Shown: in pieces, positions 1-64,000 of the stretch
How positions within the stretch are numbered: the first letter of the stretch is position 1
How the letters are laid out: every line of letters starts with the position of its first letter
NCBI GenBank assembly: GCA_051294905.1
Contig: CM119371.1
Location: 13,394,001 to 13,458,000, forward strand
From: Botryllus schlosseri
Lineage: Eukaryota
Direction: 5' to 3'
Length of the DNA: 64,000 bases
Program-made: the position numbers and the translations under genes
Notes under the pieces: generated by a model
What the model was told of the DNA's origin: nothing
The model's input: the letters and a program-made list of their open reading frames with translations, nothing else
Database searches by the model: none

Positions 1-219
1 CATATCAGAAGTCGAGATGACGCCTTTCAATATCACATTCGAGTCATTTTCCAAAACTTTATTCTGATACAAAAGGGAAAAGTCGAATAGCTTAGTAAGT
101 TGGATACATTGAACGATTTGGTTGTGATGGAAAGGACAGACGATGCGGCGTATATGAGGCTTCATTTGAATGTTGTCTAATAAGGTATTTTAGCCATTTA
201 TGATTGTTGCTAATCTATA

Positions 220-252
220 TCAGCATCCAAAGGCAGAATTTCCGTGAGACAC
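220..252 (-). CDS. aGPCR probable last coding exon (VSHGNSAFGC*)
   Basis: ttcacag acceptor, phase 0 matching the previous exon, TGA at 220-222; short, so weakly supported. Confidence 0.45.
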   Translation of the reverse strand: MSHGNSAFGC

Positions 253-3200
253 CTGTGAAATGGCTCGATCGACAATTTACCTAATGTAGGAGCTGAGATT
301 CGGCTATCACTGTATCAACCCAATTCGCTTGTTTCTATAAATATCAAATCCAGTATTCAAATAAGAATTGACTGAACACTGCAAACACCCAGAAAGTATT
401 GGACCATAGGTAGGCGTGATTGACTTACTGTAACAGTCAGTGGGAAGACGCTTTGAGCAGTTCGTTCAGTTGCCACGAATTTCTCTTTGCATCGGCGACG
501 AATGTATGATGGGAACAATGGATTGCGCATAATGAATGACCGCAGTTCCTGCATTACCTTCTCAGTTCGGAAACAATGAAAGATGGAAAAGAAAACACCC
601 TAAAAGTTGGTAAAATTATATGTTGTAAGAGGCTAAATCGGCATAGTAGGAACATTGGATATGTATGTCTATGCACGCAAAGCAATTGCGAAAAGCTATA
701 ATAACGTTCCAAGAAAGCACACTTTGATCGAAGTTGTGCGTCTTGTTACTCAAGTAAACGTAGCATTTTATAAAGGTTGTGATCTGCATTTTAGCAACTG
801 ACGCAAGTAAAATGACCACAGACTACAAATATTGATGCAATGTTCGAAAATATATTCCGTTACCGTGATTTATCCACATTGTTTAGGTAATGTCTCACAT
901 AAATAATTAATGCAAACTAGTCAAAAACTACTTACAATACCCTAAACCAGTGCTTTCCAAACTTTTTCAGGCACGACCCCTTGATGATAGTGAAAAATTT
1001 CGCGCCTACTTTTCGTCATATCAAAAAATATAAAAAGAGCAACCAGAATGTTTGTAATAAAAACACTTTGTTTGTTAGCATGGACGGTTATCACTGTTGG
1101 TAGACCTCTCAAACATCAAATCTTAACTGTGAACAGAGCAATATTTATGGGTTGGAAGCAACTGGCACCGCGTGCAAAAATAATTTCAGTTCAACAGATT
1201 TTTCGAAAATAACCGCATGCACTCATTCAGCAGCGAATCCTAATTCAGAGACATCTTCCGATCGGAGCAAGGTCCGGTAGCAGTAACAATCTAGCATCGG
1301 AGTACTGATAGTACGACGCTAATATGACATTTTAAAATCGCAATATAATAATAATTGGGAATATTGCCGCTGTTAAAACTTGGATGTTTGAAGACAAATT
1401 AAACCCATTCCGAATTCATGAACGTCGTTTCTCTCGGAGGACTTCACCCGCTCCCCTCCAGTTTGAGAACCACTGCCCTAAATAATCCAAATTGTAAATG
1501 TTGTTTTGGTATTTACGGTATGTCTACGATGTTGGTTCATAACCTTGGTCAATATAATTTATTAGTTTTTTTTTATTTATACTTATCCTGATTCCAGATA
1601 TTCCGATTTGCACCGCCTAGCATTCACTTTTGTTTTTGTGCTAGGTTTTAAAAAGACACCAGCGACACGGCTCAGTACACTTGGGTATTTAAAACGTACG
1701 TATTTTTATTTCAAATACAGTCAAGTAAAAGGGAGTGCAAATTGGAAAAATATTGATATAGGTCAAACTTTACTTTACCTTTCTTTTACGAGTCATAATT
1801 TTGATAGAGTAGTGTTTAAGAAAAGACACAACTTACTTGCAACACATGGCAAATCGTAAATATGTAGGCCAAAACTGCAGAGCGTTGGTTCACAAAAAAT
1901 ATCCCGACAATCCAAGTTACACCCAGAAGACTGAGCAAAGCGGCCGAGGTTTTTATCCACTTTCTAAAAACATTGTTCGCATTTACAGATCAGTAGGCCT
2001 ACTGCTACTGCAGGACGTGCTATCAGCAGCCGTACTTTATGCCGTCTTGCCGGGAACCACCACGAGTAATATGCTTGTTGACCACAGTCATCGCGTGAAT
2101 GAGGAAGAATATATTCATGATTGTAACTAATAACACAGGTCCGGTAAAAGCCCATATTGTATTGTCTTGGGTATTCAACCAACAGCTGCAAGTGAAAGTG
2201 AAAATCATTAATTTGCGCCTGTAATGTTGGTCGGTTGGCATTTAAATTTGATGCCGATATGTAGGTGATATTAATTGACTGATCCACGGTTTTTAACCAT
2301 CTTCCTTGTTCAATGGTAATGTACCAAATTGTAGGATGAAAAAGCACGTTTCACCTACCAGCTATGTGGTTCGTCATGTCCAAATATTGTCGCCGTTGGT
2401 TTACTGTAATGTGCGGCTCAGACTCTACAGAATCTTGTCGTTTTAAAACTCAAGCATTGAAGAGGACAACTAAATACGCATACAAATTACCACAAAGAAA
2501 ACACAGGTTACCGTTAGAGCAGGCCTGGGCAAAGTGCGGCCCGCCGAGCGATTCTGTGCGGCCCGCGAAAGGCTGTTTGAAATTTAAAATATAAAATCTA
2601 CTTTTTAATGTGGCTGCGTGGACTAATACCATACGATGTATAAACTGGACCGGAAATTCGTTTACTATCAAGCCTGCTCATAAACATACCGTGATTACGC
2701 AGCCTATAGCCTACGTACCTCACATGCCTAATCCAGATTAAAACTTAAGTCGATGTAGCAAGTTATGCCGCTAGAATTAAAGTCACAAGAAGTCACCAAA
2801 CCTTCTTTGGTGCCATTATCACATTATGCATTACACGGTCTGTGTTTCAAATTGCTACGTGATGTGTTTCCAAATCCATAATTCACGAAACAAGTGAATT
2901 ATTGCCCACGATTTCTATGAATAGCCTATATCACCACCCATAAAGGATGTCAAAAAAAAGCCGAAAGTTGAAATTCAAAGATCGTTAATAACTAGAACCT
3001 TCACTTATCAACAAGGCCATTTCGGCAAGCTGCACGCTGCTCAGAAATCAGATACCAAGACAATAAGCTATATATTATCCTTAGGACCGTAACTCCCGCA
3101 CCTCAAACCCCCCAATTGTGTGGCGAGCTGTACGCAAGTGCAGCTGGAGGGTACGAACCGATAGATAGATCTTGCGATCTCGCTATCAAGCTAAGACCGA

Positions 3201-6200
3201 CCACTACAAGGAAAGACTTATGGGATTTATTCGATATTGTTGGGATTACCAAGGACGATTTGGATGGGATTATACAGTTCCCTAGCGGACAAACGGATAT
3301 ATCATTCTGTAACAGAAGACTGGCGATCAACGCCGACAGGGAAATAGTTGAACTAAAGAAGAAAGGGCAGAGTTTCCCGGCGCATTGGTTACATGTCCCG
3401 GAGAACGTTGCGATATACCTGAGCTGGGTCCCAATGGGGCTAAAAGATGAAAGGATAGTGGCATATTTCGAGAGAAATCATGGCCCTATCATTAACATCC
3501 ACCACCAAAGGGATGATAAGGGCTTAAGAACGGGAGTCCGAAGCTTGCTAGTCGGCAGGATGAGCCTGGAAAACAGGCCCATCAAAAGCTACATACGAAT
3601 AGACGGGGCCGAGATCTCAGTGAGACACCGAGGCCAGGAAGCCACATGCCGATACTGTGGGGAGCCAGGCCACATAGTTAGGTTTTGCAAATCCAAACCT
3701 AAGAAGAACCCAACTGCACCGAAGGCGAGACGCCCCCCCCTCCCCTTAGAAAATATGGAAACGACAGAAACCATGGAAAGGGAAGTGGAAAAAAACCCAG
3801 AAGCCACTGTACCGAAGGCGGCTAGCATAAACTCGGCCCAAACGGAAGAAGACCCCACTAACAGCGGGGGAGAGGGGAACACCCCGGAAGGTAAAACGAC
3901 TACCGAAGGCGGCGACAAGAGCGAAGCGAGCGCTCAGAAAATAACAGAAAAAGTAGAAGAAAAACACGTAGACGGGCAGGATGATATCCCTGAACAGATG
4001 GCAAGAAAGATAGAAGAAGCTGCCAGAAGGCACCTCGCAGCAAGATTAACCGCCAAAACCATGGAAAATGTCTTTACAAACTCAGGCACTTCCGAGGAAG
4101 AGGAAGAAAGCCTAGGCAATGATAAGCCAGTCGACTGGTTCACAATATCCTCCCCTGAAGAAAAATCACAGCTGGAAGGCACCCCTAACAAGGGAAAAAG
4201 AGCTCGGGGATGCGTAAGCCCCGGACTGGAAGTCGCGCCTGCGAGAAAGACTCTGAGCCTCTCTAAGGACGGGGTAGAAATGACACAATGCCACAAATGC
4301 GGAAAACCCATTGCCTTCACCAACCAAGGAGATATGAGCAGATGTCTTTACTGCAAAACTGACCATTTTACTGCCAGGGTCTGCTGCAATGAGGATGACA
4401 TATGTGCCATAATGGACGAATTCAGGAAAACCAACGGCCGAACGATCTGCCCCTCCTGTGGGAATATATGCGGCATCGCGAAATGCTGCTCCAACCTAGT
4501 AAAGGACGAAAATGGCATACTCCCAGCCCCATGCTGGAGATGTGAAAAAAAAGACTAGAAACCAGAAATGATCCTCTCAAAAGCATCAATGGCGGGCGAC
4601 AACATAATCAAGGTACTCACGATAAATGCAAATGGATTGCAAGAAGAGAATAAGAGGAAACTACTCTTTAGTTTCATCAAAAACACTGGTGCGGACGTAG
4701 CATTAATTCAAGAAACACACTCAACATTAGAAGCTGAACAAACCTGGAGCCACGAATGGAAAGGCCAATCCTGCTGGAATTCAGGAAACCACCAAAATGC
4801 AGGAACAGCAATACTGATCATCCACAAAAGAACGTCATGTAAAATTACGAAACACGAGAAAGATCCCGACGGAAGAATACTCAAGGTCGGTATGCATTTT
4901 GGTAATAATTACCTAGAAATCAGCAACTATTACGGCGCGAATAGATATAACCAAAAGAAAAAACAAATGCGGCTTTTGGCGGCGCGAACGTCTAGAACAA
5001 GCCCCCAGATAATAGGGGGGGATTTCAATGCTATTGAAGACCATGAAATCGATAGGGAACCGATAAACCCGAGGGAGAGAGAACTCTCGCGATACCTGAG
5101 AGCAGTGACACAAACAATGGGGGTTAAGGATACATTTAGGGAGGCAAATGGGGCCAAAAAAGAGTTCACCCATTTCTACAGCGGAGGCAAATCGAGGCTA
5201 GACAGGATATACGTATCTGACCGACTTAAAACAATTGACTGTAAACACGTCCCATGCGCAATATCGGACCACGACGCGGTCTTAGCGACGATCCGCTTAA
5301 ACAAGCAAACGAGGAATGTAGAGACAATATGGAAAAACAATGTCCGTACCTACTACAGGGAGGACTTCCAGGAAGAACTGGAAAACAAATGGAAAAAGTG
5401 GGAAACACTATACCCACTCATCTACCAGAACAGGGTAGAATGGTGGGAATCAATCAAACACAGAATAAAAAAACTCGCAAAAAAATACACAAAAAAAGCC
5501 TCGAGCGAGAAGAGAAGGGAAATAAAAAGACAAGAGCAAATCCTACAAAAAGCGAGAACGGACGTGACTCTACACAACCTTCCCAACACAACATATCAAC
5601 AGATAAAGAAAACCGTCTGGAGGTTAAAAGCAGAGGAGCTGCAAAAGTTAAAAAAAGAAGCAAAAATTGAGGAGGAAACGCTTCTGGACAACAACCCATA
5701 CATGCTATGCAAAAAAATCAAAAAAAGAAGAGAGATGGCCACTATACACCAACTAAAGGCCCCGACAGGCATAACCACCTCAAACGAGGGGGAGATCACT
5801 CAAATAGCCACGAGCTACTACGAAGGTCTATACGCCACAAGGCCAATCAACAGAGACGTGGCAGAACATTTCCTGAGCTATCAGGAGGGTACGCTGACCA
5901 CAAAACAAAGTAAAGCAATAGATGGCAAAATACAAAAGGACGAGCTGAAAAGGGCCATATTACAACAAAAGAAAAACAAAACTCCAGGAGAGGATGGGCT
6001 AAGCTCTGAGCTCTACCTCCTGAACATGGACACATTCGTGAACAGTCTTCTGGAGGTATACAACGAAATCTTTACAGAAAATAACATCTCAGAGAACCTC
6101 GCAAGAGGAATCTTGAAGATAATATATAAGAAAGGGGACAAAGAAGATATCAAAAACTATAGGCCCATTAGCCTTCTCAATGTGGACTACAAAATCTTGT

Positions 6201-9200
6201 CCACCATCCTTACGAACAGAATAAAAAAGGTCCTCCCTGACATAACACACAAGCATCAACATGTCAACCCACCTAACAATATAGGACAGATAAACCTCCT
6301 GCTAAGGGAGATCTCGGCTCAAATGAGAAGTATAAAAAAAGGAGCAATCGTCTCTACCGACTTTGAAAAGGCATACGATTCCATAGATCACAGCTTCCTG
6401 CAACTGGTGCTCGAAAACTCAGGCTTTGGGAAAAACTTTCGAAATTTTTTCAAAGAAATATACCACCACGGAAAAGCTCATATCTCGATAGGAGGGAGGC
6501 TAGGAAATAGCATAAAGCTCGGCAGAGGAATCAAACAGGGGGATCCCATCTCCATGTTTCTTTTCACCATGGCAATCGACCCCCTCCTCAAAAAACTCAA
6601 CCATGAGCTGGATGGTTTCAAAATCCCAGGCATGAAAGAACTTATCGTCACGCCTTCGTACGCTGACGACGTCAACTTAACACTTGCACATCGGGCTGAC
6701 GTAAACGAAGCCCTGGATATAATACAAGATTTTGAAAAAGCCAGCTCCCTCAAACTCAACAACAAAAAGACCAAGGGTGTTAACTACCACCAAGAAACAC
6801 CACAAGCCATTAACACAGGACTCAAATGGGTGGAAAGAATGGAAGTCCTAGGACACGCCATACACAAGGGCCAACCAAACCCCCATAAGACATGGGATGA
6901 ACTCATGGCCAAAGCCAAGAATCTATTGGACGAAATAAAAAACCTAAAATTAGGACGGTGGAGGAGGCAAACCCTCATCACTACAAACATACTACCTATT
7001 TTCACATACGCAGCAGCCCTGACGAGAATGCCAAAAAGCACAAAGAGAGAACTGAAAAATGCCATCATAGACCTCCTATTCGGAAAAACAGCGAAACCGG
7101 AGTATGAAAAAATCATACAAAGAAAGGAATCGGGGGGCAGAGGGCTCTTGGACATCCCTACGATAACCGATACGATCTATATTAAGCCGGCAATTCAATA
7201 CCTGCGGAGCCTCGAGGAAAGAAACACCACGGACTGGAACGCGAGGCTGGAGCACCAACTCGCCTTAACGCTAAAATGGCTCACAGGCACCCCAATAGAC
7301 AATTCGAGACCCCACGCCTTACAACCGCTTGCTCATTGGGCCGAAGTTAACAAAACCATGAAGGAGCTGAAATTCGGAAAGGAGTACATCAGAAATGGGA
7401 AAAACAGGAAAATGTACGAAGAGTCCATAAGAAGAAACAACGCGAGAGCACTGAGTGAAATGGAGGGGCCTAAGTGGACTAACATACAGCACGTAGCCCT
7501 TACACATGACCAGAGAGATTTCAACTGGACAATCACGAGCGGTCTGCTACAGACGAACGTAAGTCTCCATGCAAGAGCCCTCAGCGACTCAAGAGAGTGT
7601 CTCCTATGCGGTAACTACCTGGAAACAATAATCCACGTCTTCATCCAATGCGAAATCACAACTGAACCCCGGGAAATCATCATGGAGGCTTGGGGGAAAG
7701 CGACGGGGAAATCAATCTCAACCAACAACATGCAAACAGTGATCAATATGGATCCAACCGAAGCCCTAACCGAGGAACAGGAGGCATCACTCGTGGTGCT
7801 CCTGACCTCGTACAAACAAGCCGTGTGGAGAGCTAGGAACAGAATTAAGTACGAAAAGAAGACAACCGGGAAAGTATGGATAATGAACTCAATAAAGCAG
7901 AGGCTCAGAACAAGGAGAAAACCTCAGGAAGAAGGGGAAACAGAAAAAATATTGGGGAAGGTCCAGGAAGATCTTTCTGGACCTCCCCGGGTGGCAACGA
8001 ACTGAAAAGAGCGCGTAAAAAGGCTACATGCAAGAGACCCTAGCTAACGCCATGTTTATCCTAGGGGATAATACATGCCGCGAGCGAAGGCCTAAAACAT
8101 CCAATGTTGAACGTTCCAAGAAAGCACACTTTGATCGAAGTTGTGCGTCTTGTTACTCAAGTAAACGTAGCATTTTATAAAGATTGTGATCTGCATTTTA
8201 GCAACTGACGCAGGTAAAATGACCACAGACTCTACAAATATTGATGCAATGTTCGAAAATATATTCCGTTACCGTGATTTATCCACATTGTTTAGGTAAT
8301 GTCTCATATAAATAATTAATGCAAACTAGTCAAAAACTACTTACAATACACTAAACCAGTGCTCTCCAAACTTTTTCAGGCACGACCCCTTGATAATAGT
8401 GAAAAATTTCGAGCCTACTTTTCGTCATATCAAAAAATTTAAAAAGAGCAACCAGAATGTTTGTAATAAAAACACTTTGTTTGTTAGCATGGACGGTTAT
8501 CACTATTGGTAGACCTCTCAAATATCAAATCTTAACTGTGAGCAGAGCAATATTTATGGGTTGGAAGCAACTCGCACCGCGTGCAAAAATAATTTCAGTT
8601 GAACATATTTTTCGAAAATAACCGCATGCACTCATTCAGCAGCGAATCCTAATTCAGAGACATCTTCCGATCGGAGCAAGGTCCGGTAAGAGTAACAATC
8701 TAGCATGGGAGTATGGATAGTACGACGCTAATATGACATTTAAAAATCACAATGTAATTATAATTGGGAATAATGCCGCTGTTAAAACTTGGATGTTTGA
8801 AGACAAATTAAACTCATTCCGAATTCATGAACGTCGTTTCTCTCGGAGGACTTCACCCCCTCCGATCCAGTTTGAGAACCACTGCCCTAAATAATCCAAA
8901 TTGTAAATGTTGTTTTGGTATTTATGGTATGTCTACGATGTTGGTTCATAACCTTGGTCAATATACTTTATTAGTTTTTTTTATTTATACTTATCGTTAT
9001 TCCAGATATTCCGATTTGCACCGCCTAGCATTCACTTTTGTTTTTGTGCTAGGTTTTAAAAAGACACTAGCGACACGGCTCACTTGGGTATTTAAAACGT
9101 ACGTATTTTTATTTCAAATACAGTCAAGTAAAAGGGAGTGCAGTTTGGAAAAATATTGGTATAGGTCAAACTTTACTTCCCCTTTCTTTTACGAGTCATT

Positions 9201-12200
9201 ATTTTGATAGAGTAGTGTTTAGGAAAAGACACAACTTACTTGCAACACATGGCAAATCGTAAATATGTAGGCCAAAACTGCAGAGCGTTGGTTCACAAAA
9301 AATATCCCGACAATCCAAGTTACACCCAGAAGACTGAGCAAAGCGGCCGAGGTTTTTATCCACTTTCTAAAAACATTGTTCGCATGTACAGATCAGTAGG
9401 CCTACTGCTACTGCAGGACGTGCTATCAGCAGCCGTACTTTATGCCGTCTTGTCGGGAACCACCACGAGTAATATGCTTGTTGACCACAGTCATCGCGTG
9501 AATGAGGAAGCATATATTCATGATTGTAACTAATATCACAGGTCCGGTAAAAGCCCATATTGTATTGTCTTGGGTATTCAACCAACAGCTGCAAGTGAAA
9601 GTGAAAATCATTAATTTGCGCCTGTAATGTTGGTCAGTTGGCATTTAAATTTGATGCCGATATGTAGGTGATATTAATTGACTGATCCACGGTTTTTAAC
9701 CATCTTCCTTGTTCAATGGTAATGTTATGTGCGGCTCAGGCTCTACAGAATCTTGTCGTTTTAAATTTCAAGCATTGAAGAGGACAACTAAATACGCATG
9801 CAAATTACCACAAAGAAAACACAGGTTAGCGTTAGAACAGGCCTGGGCAAAGTGCGGCCCGCCGAGCGATTCTGTGCGGCCCGCGAAAGGCTGTTTGAAA
9901 TTTAAAATATAAAACCTACTTTTTAATGTGGCTTCGTGGACTAATACCATACGATGTATAAACTGGACCGGAAATTCGTTTACTATCAAGCCTGCTCATT
10001 AACATACCGTGATTACGCAGCCTATAGCCTACCTACCAGGGCTTTGGAGCCGGAGCCCGGAGCCGGAGCCCCGGAGCCGTGCATTTTCACCGGAGCTGGA
10101 GCCGGAGCTCTACATAAAATTTAGCCGGAGCCGGAGCCGGAGCTGGAGCCCGTTATTTGAGGAGTAGCTCCGGCTCCGACCTATTTCATAAGATGCTATT
10201 ATATATGCAACAACCACATCTGCTGATTTATCATAATTGAACACCAGGCCTGAATTTTAATTCTGTGCAGAGCAATGGCATGGAGTAAATTGCGTTCTAG
10301 TGCAACTATGATGTTGTCGACAATTGACAAGTATTCAGTATGAAGTCACAAGCCGGCACGGCAGCACCTATATGTCTTTGTTGCTACATCGGATGTTACT
10401 GACGGCTGACGGACTCTAGATTACTATAGATAACTAGCCTATTAGTAGATTAGTAATCTATATAGACCAGGAATGGCCAACCTTTTCGGCTAAAGGGGCT
10501 CATGCAATTGACGAACGAGTGCGCGGTCCACTAGCCACGCCAAGCGGGTAAAATTTTCCAAGTTTATAAATAAACTAGGTGAGTATTGCGGGTCTATTGT
10601 ATACCACCCGCTAGGCTCAGTTTGCAAGAACACGACTATTCGGCGTCTGGACACATCGATATCGAAGGTCTCCGATAATATGCTACAATCATTTTGTGCC
10701 TACATTTCACCGTCGACGATTTTATGCGAGCGTAAACGCGAAAATACTTTTTTCCGTAATTGCGAATACAGTTAGACTCAATCGTGTAAATTAGGCGTTT
10801 TTTTCATTTTCAGTAGGGGGTAGGCTACCAAGCAAGAAATCGTGTGACAATTAAATACGCGTGTAGCGTGAAGAAAAATTTCGCTACTATTTTAGTTTAT
10901 TGTAATGTACGACGATTTACTGAAAATATGACTGGACCCGGGATCTGCCAATGCGTCGGAACTAATATTTTAGTCATCAACATCCCAAGTGTCGCAGCCA
11001 GAATTGTAATTTTTGGTTGGCATTGCAAGTTCACAATCTGAGTAATTCATTTTCGAGAATATAATAGGACATTACCTCGCGGGTCACGCAAAACCCTCTC
11101 GCGGGCCACATTTGCGGGCCACCCCTGATATAGACAGGACCATTCGATAATTTCAGAGCCGGAGCCGGAGCTGGAGCCGGAGCAGTGGTTATAATGCGGC
11201 TCCGGAGCTGGAGCCGGAGCTAATGTATGATAGGAGAGAGCTCCGGAGCCGGAGCTGGAGCAGTTTAAATTTACGGCTGCTCCAAAGCCCTGCTACCTAC
11301 CTCACATGCCTAATCCAGATTAAAACTTAAGTCGATGTAGCAAGTTATGCCGCTAGAATTAAAGTCACAAGAAGTCACCAAACCTTCTTTGGTGCCATTA
11401 TCACATTATGCATTACCAGAGGTCTCAAACACGCGGCCCGCGGGCCGCATGCGGCCCGCCAGAGCATTTTGTGCGGCCCGCGACGACATTTTTGATTTTT
11501 ATTAATTTGACAATCTATAAGTGTCACATATATCTTTTCAGGTTATAAAGTGTAAATTCCCTTTAAAATTGCTCTGAAGGCCTGAAACTATTCATCAAAC
11601 TTCACTATCGCATCAATTGCAAACGTTACCATTAGGGTTGTCTATAATTTGGAAAATCTCAAAATTTATGCGTATCCATGTCTCATTTTATAGATTATAG
11701 ATAAAAAACGTCAATGAACCTGCAATAAGGTCACAGGAAAGTCGTTAACATTTGTCTAAATGCTTTTGAAAGTAGCTGCCGTAGAGTGGGCGTGTCAGCG
11801 ACCATAGACCGGCAAGCACACTAGTAATCACGAAATCACGGCGCTTGATTGGCTAATCTGCTATGCTTTAATGATCACGACGGTGGCGGCTTGCTGATCA
11901 GCTGGTCAAGGAGTCGGCTAACGGCGGTGATTCTGTAAGCGCATTGTAGGTTGGTCCGCAGATAATGATTCAAGATTAATTCAGAACATGTTGAGTGACG
12001 AAATACATGATGAACAAAGAACAGCTGCTTCACAAAAACTTTAAATACATGACTTGATGGCTTATTGTGAAGGCAACCGTTGTAGCCTGTATGCCTTGTT
12101 TTCATCGAGGGAAAGCAAAAAAACATGAGAAGAAATATTGCAAAGGCGCTTATGCAAGTGGCGAACGAACTTCTAGTTTCAGAGGGGATGTTCCATGATT

Positions 12201-15200
12201 GATTACAAATATAAAACTTGGCAATGACACTACTGTGTCTGATCTTATCTTGTCGTGGTAGCCTATATAATTGAAGTCTTAAAAGCTGTTACGGGCTGGA
12301 TGAATCAGCCATTTATGCTTGTCACTTGTCACATTCTTGCAGCATAATGAATCATACCAGCGAGTGCTGTCTAAGTCCTCAATGATGCCCCGGAAGAAGG
12401 TCTAAAGGCAAGCATAGAATATGCTGGTAAGACCAGTAAAAAGACTGTTCGCTTGCATTGATTAGCATATCCATAATGAATCTTAGATCATTACCGCCTG
12501 CATCACGACTAATGCTTGAATCAAACCAGACATGGACATAAAAAAGAATGTATAGAAGCGGTGCGGTAGTTACATTTCTTTTGAGTCCCAATGCAAGCTA
12601 CCTGGTCGGCCCACATATATTCTGAGCATACAGGGTTGTGTCCAGAATCCATCTCACATAGTGTGCTGCACCAGTTTGACGATAACTAATATACTTTACT
12701 TGCACTGCACCCAGAAAAGGAGGACCACTTGACGTAATCTCAATCATATCAGATAGGTATTACTGGGATCTATAAGTTCACAAGCATTCGCTGTTCCACG
12801 TCTGTCATGCGTGCAAGAGGGTATTGTTGTTCTGAACCTATCGTTATCTAGTTTTAACACTCAAAATTGAATGACCAAGTGTCTCATTTTAGTATTTAAT
12901 CACAAACGTACAATGTGCTTACAGAATCATCATTGCCGTTAGCATACTTCTTGAACTAGTAGAAGCACATAATCAGCAAGCCGCCGTGGTCGTGATCATT
13001 GAAGCATAGCTGATTAACCAATCAAGAGACGTGATTCCATGATTACTAGTCTTCTAGCCGTTCTATGGTCGCTAACACGCCCACTCGAAGGCAGCTACTT
13101 TCAAATGCATTTAGACAAATGTTAACGACTTTCCTGTAAGCTTATTGTAGGTTCATTGACGTTTCTTATCAATAGTCTACAGAATGAGACCTGGATACGC
13201 ATCTTTTTTGAGATTTTCCAAATTTTGAACAACCCTAGTTACCATGCAGTGGAACATTCACTAGTTCGCCACATTTTCACTTCATGATGATAAAACCTGA
13301 CCCTTAGACGATTCGTGACTGAAATTTGTGAGTTGGTTCTGGACGCGACCTTTCTTAAAATTACTCGAACTCGGGCTGACTCGATGGAAAAATGAAAATG
13401 ACTCGAGAGTGGACTCGGAGTGACTCGGAATGCCGTGAATTTGTTAGAACCATGAACGCAACAAACTAATCACGTGTCATGGGAATAAATAAATCAGAAG
13501 GTCGCAGTTTGGTATTTCGCTAACTAAGCAAGTAGTCATCATGGCAACCAGTGGCAATCTATTAGTTACATCTTAGGTCGCTTAGTCGCTGAACCATGTT
13601 ATGAAGGCCACTTCAAGGTACCGAGTACCGTAGTCGTACACTCCAACGATGGGTCGTTCGGCGTTCCGACATTTATATTACTAGGACGCATTCATTAATA
13701 TACTGATGCTACATTTATATATTTTTCCGCTCCTATTTTCGAAGATATTTGACCACGAGATTAATAGCCTACTTATATCAGGAGTATACCCGAATCCTGG
13801 ATTGGAATTACACTGCCCAACCCAAAAATGTTGTGATATCAGATCAGTCTCTATTATCACTCTGTTAAATTCGAAATATCAAAAGGCGATAACTTTAATG
13901 ACGACATCATACGTTTGTCCGCTCATCTTGTGTCTATATTTTATAATTAATATAAGAATTCTGTTCAAATAGTTATAAATGTGATGATTTTTTCCTGCCA
14001 GGCCTAAATTGATGCTAGAGTGAATCACATTTTGATGATGTGTGTTTATTGTCAGCCTGCTGGATCGGCTCACTTTCAATAGGAAAATTCCACCCTGTCA
14101 GATAAGGCCTACTTGGAAAGACATATAATACCCCAATATATGCTGCGGCCCGCGGCGTCGTCAAAACTGGAAAACTGGCCCGCTAGGACATTTGAGTTTG
14201 AGACCTTTGCATTACACGATCTGTGTTTCAAATTGCTACGTGATGTGTTTCCAAATCCATAATTCACGAAACAAGTGAATTATTGCCAATGATCTCTATG
14301 AATATATCACCACCCATAAAGGATGTCAAAAAAAAAGAAAGCCGAAAGTTGAAATTCAAAGATCGGTAATAACTAGAACCTTCACTTATCTACAAGGCCA
14401 TTTCGGCAAGCTGCACGCTTCTCAGAAATCAGATACCAAGACAATAAGCTATATATTATCCTTAGGACCGTAACTCCCGCACCTCAAACCCCCCAATTGT
14501 GTGGCGAGCTCGACGGGCGCCCAAAAACATAAATTATAGGTTACTTTTTTAAATTTATGCAACTTCATCAATATTTTTAGAGCGGGCACTCGGCGTTAGC
14601 CATTACCGCGCCACGACGCACCAAGATAAATGAACTTTAGGCCAACACGTGATTCCGAGAAGGAGGCACTGCGATTGCAACCGCTGATCAAATCAACTAA
14701 GTAAAGGGAATAAAGCTCGAGAGCGAGAAAACCTTCGCCGAAAAGGACTGCCTTATGTTGACCGAAAACCTCAAAGTCCAATTGTCCATAGGCAATATTT
14801 GCCAGTGAAGAAATACCAATCGGGAATCGGGGTCGTCTTTTTAGTTTGGTACGCTTCGGCGATTTCGATATCTTTTCACATAGCAGACGGGAGGTCACGA
14901 AATAACAACATGTAACGAAGTAATTATACCAACGGGCCCTCCCGAATATTTCCAAGACAGTAGGCCTACCTCATTCAGCTCTAGCGGTAAAACCAGGGTT
15001 GTAATGACTTGAGTCACGATTTTTTGATGACTCGACTTGACTCGAGTCATTTTCTCAAAATGCGGAAATGACTCGACTCGAGTCATTATGTGTATTGACT
15101 CGACTTGGACTCGAGTCATTGCGCATGACTCGAACCAAGTCATGTGACTCGAGACTCAGACGGCCAAGACCGACATTTCATTGTCATTTCGAAGAATAAA

Positions 15201-18200
15201 TAGAGTAACCTCCCTATTGGGTTTTTATCTATTGGTATTGGTACTTGAAAATGCGACCAGAAACTAATAAAAGTGAGGAAAATTAGTATATTAGGAATGC
15301 GAACCATTCGATATCACTAAAAAGAGTTCTAACGGTGGGTTTAACAAGACTTCAACTGGAAACTGAGCAGTCAACACAATGACTTGGACTCGGACTCGAG
15401 TCAATATCCTACGACTCGGACGCGAACCTCTGCTCGAGGACTTGGACTCGTACTTGACTCGGTGGCGAATTGAAAATGACTCGACTTGACTCGAGTCAAA
15501 ACTATAAAAGTAAGATTGACTTGTGACTCGGAACCTTGTGACTTGGTTACAACCCTGGGTAAAATTGAGTAGGCCACTCCGTGGGCTGAGAAAGGTTAAA
15601 AAATATAGCAATATATTTTTAATTACCAATATTATTGACCGATTGAATCATGAATCATGAATTAGGGCGCAGACGTTGCTAATTAGTGTATACAAGACAT
15701 CTCGTGCATGTCGAAGGGGGCTGGTATTGATAAAAAAAACGCAGGTAGGGGTGTAAAGAGAGTTTCAAATGTATCATGTTTAACATTTTGTTCAAAATAT
15801 AACGGTAAATATATATTTTTGGGTAATTAACCGTCACTTTGTCATGCCTCAGTATCAACAGATCCACTGAGCAGTGAGCACCAATTCATGTAATACACTG
15901 CTTCCAATTTTGAAATAAAATCAATACGCTGGATATTCCAAAATTTCTGACTCGGCCCGCCAGCATATTTTTGCTTCTCATTTGGCCCGCGGAGAAAAAT
16001 AATTGCCCACCCCTGCGTTAGAGTAATGGATTGCTATATGTCATCGATATTGATACCAATGTCACCTAAAGTATAAGATTTTAGCAAGTTAAAGCTTAGC
16101 CACTAGATGGCCTAGCGTTATGGTTTTACGTCCTAGCGTCCAGACGTGATAAAGTACTTAGCATTACTACTCCAGTAGCAATAGCTATTTCAGGGACATA
16201 ACAAAAGTAATTGGAGTAGAAAATTAAATGCCTGAAAGGTATTCAACTAAATTGTTTCAAAAGATAGATATGGTCGGGGCGTCACATAGTTATTCAGAGT
16301 GGGGGCGGCTAATTTCGAAATCGAAAGATGTTTCTTCGGGCCGAAAACAAAATGAATACAAAAACTACGTGCAGATCAACCCTTCGAAAATATAAACAGT
16401 TACCACGATAGGAATGGGATAGGAATACGACGTTGTATGTTGTTGCGGCATATGCAACCTCTCATGATACCCACACACACACGATCTGCGCGTATGCATA
16501 CCATGAGTTCGTGATGTACGTATGCCGCTGAACAGGGAAGATGCACAAATAGCCTTGTCAGGATTTCTAAATCTTGCGTCACCTCTACATGCTATCCCGG
16601 TAATGCTGATCGCTAAGCTGTTGAAGCCTGGAAACATCGATCGACAGTATATGACACCGACTCAAAAGATGTTTCACAAGCTGAAGAATGTTCAAGAAAT
16701 GCAATTTCTGTCAAGTGTCGAATCGGGCGACCCTCACCATGATCACAAAGCGCTACGATCTAGCAGACTCTGAGAACTAAATAATTCTAGCAGCATAATA
16801 AGATTAATTAGAGCGTAATGACAGTTATCTAATTATAATCTAACTTCTGAAATGTTTCAATGAAGAAATTGTGATTCCAACGTAATTTTACGCTTTCCTG
16901 AAAATGTCACAGAAGAACTCTATAGTGCGAAACGAGCCAATCATGGTGTACGGGACATTTGCTATTCACATTTGTTATTCCTATGAAAATGAATTCAAAT
17001 TTGATATGAAGTGAGCCATATGTTTGCGAATTAGATATCCTATTCGGATCAGAATGAATAATTATAATCTTAATGAAATTTGGAAAACCGAAAATTTCTC
17101 ATGTCATTTGACTTTGCGACATAATTATGCTGTAAAAATACAAAATTATTTTGCGTTCTTACGCCATTCTAGTACTCGTATACTCTACTGGACTAGGAGC
17201 TGGGTTTGGAATTGAATCAATCGAGTACTGACCACCTCTGCTCACGACCCTGTTTAGGTACCACTATCCAGACATGATTGACCCGGAACAATCGATGTTA
17301 TCGGAAAATCGAATCTCACTGTCTTTCCGTCCCATATCCGCCTGGCTGCAAAATTAATGTCACGCCGACTACAACAGCTGGTGTCAGGTAAGTCGCAACG
17401 TGGTATGAGACCAAACGGGAAACTGTTTCCAGTCCAAATACTTGACGCAATGACAGGTGGAGATGGTAGCCTTCCGTGCACATCCAACCGAAGACAACGA
17501 GGAACAGATAGTGAAGGCATATCGCGACTCCGGTGCATATCGCCTGCAAAATGAAGAACAAAAACATCGTTTCGTCGATTACATACAGCGCAGAGTACAT
17601 TGAACACTCTCGTATTCGACATTTCATGCTGGTTACGTCATATTTTGTGATACGATTGTTGATATACGACGTTCTTTTGAATTCTCTACTGGCTGCTGAC
17701 GATTACCCCTGACGAGTGTCAGCCGAAAATATTCGGGATTATTTCAATATGAATATTCCATTCAATTTTATCAATATTTTAGCCACTTGTTAGTAAATTT
17801 TCATGACGGCCAGGATAATTATTCTCGTGGTAGCATAAACATGTCTCTGAGAGGCCAAGATAGTGGGGTATCCGAAGGGTTAGGGGATCGTGCCCTCCTT
17901 TTCAAAATCCCTGAATTTAAGTTGCTCTCACGCCGGCGACCAACACCATTCGCTAATTCGAGCTACCCGCCAATGCGCTCCTCGAAAACTTGGATTCCAC
18001 GACACCTTGATCAAAGAGAATAGCAGACATGGCGACGCTTAATGCAGTTTTCAAATACCCATTGTCTTCCAGATCTACGCCATGAAATAAACTGCCTTGG
18101 AAGTGATATTCACAATTACAAATCCAAATTGAAAGCAACGCCATAGCTATCCATGTTCTTTATTGGTAAGTGATAGTTTTCTAGCACCACCGTAAAAATG

Positions 18201-21200
18201 TAAGTGTCGATCAATATTTAGATTTTCGAAATAAGCGCGAGAATAACATTTGAATAATATTTGTTATTGTAAATTCTAAATCAGTAGTTGTCAACCCGGG
18301 GTCAGCGGATATTATTTTCAAGAACGGTCATTTTGTTGCTGTATATCACGAGCCGGGAGTTGATATTTGCACAAGACATGTGAGGGTTGCACGATAATTG
18401 AGCCAAATTTGAACTAGAACTTGAGGGGGTCCGCGGGGGTCCGTCACTGTTCAAAAGAGGTCCACGAAGACATGAAGGTTAAGAACCACTGTTCTAAACT
18501 ATTTACGATGAGTTGCGCTATCACAGGTGAGGCTTTGGCCCGTCTGTGCCTTACCTCTCCTTTCACGCTTTATTTTCGAACAATAAATATGAAAATTCAG
18601 TGATTTTGGGAATAAAAATGTTCATAATCTAGTCATTCATAAACATCATTGAAGGTTTCACAATTTCCCTTCACTCATCCCTGACGAAATGTGAGGTAGT
18701 GCCTCACTTGCCTTGCCTAACCCCACGTCACTGACGTATCACACCCTGCAGTGGGTATGTGCTGCTGTGGTGACCATGTTTGACTCCACCTACGCATGTG
18801 GGCACAAAAATATTGCACACGCTACGAATCTCATATATTAGTGTTACTGATACGTCACTAATTTTCAATTTTGACGTAACAGTTGATTGACTTGTGGCTC
18901 TTCGGTCGAAAAAGGTTCCCGGTCCCTGATCTATTGAGACCGTTGTTGACGATTTCAGATTGAATACGTTTTGTACAACAGGAGCAATGTGACCTCCTAT
19001 TCATATGTATCTTCTTTGTGCACAAATATAGATGTTAAATATCGGATTTCCCACACATATTTCTATTGTGCAAAACGCCCCATTTCAGTCTCAGTGCCCT
19101 ACATCACCCAATTTGTCGCTATCACCCTCTTCGAAGCAGTGTTGGGATGACTCGAGTCATGACTTGACTCGAGTCAGACTCGAGTCAACTTTTTCGCATG
19201 ACTTGACTTGACTCGAGTCACTTTGCAAAAATGACTTGACTTGACTTGACTCGGAGCTTCAGAAGTGTGGATTGACTCGTGACTCGGAGCAAAATTTACG
19301 AGTCAATTTCAAGTCATCAAGTAAACGATGTCGATTTAATCTCTGTATCTTGTTTATGTTCGTATTATTCGCGATACGCCGGTGTGACTTGTGAGAGAAA
19401 CCGGTCATTCACTGATTGTACCTTTCACTGACCCCCCTTGTTATATCACAAATAAATTGACCGAAAACGAACTTATGACAGCTTACGTTTATGTACTAAC
19501 AGTAGCATATTCTAATAGCAACGTATCTCTGTTTTCTTATACGGCTCAGTGCTTACATTGAGCAGTGCCCACGTTAACCAACGCTATCGTATGATTTTAA
19601 TCGAACGAATATAGTTTATGCGTTTATATTCTCACGGATGTGTAGATGGGTAGTGTATTATATCATATCAATTTGTTTCAACTTCTCGACGCTTCGTAGT
19701 CGATCATCTATTTTGGCTCACGTATTTGATTAGCTGCTCTACGTCTGCGTGAGCGATACAGAGCGCCCTTTTGCATGTATATTTGGCCTTATACTCGTTA
19801 TTTAATTCAAGATATATGACCAATACATCTGTCTTTTACACATATAGCAAAATGTAATGACTATGAATCATCACACATACTTCGAAAATTCAATTTGACT
19901 TGAATTGTGACTTGACTCGTGACTTGACTTGACTTGACTCGACTTGACTCGAGTCACCTCCAAAAAACGAGTGACTTGACTTGACTCGAGTCACCTTCGA
20001 AAATCGATTGACTTGACTTGACTCGAGTCAAAATGTGCGATGACTCGAAATGACTCGTGACTCGAAGGTAGTGACTTGATCCCAACACTGCTTCGAAGTC
20101 GCCACCACCCTCAGGCGGCACTGGTGCCAACTTTGGAAACAATTGCTTTAACACCATGCAGCGGGATACGTTCCAAACTTCTAAATAAATTTAAAAGTTG
20201 ATGTTTCATTTCTGCATTTAATGGACAAGATTCTAACTTCCGACGCTTGAGAACCACTGATTTAGCTATATTCTCTATGTCATGTATAGATGCCAAAACA
20301 ATTTCAAACGTAACTGTTGCCGTTATTTTTTTTAATCACATTATGCACTTTTGTATTGTATACATTCATAACTGTTTAAAATTTCAATGTGAAGGCGCCT
20401 AACAAAACCGTTTAGGAGTTCGCACCATCCCTGGTGATCAGACCTCTTTGGGATCAAGTAGGAGCGTTTGCAATCGAAAAATAGTGAATATTGGAACAGA
20501 AACAGATGATTCACGTCGGGACAACAGCGCATGTGTACTTACTCTGTTCGTCGTTCTGTCGATACCGACCAGAAACACGAACTGCGCAAGCGCGAAGGTG
20601 ACGCATAAATTCCTATGGATCGAAGTCCGAACCGACTTCAGACCCTCGATCAAAGTGAAAAGGGTGGCGGATACCAACAGACAGGCGACGGAGATGCTAC
20701 ATCCGATCTTCGTAATCATCGTGAGAGCCAAGTTATCGGCGTCACTTAGCTGAAATTGAAGGATAACATGGAAAGTTTCAATTTGACGCACCCGACCCCA
20801 TCGGCCATACTTGAATAGATCTTGCAGCAATTTGCGGGATAAAGGGTGAGCGCGAACGCAGACCCCACTATCAAAAATTCCACGACCGACTCACCCCCAT
20901 TTGGGGCAATCGCCGGAGTCAGCCTTTATCCTGAGTGCAATGGATAGGCCTCGTCCGGGCGGCACCGCATTCATGAGCACGATGAACCGCGTCGTCAAGT
21001 AAGTATGAGTATAGAGTGGCTACGTAAAAGTGCATAATGACTCGTCAATATTTCACTGTTTGCGGTGAGCACGTATGTCCAATGCATTTCTCCTATTTGG
21101 TGAAGACGTTACTGAATTCACTCATTCAAAACATGTAATATCATCTGTTGGCATTAGCTAAAATTACATGTCCTACGCCCGGGCACGGCAACCTTTCGTA

Positions 21201-24200
21201 TGTAGCATGCCAAAATGTCGAAGTATTACCAACTGGCGTACCAAATATTTTTAATTCTGTCACATTTAGCGTTTCAAGCAAGGAACCCTACCAACCGCTT
21301 ATCTGCAGCTTGCAACGGCATCGGTTACGCCAGTGATTCTTAACGTCTACGTCGCGAAGGGTATAAATTTTGGTCGCTACCGCACTAGCCTATCGCTTAA
21401 TGTACGTAATACTTGCATCACTTATTTTTAGATTGATCTATGATTGATCTTCTGCGGTGCCTTTGGTTATTTGCAGGTCCACTCTCTTCGATACCATAGC
21501 CAAAATTGTCGGTTTGATGTCACAATAAGATTGGTCTAACTCTAGATTTGTCTGCAAACCTCCAAATGTCGCGGTAAAGCGGTAAGTTGTCGTTTCCAGA
21601 TATATTGGAATCGCTTACACCAGCAGATATATTGGAATCGCTTACACAGGGGTGTCAAACTCAATTGATGTCGCGGGCCGGATTCAACACTTCAGGTCGC
21701 TTGCGGGACACACCAAAATTCTTCAATCCCAAAATACCTCAATGTCCATGCTCTTATTTATCTTTTGAATACTTCATTAACCAGCCTATATACATATTAG
21801 TATATTACATTATATTACGGATCCTAGGGGTTCTACTCTAGCTGCACCATTATATGCTGATTGGGAGACGGAATACAGTTATAAACCGATAAAATAGTGA
21901 CTTCAACGATGATATAACTTGTTAAATCTCGATGCTTCCTTTGTTTAAGTATTATATTGGCATCAACCCTGCGTATGCGTTGGCAGGAATGCAAAAGATT
22001 TAATTGTAAACGAGGACGTAGGCATTTGCTTCATATTATTTTACCGCGATTCAGGTTTCTCTGGAGGTCGGAGACCTCTATTCTACTTCCCATGTAACCT
22101 ATCAGGGTTTCACATTGGCGTTTTCGCTTCTGTGCTGTGAATAACTAGTTTTTGGTAGGTCGAATGAATTAGCACTGTCTTGCCTTCTCAGAATTGGGTG
22201 TCAATGCCAGCGACATGCTTCTTATGGTAACTAGAAACCACAACACCGTAGTCGGGTGATTATAATGTGGCCTATAAGCAACAAACATCCTCTAGATGTG
22301 CTCTCTTGAAGGACTAATTAATGGAAGTATTTCTTACTAAAAATATCATCATTTATTAGAAATGTGCTAGATAATACACTCATTTTTGAATTTACTCAGA
22401 ATTGCTTCGCGGGCCCGATAAAATCATCTGGCGGGCCAGATGTGACCCGCGGGCCGAATGTTTGACACCACTGGCTTACACGTACCAGACGCGTTGTGGA
22501 GAGATGGCGCAGTGGTATGATCCACGGCTGCAACACCAATGGGTGCGGGTTCGAGTCCGACCGAGGTCGACTTCCGAATTCCGATACCTAAGTGTTGGAG
22601 GTTTACCTAGGCTCCTCCTCGCCACCACATCCGCGTCAGCGGTGTCTTACAAAAGCCTAGAGGCCGTGCTATAAGTCGGCAGTTACGGAAAATAAGAAGA
22701 ATATCGGCCTGGTGTAAATGACCATAGTAGTCGACAAACACCATGAATACCCCAAAACAAACACGTACCAGACGAGACTAAAAGAATATGTCCTTTTGTG
22801 AGACGAACACGATTTAAAATTGGTATTTGACATGGAACTCAATATTTTCCTCGGCGGGTGTCATTCGATGAGTGCGGCTCAAGCTGTGGGTACTTGAATA
22901 CTCGGCTCTGATTATTACGGCACCTGGCGATTGGGCATATCCATGCCTAACGTTTCAGCGATCATGCGTCGGGTATACTACTTTCAACTTGTAGCGTACT
23001 TTGTGGGCCAACCGTTGTAAACAGCACATTGTGTGCTTATTGTGAATCATAAACGGTCACACAAAACCTGGTATCATACTTGACCCACCGCATATCCCAG
23101 TGGCGGCTCGTCCTATAGGGCAACTGGGGCATTGCCCCACCTAAAATTCTGTTCAATAACAATTCATTACCATTTATAGACGCACACCAATCTATATATA
23201 CCGAAATCACAGCGAAAATCGTATTTTTCTTGTCCTTTCGCTTGTAAATGCCCATATATAGCGAAGTCTCAGCGAAAATTGAATTCTCTTCTGTGTTTTC
23301 GCTTTGCGAATGCCTAGCCGGGGCATGCCCCGGTAGCGCTCATAACAAGCTTTCACTGTCTATTCTCTCAAAGTCGCGCACAATAAAGAAACGGTGGTTT
23401 ACTCTCTCCTATTCATAAAATTACCGAGCAACCGGGGCACAATAGCTCTGTGCCCCTAAGGTGTGATGTAACAATCGTATCTATAGCTGAACTCGGTTAC
23501 CGTCATATGCGTTTAGTCGACCTTTGCTGGTATAGGTCGATTTTGATGGTGTTTTACACCATGAAAACTCTTGAAACTTGGTATGTCATGTCGTGATGGT
23601 GGTATTTAACACTGCCCCAAGTTTCAGGGTTTCTACTTAAAGTTTAGGGCAGTAATTCCGTTTCCGAAGTTGATTGTGTGCTGATCCGTCATGTAGCCTA
23701 TCGCAAACAGATTTTACTCAAAAGCCGGTATTGGTATCCATTGATTTTGACGATGTTCAATACTGAGATCGGTTATGACATTTGGAACGGTAAGTCTTAA
23801 TGTTAGTATCGAACGCTGTACCAAGTTTTAAGTTTGTCACTGAACTGTGTTAGTGGTAATTTCGTTTCCTAATTCGAGTGAGAGCTGACTCGTCATTTAT
23901 CGCTAACAGATTATACGCAAAGCCGGTATTGGTCTCTATTGATTTTAACGATGCTCCTTACCTAGATCCGTCATAAGCTTTTGCACGGTATGTCTTGATT
24001 TTAGTATCGAACGCTGTGCCAAGTCTCAAGGTTGACACTCAATGATTAGAGCAGTAATTTCGTTATCAAGGTCGAGTATGGTAGAGATGTGCTCCGATCT
24101 GACAATTTAGCCTACAACGCATTGCGGATTTCACGCAAAAGCCGGTGTATCTGCGGTAACGTTAACTGAGATGATGATATCATTCTCAATTTGCATTCAA

Positions 24201-27200
24201 ATATTAACTTTAATATTATATTCTCCAATGTCAATTTCACCGTGAAATTGTGGCCTTCAAGCCATTTGCTTACAACCCCCTGTCAAGCGCGATAGCTATT
24301 TCGTTTTCGATGGCGGCTAACAGCTGATCACTTGATCAGCCTATTCCTCAGTAAATTTTACAATTAAATAGTATATTCATATTGAAATGAACCCGAATAT
24401 TTTCGGCTGACACTCGTCAGGGGTAATCGTCAGCAACTAGTAGAGAATTGGAAAGAACATTGTATATCAACAATCGTATCACAAAATATGACGTCACCAG
24501 CATGAAATTTCGAATGAGAGAGCGTTCAATGTACTATTTTTAGGTGATACACGAACTCCTTTTGTTGACAGAGTTTTGGTTGGTGTATTTTGATAAAAGT
24601 TGATTCCAAGGCACACAAATGGAATTGTGAACGGCCTCGACCTACGATTCGAAATCGGTCGTCTCGATAATTATTCGCACAAATCGGATTATCCAACAGA
24701 TGTTTGCCGATGGCAGAATTAATTGCCTTTGATCGATCAGCATCAATCTTAAGTGGATGAGTTAAGGGTGAGCTTTTCACATCGCGTGACGCACGTGTTC
24801 TGATAAATCTGGGGACATGTTGGTTTATGCGGTCCTGCAGACGTCTTGACGTTCTTCCCACGTAGCCACAATCACAGTGGCACCTATATTCGTACACTAC
24901 ATTACTTTGTTGAAGTGCAGGAAGCACGTCTTTGCGTGTTGAAGGGAGCAGTTGTGTTGTTGTAAAAATCACATTGGTTTTGACTGTATCGTAACATTTA
25001 CCTACAGCAGAAATCAATTGTTTTTCAAAGCGGGTGGAAATGGGGCCAATCCAAGGTAGATGGATATAAACATCTTTTATTGTTCGTGCGGTGGGCTCTG
25101 TTCGTTTTTCTGCGTTGAATTGCGTTAATTTCCTCTCCATGCCGCGGCTGATGACGTGTTCAGGGTAACCGTTATCAAGTAAGATTTTTCGGATGTAGTC
25201 AAGTTCTAAACTCAGTTTGTTACCCGAACATATCATCAACGCTCTATGCACGAGTGTGCCTATGAGGTTAATTTTTCTGCGCCGAGGACTAAATGAATTC
25301 CAGCGAAGGTATTGGCCTGTGAATGTCGGTTTTCTGAAAACAGACGTTTCAAATTTGTTGGTATTGCGCTTTTCAACTAATACGTCCAGAAATGATAATG
25401 AGTTATTGCGTTCTTTTTCTATTGTGAATTGCAAGGCCGGGTGAAGCGAGTTTAAGCGAATGAGAAATTGGTCACACTCCGATTCATTCCTGAAAATGAC
25501 AAATGTATCATCTACGTATCGGCGGTACAATAGTGGTTTGGCGGACTCACGCTGGGACAGAAGCTCGCCCTCGTAATACCCTACGAAAATATTGGCCAAA
25601 ATAGGTCCCAGGGGACTTCCCATGGCTAAGCCGTCTATTTGGCGAAACATGACCTCGTTAAAGCTAAATTCCACGCAGCAAGTTGCCGCTTGTAAAAGTT
25701 CAACAAAGACGTTACGCGGGATTGATGGTGGCGGTAACTTACCACCGTACAGCGCGTTGGCACAAATATCAATAGTCTCATGCAGCGGAACGTTCGTAAA
25801 AAGACTAGAGATATCAAATGAGCTCAGAAACACGTCTGGATTCGGCAAATCCAGGTTTCGTATTTCACCAGCGAACGTGAACGAATCGCGAACACATTCC
25901 GTGCCGTACAATTCCCGAACCGGTTCCAAAATGTCAATAAGCCATTTTGCCAGCTGATGGTGAGCAGACCCGATCATGGAAAGTATAGGTCTCACTGGGA
26001 CATTGTCTTTGTGAGTTTTTGGCAGTCCGTACATGCGTGGTCTTTGCGATCCCGTCGGTCTGATGGCGCTGTATGTTTCTGCCGTTAGGACACCGTTTTT
26101 CTTCAATGTCAGCAAACGGTTGGTCAGTCGTCTTTCAATTTTAGGTGTATTATCAAATTCCGAAACCGAACCAAGCGAGATAAATTTGGTTTTGTCATGC
26201 AATATTGATTCCATTTTCGAAATGTAGTCAGCTTTGTTCAGAATGACAACACCGGATCCTTTGTCTGGTTTGGTGATGTGGATTTCAGGGTTGGATCGCA
26301 ATGCTTTGATGGCTAGGAAACACTCTTTGTTCATCAGGAAGTCCGCCTTGTCGACCGGGCATCCACAATACGAATGCGCCAAATCTGATAACCGAGCTTT
26401 GAGAGCAGGTATACCCTCGTCTGATTTAGGTTCGTGGTGTTTTAATTGGCCGAGGAGAACTTCAAATTCCGCAAATACCTCCTCATTCTTGACAGTGGTA
26501 GGCGGCAGGCAAAAATTGAGCCCATGGGATAAAACAAATTCTTCAGTCGGGCTTAGCTTATGATCTGATAAGTTGAGTATATTCTTCTTGCTTGGACTTG
26601 CATTGCTACCGAATCGCTGGCTAACTAAGCGGTTAATGCCACGTTCGTTCCTTGTTGAATTCTGCTTTTCTTTGATAGTATCTATCGATGCCAAATAACG
26701 GCAGAAGCGAAATAAGTCGAAGAACGACAGGATTGAACGTACTTCCTTCTGCAGCGATCGACAAACACGGCGGAGAGTAGTAACCAACTTCTCATTCTTC
26801 CCAATCTCGTCATATAAAAACGCTTGTTCCATTCTAGGATTGAGGCGGGCGCGTGATTTTTCTATCCTGCTTTTGATAAATGCTGGTAACGTCTTTTTTG
26901 CGATACAAGCCTTCAAAAAGGCTGTTGTTGATACCGCAGTTCTCAATCTTCCCCTAGTCTTTATCAGCTGGTTTAGGATACGCAACTGACTTTCACTGTA
27001 CCGCTTTCGGAAATATTTGAAGAGCTTCTTGGAGGTACAGAACTTCAATATACAATTAAATAGTATATTCATATTGAAATGAACCCGAATATTTTCGGCT
27101 GACACTCGTCAGGGGTAATCGTCAGCAACTAGTAGAGAATTGGAAAGAACATTGTATATCAACAATCGTATCACAAAATATGACGTCACCAGCATGAAAT

Positions 27201-30200
27201 TTCGAATGAGAGAGCGTTCAATGTACTATTTTTAGGTGGTACACGAACTCCTTTTGTTGACAGAGTTTTGGTTGGTGTATTTTGATAAAAGTTGATTCCA
27301 AGGCACACAAATGGAATTGTGAACGGCCTCGACCTACGATTCGAAATCGGTCGTCTTGATAATTATTCGCACAAATCGGATTATCCAACAGATGTTTGCC
27401 GATGGCAGAATTAATTGCCTTTGATCGATCAGCATCAATCTTAAGTGGATGAGTTAAGGGTGAGCTTTTCACATCGCGTGACGCACGTGTTCTGATAAAT
27501 CTGGGGACATGTTGGTTTATGCGGTCCTGCAGACGTCTTGACGTTCTTCCCACGTAGCCACAATCACAGTGGCACCTATATTCGTACACTACATTACTTT
27601 GTTGAAGTGCAGGAAGCACGTCTTTGCGTGTTGAAGGGAGCAGTTGTGTTGTTGTAAAAATCACATTGGTTTTGACTGTATCGTAACATTTACCTACAGC
27701 AGAAATCAATTGTTTTTCAAAGCGGGTGGAAATGGGGCCAATCCAAGGTAGATGGATATAAACATCTTTTATTGTTCGTGCGGTGGGCTCTGTTCGTTTT
27801 TCTGCGTTGAATTGCGTTAATTTCCTCTCCATGCCGCGGCTGATGACGTGTTCAGGGTAACCGTTATCAAGTAAGATTTTTCGGATGTAGTCAAGTTCTA
27901 AACTCAGTTTGTTACCCGAACATATCATCAACGCTCTATGCACGAGTGTGCCTATGAGGTTAATTTTTCTGCGCCGAGGACTAAATGAATTCCAGCGAAG
28001 GTATTGGCCTGTGAATGTCGGTTTTCTGAAAACAGACGTTTCAAATTTGTTGGTATTGCGCTTTTCAACTAATACGCAATAACTCATTATCATTTCTGGA
28101 CGTATTAGTTGAAAAGCGCAATACCAACAAATTTGAAACGTCTGTTTTCAGAAAACCGACATTCACAGGCCAATACCTTCGCTGGAATTCATTTAGTCCT
28201 CGGCGCAGAAAAATTAACCTCATAGGCACACTCGTGCATAGAGCGTTGATGATATGTTCGGGTAACAAACTGAGTTTAGAACTTGACTACATCCGAAAAA
28301 TCTTACTTGATAACGGTTACCCTGAACACGTCATCAGCCGCGGCATGGAGAGGAAATTAACGCAATTCAACGCAGAAAAACGAACAGAGCCCACCGCACG
28401 AACAATAAAAGATGTTTATATCCATCTACCTTGGATTGGCCCCATTTCCACCCGCTTTGAAAAACAATTGATTTCTGCTGTAGGTAAATGTTACGATACA
28501 GTCAAAACCAATGTGATTTTTACAACAACACAACTGCTCCCTTCGACACGCAAAGACGTGCTTCCTGCACTTCAACAAAGTAATGTAGTGTACGAATATA
28601 GGTGCCACTGTGATTGTGGCTACGTGGGAAGAACGTCAAGACGTCTGCAGGACCGCATAAACCAACATGTCCCCAGATTTATCAGAACACGTGCGTCACG
28701 CGATGTGAAAAGCTCACCCTTAACTCATCCACTTAAGATTGATGCTGATCGATCAAAGGCAATTAATTCTGCCATCGGCAAACATCTGTTGGATAATCCG
28801 ATTTGTGCGAATAATTATCGAGACGACCGATTTCGAATCGTAGGTCGAGGCCGTTCACAATTCCATTTGTGTGCCTTGGAATCAACTTTTATCAAAATAC
28901 ACCAACCAAAACTCTGTCAACAAAAGGAGTTCGTGTATCACCTAAAAATAGTACATTGAACGCTCTCTCATTCGAAATTTCATGCTGGTGACGTCATATT
29001 TTGTGATACGATTGTTGATATACAATGTTCTTTCCAATTCTCTACTAGTTGCTGACGATTACCCCTGACGAGTGTCAGCCGAAAATATTCGGGTTCATTT
29101 CAATATGAATATACTATTTAATTGTATATTGAAGTTCTGTACCTCCAAGAAGCTCTTCAAATATTTCCGAAAGCGGTACAGTGAAAGTCAGTTGCGTATC
29201 CTAAACCAGCTGATAAAGACTAGGGGAAGATTGAGAACTGCGGTATCAACAACAGCCTTTTTGAAGGCTTGTATCGCAAAAAAGACGTTACCAGCATTTA
29301 TCAAAAGCAGGATAGAAAAATCACGCGCCCGCCTCAATCCTAGAATGGAACAAGCGTTTTTATATGACGAGATTGGGAAGAATGAGAAGTTGGTTACTAC
29401 TCTCCGCCGTGTTTGTCGATCGCTGCAGAAGGAAGTACGTTCAATCCTGTCGTTCTTCGACTTATTTCGCTTCTGCCGTTATTTGGCATCGATAGATACT
29501 ATCAAAGAAAAGCAGAATTCAACAAGGAACGAACGTGGCATTAACCGCTTAGTTAGCCAGCGATTCGGTAGCAATGCAAGTCCAAGCAAGAAGAATATAC
29601 TCAACTTATCAGATCATAAGCTAAGCCCGACTGAAGAATTTGTTTTATCCCATGGGCTCAATTTTTGCCTGCCGCCTACCACTGTCAAGAATGAGGAGGT
29701 ATTTGCGGAATTTGAAGTTCTCCTCGGCCAATTAAAACACCACGAACCTAAATCAGACGAGGGTATACCTGCTCTCAAAGCTCGGTTATCAGATTTGGCG
29801 CATTCGTATTGTGGATGCCCGGTCGACAAGGCGGACTTCCTGATGAACAAAGAGTGTTTCCTAGCCATCAAAGCATTGCGATCCAACCCTGAAATCCACA
29901 TCACCAAACCAGACAAAGGATCCGGTGTTGTCATTCTGAACAAAGCTGACTACATTTCGAAAATGGAATCAATATTGCATGACAAAACCAAATTTATCTC
30001 GCTTGGTTCGGTTTCGGAATTTGATAATACACCTAAAATTGAAAGACGACTGACCAACCGTTTGCTGACATTGAAGAAAAACGGTGTCCTAACGGCAGAA
30101 ACATACAGCGCCATCAGACCGACGGGATCGCAAAGACCACGCATGTACGGACTGCCAAAAACTCACAAAGACAATGTCCCAGTGAGACCTATACTTTCCA

Positions 30201-33200
30201 TGATCGGGTCTGCTCACCATCAGCTGGCAAAATGGCTTATTGACATTTTGGAACCGGTTCGGGAATTGTACGGCACGGAATGTGTTCGCGATTCGTTCAC
30301 GTTCGCTGGTGAAATACGAAACCTGGATTTGCCGAATCCAGACGTGTTTCTGAGCTCATTTGATATCTCTAGTCTTTTTACGAACGTTCCGCTGCATGAG
30401 ACTATTGATATTTGTGCCAACGCGCTGTACGGTGGTAAGTTACCGCCACCATCAATCCCGCGTAACGTCTTTGTTGAACTTTTACAAGCGGCAACTTGCT
30501 GCGTGGAATTTAGCTTTAACGAGGTCATGTTTCGCCAAATAGACGGCTTAGCCATGGGAAGTCCCCTGAGACCTATTTTGGCCAATATTTTCGTAGGGTA
30601 TTACGAGGGCGAGCTTCTGTCCCAGCGTGAGTCCGCCAAACCACTATTGTACCGCCGATACGTAGATGATACATTTGTCATTTTCAGGAATGAATCGGAG
30701 TGTGACCAATTTCTCATTCGCTTAAACTCGCTTCACCCGGCCTTGCAATTCACAATAGAAAAAGAACGCAATAACTCATTATCATTTCTGGACGTATTAG
30801 TTGAAAAGCGCAATACCAACAAATTTGAAACGTCTGTTTTCAGAAAACCGACATTCACAGGCCAATACCTTCGCTGGAATTCATTTAGTCCTCGGCGCAG
30901 AAAAATTAACCTCATAGGCACACTCGTGCATAGAGCGTTGATGATATGTTCGGGTAACAAACTGAGTTTAGAACTTGACTACATCCGAAAAATCTTACTT
31001 GATAACGGTTACCCTGAACACGTCATCAGCCGCGGCATGGAGAGGAAATTAACGCAATTCAACGCAGAAAAACGAACAGAGCCCACCGCACGAACAATAA
31101 AAGATGTTTATATCCATCTACCTTGGATTGGCCCCATTTCCACCCGCTTTGAAAAACAATTGATTTCTGCTGTAGGTAAATGTTACGATACAGTCAAAAC
31201 CAATGTGATTTTTACAACAACACAACAGCTCCCTTCAACACGCAAAGACGTGCTTCCTGCACTTCAACAAAGTAATGTAGTGTACGAATATAGGTGCCAC
31301 TGTGATTGTGGCTACGTGGGAAGAACGTCAAGACGTCTGCAGGACCGCATAAACCAGGGGTCGGCAACCTTTTGCTAGTCGCGGGCCAAATTTCGGGTGT
31401 ACAATCTTTGGCGGGCCGGATTGTTTCTTAGTACTATATTTTACGCTCACTTCGGTATATTAACCTACATTGCTGCAATCTCAATCATACCAATCCGAAG
31501 TCACATGTACTTACACTTCAACGACACAGAATAATTGTGACAATTGACGCAGCTTGCTTTGTGAAAGGTTTTCAACTTCTGGAAACAAGTCAGATGAAAC
31601 AAGAATCAGACCCTATTCAAAATGGACGTCCGAAATACGTGATCTTAGCTTGCTCTTCGTGAATTTCATTGTTCAAAGCTGTTGTTCACATGCGTACGTG
31701 CTTCCAAAAATCGATGCAATTTCTTTTGCATTGCTGGTCAAGCTGGGATAAAGACCAATTTCAAGAACGTAGTCTTTGTCAAAGTCATGCAGCGATATGC
31801 TCTTTGTATAAAATTTGTCATTCAATTCAACTGCATCGTATTTCAAAAAGGCCCATTTGAAATTTTCAGGCAATGGTATTGGCGTCCACATTAAACAGAG
31901 TACTGAATAGTCAGAATTCATTTTGTAGAGAAGGAATGTCGGAAAAGAGGGTGAATATTCAGTAGTTAAATTTCGTATCACAGTTACAAATGTAGTGTTG
32001 GTACTAGGTTTTCTCTCCTCCAGTATAGGAAAGTGAGCATAATTTTCTTTGTACTGTTGACATTTCCAGAGTCACAGATTTGTTTTGAATGCGCCTCAAC
32101 ATCTCATGTAGTTGTTTTCCCCTGAAGTTCCAAGTTCAATTTGTTCAGATGTGACGTTGAGAGTTACCCATTTTCGATTACAAGATTATGTATGAGTCGG
32201 CGATATTTGTATTTTCGAGGAAAGTTGCTATTTCATTTCTCAGTTCATACACTCGTGTAAGTATAGCTGCTCTACTCAATGAGCGAACATGACAGATATA
32301 GGCCTACATGACATCGCCATATTGATTCTCTGCTTCTAGTAATATCTGGCGTAACTGGTTCAGTTGATTAGACAAAAATCATATACAGTTTTCACCATTG
32401 TGGCTAATACACTATACAGGTTTTTTTGTCTGGGCACACAATGGCTTCTGGAAAATCAAACTATAGACAGGCTAACTAACATACGGAGGCTATATAGTTA
32501 TCTATAATTGAATAGTTTGAAATTCCGTCATTGCGTCTTGAGATGCTCCAAGCGTTTTTTGAAGCAAAGGAAGAACACGTTTATTGTCACACCCCGTTAG
32601 AGTGATTAACCTTTAAAAAAGCCTGGAACACCTTCGGTTGCGAGATACACCCGATTGATAAGCACTGATCCAGTCTAGTCTATCTCCATCTCCTACTTCA
32701 ACCACCTTCGTTTTATGGCGTAACAATAGACTAATACGATGTATAGGCTACTAATATATTGTAGCAATGCATCTTTTTTCATGCAGCGCTGCACTGCAGA
32801 TTGAAACTCATTATGAAGCGGCGGGCCGTATTCTTGTGATTACTAATTATTATGTCGCGGGCCGGACGATTTCGCTTGGCGGGCCGGATCCGGCCCGCGG
32901 GCCGTAGGTTGCCGACCCTTGGCATAAACCAACATGTCCCCAGATTTATCAGAACACGTGCGTCACGCGATGTGAAAAGCTCACCCTTAACTCATCCACT
33001 TAAGATTGATGCTGATCGATCAAAGGCAATTAATTCTGCCATCGGCAAACATCTGTTGGATAATCCGATTTGTGCGAATAATTATCGAGACGACCGATTT
33101 CGAATCGTAGGTCGAGGCCGTTCACAATTCCATTTGTGTGCCTTGGAATCAACTTTTATCAAAATACACCAACCAAAACTCTGTCAACAAAAGGAGTTCG

Positions 33201-36200
33201 TGTATCACCTAAAAATAGTACATTGAACGCTCTCTCATTCGAAATTTCATGCTGGTGACGTCATATTTTGTGATACGATTGTTGATATACAATGTTCTTT
33301 CCAATTCTCTACTAGTTGCTGACGATTACCCCTGACGAGTGTCAGCCGAAAATATTCGGGTTCATTTCAATATGAATATACTATTTAATTGTATATTGAA
33401 GTTCTGTACCTCCAAGAAGCTCTTCAGTAAATTTTACGCAAAATTCGGTGTTGGTCTGTTCGCATTAATTTTGACAGTGTACCATACCGAAAGGGCCATG
33501 AGGCCACTTCTCGATGATGTCATGTAACAGTGTACTAAGTTTAAAGCTTTCATCCACGTATTTATTCGGTAATATATTTTCCAAAGGCGATTTCGCAGCA
33601 GACCTATAGACAGTAATAAAGCCGTGTGTGTCGTGTTGCAGTCTCCAGTTTCAAGGCCAAAATCTCCTATGCTGTACCGAGACCGAATTTCCGAGGCTGC
33701 TCTTCTTAGTTCTTCAGAATGATGTTTTGGATTCAATATGACAGGCCCAATCTATGAGATAACAATTGCGTATCTGTCCGAACTCGTTGACATTTCCAAT
33801 TAGGCTTACGCTATCTCTCGAGTTATAGTCATTTCCAAGTCTAGTGCGAACATGAACCGTGTTGAATCTTTGTTCCGTACGCCGTTTACGCAGTTACCAC
33901 ACTTCAAGTCACAGCTCACCAGCGGACCTCTCGTGGCACATACGTTAAAATCACTGTTGCCGGCAAATTCATGTTACCGTACCATCATTACGTTACTTGT
34001 TTACGTTGAAAAGCTTCTTGGAGGTACAGAACTTCAATAAACAATTGAACAGTATATTCATATTGAAATGAACCCGAATATTTTCGGCTGACACTCGTTG
34101 GAAAACGCCATTGTGACGTCATCTTAATAAAAAGTCGCTTGCAGCCCTGCCCCACCACCCGATATTGTCACGAGCCGCCACTGGCATATCCTAACTGAAG
34201 CAAGTCTGCGTGGGCATCGGTTTTGGCAAGTTTTCCATGTAACAATTGGTCAGTTTTGAAGTCCAAAAAAGATTTTATCCGGTCAAACTACTACCCTGCA
34301 ATTTGGAGATAAGCCAGCTGCGATTAACACCAGTGGTTTCCAACCTGTGTCACCTCACCCCCCCCCCCCATATTTACGGTCCGAAAAATATAGCACATAA
34401 ACGGGAATTTATTCACTGGACTCTCATCGATGGTGCAGTGAGTATGAAAAGATCATTTTTCCGACTAGGTGCTCGGAAAACCGGTTTACGCGTTCACTCT
34501 CCGTTGAGTTTTCGCTCCCTATCGCTACCCAGTCGTCCCTATGGGATTTTCCGCACCTTGTTTCTCAAAATGGCCCACCAGGGGATGCGATTTTGCCCAC
34601 GTTGGGAGCCAATGAATTAACAGCTAAAATGTATGCAACGCATTGACCACATCTGCTTTTTGGAAATACGTACGTGGGAAATTTTCGGACATACTTTATA
34701 GACTTCTACTTGAAGCAGTTTCGAAAAGTCTTGCAAATCATTACCTCTACTTCTACTTGAGTATTAACGATGACTACTGGACAGCGTCTGATTATATCCT
34801 AATCTTTGTCGCTGGAACAACGCCACATTCATTCATGCATTCATTCATTCCCAATTTCATTCCCTTTCATCAGTTACATACTGTGTTCGCTATACTATTA
34901 TCAAAGTGAGCTATACATTCTATATGCGATTTCCAACCCACGACGCGCTTGACATCAGTCTGCATGATTCACACCCGCCATTATAGGCTACTTACCACAA
35001 CGCCGACGGTATCCATTAATATTGCGAAGTTGGTTAAGTGATTACATTCGCATTCTGTTCGGTTGCCATCCGTGTGCAATACTCTGCACCCTTTCGAGGA
35101 CCAAAACCCTGGGAATGTGTTTCCAGCTATGCGGTGACCTTTTTCCCAGTATACACATCTGGGAAAGTGATATATCAATGGCCGATTAGGTGAACTGACT
35201 GGCTAAGCGGTGAGTATATCATCCACATTGAGTGTATATTTCGAACATCAAAATTGAAGAAATCCCGTCGTGAATATCTAAAGATCACTGCTAGCTGGTA
35301 TGTGGAAGCTCATGGAATCATGGAAATAAAACTGGATACAGTCATTGATACCTCTTGTTCAATTCAATATTGCCAATCCCATTTTTGAAAAGCAGGGCTG
35401 ACATCCACCATGAGCATGGATTCCGAATAGTAGTTGAGAAAAAGAGAACATCAACATTATAACCGAATTTGAATTTTATCTGAATTCGAACGTGGGAATG
35501 GATTTTTTATTAATAATTGATCATTATCATTTCAATGCTACTATTGGAAAACCTGATCAAAATGAACTGGTGTATCTTACTCATTTACACCAACTGGAAC
35601 GGTTGTGAGGGCCGAATTACATACCAGGAAGTACCGCCTGAATGATTTGCACCTCAGGCTGTGGTAAAGATTTCGTACATAGTACTATTTCCACCCATTC
35701 ATTTCCATAAGTCATCATCCATAGGATTTGTTAAGATTGCAGTGAAGCTGAATTCTAGAATCCGGCTTTCAAGCAGGAGAGTATTTGCAATTCATTTGTA
35801 GCAAGCGGATTCGGGGTGGGGTTGGGAAGTCAGTCCTGCACTACAAACCTCGGACTTATTAGACCTTTGGTTATATTTCGCTTCGTGAGTTTCTGGTAAA
35901 ACTGTTACCCTACAAGCAAGACACGAATTCAAAACGCACATAACCGAGGGTATACAATCACTGAAACAATACTTACTTTACACCGATGATATTGGCCTCA
36001 ATATGTTCCTTGTGTTGCAATGATATAATCACTTTCTCTCTTTTGAACTGCCCGGCATAAGCTGGTCGTATGGATGCCGCTAAAATTCTGGTCACAATTT
36101 TCGATGTCGACGTTGCATTTTCAATACTTTCATTGACAGGATTTTGTGGTGCTTTCGCAAATGTTCTGCCTTCTGAAAATAAGTCCCAATCGATCAGTAC

Positions 36201-39200
36201 ATGTGAGCAAATACCACAATGTATGTAAATGGATCAAAACCTCACAAATATAATTTCTTTATTCGCAATTGAATAACATATTTATATTGAAATACGCCGA
36301 AATGTTTTAGCCTGACACTCGTCAGGGGTAATCGTCAGCAAGTTAGCATGAATATGTTATTCAATAGTATTGAAATCCCATCTCTTCAAATTATTCAGAA
36401 TTAAAACAATAAGTACTCCGGCTTGAAACACTGCTGTTGTAAAAGAGGAGTATTTTAAAGTTACGCTGAGTGTGTGATTCAACAATGCATAGCCTACTGA
36501 CTGTCTGGAAACATCCGTGCACTTGTTATTAAAGCACACCAACGACCAGCATAAATGTTAACGTCATGCAGAAAGCAAAATCACTCAAGAATATACTTTT
36601 CTCACGCAGCAGCCGTTCCAAGCTCTCGTACAAAATGAAAACAATGTCAACTTTTCCGCCCACAATAGGTTCTACAGGTATCAACGCTGATCCATACTTC
36701 GCAATGCTTGAGGATATGTTTATTCTCTTTATGGCAGCTGTGGCGACACATGACGTCATCTGGAATAAGTGATGAATAATACTTCAATTTAAAATAAAAT
36801 TATATATGTAATAATTAATTGCCTAAAGATGAATGAATGGTAACATTGGAATCATGGCGTATATAATAGTGCATTAGGTCGATTGTGCCTTTGGCGCTGA
36901 ATTATGCAAGATTTCTACATCGTCATGGTCACATATGTTCATAAACTGAAGAGTTTTATGGTGGAATTCGTGAATTATCATCTTTTGTCTTCTGCTAGAA
37001 TACATCTCACTTCACGCTCGATTTCCTTCACCCTATTGCAACTAGACCAGTGACTCCTATCCTCTTGGAAACCACTGAACCACCCGACAATCACCATATG
37101 TATGCCTTCATTGAATTCTTCGTAGTTGGAAAATTAAACTGTTCTTCTTTCAGTAATTTTATATCAGGCTAAGCGTAAAAAAAACGGAATGAAATGCGTC
37201 TTTATTTCATTATCACAGTTATAGAAGATTTGAATTGTAATCTAGTTAAGGCACTGTAATCCACAACAAATCATTCAGGAAGATAAAAATCGACATATTT
37301 CCGAACAATTATAGCCCAGCGACACGGCAACGAGTGATTCACACCGAGTTTCCAATGAGCGGCAATGAAGTGTCAGGACGAAATGAACCAGTTACCTTTT
37401 AGGAGATAATTTAAGGTTTGCCGGACTTCAGATTGGTAAATGCCACTTTCATATCATTTTTGTAGCAAAATCTGCTGCCTTCTTTCATTTTCATATTACT
37501 CATACACGTGTAGGACTGATCTAGCAGACATCTTGAAGCAAACGCTATTGGCATCTCAAAGCCTTGACATCCGACAAACCCCTGAGACTGATTCACTGAT
37601 ACTCTTGAATTCGATCGCACCCGTATTAAGAACCATTGGAGCAGACATTTAAATTTGAGGATAAATAATATCGGGTTAACATACGACCCGGTAATTAAAT
37701 AAGCTGGTTCGAGGTTCGGAACTAGAAGATTGCTGTCATTGCAACATTCATTCCATTATTACATAAATTGATATAATAAATAGAATTCAGGCATACCTAT
37801 CTAGTTTTTGCCATACAAGTGGAAGTTCCTGAAATTCTGGACCTGTCAGCCTTCGCCAACCAACAATAAAGTCCAAACTGTGACTCAATAAACCTACACG
37901 ATATATTAAAACAGTGTATTTGCCGATTTCCACCAGCTCGTAAACTGCATACCAAGTAAATAGCACTTTCTCGCGCAGAAACTTATCCCAAAAGTATTTT
38001 CGACTTATCAAAATCCAAAGTTCAAACAGTAAGTATAGTTGTGCCTAAATAACTGTTCATGCAGAAATAGAATTACTTTAACGGCGAAAACGCTTGAGCA
38101 AGTATTACAGGTAGGCAAAACCGACTTGGGTAATAGAAAAAAATCGAAATACTTCGTGACGGATCACCTATGATAAAGATCGAGTCTCTGTGCCAACATC
38201 ATACCTGAATCACCGCATTTGACCCCATCAAAATCTCAGTCTTGGTGTTGTTAAAAAACGACGCTTGTAAAAAAGCTGCGCTTTCTAGAGTGTTAGATAT
38301 CAGTTCTCCGTGACTTGAAATATTCTGAAACACGGAAGGTTTAGGCGTTTTGTCCCGGTCTTCTACGATGAACGTACATGGGATAGCGCCCTTACGTGTT
38401 GCAGTTCATCCCAAGCTGCCGAATTCCTCTCGCTGAGCAGGCCGTCGACCGTTTTCACAACAGATTTGGCAATTTCGCCGGCAACTTTTCCATCACGTAC
38501 AACCCCCGAGGACGCAAGCTCTATCAATCTGCGGGAAAACATCAAATACTCGTGAACGTATTGAAAACAGTGATTCTCAAACTTATCAGAAGGGTTTGTT
38601 TAGAAACGCGGGTTAATGAACGTGAAAGTCGCAGCCTGTTTTCATGAATGATTATTATTTGAGCACTTGATTAATATATATATACTTGATTTACGATTTC
38701 CGTCATGAAAATCTTTTTTTTCCCACTGTTATCTAGCTCAAAGTAAAGTATACATTCTGGCTGGAGTGCTGGGTTCGTCTCAGGGCCCAATCGCGTATTT
38801 TGTCCTCTAATTTAGAACTACTCACGACCCTCATTTCAATGCACGAAATGACAATATAAGTTCCGAACGAATTCATTTATGGTATCTCTTGTTGATAATA
38901 AGGGTGACAACATTGGTTGTCGATTTTTAGAGAATTTGCATAAATTGATTCTGGAATGTAAGTGATTTGAAAACATAGATGGTAATAAATGTTTTTCCAA
39001 ATGTCATAAAATTAAATATGTAATATCCTAGAAAAAGATGTAACTACAGTCGACTCCACTTCATTCCAGCATCGGATAGCCCGGATGACCGCTTTATTCG
39101 GTCAAAATGCTCAGAAACGGAAAAAGTGAAAATTACAAGTAAAAAACGCCGGTTGATTCGGACAATTATCCGCTGAATTCGAGCACAGGTTGCAATTTCT

Positions 39201-42200
39201 GTCGTTAGGTTATGTCATAACAAACAGTAGGCTTACTTCGCTCGTTATAACTATAGATAACTAACCTACGTATAGATATGCAACACCAGTCGTCACGCTT
39301 GCTTGCTCATTGTGAATTATTGCACCGTGCTCAGCAATCTCAATGGAACCACCCCGAAATAGCCGTCAATCTTTAAATCGGCATTATTCTAAATAATCGC
39401 AGCGACGCAGCACAAAAACCATAACAATGACCCTTGCGTGGTGGCGATTGTTCAAAACAATGCCGATTTTCAGACTTTGAGGTGTTTTTCGAGGGGGTTC
39501 CATTGTCCTGATCAGATGGATTAGCAATTATGTTGCTTTCAGATTGCTGAGCACGGAGCAATAATTTACACTGAGCAAGCAAGCGTGACGACCAGTGTTG
39601 CCTATCTATCCGCAGGTTCGTTATCTATATTTTAACACAAGATGAGTGATTAAGGTGAAACAAAGTAGACCCATCCGTTAACAATCGACAATGAGCTGAT
39701 ATAAGGCCGTATTAGCCTTATAGTCGCTTTTGTTTCGATACAATTGCGTCCGTCTTGCACAACAGAATGGTACGGAAAAATTTCCAGCCTAGCTAGAAGC
39801 TACTCGATTTAAATTACCTACTGTCTGTTGGAGCACCTTTGTCAGGCTAAAATAGTCTTTCAGCCACTGAAGAATTACTTTTTAACCCTATATGTGTGCT
39901 TTACTAAGTAATATAGAAAATAACATATAGTAATTCTCGAGACGTTTGGTACCGGAGTACGGACCTGTGCGATACAACTAACCTGAAGGTATAACTCTTG
40001 TACGTTTTTGTGATCAATGCCCATTATGGCAGATAGCGCAGCGGCAATTCATAAATACACAAGATGACAGTATTTTCAATGCGCCATCCGAATTTCCGCA
40101 TGGCCTTGTAACGAGCAATTGATTTTCTGCATAATTCGGCCAAAGTTAACGGTACCAAAGTGTCCGTATTGGGAGGAGTCGATGGTGCACTTATATACCA
40201 TTTTTGATGTTTCATTGGCAGCGGGTAGGTTTCAACAATAGCACAACTTTGCACCAACGTCAACTCTAGGAAAGTGATATTTCACCGTCGAGCTCTAACC
40301 ATGCTCAAATGGTAATATGTGTGGTTCAACGCAATGCTAATTAATCCCTATATTTACCCCAACCCCAACAAGGCGAGGGGTGACAGAATCTCTTTCAAAC
40401 GCACGTCAGGTATTCGATAATACAGTATACCAATGCCGTCCAATAGCATATCTTATAAAATGGTCAAATCTGCTGAAGAAACTTACCTCCATGCATGCGA
40501 GCAACTTGCCCGCCAATCGCCGGTGAGCATGGGGTCAGGATGCCCCTGAATCGAATCGGCCTGTCTTCTAGCCAACGTTAGCAAGTCGTATTGCGTACGG
40601 TTTCCTGCGAAAAATGTTAGTAAGTTTGGGAATATTAGGAATAGCTACAGTAAATCATGCGGAACGTAATGAAGATCAGGGCTGTGGAGACTTTAACCAC
40701 GCCGGTTCTATATCCGACTCCTAATATGTTCGTCAGCGAATCCTGACTCCCACTACATCATTCCTGTGAACACACTTAGAAAATGATACGTTTATTACAT
40801 ATTTAGTTAATATTACCAAGTGAGTTAACATATTTATATGATTTAGAAATAACGTGCTCGCAGGAAGACATTGAGTTTGTGAAAATTCACCCAGGAAAAA
40901 AAACTGGCTAACTTCTGAAATGCAGCGCCATTTGTGTGGAAATGGGAAATAGAATGATGTAACCTTTCGCAATGATATCGCGTAGACTGCAACTCAGGTC
41001 GAGGCTAATGGCAGATCTGCACTGATTCAAATCAGGTTCGCGATTGGTTGACCAGCCGTAATCTTCACAAATTCTGGACGCTTCACCGATTGTTCCTGAG
41101 CGATAAAATCACGCATTTACGTACATTAGAGATTACAATGTACCTTAGAAATTGTATATGTGTATCAGAGTGGGATCAATTGTAATTTGTAACTGAGCTG
41201 AATGTAATTCATTACATTTTTTCATGTAATTGTAATTGTAATTTGATAAAAATTTTGCTCAATTACAATTTCAATTACATTTTTATGGAAACTGACAATC
41301 ACAACATAAAATAATCAATCAATCAATCATTTATTCGTCACACCAGTGAAAATCCGTTACCGACCAGGATGACGACGAGGGGCCGCAAGGCCTTAAGGCC
41401 TTAGTACACAGTCGCCATCTGTAATAATTAGCCCATTTACATCGGTGTTCTATGCGTGCCGCGATATAACGAGATAATTCAGCCATGCTAAACTGTTTTC
41501 CATACTTCAGTAGCAACAGATAACTTTGTGAATTACAATGACTAAACCAGAGGTTCTCAAACTGGGAGGGGGCGTGAAAGCTTCTGAAGTGGGGCGCGAA
41601 GCTCTGGTAAACTGAAATTTTTCCCGCGCTTGGCGCGATTCACCTCCATTTCATAGTTAGGCCTACTGCTCTGCGTATAGTCCGAATTTCATATTGGAGA
41701 ATTCTCTCATCACCAGCAGTCATAACCTGCCATACCATCAAACTATCTGCAAGGATTGCTAACATTCTGGTTTGATTGTGTGATATGACGATAAGGGGGG
41801 CAAGAAATATTACACTGTCATAAAGGGGGGCGTGTCTAAAAAAGTTAGAGAACCAGTGCTGGACCATTTCCTACATCACGGTCGGAGTTTAATTTTCAAA
41901 TCTCTGACCAGTACCGAGGCTTGCTGCAACAATTGCAAAAATAAATTCAAGTTTTCAATCAAGGCTTCATCAAACTTGATCACGCATTTGTTGAGATGTT
42001 TATCCCAATTGTACCTCCAATCTTGGACAAATTTACTGGGTCCAGAAATTTTCGCTCCCTTATATTCATCAAATGCAATCTAACAGTTTTCGAGCAACTG
42101 AAAATATAAGTGCGAACCAAAATGTTGTAATTCGTAGTTATCAGGAGGTTGTTTCCTTTTACATTTATTTTAATTTTACACGTCTTATCGTTATCATCCT

Positions 42201-45200
42201 TATCGCTGACGCCTTACCAATTACATTTCATTATCCTCACTCAGCTCTGAGTAGCCTAATCGTTTGATTACATTTCATTGACTGTCCTGTCGCCTATTCG
42301 CTGTTAGTCGCTCAAACTTTTGGTTGTTAACATTCGCTTGAAAGATTTTTCTGTGTTTTCACTTTTCAGTACTCATGATTAGGAATAATTCGAATACGTT
42401 CGAGCATTTTTTATGATTAAAGGTTATTCTACGTATCATGAATAAAACATGAATACTGAATAGCTTGAGATTGTTGCTAATTAGGTCGCTACGGTTGTCA
42501 AAGAACACCTCTCCACCGAATCAATTACATGTTTGACAGTAATTGCAATTGTAATTGTAATTGTAATTGCAATTAATTACATGTTTAACGGTAATTGTAA
42601 TTGTAATTGTAATTCGATATTTTTAGCATCGAGTAATTGTAATTGCAATGTACTTGAAACATGCAAGGGAGTAATGGTAATTGAACTGAATTATTGTAAT
42701 TGCTCCCACTCTGATGTGTATATCCTATTAGAATACATCTGCAGAAAAATATGCGGATACACAGTGCATACCATTCTTTTACAGAAGGAATTTGTTACAT
42801 ACGTATATAGAAGAATAAACGTCGGATATAATTTTCACTTGTTGGGACAATCTATAACAGGGGTCACCAACGCGGTGCCCACGGTTGACCGGTCGCCCGC
42901 GAAAACCAAATGAATCGCCCGAGGTCGCAGTAGCAAATATCAAAAAAATGAGGGTTGAACTGGAGAAGGGATTCATATGGAAAGGAGTTACACATGGGTC
43001 AGTCGACCATAATGAACATACGAACGCAGTTGTCGATCGGAGCGTTGTTCGTCTTAGACCACGCGGAGATTTAACAGATTTAACGAGAATCTAGTTAATA
43101 TTCCCGAGTCTTTACGAGGAGATTGGCGCTTCGGAACGCAGTGCAGTAACGCAACTGAGCCAGAAGACACTGGTGTAGTCCCGATGAGTGATAATTATGT
43201 TCTTGGCATGGGCGGAAACCCTGCCCAGTGCTCTGAATGTCTAAGTGAAGAAATCCAACTGAGCACGCAAAAACGGCAGAAGTTACTGGTAATCCATCGC
43301 AATAATCAGTACCCAAGAAGCAGGCTAGGTCTTGGTTTCAAAAAGGTTGGCGATTCCTGATCTATTATCATTATTAAACTTGGTAAATACTTCTGTTCAG
43401 ATTCAACATTGACATAGCATAGTGGCATGAACTGATAATCATCTCAGATATCTTAGATGGAGTCAGCATTTCTAGATAAAATCAGTGTGAAAAATGAAAC
43501 TGTCCACTTCGAGCAATGTATCGGTGAACAATTGTGACTTCGGGTAGAGTTTAAAAAGAAATTACGTGGCTCTTTTCTAGTTTTAATATTTAATAAGTGC
43601 ACGGGAAATTCCTTTGCACGGTATACTAGATTTTCTAATGACTGAGATAAAATAAAATAGTCTTGCCTAATGGCAGAAAAGGAAATAGTTCAACGCTTAC
43701 TTGATTTTTCCGCCGTACATAAGTCACAATTTAGAAATAATAGCCGCGTTACCTTCAGGACAATTACTTGTTGCAATCCCTGGATTGCTAGCAGGCCATG
43801 ATACGTTTTTAGCAATTGAGAATGGACATGTTGTATCTCCGTTCATTGACGAAATGGATTCGTCTACGCTTGGCGAGTAGAAAGTGGCCTGTGACAGTTA
43901 ACAGAACATATAAAATTGGTTATTATTGTAGTCTGTTTTCCTCCGATTTTTTTGTATTGCCTTTTTACCAGTGGTTTCTAACGTGGGCGATATCGCCCCC
44001 AATGGGCGAGTTTGAGAAACAAGGGGTGAAAATACCAAAGGGACGATCTGGTGACGATAGGGGGCGAAAATGTTAGAACGGACAAGTGAGATATATTTAA
44101 TCAACACGAATAAAAATGCACGTGAATACGTCTCATTCAGTAAATGACGCAAAAGTTGACTGATAAAAAGTCAATGTAACGAAAAGTAGTCGCGGAAACC
44201 GGTTTTCCGAGCATCGTCTAGGAAAAAATGTCATTCTTTGAGTCAATTCACTGGCGATCATAGTTAGGTGACTAAATTTCCCGTTTCTATGTCCTCTTTA
44301 TCGGATCCGTAAATATGGGGAGCGCAGATTTGTGTCGAGCTTGATAATGGGGCGATGAGTCGAAAATGGTTGGGGAACCACTGTTTCAGACTTTTAGCTT
44401 CAGCAATGATTTCATACACATTCCTGGTGAATCATATATCATCTCGACACCCACCTACATGCTGCACGACTTCTTAGATTAAATCCACACAAAGAAAACA
44501 ATAGAACATAGAAAACGGTATTCACACTATATACGCTGGAATTTTCACAGCTAAGGCGGTTACATGGATACGAACTTACATCCGTAGCGTCAGATGTTTC
44601 TTGAACATCAAACTGAAAAGATCGATAGATCCCCGTATCATTCGTTTTCGATAATCTCGGTGGCAAGCAATAGAATAACACCTGGATATTGGGTTTCAGC
44701 ATCAGGGGAAGTAGATTTTTCCAGACTACGTCCACCGCGCATTCCTGCAAGCGAAGAAATAGGCCTAGAATAAACAACTAAATGACACTAAGAAATGTTC
44801 TGGTGCATTAGCTCGAAGCATAAATTGTTAGTAGAACAGGGTCGAAAATATGGTCTCACCGTATTACCGTCGCATTCTCTTTGGACCGACCAGATGAGAT
44901 TCAACCAGGAATCGGCAATCAATGCGGACGCGTGAGTGACATGACTATTTTTCAATACCCCAACGTATTTGGTTATTATATATCCAGACGAGTGATTGGC
45001 AGATCCGTTACAATTCAATCTAAACGAATTGCAGATGGAAGTGCAAGCGGCCCTCAAACAAATCCTCGAGTGTAAAAAAGGGTAGTTCTCTTCACTCACT
45101 GTACACTTGATGTGAATATTTTGGAATGCCAGGCTTCACTGTGCGATGTGATTTGCGGAGTCAATTCAATACCCCTTGGAGCGCACTGACGGACCGAGTC

Positions 45201-48100
45201 TGTAAAAACAATGAAGTCAATTCGATCGAGCGCCACTTACAACGGGCCGGAGCTACTTCTATTTACGAAATGCACGCAAGAGTTTTATAAACGTAAGACA
45301 TCGTTTAAGAGAACGTAGTCCGGAGTTGATTCAGCGGCCTGTGGCCGAAAGAAGCTTTCGAAGTTGCTGTCTACTGATGCCGCCATGAACATAGATTATC
45401 CGAGAATTCAGTGTGACATTTCCTATCATGTTGTAGAGCTGACATTTTATACTCTTTTATATGTATACTCATCCAATGGTGGGCATCAGTCCATACCTAT
45501 ATCACACCTCATACATGACAAATGGACAGGTGTCGAGGCTTTAAAATCTCCCCAAATCGATCTCCCCAGGTAATTCAAGCTTTATGCAAAAAGAGCACAT
45601 GTATCTAAGGTTTAATTGAAAGCAAATGGTATTTTAAACACTTTGCTTAAAAAATGTTCAAACTCTTCATGTTGGCATGACGGTGGGCTCAATAGAGCAC
45701 ATAATTTGTGTATGATTTTTAAATATCACATTGACTTGTTTTGTTCCTGTCGTGCCTGTGCTATAGTCCTCGTATTTTCAATCTTGTATTTACTCTGTGT
45801 GACGCCGTAATTAGCGATTCCGATTGCTGATAAACAACGTTTATGAATGCTCGCATTATAGCTGACGGTAACCACTAACCACGAATGAGTTTCTGCTCGA
45901 AAAGCTTCGGAATAATTATGAATATATTCAGGATTGTAATGACTCGAGTCACGATTTTTTGATGACTCGACTCGACTTGACGCGAGTAATTTTTTCAAAT
46001 GAGTAAAATGACTCGACTCGAGTCAATTTGTGTATTGACTCGACTTGTACTTTATTCATTGTGCATGACTCGAACCAAGTCATATTACTCGAGATTGCGA
46101 CGGCAAAGACAGAAGTTTCATTGTAACTTCGAAGAACAGTAAAGTCAGCACATTATTGGTGTAACGTCTATCAGTCCTGATATTGGAAAATAAGGCCAGA
46201 AACTTTTAGGACTGAGAACAATTACGATATTATGAATGCGAGCCATTTCTATATCAATCGAACAGAGTTGAAAAAAGTGGCTTGAACTCGAAACTGAACA
46301 GTGAACACAATGACTTCGACTTGACTCGGTGGAAAGAAAATGACTTGACTTGACTCGAGTCAAAACTATGTCTTGGTTATAACCTTGATTCGACATTCGC
46401 TTTTTATGCTCTGAGTCTCCAATAATAATAACGAATCGTTGATACCAGCCCTAATACTATTACTGCAGGATAGATTTATAGGTAGAACGATGCTCCATTT
46501 TCCCTATAAAACGAGCCGGTGATCTTTGGTATGTACCAAGGGTGGCCAACCTTTTTGCTATTCACGATTACTCACATAGCCTGCGGAAGCACACCAGGGC
46601 ATAACCGTAGGAAACTAGCTCGACGCCAAATAGGCCTACCCATCTTAAACTATCCATGTCCATTCCCGGCGAACTTCGGACTAATCTATTTATTCATATC
46701 GGCCTACTGTACGCACCAAAATCGCGAGTACTGATTTGATAGGATTGGTTATGGTCGCAAAAGGCGCGAATATTTTTAAAATTCACGAAGGAATTTCGTC
46801 ATTGATATTGGTAGTTTCACATAGTACCATCAGACATTGATCCGTTCCCAACCCATGTAATCAGATTCGCCTGTGGAGTTGATGAAAGATATTTCAAAAG
46901 AGTTTTCAAAAATCTAGGGCAAGTTATAATTGAGGATGTATCTTCGGGTGGGCCAATTGCTATTATTCACTAAGTTGCAAGCTGTTATTTTTTGACCAAT
47001 CATGAGGATTGTCGGTGGAATCGCCCGAACGTACCAAAACAAATTTCTTTCGTGAAGAGCACGCGATTCCGAGTTGGTATCTGTATATGGGCCATCATCA
47101 TTCTCCTCTGCTATTCACATATGTACTGTGGGGCTCAGATTGCATAGGATGCTACTATAGGCTTACCATATTTTGGAAATCTAAAAAGAGGACACTTTTT
47201 CAGAAATATGAGACTTGCAAAACCTGAGAAGAATTCTCAAAAATCGGTGAACTTTTCCCACTTTGTGATCGGTCGACTAAAAAAAAGGTCATCTTTTCGC
47301 TCACAGCTCAAAATACCTTTAAAAAAGTCAAAAAATAGGACAAATCCTCTTAAAAGAGAACGTATGGTAGCCCTATGCTACTATATCAACATCGAAAACG
47401 ATGTCATATTGAATCGCGCAAAGCGCGAAGAAAACTTTAGGTTTAATTGAAAAGTCTCAAAAATTCGGGGGTCAATTCGAAAATTCAATGTGCATGTCGA
47501 CGGCCGCACAAATTGTCTTCCCCTGCTGTAGCCCATGTACTAATCTACTCGTCACATACAAAAAGTAGCCTACACAACCTAAGCATTGAATTGACAATGT
47601 AACATAAAGTATCAATCTACTTCGCAGGATGTATTCCTCAGTATATGGTTATTAAGGCAATAAAGCACCCACCTTGCGCAATCAAATATTCACGATAATC
47701 TCCATAGAAAACATTGTAATCTGTGAAAATGCATGTAGCAAAAGGATTTACCAGGATAAGGATATTGACTACAATTCTAATCGTATACCTGGTAAAACGT
47801 AAGAAACGCTGAACGGTGATGACTTCATCTGTATCCTCTCATCGCTAATCAAACACGACACAGTTTTGTCCATGGTTTTCTTTTCTATAGAGAATCCTCG
47901 ACATTTCGAAGCGGAGCATAGCTTCGCGCATTGCTCTGCATTGGATACTAGCGCGCTACGATTCGTTGCGGTAATTACTTTGGATGAGTGAAAATGATAT
48001 CTTGCCCACTCCGTGTTTCTCACGAAGATCTTTAGCAAAACGATCGAACTTTCTGGGGGAAAGACACATATTATCATATCATACGTTTGATTGGTTGACG

Positions 48101-48145
<45 letters not shown>

Positions 48146-51100
48146 CTAAGCACAGTTCGCTGATTTGTACCAGTAGTGTGTTTCTTTCTTGCTATTGCGA
48201 GATTGCGGCCAAAGCTCACAGCAGAAAGTCACTAAAATTTGCAGACGGAAAGCTGAATATTTCGAGCAGACTTTTGGGCAAATAATTTTCGAAATTGACA
48301 AGATGCATGCCTGTTTAATGCTGAGTTTCTTTTCATGTAGCCAGCGCCTTTCGGAGAGTGGTCCGAAGTTGAAAAGGAAAGAAATGCAATCAAAGATGTT
48401 ATAATGACGTGAAATATTGTAACACGTGAAAAAGATTCACAATGCAGAACCTACCAAGGTTCGTTTGTGAACGCGAACCTGCAAATTTCAGAGGTTCAGA
48501 CACAGAACGCGAACGTGAACACAATCCATACTAATTAACATATGTCAATTTCATGCGGTTCGGATTGCGGTTCTGGCCATGAAATGCATTGAGATTGATA
48601 TCTGACGGCTATACACTAACCTTTACCACTGATGCTATTATCCACGTGATATACGCGGTTGAAAGCACAGCTTTTGTTGGCAACCGCTTGCGACACTCTC
48701 TCGCATCTATTCGTGCTGAATATCCGCTGCTTTACCGCGATGTTTAGGAAGTTCAACTTTTCGTCGGGGCTGCCTCCGCATTCGCTTTTCAGAGCCATGT
48801 GCCATTTCTCGATAAGAATAGGCTTTCCGATACCATACTCTTTCCATATTTCCAAACAAATCGACGTGATTGGTAGCAACGAGAAGTAATCGACTGCGCT
48901 TGATTTGAACGGAGTGAAATTACATACTTTGTCGCACGTGTGGAAGTTCGATTTTGTTGCAGCAGTTTCTCCGGCCACTCCATAATTTTGAAGATTAGTG
49001 GGAAGTACAGTGATGCTATCTTGTGCAATCAAGTGCCAGCCTAAAGACCAAGGTTAGCAGTCAGTTATATAGCAGCCACCCATGACCCATCTTTTTAAAA
49101 TAACAAGCCTTGCAAAAGAGCACAGGGATAACGTAAGTCAACACTTTCGGTTAGCAGTGGTTCCCAACCTTTTTGTCTTCATTCCCCACTTAAGAGTTAT
49201 TGCGAGACTTTATTTCCCACTACTCAAAACTCCTATACAAACCCTTTATTACAGGGTTACCATATTTTCGAATCCTATGAGGAGGACACTTTATAAATTC
49301 TGAAAGCTCCAAGAAAACTGGTGATTTTGAAAAGTTTCTGACCTATAGTATTGTGTTGACTAAAAAACGGGTCATCACTTTGAGTCGTTTCTCGATTTTT
49401 TTTTATGAAACTCTGACGTTCACCGCGTTGGAGTCGCATTTTTCGTGGCCTTTAAATTCTTTTCAGAGAAAGAGAGGACAAGTTCCTAAAATAGAGAACA
49501 TTTAGGCGTTCCCCGAGGACACTTTCAATTTATAATTTTCGATACATACATTCCAAAGCACTTAACTGGTAACGGCAATTGCGCTTGTGTTTCCGTAAAT
49601 GTGTAGACTACCCTGTATATGTATATGATGTCTATTGCCTATTTGGAAAACTCGGTACAAAAAAGTTAGAGGCCTAATAAAAAGGTAGGCACCATCGCCC
49701 ACAGCCAATGATATATATAAATTGTATACGTACAATGTATGTATATATATTCTTTTCAGCAGCTAATCACGGCATATTTGGGAAGCCGGTTACTAAAACA
49801 ACTCAGCACCTTCGATACACCTAGAAATAAGACAAACGACTCCCACGTTGAAAACCACTGCGGCCTTTTCGGTCTATTCATTACTATTCCTTCAACGTGC
49901 GGTCAAGTAATTAGAAAAAGTAACTGCTTACCGGGCAAGGGTGTCAAAATCTTCACAAGATGTAGACTGATCGGGCATCCAATTGGTTGCAAAATTATGC
50001 GTGTGTCCTCATCAATATTCGTAAAATATATTTTCAATGATCTTGCCCACACCACTTGTGATAGGTAGACATTGGTCACGTTCAGTCGTGGAATAGTGAA
50101 AAATACCTGCTAAAGTGGAATGTTGTAACTTGTGTAATATTGACATGTATCGATAAGAAGCCATTTTAACAATGTAGGCGTCATTCTTAATTGTCTTTTG
50201 GGCAGATGTATGTTATATTTCTACAAACCAAGGACTCCAGTTCAGAAGTCACTTCGATCAACGTAAGATAATCTGCAGTATCTATATACTCGCCTTATTT
50301 TCCCCATTCTCCATATAAGGTCGGAATTTTTTTCCATAACCAATATCCACCATAAATTCAATGACATCCACACTGCCACTAACACCGTCAGGTTGGATTA
50401 CTATAATGCTTACTCCGTGTATGAATTTTCGGTCATCTGTCATTAAGCAGGGTAAGTTGATAACGAATCCTAGACGGTAACCTCTCGTGACCGACCGAAT
50501 GTAAAAGTTATCCAATGCCCCATCGGGGAATTCTGAAGCACAATCCCGCCATAGTTGTGATCTACAAGTGATACATTCGATGACGGATCATTGCTTGACT
50601 GGATGGATGAGACTGAAATTCGATTTTGAATCGGATTTTATATGATGCATTAGGACTATAGTATTATGGAAGTAATTCCAGTATCGTGTATCTATACCTA
50701 AATCTGTCGTCTTCAATAAACTTTCCCTGGTATCCTACAGCAGTGTGTCTTAAAATTTTTAGCGCTAATGTATCCCTTGGGCTTGGATGAAATGTTTTCG
50801 TGCCTCCTATCCAGGATCGAAACAGCACTTTGTCAAGCTATCCCAACGACTGATCTTGGTCTCTAACAGGCTATTCAACACAATGTAATTGGATTTCAGA
50901 CACAGGGTACATTTCAGCGACTGGATATACTAGAATATCGAAGATTTGACGATGACCTGTGATTTTAGGGTCCAAATATAAATCTGCCCACGGCCCTGGA
51001 GCCGCACTAAGCGCGAAGAAAATTTTCGGTTTGAAGCAATCCAGCCATTGTCGACAGACCTGAGGGCGTATTTATGACTGCTTGTCACTACTGCTTACTT

Positions 51101-52631
51101 ACTTGAGTACATTCAAAGTCATCCAATTCCAACCCTACTTGAAGTAGTTTTAGGTCGATTTTAAAAGGAGTACTTCTACTCGTACTAAAGTCGATTTTTG
51201 CATGGCTGCTTGTACTTCCGTCTGCATGAGTTGCTATCTTGACTACTTGGACCACCTCTGACAAAGTATACATCATTGATTCATATGATGTCGTTATTAT
51301 CACTAGCTTTGCACACTATATAGTTCTACGATTTCCTTACCTTATTATGCAGTTTATACGAAACTTCAAGTGATGGTATAAGGTAAGCGGCAATAACATC
51401 ACGACATCACGCGTACAGTCAAGACTTTATTTACCTGATAACCATTCATTACAACCAACTGTTTTAGTGCAAATTTCTTCCTCTCCACAATCTCCTCTTA
51501 AACACTGAGTAGGTGAAGATAGTTGGCACCGATTTACGTTCTGTAAATCAATTGCGTTCTCCAAGGACAATGAGATTTCCCTTCCGTTTATGAATGCGCC
51601 GGTAATACATGAGGGCAGCGCATTGTCAAGCGACTCCAATTGGCGCCATTGACCTAAAAACTCATCGCATCATACAAATACTTCAGTGATTACGAGCATC
51701 ATACTAACCTAAAATGAGTAACGATCGATTGCTCAAACGAAATGAATAAATGTTTTCTTCTGTGATGTCTAAAACTATCGAGTTATATTGATTGAAATTC
51801 AGAGTAATCTAGAAATAATGATAAAATGTGACAAGTAAGAGATCTGTAAAGTTGAGTTCAACAAATTTTATCTGCATTACCTCCATTTGCGATCGTTTTA
51901 CAATGACATTCTGTGAGATGCGACTTCCACGACCTTTGGAAAATGGTAAGGTCAACGTTTTTTCCCCACGCTGAAACCACACAGTATTTTATAACTATCC
52001 ATATTAAATAGATTCCCAATAAAACATGCTTTTGATAGGCGACGATGGCGCGTCAGACGTCGCGTCAAACGTAACGTTGGTTAGTGTAAAGATTGCTCAA
52101 GATGTGCCAACTAGTGTTGATTGAAATCATAAGATACAAGATTTTTCATTTTTCATAGTGAATATTAATCACAGCAAAAGTTAACGCACGTGGAGTACGA
52201 AAGATATTTATATAAAACGAGCTCAAAATATTTCTACAATAAATCGGTCAGCTCTACAAAAAAAATAATTGAAATTTGGCTAATATTGTCAAATTCTAAA
52301 TAATCTTAAAAGGGAAGAAAGTGAATGAGTTGTGAATTACGAAAAAAAATATCTTGGCAGACAGAGCACATGATATATATATATATACTCACTTTCCCCA
52401 AATATAACTTCATTTCGAAGTTACTCAAGAAGAGAGTTAGCCAACTGTCGACCACGCCAGCATCATCAAACGTCACCACTGACGCAAGTGCACCATCTTT
52501 GGAGCTAGAAAGATAATATAATTCTATTTCGTACAATTCGGCAACATTCTGCCCGCCAGAATGAAGTGATTGCCATCCATAAGACACAAATGAGCTCTCA
52601 GACAGCTTCACAGAGTCGTAGCTTGCTGCGG
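220..52631 (-). CDS. Multi-exon adhesion GPCR gene (latrophilin-like 7TM; ectodomain LamG-like, 2x FA58C-like, PAN, HormR, GAIN/GPS); 5' end not resolved
   Basis: Hand-spliced exons with canonical splice sites (one GC donor) and compatible phases from 50612 down to 429; GPS motif and secretin-family TM1-7 motifs. Junctions above 50612 are only partly resolved. Confidence 0.9.
429..599 (-). CDS. aGPCR exon: end of TM7 + helix 8 (GVFFSIFHCFRTEKVMQELR...)
   Basis: QG.F..IFHC motif of family-B/adhesion GPCRs; ttttag acceptor, gtaagt donor, 171 nt. Confidence 0.88.
948..1475. mobile_element. hAT-type MITE (second copy at 8357-8884)
   Basis: cagtg...cactg termini, TSD ccctaaac/ccctaaat. Confidence 0.8.
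1837..1963 (-). CDS. aGPCR exon TM6-TM7a, copy 1 (KWIKTSAALLSLLGVTWIVGIFFVNQRSAVLAYIFTICHVLQ)
   Basis: LLG.TW motif; ttttag/gtaagt; 127 nt, phase 2 to 0. Confidence 0.9.
2036..2185 (-). CDS. aGPCR exon ECL2-TM5-ICL3, copy 1 (CWLNTQDNTIWAFTGPVLLV...)
   Basis: CWL...IW.F.GP motif; ttgcag/gtacgg; 150 nt, phase 2 to 2. Confidence 0.9.
3130..4558 (+). CDS. L1/Tx1 ORF1 (gag-like, CCHC zinc knuckle CRYCGEPGHIVRFC, Cys-rich C-terminus); own start codon missing
   Basis: Open frame 3116-4558, but 3116-3129 is flanking host/MITE sequence; element sequence starts at the YASAA motif. Confidence 0.85.
4568..8005 (+). CDS. L1/Tx1 ORF2: apurinic-type endonuclease + reverse transcriptase + C-terminal zinc finger (1145 aa)
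   Basis: Motifs TINANGL, IQETH, GGDFN, SRLDRI, SDH (APE); YRPISLLN, DFEKAYD, GIKQGDP, YADD (RT); CLLC..ETIIHVFIQC. Confidence 0.97.
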   Translation: MILSKASMAGDNIIKVLTINANGLQEENKRKLLFSFIKNTGADVALIQETHSTLEAEQTWSHEWKGQSCWNSGNHQNAGTAILIIHKRTSCKITKHEKDPDGRILKVGMHFGNNYLEISNYYGANRYNQKKKQMRLLAARTSRTSPQIIGGDFNAIEDHEIDREPINPRERELSRYLRAVTQTMGVKDTFREANGAKKEFTHFYSGGKSRLDRIYVSDRLKTIDCKHVPCAISDHDAVLATIRLNKQTRNVETIWKNNVRTYYREDFQEELENKWKKWETLYPLIYQNRVEWWESIKHRIKKLAKKYTKKASSEKRREIKRQEQILQKARTDVTLHNLPNTTYQQIKKTVWRLKAEELQKLKKEAKIEEETLLDNNPYMLCKKIKKRREMATIHQLKAPTGITTSNEGEITQIATSYYEGLYATRPINRDVAEHFLSYQEGTLTTKQSKAIDGKIQKDELKRAILQQKKNKTPGEDGLSSELYLLNMDTFVNSLLEVYNEIFTENNISENLARGILKIIYKKGDKEDIKNYRPISLLNVDYKILSTILTNRIKKVLPDITHKHQHVNPPNNIGQINLLLREISAQMRSIKKGAIVSTDFEKAYDSIDHSFLQLVLENSGFGKNFRNFFKEIYHHGKAHISIGGRLGNSIKLGRGIKQGDPISMFLFTMAIDPLLKKLNHELDGFKIPGMKELIVTPSYADDVNLTLAHRADVNEALDIIQDFEKASSLKLNNKKTKGVNYHQETPQAINTGLKWVERMEVLGHAIHKGQPNPHKTWDELMAKAKNLLDEIKNLKLGRWRRQTLITTNILPIFTYAAALTRMPKSTKRELKNAIIDLLFGKTAKPEYEKIIQRKESGGRGLLDIPTITDTIYIKPAIQYLRSLEERNTTDWNARLEHQLALTLKWLTGTPIDNSRPHALQPLAHWAEVNKTMKELKFGKEYIRNGKNRKMYEESIRRNNARALSEMEGPKWTNIQHVALTHDQRDFNWTITSGLLQTNVSLHARALSDSRECLLCGNYLETIIHVFIQCEITTEPREIIMEAWGKATGKSISTNNMQTVINMDPTEALTEEQEASLVVLLTSYKQAVWRARNRIKYEKKTTGKVWIMNSIKQRLRTRRKPQEEGETEKILGKVQEDLSGPPRVATN
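9240..9366 (-). CDS. aGPCR exon TM6-TM7a, copy 2
   Basis: Same sequence as 1837-1963 with intact splice sites. Confidence 0.88.
9439..9588 (-). CDS. aGPCR exon ECL2-TM5-ICL3, copy 2 (L>I and F>C versus copy 1)
   Basis: Intact splice sites, open frame, phase fits exon 17320-17543. Confidence 0.88.
10037..11292. mobile_element. hAT-type MITE with (GGAGCC)n subterminal repeats; nested MITE at 10468-11127
   Basis: TIR cagggctttggagc/gctccaaagccctg, TSD ctacctac; empty site in copy 1; inner TSD atatagac. Confidence 0.9.
11417..14207. mobile_element. hAT-type non-autonomous element
   Basis: TIR cagaggtctcaaac/gtttgagacctt, TSD tgcattac, empty site in copy 1. Confidence 0.85.
11633..13237. mobile_element. 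Nested element with ~265-bp imperfect terminal inverted repeats
   Basis: 11633-11898 is the reverse complement of 12972-13237; TSD gttaccat. Confidence 0.88.
14994..15557. mobile_element. hAT-type MITE with gactcgagtc subterminal repeats (family also at 45929-46387 and 58124-60803)
   Basis: TIR cagggttgtaa/ttacaaccctg, TSD ggtaaaac/ggtaaaat. Confidence 0.85.
16435..16600 (-). mobile_element. SINE 3' body homologous to 62395-62545
   Basis: Shared gcggcatat...acacgatctgcgc.tatgcataccatgag segment. Confidence 0.6.
17320..17543 (-). CDS. aGPCR exon TM3-TM4 (AICTGVAICLHYLFLVVFGWMCTEGYHL...)
   Basis: LHY.FL..F.WM..EG motif; ttgcag/gtgaga; phase 0 to 2. Confidence 0.93.
17594..17757 (+). mobile_element. 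Solo Penelope pLTR-like fragment (stop codon, 3'UTR, hammerhead, ATG), diverged
   Basis: Aligns to ~28950-29112 with substitutions. Confidence 0.88.
17695..17737 (+). ncRNA. Minimal hammerhead ribozyme motif (core intact)
   Basis: ccc-CTGACGA-g-tgtcagc-c-GAAA-ATAT-TC-ggg. Confidence 0.7.
18282..18491. mobile_element. Short hAT-type MITE
   Basis: cagt...cactg termini, TSD ttctaaat/ttctaaac. Confidence 0.7.
19137..20090. mobile_element. hAT-type MITE with (gactt)n/gactcgagtc subterminal arrays
   Basis: TIR cagtgttgggat/atcccaacactg, perfect TSD cttcgaag. Confidence 0.9.
20543..20749 (-). CDS. aGPCR exon TM1-TM2 (LSDADNLALTMITKIGCSISVACLL...IHRNLC...)
   Basis: IGC.IS..CL and IH.NL motifs; ttcag/gtaagt; 207 nt. 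Confidence 0.95.
21647..22473. mobile_element. hAT-type MITE
   Basis: TIR caggggtgtcaaac/gtttgacaccactg, TSD gcttaca(c); 27-bp tandem duplication at its left flank. Confidence 0.8.
22492..22760 (+). mobile_element. tRNA-derived SINE
   Basis: A box tggcgcagtgg, B box ggttcgagtcc, A-rich tail, 14-bp TSD acacgtaccagacg (22478-22491 / 22761-22774). Confidence 0.88.
23530..24150. repeat. Degenerate tandem repeat, about 200-bp unit, about 3 copies
   Basis: aagccggt...gattt..cgatg recurs at ~23722, ~23920, ~24139; ttagtatcgaacgctgt recurs at ~23803 and ~24001. Confidence 0.8.
24391..24434 (-). ncRNA. Minimal hammerhead ribozyme, PLE left arm 3' copy
   Basis: Reverse complement of GCTGAC..accc-CTGACGA-g-tgtcagc-c-GAAA-ATAT-TC-gggt. 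Confidence 0.8.
24526..27072 (-). CDS. Intact Penelope-like ORF: reverse transcriptase + GIY-YIG endonuclease (848 aa from first ATG)
   Basis: DKG..VV, YGLPKTHK, RPI, SFDISSLFTNVP, GLAMGSPL, RYVDD, FLDV, RKPT; C-terminal VVYEYRC..YVGRTSR.L..R..QH..E. Confidence 0.96.
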   Translation of the reverse strand: MNILFNCILKFCTSKKLFKYFRKRYSESQLRILNQLIKTRGRLRTAVSTTAFLKACIAKKTLPAFIKSRIEKSRARLNPRMEQAFLYDEIGKNEKLVTTLRRVCRSLQKEVRSILSFFDLFRFCRYLASIDTIKEKQNSTRNERGINRLVSQRFGSNASPSKKNILNLSDHKLSPTEEFVLSHGLNFCLPPTTVKNEEVFAEFEVLLGQLKHHEPKSDEGIPALKARLSDLAHSYCGCPVDKADFLMNKECFLAIKALRSNPEIHITKPDKGSGVVILNKADYISKMESILHDKTKFISLGSVSEFDNTPKIERRLTNRLLTLKKNGVLTAETYSAIRPTGSQRPRMYGLPKTHKDNVPVRPILSMIGSAHHQLAKWLIDILEPVRELYGTECVRDSFTFAGEIRNLDLPNPDVFLSSFDISSLFTNVPLHETIDICANALYGGKLPPPSIPRNVFVELLQAATCCVEFSFNEVMFRQIDGLAMGSPLGPILANIFVGYYEGELLSQRESAKPLLYRRYVDDTFVIFRNESECDQFLIRLNSLHPALQFTIEKERNNSLSFLDVLVEKRNTNKFETSVFRKPTFTGQYLRWNSFSPRRRKINLIGTLVHRALMICSGNKLSLELDYIRKILLDNGYPEHVISRGMERKLTQFNAEKRTEPTARTIKDVYIHLPWIGPISTRFEKQLISAVGKCYDTVKTNVIFTTTQLLPSTRKDVLPALQQSNVVYEYRCHCDCGYVGRTSRRLQDRINQHVPRFIRTRASRDVKSSPLTHPLKIDADRSKAINSAIGKHLLDNPICANNYRDDRFRIVGRGRSQFHLCALESTFIKIHQPKLCQQKEFVYHLKIVH
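27083..27126 (-). ncRNA. Minimal hammerhead ribozyme, PLE left arm 5' copy
   Basis: Identical to 24391-24434, exactly 2692 bp away. Confidence 0.8.
27218..28076 (-). pseudogene. 5'-truncated PLE ORF (thumb + GIY-YIG), left arm
   Basis: Near-identical to the C-terminus of 24526-27072. Confidence 0.9.
28074..28959 (+). pseudogene. 5'-truncated PLE ORF (thumb + GIY-YIG), right arm
   Basis: Near-identical to the PLE C-terminus; starts at the inversion junction. Confidence 0.9.
29051..29094 (+). ncRNA. Minimal hammerhead ribozyme, PLE right arm 5' copy; predicted cleavage after C29090
   Basis: CTGACGA 29065-29071, GAAA 29081-29084, palindromic AATATT, TC, stem I accc/gggt, GCTGAC:GTCAGC complementarity. 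Confidence 0.82.
29105..33226 (+). pseudogene. PLE full-length ORF interrupted in the GIY-YIG domain by a hAT insertion
   Basis: ORF resumes in register after 31355-32921; only G>R and L>Q changes versus the left copy. Confidence 0.93.
31355..32921 (-). mobile_element. Internally deleted hAT (Buster/SPIN-like) DNA transposon with transposase remnants
   Basis: TIR caggggtcggcaacct/aggttgccgacccttg, TSD gcataaac; minus-strand HLNKLNLELQGK (~32115-32155) and FGSTYACEQ (~31680-31710). Confidence 0.92.
33318..33361 (+). ncRNA. Minimal hammerhead ribozyme, PLE right arm 3' copy
   Basis: Identical to 29051-29094. Confidence 0.8.
34008..34098 (-). mobile_element. Older PLE fragment (partial hammerhead + ORF start)
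   Basis: Matches ~27018-27109 with a few substitutions; truncated within the CTGACGA core. Confidence 0.8.
34996..35158 (-). CDS. aGPCR GPS exon (CVYW...WSSKGC...CECNHL/TNFAILM)
   Basis: Canonical GPS with intact HL/T autoproteolysis site and Stachel TNFAILM. Confidence 0.96.
35977..36172 (-). CDS. aGPCR GAIN exon (...SKIVTRILAASIR...KVIISLQH...)
   Basis: Open frame, phase 1 to 2, GAIN-like V.S.I..ASI and L.H motifs. Confidence 0.8.
36281..36346 (-). mobile_element. Degenerate PLE pLTR/hammerhead remnant (GAAA mutated)
   Basis: Perfect ctgacactcgtcaggggtaatcgtcagc core. Confidence 0.7.
36606..36759 (-). CDS. aGPCR GAIN exon (...DIVFILYESLERLL)
   Basis: ttccag/gtgaga, phase 0 to 1; F..Y..L..LL GAIN motif. 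Confidence 0.8.
38205..38324 (-). CDS. aGPCR GAIN exon (NISSHGELISNTLESAAFLQA...)
   Basis: tttcag/gtatga, 120 nt open, phase 0 to 0. Confidence 0.72.
38396..38528 (-). CDS. aGPCR GAIN exon (...VVKTVDGLLSERNSAAWDELQH)
   Basis: V.TV..LL...N...W..L GAIN-A motif; phase 2 to 0. Confidence 0.85.
39241..39641. mobile_element. Foldback MITE-like inverted repeat (~100-bp arms) next to a Tc1/pogo-like end at 39045
   Basis: 39241-39341 is the reverse complement of 39541-39641; tacagtcgactcc at 39045. Confidence 0.7.
40487..40604 (-). CDS. aGPCR exon, start of GAIN (...PMLTGDW...)
   Basis: cgcag/gtaagt, phase 1 to 2 fits both neighbours. Confidence 0.7.
40964..41095 (-). CDS. aGPCR HormR exon 2 (GTIGEASRICEDYGWSTNREPDLNQCRS)
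   Basis: G.A.R.C...W...PDL..C hormone-receptor motif. Confidence 0.85.
41166..42713 (+). mobile_element. hAT-derived element with (gtaatt)n subterminal arrays and a BED zinc-finger remnant; nested MITE 41548-41858
   Basis: TIR cagagtggga/tcccactctg, TSD atgtgtat; CNNCKNKFKFSIKASSNLITHLLR at ~41920-41995. Confidence 0.85.
42858..43359. mobile_element. hAT-type MITE
   Basis: caggggtcaccaac/gttggcgattcctg, TSD atctataa/atctatta. Confidence 0.75.
43753..43888 (-). CDS. aGPCR HormR exon 1 (...TCPFSIAKNVSWPASNPGIATSNCPE)
   Basis: C......WP...PG.....CP motif; phase 0 to 1. Confidence 0.83.
44580..45199 (-). CDS. Three aGPCR ectodomain exons (45100-45199, 44860-45019, 44580-44744), domain unassigned
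   Basis: Canonical splice sites with consecutive phase compatibility (1-2, 2-0, 0-0); middle acceptor uncertain. Confidence 0.6.
47789..48052 (-). CDS. aGPCR PAN/Apple-like exon (EQCAKLCSASKCRGFSI...CLIS)
   Basis: C...C....C.GF......C.L pattern; phase 1 to 1. Confidence 0.78.
48103..48143. repeat. (ATTG)n microsatellite
   Basis: About 10 tandem tgat units. Confidence 0.95.
48621..49040 (-). CDS. aGPCR ectodomain exon, 140 codons, Cys-containing, domain unassigned
   Basis: ctttag/gttagt, 420 nt open, phase 1 to 1. Confidence 0.7.
49932..50612 (-). CDS. Three exons (50496-50612, 50294-50436, 49932-50106) encoding an FA58C/discoidin-like domain
   Basis: Spliced: HWITFTFDDRKFIHGVSII...EFMVDIGYGKKFRPYMENGENKVF...WARSLKIY...LQPIGC; needs a GC donor at 50293. 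Confidence 0.75.
51103..51302 (-). CDS. aGPCR exon, partial discoidin-like (LSEVVQVVKIATHA...KIDFS)
   Basis: Open frame, gtaagt donor, discoidin-like V.KIAT motif; downstream junction not resolved. Confidence 0.55.
51435..52631 (-). CDS. Exons 52393-52631, 51881-51970, 51435-51653 encoding a laminin-G-like domain and Cys-rich linker
   Basis: SFVSY, IELYY.S..KDGAL, LTLFL, SCI....INGR, C motifs; one junction (51881 to 51653) is phase-discordant. Confidence 0.6.
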
Positions 52632-54376
52632 CTGAAATTGAAAACATGCACATAAATACATCTGATCCAATGTAACATCATGTGAACTCGAGAGTCCTAC
52701 CTGTTGCATGACTATACACGACAAGAGACATCATATATAAATAACGCATGATGATGTTGGGGATTTTACAACCCTCAAATAATTGCTTCTGTAGCTTGAA
52801 TTTCAAGTCAAACATCACCTGTCTAATGTTACTGACGGACTGACACGACTGTGTATGCAATGGGAATATCTTCGCAGTAAATTGGCAGCGATTCCTTGGT
52901 CTACTTATCCGCTCGCGAAATTGATTATCCATGTAATTATAATGAGATTACATTCATTACATTACTCACAAGGGTGAGGAATATGAGGATGGATATTACA
53001 AGACTTCAAGTTACCTGACCCAGCGTGTGCTATAAGCTTCATATTTACTCACTGCTTATAGTAGTGCGAGATTCTTTCGTAACTTAGTAGTCAAGTTTGT
53101 GGAGATAGCCGAGCATAGCCGAGATAGCCGGGATTCCCTGTTCTATAATATAGGAATCCATATAAAATCCGAATACCTCGCAAATCAAGAATTTTCCCTC
53201 CATTGGGGACCTGACATAATCCTGTTTCAACCCGATAACACACATATGTGTGGTCAACTTAACTCCAGATAAATTCCACCTGAGAACTTTAAATCGGCCA
53301 ATGATGCAGCAAAGTTACCAATAGGCTACACCCCCCTAATTCATCAGTCACATTATCATACTGAAATATTACCAGTAGGCTAATAAGGATTCCTACGTAT
53401 TTACATTTCAGTCGGCGAGTCGATCGCCTTTAGTCGGCTTATGAACATCGGATACCTGTACAGGCCCACCACGCATGTCTGAATCCATCTTGGACTATAT
53501 ATGAGCAGAGAGCACAGCAAATAGGATTATTTACGAGTGCCAATCGGGCGATCGTTTTGAAATAACGATAATTTGCGCCCTGTTTCGCAGAGCGGTCGTT
53601 GAATTCTATTGCACAGTGACGCCCTGTGATGATTTTAGAGATGAGTGTGTTTCCACAATGCCAAATCCAAAAATTTATTAGCCATTCACTTGGATCGTGT
53701 ATAATTAAAAAGTTACGTTTTATTAATGACCAGCATTTCTTAAGTTTATGAAGTTGAGTATGGTAACCTATGATCAGCCGTGGTAAAGGAACTAATACAC
53801 AATTCACTATGTTTTGATATATTTAAAGTTTAATGTATGAATATAATGAAGACGTCGGAACGAATTAATTGGATCCCATAATGATGCACCAGAAATTCAC
53901 AAGGTGTCAGGACGATCATTAATATAATAGGGGTAAGTATGCTCCATGGAGTGCCACATTGGTAGTCCTTGGAAAAAGGCGGAGGAAAGAAAGTAATCGA
54001 CAGAAGCGTATGTAGAAATATGGCTCAGATCAGGGTTGGCCAATCTTTTCGGCCAACGGGCCACATGAGATTTACGAACCACTGCTAGGGCCACTTGAAT
54101 GTTGATGTTCTTTTTTAGTCGTCCGGTCGGAGAAAACCGGATTAGGTAACAGTACAAATATGACTTACATTACTACCCATCGAAATCATTAACAATTATG
54201 TCATGAAAACTCTGTGTACATGTCCTAGACGCGCCAAGCGCGAAATATTTTCAAAAATAATGAATGAATTCGGTCAATAATAATGTTAGTTGCATAGCTA
54301 TATATTGAGGGTCACCTCGGTATACCGCTAGGCTCATTTGCCCTGGATATGATTATTCGGCGCTTGGACATACCAA

Positions 54377-54560
54377 GCCGGGGAGATAGTGTAGTGGTTA
54401 CGATAAGCGCCCAGCACGCGGACGGTTCGATTCCCGTCGGAGGATTATTTGGGCTGCTCTACCCCTGCCGTTGCCGTACTTACGGCGACACAAAAGCCCA
54501 TACGAAGACCCGAAGAAAGAAAGCACTCACAATGAATGGAAAGAACGAGTAGAATCGATC
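54377..54560 (+). mobile_element. tRNA-derived SINE (degenerate)
   Basis: A box tagtgtagtgg, B box ggttcgattcc; no complete cloverleaf. Confidence 0.6.
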
Positions 54561-55404
54561 GCGGCTTCAATGGGATCAACATCGAAAAAGAACTGTGACA
54601 TCGGGCACTCTAGGCCGAGGTGGATGTTAGAGTAAAGGATCGCTCGTTTAATCCGAGTTCTTATTTAAACTTATATACGAAGACATTGATTTTTGACAGC
54701 CTATTTATTAATACAGAAAGAATGCATGTCGTTGATGCGCTCATTATTAGATTGCAGTTAGATCAAGACCATTGTATTGTAGGTTTGAAGTTACCAGGGG
54801 GAAGGTTAGGGCTAGGGTCAGCATGGGTTGAGATTAAAGTTAGCTTGGGCTCGTGGCTACTTAAGGTTAGCTGTGGTTAGGGTTGCTGAAAGCGACCCCA
54901 TAGCTGGCATGCATTAGCCGAAAAAAAAGCTTCGGGAATAAATATGAATATTTTATTCAAATAAGCTAACCCTGTAACCATGCTTAACTATAGCTCAGCT
55001 ATCCACAGCTAACGAACGAATTCATTTTTATCGCTATTACTTTTTATGCTACCTTTTATAATTTTAATACGGTGAAAATGCCTCTTTGATTGAACGACTA
55101 ATCCATAAGTCGTTTTGACGCCTTCCCATCCTTTGACTTCATCGCAATCATGCGGTGTTCGGGAAGATGAAATTAATATTAAACGAACCGAACCTAGCCC
55201 CAACCATACAATTATTCTACTAAAATCTTCCAGTCCAGTTGAGTATTAATTGTAAGGATTCGTAATGCAAGTATTTGCCTTCATACCAAGACTCGTATTT
55301 ATATTCAAACGAAAAAAAAACAGATCTGTTTCATTGCACTTGCGTTAGAGACGTAATTTCCACTTGAGTGCAACATTTGTAGCTTTGTACGACATGTTGT
55401 AGAT

Positions 55405-57145
55405 CAGAGGTCTCAAACTCAAACGTGCTCGCGGGCCAATTTCCTACTTTCTGATGGCGCCGCGGGCCGCAGCACCAATGATAGGGGAATTCAAGGTATC
55501 TCAAAGTGGGTCTTATTTTCAGATTTCGAGCATAGGCCTACTTCTGATAACTAGGCTACTTTTATCATGTCATTACCGAAGTCAAATAGAATCAGCGTTT
55601 GATTTTACCTTCGAATGTTGGAACAGATCAATAACAACTTGAACATAATGTGCCATATCAATAGAAATGTGCAATCGCCGAAGAATCCATTGGTGTTACA
55701 GCTGTGCAGCGTAGGCTACGACTAGTTAATACTCGCCACATTAAATTGGCGATAATAACATATATAAAGATACCCAAGATGGCATAGGATGTAACCAACT
55801 ATACACCAAAGGAGCAATATTATGCCGATGGCGGTTGCCATACCTACCTGCTTAGATATCTAACTAAGCTACACAACGCAAGCTACGACCTTTTGATATT
55901 TTACAATTTCTCCTACCGGTTTGATAGTTTGTTCATAGCGTTCTATATGGTGTGGACACAACAATGTTCCCTCCAAGCTGCGCAGTGCTGACACGGTCTC
56001 TGCGCACAGAAAATCTAAGTTGCGCACAAAAAATCCGAAATGATGACCTTATTTTTAGTCGTTACGCACTGTTGTTCAAGGGTCTGCGCAGTGAGTCGGT
56101 GAGTGTAGGCAGACTAGTCAAAAATTAGAGGGAACATTGGACACAAGCAAGTGTCATGGCTCAGTGAAATTGGTCTACGTCACACTTTCCATTTGGTCAA
56201 TGGCAATTTGATGGCAATTTCGACCGGCTTGTCCAGCAATAAATTTGATAAAACGGGTATCAATGGAAAGCTAACACGGTAATGATTGCGATAATATAAA
56301 TTTCATTCTGTTCGTGGCCCTGGAACTCGCGAAAATAAACCTCGGATGTTGCATTGTAAGTGAGTTTGGTATTGTGATGCAACCATGCTGTCTGAGCAGC
56401 TCTGGAGTAAATGCGCACGACAGTGAGAGTGAGAGTGTGAATGCTCAATCGCTTGCGTAACAATGGCCAATACGCTTGCAGCTTGCGGTGGTCCGCACCT
56501 GCTCCCAGTCGTCATTGCTGCGACAAAATACCAAACTCACTTACAATGCAACATTCTAGGCTTATTTTGGGGAGTTCCAGGACCACGAGCAGATTAAATA
56601 TATATTCTCGCAATTAGTACCGCGGTAGCTTTCGATTGATACCCGTCTATCAAATTTCATGCTACGCAAGCCGGTCAAAAATTACCGTCAATTTGCCTTT
56701 GACCAAATGGAAAGTGTGACGTACACCAATTTCACTGAGCCGTGAGATTTGCTTGTGTCCACACCATGTAGGACACCATGGTTGTACCAAGTCACGACAT
56801 TCCGAGTCACAAAAGTCTTTCTCTGATTGTAACGTTTGACGCGACGAGTACGAGTACGAGTAATTCTACAAAAGGTCGCGACCAAGTCCAAATCACAATT
56901 TTCAGTCACGATTCATCAACGGGTCATGTACCATCATAAACAAATAATTTCACGTAATAGCTGATCTGCCACTGCGTGGTAACTTTTTAAAGTGATGTAT
57001 TAGTGAAGTTTGATGAGTAGTTTCAGGCTTCTGGAGTTGTTTTAGAGCGAATTCTAAGTTCTCAAATTAAAAAAATGGTAGTTAAATACTGCCGAATACT
57101 TCGAAATCCAAAATGCCGTCGCAGGCCGCGTGTTTGAGACCTTTG
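55405..57145. mobile_element. hAT-type element containing a foldback MITE (55948-56766) that itself contains a small MITE (55962-56139)
   Basis: TIR cagaggtctcaaac/gtttgagacctttg, TSD ttgtagat; ~250-bp inverted arms; inner TIR caatgttccctc/gagggaacattg. Confidence 0.82.
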
Positions 57146-57236
57146 TTGTAGATGCTGTCCTCGATGAATTCGGGCTTCAAGGATTGCACCGTGGGAAATA
57201 CGGATAGAAACCATAATGCTCCATGATGTTGCGAAT

Positions 57237-57702
57237 CTAGGGCTGGGCAAAATCGAGCGAGTGATTCGATTCTGAATCACGTAATATGCTTCGAGTCGAG
57301 TCGAGTATTCGAGTATTAGTAATTATGACGTCATAACAGAATGCAATATGTAAAAGATCAAATTAATACTTTTTATGCGACCAAAAAGAATATGATGCCT
57401 GTTATCCATCACATTAAAGATACTTTGGTATTTTCCATCATACGGATATCATAGCACTTTGGGACAATGTTGTTGGATGATCATGATTTCGGAATTGTGT
57501 TATTTTCAGTAACGTTAGTAGCTTTGTACTATATTTTTCGTATGCTACGATACGGCCAATCAAGGTTTCAAAGCCTCCACAGTGGAAAATAGTATCGAAA
57601 TTATAATTCACGGTAAAAAATTAACTTTACTACTCGACTCGGATCATTAAAATTAATACTCGACTTAGATTCGAGTACTCGAATCATTGTGTCCAGCCCT
57701 AG
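57237..57702. mobile_element. hAT-type MITE
   Basis: ctagggctgg/ccagccctag, TSD ttgcgaat/ttgcgact. Confidence 0.7.
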
Positions 57703-57814
57703 TTGCGACTCTTGGTGCAAAGCGGTGTATAATTTAGGTACAGGATAAAAACAACTACCCTTACTACTCAACTGAAATTATAACAATTGAATAGCAGGTC
57801 TTTTTTCTTTTTTG

Positions 57815-57956
57815 AAATGATCCAGAAAATTTTTGACTGACACTCGTCAGGGGTAATCGTCAGCAATTAGTGGAGAATTGGAAATAGCATTGTACACTAA
57901 TACCGTATCGACAATCGTATCTCCAAATATCACATCGCAGGGTTGAAATTTTGAAT
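57815..57956 (-). mobile_element. Old PLE pLTR remnant with degenerate hammerhead
   Basis: ctgacactcgtcaggggtaatcgtcagcaa..ag..gagaattggaaa matches the PLE UTR. Confidence 0.78.
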
Positions 57957-58123
57957 AATCGGGGCGAGGAGATCGCTTGTCATCTACTATTTGACTACAA
58001 TATTTTTGGATCGTACATGAGCCCCTGCAGGCACACGCACACTTGGTTGGCATATTTAGATAAATCGTCATCAAAGCACCCAAATGAAAATATACAATTC
58101 AATTGTATATTGTAGTTCGGTAT

Positions 58124-60803
58124 CAGGGTTCTAACCAATATCACAATGCTCTGAGTCACAAGTCAATCTGACTTTTATAGTGTCGACTCGAGTCTAGTCG
58201 AGTCATTTTTAGTTAACTCCTGAGTCAAGTCCTAGTCCAAGTCAGCGAGCAGAGGTTCGAGTCCGAGTCATGGTATTATGACTCGAGTCCAGTCATACCG
58301 TTGACTGCTCAGTTTCCATTAAATTTCTCGTTTAACTCACTTTTTGTAACTCTGTTTGGCGACATCGAGCGGTCGGCATTTAAAATATACTAATTTTTTT
58401 CACTTAACAGTTTCTGGTCACATCTTCAAGTACCGCTACCAATAGACCAGCTGTCTCAAACACGCGGCTCGCGAGACCATTTTGTGGGGCCCGCGATGGC
58501 ATTTTTGATTTCGAGTATTCGACAATAGTCAACTGCCAAGTATATATTTTTTAATTTGAGAACTGGAAATGCGCTCTAAAACTACCCCAGAAGCCTGAAC
58601 TATTCATCAAACCTCACTATTACATCAATTTCAATTACCACGCAGTGGAAGATCAACTATTACGTCACATCACTTGCTTACGATGGTAAAACATGACCCG
58701 GCAATGATTCGTGACGGAAAATGTGATTTGGACTTGAGCGCGACCTTTTGTAGAATTACACAAACTCGGACTCAATGTGTGATGTTAATCACCTAGTCAA
58801 TCCGAAATCGAGTAACTTTACTAGAAGGTCGCACCAAATCAAATCACAATTTTCAGTCAACAATCATCAACGGGTCATGTTTTATCATCATGAACTAGAA
58901 ATGTGACGTAATGGCTGATCTTCTACCGCATGGTAGCTTCTAAAAGTGATGTGATAGTGAAGTTTGCTGAGATTTCAGTGATTTTTATAGTAGTTTCAGC
59001 GCGTGAACTTCAAGTTCTTATATCTAAAAAAAGATATAGTATGGCGCTTGAATACATTGTTGAATACTTGAAACTCCAAAATGCCGTTGCGGGCCATACA
59101 AAATGCTCTCACGGCGGCATGCGGCCCGCGTGTTTGAGACCTCCGATCAATAGCCTAGTTATAAAGAGTAGCCTACGCCCGAAACCAGTATTAGACTGTA
59201 GGCCTACTGCTCCAATGCTCTGATATCAGATAAATCTCTTTAAAGTTCTACAATATTCTATCTATAATTGTGACACGTCAAAGATCCACTAGCTGGAGAA
59301 TTTTATCGCTACTGCTTGTGCGATGTCCTGATGCATTTGTTCTCTCGCATGGTGTCTACAACTAAATATACAACTACTATGCCAGGTACACCGACAATTT
59401 ATTCAAATATTTTTAAATGAATTTTTTTTTTCGTGTCGGGCTTGAATTCACAATAGTGAATCACATTTTCACAATGCGTGTGGAATGTCAGTCTGGAAGG
59501 TCACGTCGAATAATACCTACTTGGAAATACATTGAACCCCCTATTATTGGCGCTGCGGCCCGCGGCGCAATCAAAAAGTACGAAATTGAGCCGCTAGCAG
59601 CCTACTATTAAGTTTGAAACCTCTGCAATAGACAAAATACCAATAGCGTGTTTACTAGGGATGGTGTGAACCTCTGAAAGGTTCAGGTTCGTGTGAACGT
59701 GAACCTTTTTGAAAGGTTCTGTGTGAACACGAACGTGAACCTCATGACGTCACGTGACGTCATATTGCTAATTTCAACCCCAATTTCAATTAGGTGACTG
59801 CCTATATTAATCTACTGTACACGATATCGAGCGACGACTCGGGGCCACATAATAGCTCAGTACTTATAAATACATATTGACGTTTGAAACGTCGCCAAAT
59901 GTATCAACTGGGGAAATCAAATGATATAATAATCCCATAAAATCAGTATCTTGCGTCGCTTTGCCGACAATTTCGACCTGATCGGACAATGTATTCGGCG
60001 TCTGAGTATTGCCACATGGATATTGAGCAGAGTGTAAAATGGGTTTCTATGTTTTCTACCGATTAACAAGTTATACAGCAGAATAGCCAACACCCCAGTC
60101 GCACGGATTTGGATTTTATGATACAGTATACATATGTAGTCAAGATTGACCCCGTACGCCTGCTAGATTTTTACATCAGAAGACGATATCAATCTCATTG
60201 ATTGGTTGAATAAGGATCATTCGCTGACAAAATACAGTGTATTTCGCTCTTGATGTCATGTGATTGAGGGTCAAGCTCACAGCACAGAGACACTATAAAT
60301 ATGCACAAACGGAAAGCTGGATATTTCGAGTAAACTTGTAACAATACAAGTAAATCTTCGAGATTGTCAAGGGCATGCTCGTTTAGTGCAGTTGAATGTT
60401 TATGCTGCCAGCTCCATGCATAGAGTAGCCCGCAGTTGAAAGTCAATAAATTGAACCAAAGATGTTATAATGAAGTGAAAATTGCAATATATGAAAAAGG
60501 TTCACAGTGCAGAACCTACCAAGGTTCTGTTGTGAACGCGAACCTCAAATTTTCCGAGGTTCACACACAGAACGCGAACGTGAACCTCACGTTCACATCA
60601 TCCCTAGTGTTTACTTACTATTCTTCAAAATTACAATGAAATGTCGGGCTTGGCCGTCTGAGTCTCGAGTCATATGATTTTGTCAGAATCATAAGCAATG
60701 ACCCAGATCCGAGTCAAATCATTACACAGATTGACTCGAGTCGAGTCATTTCCTTATTTTGAGAAAATGACTCGAGTCAAGTCGAGTCATCAGAAAATCG
60801 TTG
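58124..60803. mobile_element. gactcgagtc-family MITE with nested elements 58448-59625 and 59656-60606, inserted in an old PLE fragment
   Basis: TSDs ttcggtat/ttctgtat, caatagac and gtgtttac; flanks rejoin to the PLE ORF start (aattgtatattg.agttc.gta.ctccaagaagct). Confidence 0.78.
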
Positions 60804-60987
60804 TTCTGTATCTCCAAGAAGCTGTTCGAATTACAACAATTACGGTTTTAAACAATGTGATACGTGTATTTGAATCAAAGTGCCCTGCCGTGATCACAGC
60901 CATAGTTTACATATGACATCAATATCATACCTGCATTCAATTTCACAGATATTGAACCATATTTTCTATTTATCTTAGCTATAGAAA

Positions 60988-62153
60988 ATGACAATAAAAG
61001 TCGAGGGGCAAATCAACGAATCGTTGCTCGGCAGCGCGCGGATCGCAAACAATACACCCCAACGATTCGAGAGACCGAAATCCAGCGATGACATTACAAT
61101 AAAGAACAGAAACCCTATAAATGAGTTTGTCAGCTCATCCGTGGGAAACCATGCCAAATTGGAACCTATTAAAGAGACACCGGAGCCGTCCAAAATCCCA
61201 ACCAAGCAAATCCCAGACCGCAGAGAGACCGGCTTCACAGGCCTGTCGACATCGGCAACACCTGCTTTATGAACTGTATCTTACAATCGCTGGCTAACCT
61301 GAAAGAGTTACGCGACTACTTCCTGACCGGTCGGTTTCGGAAGGATTTGAATTACTCCAACCGGCTTGTTACTGGGGGCGTTCTGGCGGATAAATATCAC
61401 ACAACGCTAAAACTCATCTGGTCCCAGTCATTCGAAACTTACCCGCCTTATGAGTTGAAAGCTGTCGTTTCAAAGCACGCATCGCAATTCTCCGGCTTCA
61501 TGCAGCACGACGCTCAAGAATTTCTGGCCGTTTTTCTGGATTTATTGCACGAAGACCTGAATTGGGTCGCTGACAAGCCCCTTTTCGAGACGCCCGATCT
61601 CAGTAATTTTTCGGACAAGGTCATCGCGGAAGAACTATGGAAGTTGCACAAGTCCCGCAATGACTCGTATATAGTCGATTTATTTCACGGTATGCTAAAA
61701 TCAATACTGACTTGTTCGCAGTGTGACAAATGATCGACCACTTTCGATCCATTCGTGTTTTTGTCAGTTCCCATTCCGCACGGGAAAATGAGAATCGGTG
61801 TTACGTTTTGCGGTGAGGAGACGGGACCTGCTACGTTTGACGTGCTGGTTTCGGGTACAGAAACGGCGTCACACCTACTGGCGGCAGCAAGCGTCAAATA
61901 TAACGTTCCGTTTGAGAGTTTGAAATTGCTCAACATCACTTCGACTTGCGAATGTGAGGAAATGTCAAAAGCGTCATCTCTGTCATACTGTCGCTACGCA
62001 ACTTTCATCGTGCTACAAAATGAACGCATGTCAGGCGACGTAGATACACGTACAGTCGTGGTTTTACAACGCCAGAACACGAGGGACGTATGCCGGAATT
62101 GCGACAAAACCGCGAAAGAACATAACGTAAAAGTAATGAGGTGTAAGAACTGA
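60988..62153 (+). pseudogene. Intronless USP19-like ubiquitin C-terminal hydrolase fragment (Cys box, QHDAQE, start of MYND finger)
   Basis: GFTGL.(N)IGNTCFMN, QHDAQEF...LHEDLN, IVDLFHG..KS...C..C, TFDPF..LSVP; 1-nt deletion near 61249, TGA at 61731 and 62151; no His box. Confidence 0.85.
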
Positions 62154-62379
62154 CCACAAACAACGAAAACGCAGGGAATGTAGGTATAGCTATCACATAC
62201 CACAATTAGGGGGAATAGGTATTGCAGCCGAACACAGCATAAAGGACACAAACAACGACAATGCAGCCTATGGAAGTAGCTATCACATACCACAATTTAA
62301 CGTAGCTATGGATGGAAAATACATAACAGCTTAAAAAAACGTTGAAGGCGTTGATCAGAGAGAGGACGTAGTTTATTTT

Positions 62380-62686
62380 TGTCCTTGATGTTTTTGCGGC
62401 ATATACACCGACTCATGATACACATACACACGATCTGCGCATATGCATACCATGAGTGCATGATGTGCATATGCCGCCGGACAAGGAAGTGCAGATATAG
62501 CCTTTACGACTTTCTAAGTCATGCACCACCCCTCCATGCTATTCCAATAATGCATGAGCGCCAAGCAGGGCAGCCATGGATACCAGTGTTACTAATCAGG
62601 TATTTGGTCTGACTCGGCCGGGAATCGAACCCACGACCTACCCGATCAAGAAGCCGGACGCTTAACCATTACGCTATCTTGTCGGC
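62380..62686 (-). mobile_element. tRNA-derived SINE with structured 3' body
   Basis: Minus strand A box tagcgtaatgg, B box ggttcgattcc, followed by a body shared with 16435-16600. Confidence 0.8.
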
Positions 62687-64000
62687 CACAGCTACTTAAG
62701 TAAGGGAATGTATTGGCTCTGCACTACGTATTGGTCGTCGTTACCATACAATTCCTACAAGACAAGAATGTTGTATTCCGAAATCGATAGCGCGTTTCAC
62801 TGCGCTTCGATTGTCCAATTGTTAGCGAATAGTGCATGAGGCAAATTAGTTTGCGCCTCACCTGGCCATTGTTTCTCTGCGATGGCATTCTCTGTAATAA
62901 AGCCGAATATCACCTTCATTGGTGATTTTGAGGGGGTTCTGGTGCTCTGACACTGTTAATATTTGGATTTTCGGAATCAGTGTGACGATAGCAATTGATT
63001 GATACCAGTTATTATGAATTCCGAGTTATTTATGATGAATTGCATCGTCGCAGGTGAGGCACGACACGTCCATGCCTCACCTGTGCCTCACCTTTCCTTT
63101 CGCGCTGTATTTTTGAATAATAATTATATAAATTGATGATGTTGGCTGAAAAATAGGTTCAAATTTAAATATTTATGAACATCGATGTAAAACACCAATA
63201 ATCATCGACTCATCAAGGGTTTTCACAATTTTCACTTACTCACCCAGACGACAGGTGAGGCACTGCCTCACCTGCCTCATTGGACCGCACGTCACTGGCT
63301 ATCCCCGATAAAGTACAGAACGTGGGCACCAAACCGTGTAATCATTTGAATAGACTTAATCCTGAGGCTTCCAATGTAAAAGTACCCAGAGAGAAAGACA
63401 CAGAATTGGCGTGTTGCTCACACTACATCAATTCCAGTCCAAACGCAGATTCCTACACCGATATGGATGTGTTGGATTGAATACTTCTGTAAAGTCACTT
63501 GGTATTTATTAGGGATTTTAATATTTACCGTATTGTGGTCTGCCTTGGTGTACTTGCTTCATCGGGTGACGAATTTCATTGTTTTTATATGAAATGGTTT
63601 CATTGAGCGAATAGAACTCGTAATGTCTCGAAATGTGTCGGTGGGGATCTGGAAATCCACGTGTTCTTTGAAGGGGAGTGTTTTCTTCTAGAGTGATCTT
63701 CAAAGTAGAACTTAGTTTTATTATCACAGCAGGCGGCTTAGCAAAAGGCTGGTACCAGGTTTTGCATTACCACAGCTGAATTTTAGCCAGGGGCGGTCGA
63801 TAAATTCCGCTTTACTTGGGTGCTGAAGTAGCTATGTACTATACTATGTAGCAGTGTACTATACTACTACTATGTATGCAGTTATATTTTTGACCAATAT
63901 GTTTTAGCCAAAACTACATACATTTCTGTGTGCAAAGATTGGTTTTGCGATATGTTTGCAATGCTGATATGAGTGAAATTGTCATAGCTACAGGCAATAT

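Follow-up and report, generated by a model that had tools for sequence, protein, structure and literature searches.

A back-to-back Penelope palindrome in the genome of Botryllus schlosseri and the probable part of twin priming in its origin

The window analysed here is a stretch of 64,000 nt from Botryllus schlosseri (assembly GCA_051294905.1, contig CM119371.1, positions 13,394,001 to 13,458,000 of the forward strand), and all coordinates refer to it. Sequence comparison identifies in it a real back-to-back palindrome of a Penelope element that came from one insertion, with arms of 3,718 nt and 3,778 nt. The features are the following.

23098-34183: host element, a multi-copy repeat of ~1.9 kb with terminal inverted repeats CAGTGGCGGCTCGT and an 8-bp target-site duplication (TSD) GCATATCC; it took up the Penelope palindrome
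24348-24361, + strand: left copy of the palindrome's TSD, TCAGTAAATTTTAC, a 14-nt maximal match whose last 3 nt match the element end too
24359-28076, - strand: left arm, 3,718 nt, made up of an entire 2,692-nt unit and, upstream of it, 1,026 nt of a partial unit; it ends at site A, without a tail
24526-27072, - strand: open reading frame (ORF) of 848 aa from the first Met, with DKG, a reverse transcriptase (RT, YVDD) plus, at the C-terminus, a GIY-YIG-type endonuclease whose motifs have two cysteines between them
27051-28076, - strand: partial tandem unit (pseudo-LTR) of the left arm, 99.8% identical to 24359-25384
28074-28076: central 3-nt microhomology, ACG/CGT, common to both arms
28077-28100, + strand: 24-nt spacer, element sequence of the right arm only, which extends 27 nt further 5'
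28074-33426, + strand: right arm, whose 3,778 nt of element sequence are divided between 28074-31354 and 32930-33426, with its end at site B
31347-31354 and 32922-32929: 8-bp TSD GCATAAAC of a hAT-like element
31355-32921: hAT-like non-autonomous element, 1,567 bp, with 16-nt terminal inverted repeats, which splits the right arm
33394-33426, + strand: 33-nt tail, at the right end only, equal to the sequence between sites A and B
33424-33437, + strand: right copy of the palindrome's TSD, TCAGTAAATTTTAC, whose first 3 nt match the tail end too

Each arm consists of 1.4 tandem units, the unit being 2,692 nt long, and the arms meet at the shared ACG, which is followed by the unpaired 24-nt spacer. 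Only five substitutions separate them over 3,718 aligned positions, and each of the five is private to one of the four unit copies at the locus. The outer ends are unlike, as the right arm has the 33-nt tail and the left arm has none. An earlier note on this DNA had placed the junction and spacer at these same coordinates and had described the arms as nearly identical, and both statements are borne out. It had also described a single-event, 9-kb head-to-head palindrome. The single event stands, but the Penelope part is ~7.5 kb because the right arm is split by the 1,567-bp element, and 1,575 nt of the 9 kb belong to this later insertion.

The inserted element, which we take to be hAT-like from its type of terminal inverted repeat and TSD, has many relatives; the 40 best-scored ones are 89-96% identical, and 8-bp TSDs were found at 5 of the 5 other copies examined. 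Transport of this insert within the Penelope RNA was considered and rejected: one arm has it and the other does not, and the inserts that other copies have at that site are different.

The target of the palindrome can be read from copies of the host repeat that lack it. In 9 of the 9 other copies examined the left flank leads through one TCAGTAAATTTTAC into the right flank, which agrees with the expectation of one TSD and of an empty site with a single target sequence. The true stagger at the locus is probably 12-13 nt, the mode of the family, since the 14-nt match includes ambiguous overlap bases. Contigs that run from the TSD into the right flank are present in all four read runs (52, 8, 5 and 3 contigs); the target is a high-copy repeat, and therefore they reflect paralogous empty sites and not the empty allele.

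To judge from its coding sequence and layout, the element is a Penelope/Poseidon-type retrotransposon. The RT domain matches RVT_1 (E 7.8e-9) at 420-564 of the frame, a DKG motif lies upstream of the RT core at 282, and a GIY-YIG-type motif, VVY...YVG, was read by eye at 737-751; a Pfam domain search of the ORF matched no GIY-YIG model. Motif reading also places VVYEYRCHCDCGYVG in the ORF, with histidines further on at 764 and 803. A pattern search of the protein found no CX2-5CxxC finger in the RT-endonuclease linker, which is a feature of Neptune and Nematis, and a PDB sequence search returned only weak RT matches. The other traits of endonuclease-bearing (EN+) Penelope-like elements are present: a single ORF with the RT followed by a C-terminal GIY-YIG, a pseudo-LTR from a partial tandem, an inverted copy and a tail of 30-40 nt. 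In the right arm the hAT-like insertion cuts the ORF, which up to that point differs from the left-arm ORF by two amino acids.

A putative ribozyme motif, recognised by eye from the description in PMC4209133, and its predicted further copies lie at these positions.

29061-29094, + strand: minimal hammerhead-like motif (CUGACGA...G/C...GAAA, palindromic AAUAUU, UC and an ACCC/GGGU stem)
33328-33361 (+ strand), 27083-27116 (- strand) and 24391-24424 (- strand): predicted further copies of the hammerhead-like motif

An Rfam search gave no hammerhead match for it. The microRNA-like matches from Rfam were rejected, as they were caused by the palindrome centre, and the rest were weak chance matches. 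The predicted hammerhead cut would fall 36 nt before site A, and inspection by eye showed no clustering of short arms there.

The same inverted architecture, with differing centres, occurs at 62 other loci, and head-to-head arrangements make up 39 of the 81 long copies of the family in this genome. The family has 2,529 exact 3'-end matches, from which three samples, overlapping and not drawn at random, supplied the 63 palindromes. Their TSDs are mostly 12-13 nt and not 14 (12-13 nt in 45/63, 11-14 nt in 51/63), with a G+C content of 24%. The earlier note had called the locus unusually long and clean. It does rank second longest among the 63, but a DNA transposon interrupts it, and its architecture is already published and usual for the family, of whose palindromes the locus is an ordinary, long example. 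Locus L022 is both longer and cleaner: it is a 9.1-kb palindrome without interruption, belongs to a sister subfamily, and over 4,225 nt has arms that are set apart by just 2 positions, which lie at the outer end. Its tandem units are near identical, as are those of locus C16.

The ends of the palindromes follow a strict pattern. Every one of the 63 has one A end and one B end, with B ~34 nt beyond A, and the combinations AA and BB do not occur; the two sites lie beyond the first Met by ~21 and ~55 nt. Among single arms whose end is visible, a hand count gives 16 for A and the same number for B. At 37 of the 63 loci it is the shorter arm that has the tail, and at 26 the longer one. Outer microhomology at 44 clean loci averages 1.8 nt at A and 2.1 nt at B versus 0.76 and 0.91 nt in simulation, and none of 2,000 replicates came up to the observed values. 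The central joints display a similar tendency, as those without an insertion overlap by at least 2 nt in 22/30 cases versus 16% by chance. Short insertions are present in 24 of 54 central joints, and 5 of the 13 inspected hold a direct copy, 10-13 nt long, of the adjoining arm end.

The two arms of a palindrome also go together. Lineage variants are common to both arms in 258 cases and restricted to one arm in 36 (45 loci). Both arms reach at least 688 nt in 15 of 32 loci versus ~6% expected, the expectation being taken from exact-match counts, and 10 of 22 long arm pairs end no more than 100 nt apart versus 2.3 by permutation. A common run-off point would predict that some arm pairs of the near-symmetric class, which includes this locus, end within 10 nt of each other, but 0/11 do. 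The variable sites at locus C12 number 38; 36 of them vary in one copy only, and none is specific for register, that is, for which tandem unit gave each arm. A search for hidden tiny inverted arms at the 5' ends of single copies found no match longer than 11 nt in 41/42, and the exception is an interrupted palindrome.

There was one insertion, and we consider it probable that both ends of a staggered cut primed RT on one template, after which the two cDNAs were end-joined. The endonuclease would nick both strands ~12-13 nt apart and leave 3' overhangs, one of which would prime at A and the other at B, ~34 nt downstream, each with 1-4 paired bases; this would give one plain end and one tailed end. 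Both cDNAs would then copy ~3.7 kb of a template longer than one unit, with 27 nt between the two stopping points, and their 3' ends may have paired at ACG/CGT, with mutual extension filling in the palindrome and the TSD. The last step is directly visible, as the hAT-like element later entered the right arm and the arms are now 5 substitutions apart. The earlier suggestion of a single event, with a staggered cut and RT primed from both strands, gains support from the empty paralogous sites and the 63 palindromes. A difficulty is that the second RT would need to pass the RNA:cDNA hybrid of the first. The identity of the arms could also come partly from later gene conversion.

Several other explanations were weighed. 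A related one, which we regard as rather unlikely but worth keeping in mind, is that both nicks prime (at A and B) and make only one long cDNA, whose 3' end snaps back (3-bp stem, 24-nt loop), copies itself to the target and meets the short second cDNA by homology. The shared variants and near-equal lengths of the arms then need no further assumptions, the tail may be on either arm (on the long one at 5 and the short one at 6 of the 11 near-symmetric loci), and the cDNA end CGT at this locus can pair with ACG 24 nt back. However, the centres are alike whether the loci are near-symmetric or lopsided (at least 2 nt of microhomology, 0-1 nt or an insertion in 4/2/5 versus 16/6/15), and private variants in both arms are not richer at the near-symmetric loci (10 in 17.8 kb versus 21 in 19.9 kb, a hand sum with L022 left out). 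In addition, some central insertions copy the longer-arm end (L119, L123) or resemble a short-arm snap-back (L148), as if both 3' ends had been free, a pattern that template jumps of the RT could mimic. For the near-symmetric loci as a class, end-joining of two long cDNAs and a fold-back centre are both compatible with the tests made. Another explanation has a single priming event, after which one cDNA, or an antisense RNA, folds back, serves as its own template, and is trimmed or joined where the second nick was made; self-priming of this kind is what the available parts of PMC3846280 suggest for head-to-head Penelope-like palindromes. The earlier note had offered such a folded-back cDNA as its second option, and because the tail is on the longer arm here, a fold-back centre is compatible with this locus taken alone. 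It fails as a general route because a hairpin ties the tail to one arm class and the shorter arm has the tail, and the longer none, at 37 of the 63 loci; the excess of microhomology at both outer ends also indicates two priming events, and we consider this explanation very improbable.

Even less credit is given to the arms having come from two RNAs independent of each other, or from one insertion followed by another at the same site. The lizard Poseidon protein is a predicted dimer in the accessible text of PMC11167929 and could hold two RNAs, and one expressed source copy per cell would give matching arms. Against this, there is just one TSD, independent RNAs should yield AA and BB ends, and the arms are coupled in length and agree in most lineage variants. 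Finally, long-read fold-back chimeras exist, and the palindrome could be an assembly or read artefact at 28075. Logan contigs from four runs of one sample cover only the element-like side of the centre (28074-28125) and none has the fold; such contigs drop rare forms, and the sample may well be from another individual because at most 0.83 of the flank's words are present in it. However, the flanks are not mirrored and one host repeat continues across the TSD, the arms differ by their substitutions, the tail and an insertion with its own TSD, and the other loci have the same geometry with different centres. The probability of an artefact is close to negligible.

Twin priming on one template has to be seen beside known systems. 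An inverted copy, a one-sided tail and a TSD have been published for Penelope-like elements (PMC3846280 and PMC8557442, as far as these are available). The locus resembles Pen2a_Av of Adineta vaga and the Fig. 2 scheme of the latter in its pseudo-LTR from a partial tandem, the inverted 5'-truncated copy at the 5' end, the 30-40 nt tail at one end, the TSD that encloses the entire insertion and an ORF ~840 aa long. The inverted copy, however, is 3.7 kb here and has a whole unit versus ~200 nt there, and the TSD is 12-14 nt versus 8-10 nt. The self-priming on an antisense template described in the accessible part of PMC3846280 does not fit the tail positions of the Botryllus family, and the family rules argue against that idea.

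The protein of Poseidon from the lizard Anolis carolinensis cuts and extends both strands in vitro, with two RT start sites that bracket the tail, according to the sections available of PMC11167929. Two start sites around the tail (here deduced from the ends) and AT-rich targets are common to both systems, and the putative hammerhead motif here would correspond to the one near the start codon of the lizard element. In the lizard the start sites are 111-118 nt into the ORF, whereas here the first Met precedes them by ~21 and ~55 nt. Those sections report no strand difference and non-homologous priming for the lizard protein, whereas this family has strict A+B pairing with 1-4 nt of microhomology; the A+B rule and the outer microhomology are therefore not explained by that work, whose model, in the same sections, does not include the inverted arm. 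Twin-primed LINE-1 insertions, as described in the available portion of PMC11702581, have discrete TSDs and junction microhomology; a second nick primes RT, as is likely here, and, as here, the site of the second priming and the inner joint both show microhomology. In LINE-1 the two pieces come from neighbouring but distinct parts of the RNA, and the outcome is an inversion, whereas here both arms are the same interval from the 3' end, which gives a palindrome, and both primings are at fixed internal sites.

We found no paper that proposes twin priming for Penelope-like palindromes in the literature searched (main texts, few of them from subscription journals, with several of the early Penelope papers not among them). 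The origin of tandem and inverted Penelope-like insertions is named as open in the accessible text of PMC8557442, and the steps after priming are left unvalidated in that of PMC11167929. We would tentatively suggest, at slightly less than even chances, that Penelope integration is obligately asymmetric twin priming: an RT dimer holding the two ends of a cut staggered by 12-13 nt would copy one RNA twice, one subunit from A and the other from B with 1-4 nt of primer-template pairing, and host end-joining would fuse the cDNAs, so that inverted pseudo-LTRs, one-sided tails and kilobase palindromes would be outputs of the same reaction. The family is young and has thousands of copies, and so its rules (the strict pairing of an A with a B end, a stagger of 12-13 nt, microhomology at each of the three joints, a shared template and coupled arm lengths) can be counted and are testable in vitro.

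Neighbouring matches to the family within 5 kb point outward in 15/18 cases and inward in none. The element is, besides, a steady source of kilobase palindromes in the Botryllus schlosseri genome.

Self-comparison of the window bears out the head-to-head arms, ACG joint and 24-nt spacer described in an earlier note. The ACG is common to both arms at the centre, the spacer is unpaired, and the few differences between the arms that had been noticed amount to 5 substitutions in 3,718 positions. The sequence TCAGTAAATTTTAC is present at both outer ends, where 3 nt of it also belong to the element. The repeat unit is 2,692 nt, each arm contains 1.4 copies of it, and the outer end of the right arm reaches 33 nt beyond that of the left arm. 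The 9-kb size given originally has to be reduced; a 1,567-bp element, bounded by terminal inverted repeats and an 8-bp target-site duplication (TSD), interrupts the right arm, and therefore the Penelope portion of the palindrome is about 7.5 kb.

Features of the window
24359-28076, minus strand, left arm of the palindrome
28074-33426, plus strand, right arm of the palindrome
34006-34098, minus strand, 93-nt 3' stub with a tail, from the same Penelope family (96%); it lies 570 nt downstream, also within the host element
17594-17771, 36266-36341 and 57812-57956, further stubs of this family (self-comparison)
23517-24077, internal repeats of the host element, about 200 nt each
703-3129, 8110-10037 and 14208-14510, 1.6-kb repeat pair at 97% and further pieces
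56138-56761 and 58453-59140, two old imperfect palindromes of 620-690 nt

The insertion target lies inside a multi-copy element of about 1.9 kb that is bounded by terminal inverted repeats and has an 8-bp TSD of its own; a first look gave 1,248 candidates for this element in the genome. A single TCAGTAAATTTTAC stands between the left and right flanks in 9/9 other host copies examined. Therefore, the duplication is real and no target sequence was lost, and these paralogous copies show the empty target predicted earlier and support a single-event insertion; a true empty allele is not distinguishable from them in public contigs. Had the palindrome arisen as a fold-back artefact, the flanks would be mirror images, and neither the tail nor the nested transposon of one arm could be accounted for. 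Public contigs from 4 runs of one sample, probably another individual, do not span the centre. The palindrome is very probably one event and not an artefact.

The left arm encodes an 848-aa open reading frame with DKG, a reverse transcriptase core (RVT_1, E 7.8e-9) and a C-terminal VVY..C.C.C.YVG motif with histidines further on; no CX2-5CxxC linker finger is present in this protein. Judged from its sequence, the element fits the definition of an endonuclease-bearing Penelope-like element of the Penelope/Poseidon type in the excerpts of PMC8557442. Read by eye against the description excerpted from PMC4209133, a minimal hammerhead-like motif lies directly upstream of the first Met; Rfam gave no match to it. 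The sequence GTCAGC in loop II of this motif (29074-29079) has its complement, GCTGAC, upstream of the motif (29051-29056), and the pairing is a possible pseudoknot.

The family is abundant: exact genome matches number 2,529 for a 41-nt piece of the 3' end and 284 for a 28-nt piece lying 688 nt further in. The first 100 of the 2,529 matches listed include 18 neighbours within 5 kb, of which 15 are oriented outward and none inward. The first 100 of the 284 matches correspond to 81 loci, and all of these were fetched; 39 of them are simple head-to-head pairs, and at least five more are pairs broken by later insertions. Longer or comparable palindromes exist. Locus L022 (482-9581), from a sister subfamily (86% identity to that of the window, period 2,683, 857-aa open frame), is an uninterrupted 9.1-kb palindrome with arms of 4,877 and 4,225 nt and 2 differences, at the outer end, and the arms of a C12 locus measure about 3.95 and 3.77 kb. 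The window locus is second in length among 63 palindromes, so that "unusually long and clean" is partly right: the locus is long, but it is interrupted by a transposon and has the ordinary architecture of the family. It is a real, long and ordinary representative of a known insertion type.

The 63 palindromes are 64 rows minus a duplicate of L147; insertion-split palindromes other than the window locus were omitted, and three candidate pairings have no anchor. In L147 (2912-6565) the whole palindromic insertion and its TSD are present twice, inverted and 1.2 kb apart, either because the locus was later duplicated in inverted orientation or because the assembly duplicated it. The arms end at two sites about 34 nt apart, A without a tail and B with one. 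The end pairs are B-left/A-right in 33 and A-left/B-right in 30; AA or BB pairs, both of which would have passed the filter, occur in 0/63, and a hand count of single arms gave 16 ending at A and 16 at B. The TSD is 12 nt in 24 palindromes, 13 in 21, 14 in four and 11 in two, and is shorter, longer or not found in the remaining 12; single arms have an adjacent 9-13 nt TSD in 17 of 42 rows, interrupted loci included. In the 44 clean loci (19 were excluded for divergence or unclear TSD), target and element overlap at the outer ends by 1.8 and 2.1 nt on average, vs. 0.76 and 0.91 nt in simulation. By hand count, about 26 of these 44 have G as the base immediately beyond the TSD on the side of the site-A primer, in part a definitional bias and possibly a nicking preference.

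The centres were analyzed in the 54 loci whose identity is at least 95%. Thirty have no insertion, and 22 of these have an overlap of at least 2 nt, vs. 16% by chance; the other 24 have an insertion, and in five of the 13 inspected, part of the insertion directly copies 10-13 nt of an adjacent arm end. These overlaps and copied insertions resemble polymerase-theta joining. Two or three slipped copies of a word of about 10 nt form the inserts in L035 (~2529-2542), the C12 locus, L113 and L123, which would reflect either slippage by a repair polymerase or telomerase-like repeat addition by the reverse transcriptase.

In 45 loci whose arms overlap by at least 100 nt, 258 lineage variants are common to both arms and 36 are discordant. 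The lengths of the two arms are linked. In 15 of 32 loci with a long arm the partner likewise reaches at least 688 nt (about 6% expected), and the ends of 10 of 22 long pairs lie no more than 100 nt apart, vs. 2.3 by permutation; in the subset chosen regardless of partner the figure is 8 of 15 vs. 1.5. The rank correlation among long pairs is weak overall (rho 0.40, p 0.065). Arms of more than one unit with near-identical units would fit the circular or multimeric template proposed in PMC4209133. L001-L002 (G000:C16:20951155-20960757) has an arm of 3.6 tandem units, differing by 0-3 bases each, opposite a 1.3-kb inverted tailed arm, and fits repeated passes over one template.

The architecture itself, an inverted 5'-truncated copy with a one-sided 30-40 nt tail and a TSD, has been published (PMC3846280; PMC8557442, Fig. 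2 legend), and the explanation in the excerpted text of PMC3846280 is self-priming on an antisense template. The earlier note proposed either both-strand priming or fold-back of one cDNA; the former remains as the likely reading, and pure fold-back or self-priming is rejected as a general route because one hairpin would always place the tail on arms of the same class, and 26 palindromes have it on the longer arm and 37 on the shorter. The geometry is read from the sequence, and we infer the steps. The enzyme would nick the two strands at positions 12-13 nt apart, and a few bases of each 3' end would pair with the RNA, one end at A and the other at B. Two same-sense cDNAs would then extend toward each other, their 3' ends would anneal by a short complementary patch (ACG/CGT in the window), and fill-in would yield the palindrome and TSD. 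We consider priming by both nicks, with the cDNAs joined by microhomology, to be probable. The main rival, which we judge less likely and which may still apply at the window locus, keeps both primings and has one long cDNA snap back on itself to form the centre. It easily explains near-equal arms; however, near-symmetric and lopsided loci have the same spectrum of centres, and some inserts imply that the short arm had a free 3' end.

Two-strand priming agrees with the lizard Poseidon protein, which cleaves and extends both strands from two start sites that bracket the tail (PMC11167929). In that study neither a strand difference in start site nor primer homology was seen; therefore, the pairing of A with B and the microhomology at the outer ends are additions to it. 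L1 twin priming works similarly in the excerpts of PMC11702581, but L1 inverts the next stretch, whereas a Penelope palindrome duplicates one stretch. No paper proposing twin priming for such palindromes was found, most of the subscription literature lying outside the search. The value of the locus lies in the family-wide rules, which render an open mechanistic question testable. In L122 (2513-4347) the inverted piece comes from elsewhere in the element, further upstream (unit positions 409-903), and this locus resembles L1-type twin priming and differs from the usual palindromes of the family.

Nesting at the locus has three levels (23098-34183): an element with terminal inverted repeats (TSD GCATATCC) contains the Penelope palindrome, which contains a second hAT-like element (TSD GCATAAAC). 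What looks like an insertion hotspot lies inside the endonuclease region of the family: in four independent copies the 8-bp site GCATAAAC has received a hAT-like element, a different one each time.

Insertions at GCATAAAC
window, 31347-31354
L001, ~4870-6284
L014, ~5868-6749
L131, ~980

A second site, TGTTAGAT, holds two further hAT-like elements, in L052 and L097.

Follow-up and report, generated by a model that had tools for sequence, protein, structure and literature searches.

A block of DNA at positions 24359–33426 of the window (the whole 64,000-nt stretch analysed, which is 13,394,001–13,458,000 of the forward strand of contig CM119371.1 in the Botryllus schlosseri assembly GCA_051294905.1) is a single insertion of a Penelope-like element (PLE). 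Both strands of a staggered cut appear to have primed reverse transcription at two fixed sites on the RNA, and the template may well have been a ligated circular monomer. We put the probability of this reading as a whole at roughly 0.45. Judged by its sequence, the block is an insertion of a known kind, that of the endonuclease-bearing (EN+) PLEs of the Penelope/Poseidon type, with their partial tandem serving as pseudo-LTRs, inverted 5′-truncated partner, 30–40-nt tail and target duplication.

The block consists of two mirror-image arms, head to head, built from a unit of 2692 bp (ORF, 2547 nt; spacer, 145 nt). In the left arm, 1024 of 1026 bases are identical at that lag, and the unit junction has no mismatch. 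This arm (24359–28076, minus strand) is 3718 nt or 1.38 units long and comprises a 990-nt 5′-truncated unit, one full unit and a short (A-type) tail. The right arm (28074–33426, plus strand) comprises a 1017-nt 5′-truncated unit, one full unit and a long (B-type) tail, for a total of 3778 nt or 1.40 units once a later 1567-bp insert and its 8-bp duplication are removed. That insert (31355–32921) has 15-bp terminal inverted repeats, disrupts the right-arm ORF, and is presumably hAT-like, judging by its terminal repeats and 8-bp duplication. Seamlessly joined 2692-bp units and arms of about 1.4 units are thus as the original prediction described them. At the head-to-head junction (28074–28100) the arms overlap by 3 nt (28074–28076) and 24 nt are exclusive to the right arm; 27 nt separate the ends of the arms, and the left arm lies entirely inside the sequence of the right. 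A few other long pairs (L100, L131 and L133) also end less than 30 nt apart. Insertions in which both arms exceed one unit are rare in this genome, being represented among the loci fetched by the window, C12 and C6.

Both arms arose in one event, not two. The block is flanked by a 14-bp target-site duplication (24348–24361 and 33424–33437, plus strand), of which the last 3 nt of the left copy and the first 3 nt of the right copy are common to the element, and of the 11 paralogues of the host repeat, 10 show the empty site, with a single copy of the duplicated sequence. (Contigs that continue from the left flank into the right flank might suggest a polymorphic empty site, but since the left flank is itself a repeat, they represent paralogous empty sites.) The stagger is regular: the duplication is 12–13 bp long in 27 of 32 insertions, a set made up of 24 positional pairs, seven long loci chosen by score and the window. 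Insertions without a duplication of at least 9 bp, six of the 38 positional pairs among them, fall outside this set.

The left arm retains an intact ORF of 848 amino acids (24526–27072, minus strand), encoding a reverse transcriptase (RT) followed by a C-terminal GIY-YIG-type endonuclease; the first ATG lies at 29105 (mirror position 27072), 2547 nt from the stop. In a domain search of the ORF protein, the RT domain is clear (RVT_1, E = 7.8e-9), while the GIY-YIG match is weak and under the cut-off (E = 0.03). The Atlas neighbours of the protein, at 0.97–0.98, have RVT_1 and HTH_animal and, in one set, also GIY-YIG. A PDB search with the protein gave weak RT matches only and no telomerase match. 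A second PLE family (family 2), with 68% protein identity to that in the window, was used for comparison.

Hammerhead motifs, here called from the sequence with a predicted cleavage site, occur twice in each arm at a spacing of 2692 nt, so that two tandem motifs bound one monomer. In the left arm (minus strand) the terminal motif is at 24391–24424 (predicted cut 24395/24394) and the internal one at 27083–27116 (27087/27086), within the 145-nt spacer or pseudo-LTR core (27073–27217). In the right arm (plus strand) the terminal motif is at 33328–33361 (33357/33358) and the internal one at 29061–29094 (core 29065–29071, cut 29090/29091), with the start codon 15 nt downstream. The sequence at 29061–29094 has the features of a minimal type I hammerhead: a CUGAnGA, GAAA and UH core, a stem I and a palindromic stem III. 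Stem II is about 1 bp, and its 7-nt loop is complementary to an upstream stretch. A scan of 24000–36600 against Rfam yielded no hammerhead; its matches were hairpin microRNA models, confined to the palindromic centre and scoring below the gathering threshold. The monomer motif is predicted to fold as two hairpins that hide the core. Core and stem III nevertheless covary in family 2, where C3–G8 is replaced by U3–A8 and the palindrome is kept, suggesting that the ribozyme is probably under selection.

Beyond the predicted cut, the left arm has a tail of 36 nt (24359–24394, minus strand, +1 to +36) and the right arm one of 69 nt (33358–33426, plus strand, +1 to +69). These are the lengths originally predicted, but since the last 3 nt of each are also in the target duplication, only 33 and 66 nt can be assigned to the RNA without ambiguity. 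The distribution of tail lengths over genomic copies, which had been proposed as a check, resolves into two start windows, A and B, at about +33 and +69: among 175 arms, 83 tails are 10–43 nt, 90 are 59–77 nt and two are 55 nt. The 175 arms are partly non-independent because some PLE copies ride as passengers in other repeats, whereas the 38 two-armed insertions have distinct flanks, and every one of the 38 combines a short tail with a long one (probability 3e-12 were the tails independent). The same holds for 19 of 20 two-armed insertions in family 2; the exception, L231, has two short tails. A weak hairpin (29124–29164, plus strand, about +34 to +74, −6 kcal/mol) is predicted between the two start windows, but the ribozyme and tail region folds no better than shuffled sequence (z −0.6 to −1.5), which makes it a weak lead.

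The tails had been taken as the signature of a circle, primed by microhomology. Neither point is supported: the tails correspond to two fixed windows of initiation, and a purified PLE likewise starts in two on linear, uncleaved RNA (Frangieh et al. 2024, PMC11167929); microhomology at the two insertion ends averages 1.6 and 2.4 nt versus 0.87 by chance (n = 32), with none at all at 9/32 and 7/32 ends. Within pairs, it is the arm with the short tail that extends further upstream in half of the cases (19 of 38); in these, neither arm contains the other, so both were templated by RNA. Arm lengths within pairs are uncorrelated (Spearman 0.16, p = 0.33, n = 38), which rules out lockstep copying of both arms as a rule; the two arms need not come from a single RNA molecule.

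Did the template end at the ribozyme cut? Just two of 131 arms begin there, and the upstream cut is crossed by 14 of 15 near-full arms and stops none of them, bearing out the earlier argument that a linear RNA ending at the cut is inadequate. Upstream partial units vary in where they end, between about 40 nt and 3.6 units, with no fixed 5′ end, and neither the 175 arms as a whole nor those longer than one unit show 5′ ends accumulating at one start site. (A peak at −25, comprising nine arms, was rejected as a start site, as it reflects one old insertion carried within another repeat.) Units also group by locus. Both units at the C3 locus carry the same four substitutions and a 9-bp deletion; at C6, units differ at 0–1 positions in up to 2692 nt and by about 8% from the next locus; and in family 2, units are 98.8–100% identical within a locus and 96–97% between loci. 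The differences between units are private singletons, none of them mirrored in both window arms. In addition, deletion units of 359 and 326 nt are repeated four and three times, respectively, as mini-unit arrays at one locus each. Taken together, the few cut-stopping arms, the locus-grouped units and the private mini-arrays support a template that would have spanned the predicted cut and exceeded one unit in length, with one monomer sequence re-used to make the greater-than-unit copies, although the pattern would look no different after homology jumps or gene conversion. Such copies are uncommon: the genome has 3,920 exact ribozyme matches but yielded about ten two-ribozyme loci, contrary to the expectation that each insertion would recreate a master copy with two ribozymes.

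RNA reads add little. Four raw runs were examined (3–6% of each), consisting of short reads in which circle and tandem are indistinguishable. Matching reads were almost confined to short passenger copies, with near-zero depth over most of the ORF; 62–96% of them continue into unrelated sequence, and both strands are represented. Read ends did not pile up and none fell at the predicted cut, nor was a circular monomer seen among the reads sampled, but the full element was barely covered.

How might such an insertion come about? We infer that the protein, probably as a dimer on one RNA, would nick both target strands, and that each DNA 3′ end would be extended separately from its own RNA site (about +33 or +69), pairing of 0–5 nt helping but not placing the start. 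Each cDNA would run for an independent length (in the window, 1.4 turns), and the two cDNA ends would be joined head to head via a few overlapping bases. Re-use of the RNA beyond one unit length is likely, possibly as a circle. Since each turn would copy the same monomer, the rare insertions of more than one unit would rebuild an upstream pseudo-LTR of the same haplotype. The circle itself would form by ribozyme cleavage and then ligation, which is the least secure step. Both the circle idea (Cervera and de la Peña 2014, PMC4209133), which is thus not novel here, and two start sites on uncleaved templates (PMC11167929) are prior art. Circular RNAs have been demonstrated for animal retrozymes (PMC7229834), but not, in the literature consulted, for an autonomous PLE. 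A bolder and rather doubtful elaboration is a coupled, asymmetric form of twin priming, in which a protein dimer would hold one ribozyme-made circle, the 12–13-nt staggered ends would start at two fixed sites separated by about 36 nt, and rolling copying would rebuild the promoter-bearing pseudo-LTR and spawn retrozyme-sized mini-arrays from deletion circles.

The rules that can be counted in this young, abundant family (strict short/long pairing, the 12–13-bp stagger, no stop at the cut, locus-grouped units) narrow the models to two, the circle and a homology jump. The latter, a real possibility though probably not the correct one, is that paired priming occurs on an uncleaved linear transcript with a pseudo-LTR at both ends, and that synthesis, having started internally, jumps from the 5′ part of the RNA to the identical 3′ part, either within that molecule or in a second one, so that the tandems come out seamless. 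In that case the ribozyme would have another role, for example releasing a 5′ end suited to translation, 15 nt ahead of the start codon. In vitro, unprocessed linear RNA is the main substrate, initiation is internal, and ribozyme mutants left insertion unchanged (PMC11167929), while Naiad PLEs, which lack a canonical hammerhead, form partial tandems and tails of the same kind (PMC8557442); both observations count against a circle. Jumps do happen, as seen from internal deletions with short homology, and would also predict units that group by locus. Moreover, the terminal block of L069 (on C17), about 270 nt, belongs to a different haplotype; the switch lies about 190–240 nt upstream of the terminal cut and would be unexpected from a pure circle. 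However, such a foreign block is present in only one of 11 multi-unit loci compared, the 3.6-unit and mini-unit arrays would require several successive exact jumps, and the arm 5′ ends lack the pile-up at a fixed start.

Less probable still, and on balance improbable, is read-through of a longer genomic tandem into linear multi-unit RNA, the tandems themselves arising and being homogenised at the DNA level by unequal exchange, gene conversion or self-adjacent insertion. This scenario is put forward in PMC11167929, and a 3.6-unit array does exist on C16. Its units, however, share seven sites that differ from the window, a haplotype that rules it out as the source, and the 40 of 107 candidates scored include no further long copy that shares the window's allele at +365, although assemblies may collapse or miss arrays. 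Strictly linear inheritance should preserve two distinct lineages, one of upstream and one of downstream units, whereas units group by locus, and neither mini-unit has a longer source array in the assembly. Plain read-through, which the original prediction had named as the case that would refute it, therefore fits poorly; gene conversion could still be a source of the likeness of adjacent units. Finally, a fold-back, in which one arm is cDNA and the other its DNA copy after the cDNA end folds on itself, is suggested by the window's 27-nt spacing, 3-nt overlap and nested left arm, and by the self-priming interpretation of palindromic junctions in PMC3846280, but is very unlikely, with a slight chance left for this locus alone. 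As a general rule it is refuted by the 19 of 38 pairs without containment; it gives no reason for a second arm that ends in the other fixed window with a 12–13-bp duplication, and is silent on greater-than-unit length.

The window locus itself is an ordinary example of a PLE insertion. In LINE-1 twin priming, as apparently here, the RNA is primed from either strand of the target, and microhomology links the resulting products head to head; twin priming, however, inverts without duplicating, with a second site set by homology, whereas the window arms both repeat the same 3′ sequence and both start sites are fixed. Closer relatives are Drosophila virilis Penelope (PMC2377424) and Adineta Pen2a (PMC3846280), with a summary in PMC8557442. 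As far as the accessible sections of these sources describe them, they share the single ORF with RT and C-terminal GIY-YIG, the partial tandem with a 5′-truncated upstream copy, the inverted 5′-truncated partner, the one-sided 30–40-nt tail, the target duplication and the hammerhead motif in the pseudo-LTR. The window differs in that both arms exceed one unit, and where the published tail is one-sided "often" or "optionally", pairing of short and long tails is strict here (38/38 and 19/20) and accompanied by the 12–13-bp stagger.

The Anolis Poseidon element PAc, studied in vitro (PMC11167929), likewise has two internal start sites at the ORF start that define the tail, cuts and extends both DNA strands at AT-rich targets with little dependence on homology, and is predicted to act as a dimer. 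The window family has a slight excess of microhomology, and its start sites are nearer the cut and start codon. The available sections of the PAc study report no strand difference in start site and leave pairing within one insertion unaddressed, while the window family pairs short with long; with the left-arm ORF intact, the published assay could be extended to a second element. For regeneration of the partial tandem, needed for PLE transcription, earlier authors saw "no obvious mechanism" (PMC2377424) and wrote of "still undefined features" (PMC8557442). The circle model of PMC4209133, with two tandem type I hammerheads bounding the monomer and ligated circles proposed for more-than-unit copies, matches the layout found here. 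The private 359- and 326-nt mini-unit arrays resemble non-LTR retrozymes in size and layout (PMC7229834; bioRxiv 10.64898/2026.07.22.740005), but are single loci, not families, and, unlike the small (170–400 nt), non-coding retrozyme unit, the window element is autonomous, coding for an intact 848-aa protein in 2692 nt. If correct, a circular template for an autonomous, telomerase-related retrotransposon would tie these elements directly to the retrozymes.

The two-armed Penelope-like element (PLE) at 24359-33426 is a single insertion. A 14-bp direct repeat (24348-24361 and 33424-33437) encloses the whole block, and in 10 of 11 fetched paralogues of the host repeat this sequence is single and the flanks are joined; three bases at either end of the block are common to target and element. 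All dimensions in the original prediction were confirmed by remeasurement: a 2692-bp unit of 2547-nt ORF (848 aa) and 145-nt spacer, joined seamlessly in the left arm, with tails reaching 36 nt (left) and 69 nt (right) past the predicted ribozyme cut. The left arm (24359..28076, minus strand, 3718 nt) repeats itself with a period of exactly 2692 bp, 1024 of 1026 bases being identical. The right arm (28074..33426, plus strand) is 3778 nt without a later, non-autonomous 1567-bp insert (31355-32921), which is bounded by terminal inverted repeats and made an 8-bp duplication; ends resembling its own also occur at about 21650-22470. In the ORF, Pfam finds the reverse transcriptase (RT); the C-terminal GIY-YIG match is weak, and the Atlas neighbours are PLE-like. 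Five single substitutions distinguish the four unit copies, and none of them has a mirror-image counterpart in the other arm. The locus is an ordinary, young PLE insertion. Its host is a repeat present in high copy and 1.8 kb or more in length (about 23097-24361 and 33424-34010), with paralogues 95-98% identical and an internal degenerate tandem of about 200 bp. (The end of this PLE recurs four more times, in short or decayed form, at 17594-17771, 34000-34098, 36266-36341 and 57812-57957, and an intact two-ORF LINE-type element at 2996-8005, plus strand, with a 520-aa ORF1 and an 1148-aa endonuclease-RT, is flanked by direct repeats of 1.6 kb (703-2322 and 8110-9725).)

What sets the start of an arm? 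Exact matches in the genome number 2,495 for a 39-nt motif that spans the cut and 3,920 for the upstream 28 nt of that motif. Arms were sampled from the first 100 cut-spanning matches in positional order, 20 loci detected only by the upstream motif and 40 regions detected only by a downstream motif. Among the resulting 175 arms, partly non-independent since they include passengers of other repeats, 83 tails end at +10 to +43 from the cut, 90 at +59 to +77 and two at +55. (Nine loci, L161, L162, L165, L168, L170, L173, L175, L177 and L192, are one old two-armed insertion amplified as a passenger within another repeat family.) Every head-to-head pair combines one short and one long tail (38/38; 3e-12 under independence). 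A second family, with 68% protein identity, a 2700-nt unit and 112 exact ribozyme matches, follows the same insertion rules (e.g. L270, L213, L268 and L269), pairing short with long in 19 of 20 cases; in the exception, L231, both tails are short. A target duplication of at least 9 bp was detected in 32 insertions, and in 27 of them it measures 12-13 bp. Across the 32, target and element overlap by a mean of 1.6 nt at the short end and 2.4 nt at the long end, versus 0.87 with start positions shuffled, and by nothing at 9 and 7 of 32 ends, respectively. The start is set by position, not homology, and the proposed priming by microhomology is not upheld. Tail lengths across genomic copies, suggested as a check on a circular template, fall into two fixed windows, with each arm of a pair using a different one; taken alone, they do not indicate a circle.

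The idea that the template extends beyond the cut and beyond a single unit is borne out. Among 131 matches to the 24 nt that follow the cut, only 2 start exactly there (nine others diverge at -25, representing one carried insertion), and 14 of 15 near-full arms pass the upstream cut, the remaining one ending at +21; these arms were fully covered from +90 to +390 at 91% identity or more, with 40 of 107 candidates scored. The working template was therefore uncut or re-ligated. Four near-full arms (L073, L204, L205 and L206) end at +239 to +244 of the unit, perhaps because the enzyme runs into RNA that is structured or bound by protein.

Neighbouring units carry the same locus-specific variants and differ from each other only by private changes (an older C12 locus is too diverged for clear comparison). 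Deletion derivatives of 359 nt (L071, G000:C1:37767500-37769050; four junctions) and 326 nt (L072, G000:C9:10465400-10466650; three junctions) are each repeated within one locus, and their junctions form no arrays elsewhere in the assembly. Their breakpoints, about +210 to +222 and -116 to -147, recur in L208. These private, retrozyme-sized mini-arrays, arisen by deletion from this PLE, are possibly snapshots of retrozyme birth. Together with the locus-grouped units, they need re-use of one monomer, whether by a circle, by homology jumps or by homogenisation at the DNA level.

A circular template for the window insertion is the leading reading, at a tentative probability of about 45%; simple read-through has been weakened as its rival, and the tails mark two fixed start sites. 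Homology jumps on uncleaved RNA, a somewhat less probable source of the greater-than-unit copies, would equally re-use one monomer; PMC11167929 finds cleavage unnecessary, and L069, one of 11 multi-unit loci compared, carries a terminal block that belongs to a different haplotype, which argues against a pure circle. Read-through of a longer genomic tandem is unlikely. Such an array exists (L062, G000:C16:20948366-20960757, with paired arms of 3.6 and 0.5 units), and PMC11167929 favours multi-unit read-through RNA, but every unit of the array departs from the window at the same seven sites, and no further long copy carrying the +365 allele of the window was found among the matches listed (40 of 107 candidates scored). 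Linear inheritance from a tandem would moreover preserve separate upstream and downstream lineages, whereas units group by locus, and the mini-units lack source arrays. (A 1.4-kb insert breaks the short arm of L062 at unit position 2257-2266, which is also where the window's right arm has its insert, though the haplotypes differ.) Fold-back, one arm being a DNA copy of the other, is very improbable: in 19 of 38 pairs it is the short-tail arm that extends further upstream, which requires RNA as the template of both arms. Arm lengths within pairs are uncorrelated (n=38). Whatever the template, a two-ribozyme master copy is not rebuilt at every insertion, as had been supposed, there being at least about ten greater-than-unit loci in this family versus thousands of short copies.

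An Rfam scan of the PLE region returned no hammerhead, and the folded monomer motif gives two hairpins with the core hidden. The motif is nevertheless likely real, with cleavage as a prediction, because the second family keeps the layout with an altered core pair (C3-G8 to U3-A8) and a different stem III palindrome; PMC4209133 reports the same core change in Schistosoma PLEs. The 7-nt loop that follows the core can pair with a complementary stretch immediately 5' of stem I (29050-29080, plus strand, and mirrors); both are retained in the second family, and their pairing would likely form a pseudoknot replacing stem II. In raw reads from four RNA runs (3-6% of each examined), depth over the ribozyme region is in the hundreds on both strands, mostly running into unrelated sequence, and over the ORF it is near 0-5; no pile-up of RNA ends appeared.

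The locus is of value for a short/long pairing rule that can be counted and that leads to a clear experiment. A literature search, with most of the subscription literature and the PLE reviews of 2005-2006 outside it, yielded no paper that shows circular RNA from an autonomous PLE or counts this pairing. The layout itself, with partial tandem, large inverted repeats and one-ended tail, is classic (PMC2377424, PMC3846280 and PMC8557442). In PMC11167929, two internal start sites define the tail and both strands are extended, with neither cleavage nor homology required; Naiads build the same tandems without a canonical hammerhead (PMC8557442). A circular PLE template was already proposed in the Discussion of PMC4209133. 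For animal retrozymes, circles are demonstrated in PMC7229834, and a 2026 preprint (bioRxiv 10.64898/2026.07.22.740005) derives these elements from PLEs.

Follow-up and report, generated by a model that had tools for sequence, protein, structure and literature searches.

We asked whether the motif at 29051-29107 of a 64,000-nt stretch of Botryllus schlosseri DNA (assembly GCA_051294905.1, contig CM119371.1, positions 13,394,001 to 13,458,000, hereafter the window) is a hammerhead ribozyme, what serves as its helix II, and whether cutting at it sets the limits of the surrounding retroelement. The probable answer, in our view, is that it is a putative ribozyme of the type I hammerhead kind, located in the pseudo-LTR of a young Penelope-like element, with a pseudoknot supplying helix II.

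The motif and the element that carries it

The conserved type I core is complete and in order at 29065-29090 (Table 1), and a descriptor scan recovered 4/4 exact copies. Helix I has 4 bp (ACCC/GGGU), and the motif sits between tandem reverse transcriptase ORFs. Minimal type I hammerheads have been described before in Penelope-like elements (Cervera & de la Peña 2014, PMC4209133). The first-pass annotation had placed the motif among them, and direct reading of the core together with the pseudo-LTR location bears this out; as judged from sequence, the motif belongs to this minimal type I kind. The annotation had also described helix III as reduced to the palindrome AATATT, which is correct: the six bases are self-complementary (3/3), and relatives keep a palindrome at this position (AAGCUU or AAAGCUUU) though its sequence differs. 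Because helix III consists of the palindrome only, it can close between two copies but not within one. The ATG lies at 29105, which confirms for the window the predicted distance of 14 nt from cut to start codon.

Table 1. Positions of the features in the window, with the basis of each reading
Feature	Position	Strand	Basis
Pseudoknot 5' strand GCUGAC, 4 nt upstream of helix I	29051..29056	+	6/6 complementary to 29074-29079
Linker GAUU, pseudoknot strand to helix I	29057..29060	+	
Helix I 5' strand ACCC	29061..29064	+	pairs with GGGU 29091-29094
Core box C3 U4 G5 A6 C7 G8 A9	29065..29071	+	CUGANGA consensus, direct reading
Helix II region: G10.1, linker U, GUCAGC (29074-29079), C11.1	29072..29080	+	
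Core G12 A13 A14	29081..29083	+	direct reading
Helix III, palindrome AAUAUU (A15.1 ... U16.1), self-complementary 3/3	29084..29089	+	
C17; predicted cleavage between 29090 and 29091	29090	+	hammerhead numbering
Helix I 3' strand GGGU	29091..29094	+	direct reading
34-nt core motif, exact	24391-24424	-	pattern match in window
34-nt core motif, exact	27083-27116	-	pattern match in window
34-nt core motif, exact	29061-29094	+	pattern match in window
34-nt core motif, exact	33328-33361	+	pattern match in window
34-nt core motif, 1 mismatch	17705-17738	+	pattern match in window
Second plus-strand hammerhead with pseudoknot strand	33318..33361	+	
Hammerhead with pseudoknot strand, upstream of intact 848-aa ORF	27083..27126	-	
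Hammerhead with pseudoknot strand, downstream of 848-aa ORF	24381..24424	-	
Solo 5'-truncated copy, 90% identical; hammerhead with one distal helix I mismatch	17594..17771	+	
Copy with 5' truncation falling inside hammerhead core	34006..34098	-	
Old diverged copy; G12 lost, one pseudoknot pair broken	36266..36341	-	
Reverse transcriptase/endonuclease ORF, shortened to 757 aa by inserted inverted-repeat element	29105..31378	+	
Intact 848-aa ORF; RVT_1; C-terminal GIY-YIG motif	24526..27072	-	alignment (GIY-YIG motif)

Four identical copies and a near-intact solo copy had been described, and this holds: the 57-nt span 29051-29107 is identical in 4/4 of them and the solo copy at 17695 differs at 2/57 positions. 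The start positions given for them are right for the upstream GCTGAC strand, not for the hammerhead proper. Allowing up to 3 mismatches, the window contains the 34-nt core motif five times (four exact, one with 1 mismatch), and none of 100 shuffles gave a match. In the 495-Mb genome a 44-nt version had 2,539 exact matches (control 0), and a 20-mer of the motif had 14,273 matches at up to 2 mismatches (control 1). Two further hammerhead copies, at 34006-34098 and 36266-36341 (both minus strand), had been overlooked. The proposed unit spacing of 2,692 nt was found for the minus-strand pair; the plus-strand pair lies 4,267 nt apart because a 1,565-bp inverted-repeat element is inserted in that copy (31357-32921), which is also why its ORF has only 757 aa.

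The element ORF contains a reverse transcriptase domain (Pfam RVT_1, E = 7.8e-9, residues 408-552), and its homologues are 40-64% identical. Pfam GIY-YIG did not match the window ORF at E <= 1 but matched the two homologues scanned, of 59% and 42% identity, near their C-terminal ends, and Y727, C731, C733, Y737, G739, T741 and H752 were invariant in an alignment of 14 proteins. The family occurs as partial tandems, next to an inverted copy truncated at its 5' end; the extent of 5' truncation varies, and a 30-40-bp tail is optional. All of these are canonical traits of Penelope-like elements (as given in Craig 2021). By these sequence features it is a young, very abundant canonical Penelope-like retroelement with a putative C-terminal endonuclease.

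Rfam hammerhead models, which the first-pass annotation had proposed as a check, failed to detect the motif either at gathering score in the whole window or, permissively, at E <= 10 in 251 nt (28950-29200). A chance resemblance to a hammerhead would account for this, and we give that idea practically no credence: all core positions are present, the location is the pseudo-LTR of an element encoding reverse transcriptase, the helices covary in relatives, and the genome holds thousands of matches against 0 to 1 in controls. The comparative data exclude it.

Helix II and the upstream pseudoknot

The hairpin of helix II amounts to the single pair G10.1:C11.1 with a 7-nt loop, which is short of a hairpin of at least 2 bp. 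Six bases of this loop, GUCAGC, are complementary to GCUGAC, four bases upstream of helix I. We compared this pairing with that in relatives from metagenome contigs (L031, L045, the L051 family and L064), which together with the window make five lineages. Pairing was fully Watson-Crick in the window (GCUGAC/GUCAGC, 6/6), L031 (UCCGAC/GUCGGA, 6/6), L045 (UGACGC/GCGUCA, 6/6), L051 (UCUGAC/GUCAGA, 6/6) and L064 (GCAUU/AAUGC, 5/5). By copy, it was 6/6 in 9/13 tabulated copies and 5/6 in the other 4/13; pairs were counted with structure-aware scripts, as MAFFT misregistered the upstream strands of L031, L045 and L064, and the evidence for L064 comes from a descriptor scan and shuffle test, apart from the 13-copy table. 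An equally long pairing run arose by chance within the upstream 30 nt in 203, 84, 179, 275 and 1,005 of 20,000 shuffles for the five lineages. The linker before helix I is 4-5 nt long, and its first base is G in each of the five (GAUU, GUUUU, GAUAA, GAUG, GUAC), and helix I is complementary in the other four as well (CAUACU/AGUAUG, CCCA/UGGG, UCCC/GGGA, ACAG/CUGU). The layout of the helix II region, 'G U' followed by 6 nt and C, is common to the window, L031, L045 and the L051 family. The 6-bp pseudoknot that had been proposed is thus upheld by full complementarity and by compensatory changes in relatives, and on this comparative evidence it is real and conserved.

Within the genome, the pattern minus the family's own loop gave 65 matches against 26 in the control. 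Of 30 such loci examined, 20 proved to be the same family in decay, and partial compensation of the upstream strand was seen in a single locus (L131); otherwise the decayed copies showed no compensation. Variation within the family is neutral decay and structurally uninformative, and therefore all the covariation evidence comes from four or five related metagenomic lineages.

The annotation had suggested that the pseudoknot may replace the usual loop-loop contact. The pseudoknot itself stands, but its role was understated: since the hairpin helix II is one base pair, the pseudoknot helix must also supply helix II. In the fold that we propose, the 6-bp helix would stack on G10.1:C11.1, a single U crossing the deep groove, and would thereby provide the missing helix II. 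The 4-nt linker would let it tie together the distal ends of helices I and II, which is the role of loop-loop contacts elsewhere. If one RNA carried two copies, pairing between their palindromes would come with folding of both cores, and each core would then cut 3' of its C17 (C29090 in the window motif).

The upstream GCUGAC could instead be a by-product of a duplicated CUGACGA box, with loop II pairing with the core CUGAC and the ribozyme dead or switched off. Indeed, the upstream box GCUGACGA repeats the core CUGACGA, core and loop pair at 5/5 positions in the window family, and the resulting hairpin belongs to the minimum-energy fold. This fold of 71 nt (-15.5 kcal/mol, z = -1.6) consists of three local hairpins that sequester the core and GAAA/cut site, and the hammerhead fold without the pseudoknot has an energy of +5.2 kcal/mol. 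However, the pseudoknot helix is more stable than the competing core-loop hairpin (-7.4 vs -5.4 kcal/mol), and core/loop pairing is not conserved in register (L051 uWWWx, L031 WuWWu, L045 xxxxx; in other registers L045, by our reading of its sequence, reaches at most 3 bp), whereas upstream/loop pairing is 6/6 in the window and these three lineages. Moreover, the upstream strand of L031 and L045 is no copy of the core box. We regard this alternative as improbable.

A split helix II was found in 10 loci whose proteins are 47-65% identical to that of the window; in 13 loci at 30-44% protein identity helix II is a hairpin, 4-7 bp long overall and 6-7 bp in 12 of them, and has a 5' unpaired base. 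The split type was absent from 14 loci in a genome contig collection, 4 of which carry hairpin-type hammerheads, and a search for relatives in a viral contig collection found none. We put forward, as a tentative idea, that an entire Penelope-like subclade may have swapped the hairpin helix II for a helix with the 5' flank. The resulting 'split stem II' ribozyme would be distinct in topology and would go unnoticed by Rfam and by published stem/loop descriptors. Were rearranged hammerheads common in Penelope-like elements, they could explain the 'HHR_core' orphans and also why Naiad elements are reported to lack hammerheads.

The predicted cut site and the copied unit

Cleavage at the hammerhead had been proposed to release a 2,692-nt unit. 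This does not agree with the genomic copies, as 30/30 sampled copies run uninterrupted through the predicted cut and stop 25-74 nt beyond it, in two 3'-end classes (+25 to +41 in 18 copies, +64 to +74 in 10). The minus-strand element of the window likewise terminates at 24359, 36 nt beyond the cut site of its downstream hammerhead. The distance from cut to AUG also varies among four lineages (14, 14, 3 and ~41 nt), and the (AAUAUU)2 helix of a dimer would have very little stability (-0.2 kcal/mol). RNA read ends did not pile up at 29090/29091 in 3 raw RNA runs, although standard libraries are inefficient at recovering 5'-OH ends and a copy on its own would not be expected to cut; read depth in fact peaks across the predicted cut site (~200 in run X23). 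Cutting at the hammerhead thus appears not to define the reverse-transcribed unit. The template RNA would pass through the ribozyme, and copying probably begins 25-74 nt past it.

These data also fit a reading that we hold possible, if less probable than a putative ribozyme, namely that the fold and its pseudoknot are retained chiefly because they give the template RNA a structured 3'-end element, which the reverse transcriptase would recognise or position during target-primed reverse transcription, self-cleavage being incidental or vestigial. The uncut fold close to the insertion 3' end in every sampled copy and the lack of RNA ends at the cut speak for it, and the two 3'-end classes correspond to the description of a Poseidon element, in which reverse transcription initiates internally and a 'tail' of 30-40 bp is optional (Frangieh 2024, PMC11167929). 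The L051 family also speaks for it: there core position 3 is U for C in 9/9 copies (6 loci) while G8 is unchanged and the pseudoknot and helices are kept; this hints that the fold may be retained for something besides catalysis. On the other hand, every catalytic-core base is retained in the window, L031, L045 and L064 while the helices vary, which would be needless for a mere binding site, and the helix III palindrome is kept too, which is sensible for a dimeric ribozyme.

Comparison with known hammerheads and Penelope-like elements

The putative ribozyme shares with the Penelope hammerheads of Cervera & de la Peña 2014 its pseudo-LTR location between tandem ORFs, a short helix I (4-5 bp), the retained G10.1:C11.1 pair, a palindromic helix III that implies dimers, and many solo and head-to-head copies. 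In their consensus helix II is a hairpin of 6-8 bp, and a base separating A9 from 10.1 is left unpaired; in the window motif, by contrast, the hairpin is a single pair and helix II takes its 5' strand from upstream of helix I. The published minimal hammerheads of Penelope elements cleave poorly in vitro according to the same source (PMC4209133).

Pseudoknots between stems I and II occur in ~40% of hammerheads according to Perreault 2011 (PMC3088659), and there, as here, a Watson-Crick helix of ~6 bp connects the sides of stem I and stem II. One hammerhead described there has a 1-bp stem II and depends on its pseudoknot, and compensatory mutations restored its activity. That example is of type II, bacterial/metagenomic and monomeric, with a real helix III, and it was tested active; the window motif, a putative type I ribozyme, belongs to a eukaryotic retroelement, and its helix III is no more than a palindrome.

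The non-circularly permuted SGC/CSG hammerheads, as presented by Eckert et al. 2023 (PMC10085705), are similar in that non-neighbour strands form core stems, which produces pseudoknots, and in that a helix draws stems I and II together. The window motif differs from these in that its three conserved blocks follow one another as in an ordinary type I hammerhead (C, G, S). All that has moved is the 5' strand of helix II past position 10.1, a case that lies outside the block scheme as set out there. Separately, three Naiad consensus 3' ends from a published supplement looked by eye like block-permuted (C-S-G) hammerheads with a similar pseudoknot; if this were true for Naiad too, hammerheads would be near-universal across this retroelement class. 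Block-permuted (C-S-G) hammerheads numbered 0 in all collected loci and 0 in the B. schlosseri genome.

Surveys by stem/loop descriptors or covariance models would miss part of the hammerhead diversity of retroelements, and therefore claims of clades without hammerheads may need re-checking in a pseudoknot- and permutation-aware manner. Lünse, Weinberg and Breaker reportedly described roughly 150,000 hammerhead variants in 2017. In the literature searched, outside of which those variants lay, we found no report of a pseudoknotted Penelope hammerhead, nor the motif string. Minimal hammerheads in Penelope elements and pseudoknotted hammerheads elsewhere are thus known, and what appears unusual here is the split helix II in the Penelope type.

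Craig 2021 contains the suggestion that hammerheads merely parasitise Penelope-like elements. For their role there, the window family offers a clean test case because it has thousands of identical young copies, because its fold needs a 6-bp pseudoknot, which designed mutations could break and restore, and because its genomic copies show the template RNA to be uncut at the 3' hammerhead. In Anolis Poseidon, as described by Frangieh et al. 2024 (PMC11167929), catalytic mutants of the hammerhead had no effect on insertion in vitro. A stem II and a loop II are reported for the Poseidon hammerhead, unlike for that of the window, and its cut lies 26 bp inside the ORF with copying starting 111-118 bp into the ORF, whereas in the window family the cut precedes the ATG by 14 nt and the 3' ends of copies fall at +25 to +74 relative to the cut. 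The two elements are nevertheless alike in that copying starts downstream of the hammerhead, inside the next ORF, in that two start sites give an optional tail, and in that RNA ends have not been seen at the cut site.

The motif, its copies and the host element

Direct reading bore out, letter for letter, the sequence that the first-pass annotation had described at 29051-29107. The full 57-nt span was the same in all four copies claimed to be identical (24391 and 27083 on the minus strand, 29051 and 33318 on the plus strand), and the near-intact solo copy (17695, plus strand) differed at 2 of 57 positions. A search with the 34-nt core motif gave five matches in the window (four exact, one with 1 mismatch) and none in 100 shuffles. 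The claimed unit spacing of 2,692 nt held for the minus-strand pair but not for the plus-strand pair, which lies 4,267 nt apart because a 1,565-bp terminal-inverted-repeat element, probably a non-autonomous DNA transposon, is inserted there. This insertion also breaks the plus-strand ORF.

All conserved hammerhead positions were found in type I order (CUGACGA, G10.1:C11.1, GAA, A15.1...U16.1, C17). Helix I has 4 bp, helix III consists only of the palindrome AAUAUU, and the hairpin helix II comprises one base pair and a 7-nt loop. The Rfam models did not report the motif over the whole window, nor at E <= 10 on 251 nt.

The intact 848-aa ORF has hundreds of homologues with 40-64% identity. Pfam GIY-YIG did not match this ORF itself and matched two homologues near their C-terminal ends; the GIY-YIG motif residues were invariant across a 14-protein alignment. 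The element copies form partial tandems and a perfect head-to-head inverted repeat, the arrangement described for Penelope-like elements in the sections of Craig 2021 compared. The repeat resembles the inverted 5'-truncated partner usual for such elements rather than an assembly artefact. Exact hammerheads also often occurred genome-wide in minus/plus pairs, with roughly 60-340 nt between them. Across the genome (495 Mb), 14,273 places matched the 20-nt core at <=2 mismatches (control, 1), and the 44-nt motif, which takes in the upstream strand, was present exactly at 2,539 (control, 0). These counts mark the family as young and very abundant. A perfect palindrome in the pseudo-LTR, ~70 nt upstream of the hammerhead, is possibly part of the element's internal promoter; we take it to be the cAMP-response-element consensus.

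Features of the window surrounding the hammerhead at 29051
Feature	Position	Strand	Details
U1 spliceosomal RNA gene	20841-21006	-	full-length; 121.7 bits, E = 3e-30; shows the window to be eukaryotic
Tandem repeat	23517-24077		~200-nt unit, three times, 60-77% identical; just past 3' end of minus-strand element
Intact ORF	24526-27072	-	reverse transcriptase domain
Perfect inverted repeat	24821-28076 and 28101-31356		3,256 nt; two element copies head to head; 24-nt spacer
Palindrome	28989-28996		TGACGTCA
Insertion	31357-32921		termini GGGGTCGGCAACC... / ...GGTTGCCGACCC; GCATAAACCA repeated on flanks
Extra hammerhead copy, absent from first-pass annotation	34006-34098	-	truncated within hammerhead core
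Extra hammerhead copy, absent from first-pass annotation	36266-36341	-	old, decayed, G12 lost

The pseudoknot in relatives and its energetics

We scanned 80 relative-encoding loci from metagenome contigs (numbered with L below) and 14 from a genome collection with a descriptor. Ten loci, encoding proteins 47-65% identical to that of the window, carried the split architecture of the window motif, in which the 5' strand of helix II is displaced upstream of helix I, 130-200 nt past the ORF. Here a 6-nt strand comes first, then a linker of 4-5 nt whose first base is G, and then helix I and the core box. These are followed by G and one nucleotide, the second 6-nt strand, C, GAA, the palindrome, the predicted cut site and helix I. 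The paired 6-nt strands vary by lineage, yet they are complementary in every lineage. When the upstream 30 nt were shuffled 20,000 times, an equally long complementary run arose in 203 shuffles for the window (GCUGAC/GUCAGC), 84 for L031 (UCCGAC/GUCGGA), 179 for L045 (UGACGC/GCGUCA), 275 for the L051 family (UCUGAC/GUCAGA) and 1,005 for L064 (GCAUU/AAUGC, 5 bp). The pseudoknot was Watson-Crick at 6/6 positions in 9 of 13 tabulated copies and had one mismatch in the other 4; a further copy, on the plus strand of L037, has a deletion in the strand. Helix I and the palindrome likewise vary across lineages with complementarity kept. The proposed GCTGAC/GTCAGC pairing is thus supported by compensatory changes, and on this comparative evidence the pseudoknot is real and conserved.

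The loop could instead pair with the core CUGAC. This rival helix is fully matched in the window's own family, but it decays in L051 and in L031 and, in register, is missing from L045; it is therefore not the conserved pairing. Helix II was a hairpin in 13 more distant loci (30-44% identity). Its length was 4-7 bp overall and 6-7 bp in 12 of them, and A9 is followed by an unpaired base in all 13, indicating that the split form marks a subclade.

The calculated energy was -7.4 kcal/mol for the pseudoknot helix, -5.4 kcal/mol for the core/loop hairpin, +5.2 kcal/mol for the hammerhead fold without the pseudoknot and -0.2 kcal/mol for the palindrome duplex (AAUAUU)2, while the minimum-energy nested fold, of three local hairpins, reached -15.5 kcal/mol (z = -1.6). 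Established pseudoknot geometry allows one nucleotide to span a 6-7-bp helix across its deep groove, so the pseudoknot helix can stack on G10.1:C11.1. Stacked in this way it would serve as helix II, with the short linker anchoring it to the distal end of helix I.

In the L051 family (L032, L033, L037, L051, L053, L094) core position 3 was U and not C in 9/9 copies from the 6 loci. G8 was unchanged, and the family retains helix I and the palindrome as well as the pseudoknot despite U3. Two readings suggest themselves: U3-G8 may be tolerated, or something other than catalysis may preserve the fold, e.g. recognition of the template 3' region.

Predicted cut site, copied unit and RNA reads

Thirty genomic copies, sampled with a 20-mer upstream of the predicted cut (between C29090 and 29091), were aligned to the unit; all 30 extended beyond the cut and none ended there. 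Their 5' ends were scattered, and their 3' ends lay at +25 to +41 (18 copies), +52 (2) and +64 to +74 (10) relative to the cut. As every copy crosses the cut, the reverse-transcribed RNA was uncut at this hammerhead, which leaves the suggested release of a 2,692-nt unit unsupported. The two end classes match the optional 30-40-bp tail of a Poseidon element and also fit the way its reverse transcription initiates internally; in the portions of that report compared (Frangieh 2024, PMC11167929), hammerhead mutants left insertion in vitro unaffected and RNA-seq ends were absent from the cut site. The distance from the predicted cut to the start codon was 14 nt in the window, as the first-pass annotation held, and in L031; for the L032/L051 family it was only 3 nt, and for L045 ~41 nt. 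As it varies by lineage, a defined 14-nt leader is not a conserved product.

We covered 28400-29800 with three raw RNA runs (one bulk, two single-cell) and one contig set. Depth was limited to about 28964-29151 and equal in both orientations, at roughly 165-206 for the bulk run; the covered stretch falls in the last ~200 nt of the element (28964-29160). Of the bulk-run reads, 96% continued into unrelated sequence. Thus the reads come mostly from short truncated copies within other transcripts. Over the ORF region 29199-29762 the bulk run had zero depth and the two single-cell runs almost none; the ORF was essentially silent in the sampled runs. No site with many molecule starts or stops was seen in 28400-29800. 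The reads show no cleavage. Cutting is not expected of single copies, and ordinary libraries are poor at capturing 5'-OH ends. A single foreign sequence adjoins 28963 on the upstream side in 43 reads and one contig; it may represent an abundant host transcript or a derivative element.

Relation to known hammerheads

Outside the window, three Naiad consensus 3' ends (PMC8557442 supplement) were read by eye as block-permuted C-S-G hammerheads, with helix I CUUA/UAAG plus core box, helix II GUCCC/GGGAC or GUUCC/GGAAC, helix III ACGAGC/GCUCGU or ACGGA/UCCGU, and a covarying pseudoknot with a stretch upstream of helix I. Naiads were reported without canonical hammerheads, and the portions of Eckert 2023 (PMC10085705) compared give just two C-S-G examples, both metagenomic. 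The C-S-G pattern had 0 matches among the loci examined and 0 in the B. schlosseri genome, and our literature search found no paper connecting it with Naiads.

The motif sequence was not found in the published texts searched, and the literature compared, with Lünse et al. 2017 outside its scope, held no description of a pseudoknotted Penelope hammerhead. The principle is already known: in the parts of Perreault 2011 (PMC3088659) compared, about 40% of hammerheads, across all three types, have a pseudoknot that joins stem I to stem II, and one type II example combines a 1-bp stem II with a 6-bp pseudoknot whose compensatory mutants regain activity. The non-circular permutations in the compared portions of Eckert 2023 keep the core box joined to both its stems and therefore do not cover the split form of the window.

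Cervera & de la Peña 2014 (PMC4209133, in the sections compared) reported minimal hammerheads, thought to work as dimers, from the pseudo-LTRs of every Penelope-like element they examined. The window motif agrees with these in core order, helix I and palindromic helix III, and its core positions and pseudo-LTR location likewise support the original assignment as a minimal Penelope hammerhead. Helix II sets it apart: the published descriptions compared give a hairpin of 6-8 bp and leave one base unpaired after A9, whereas the hairpin of the window motif has 1 bp. Both the ribozyme family and the element class are known; the motif is a new structural variant.
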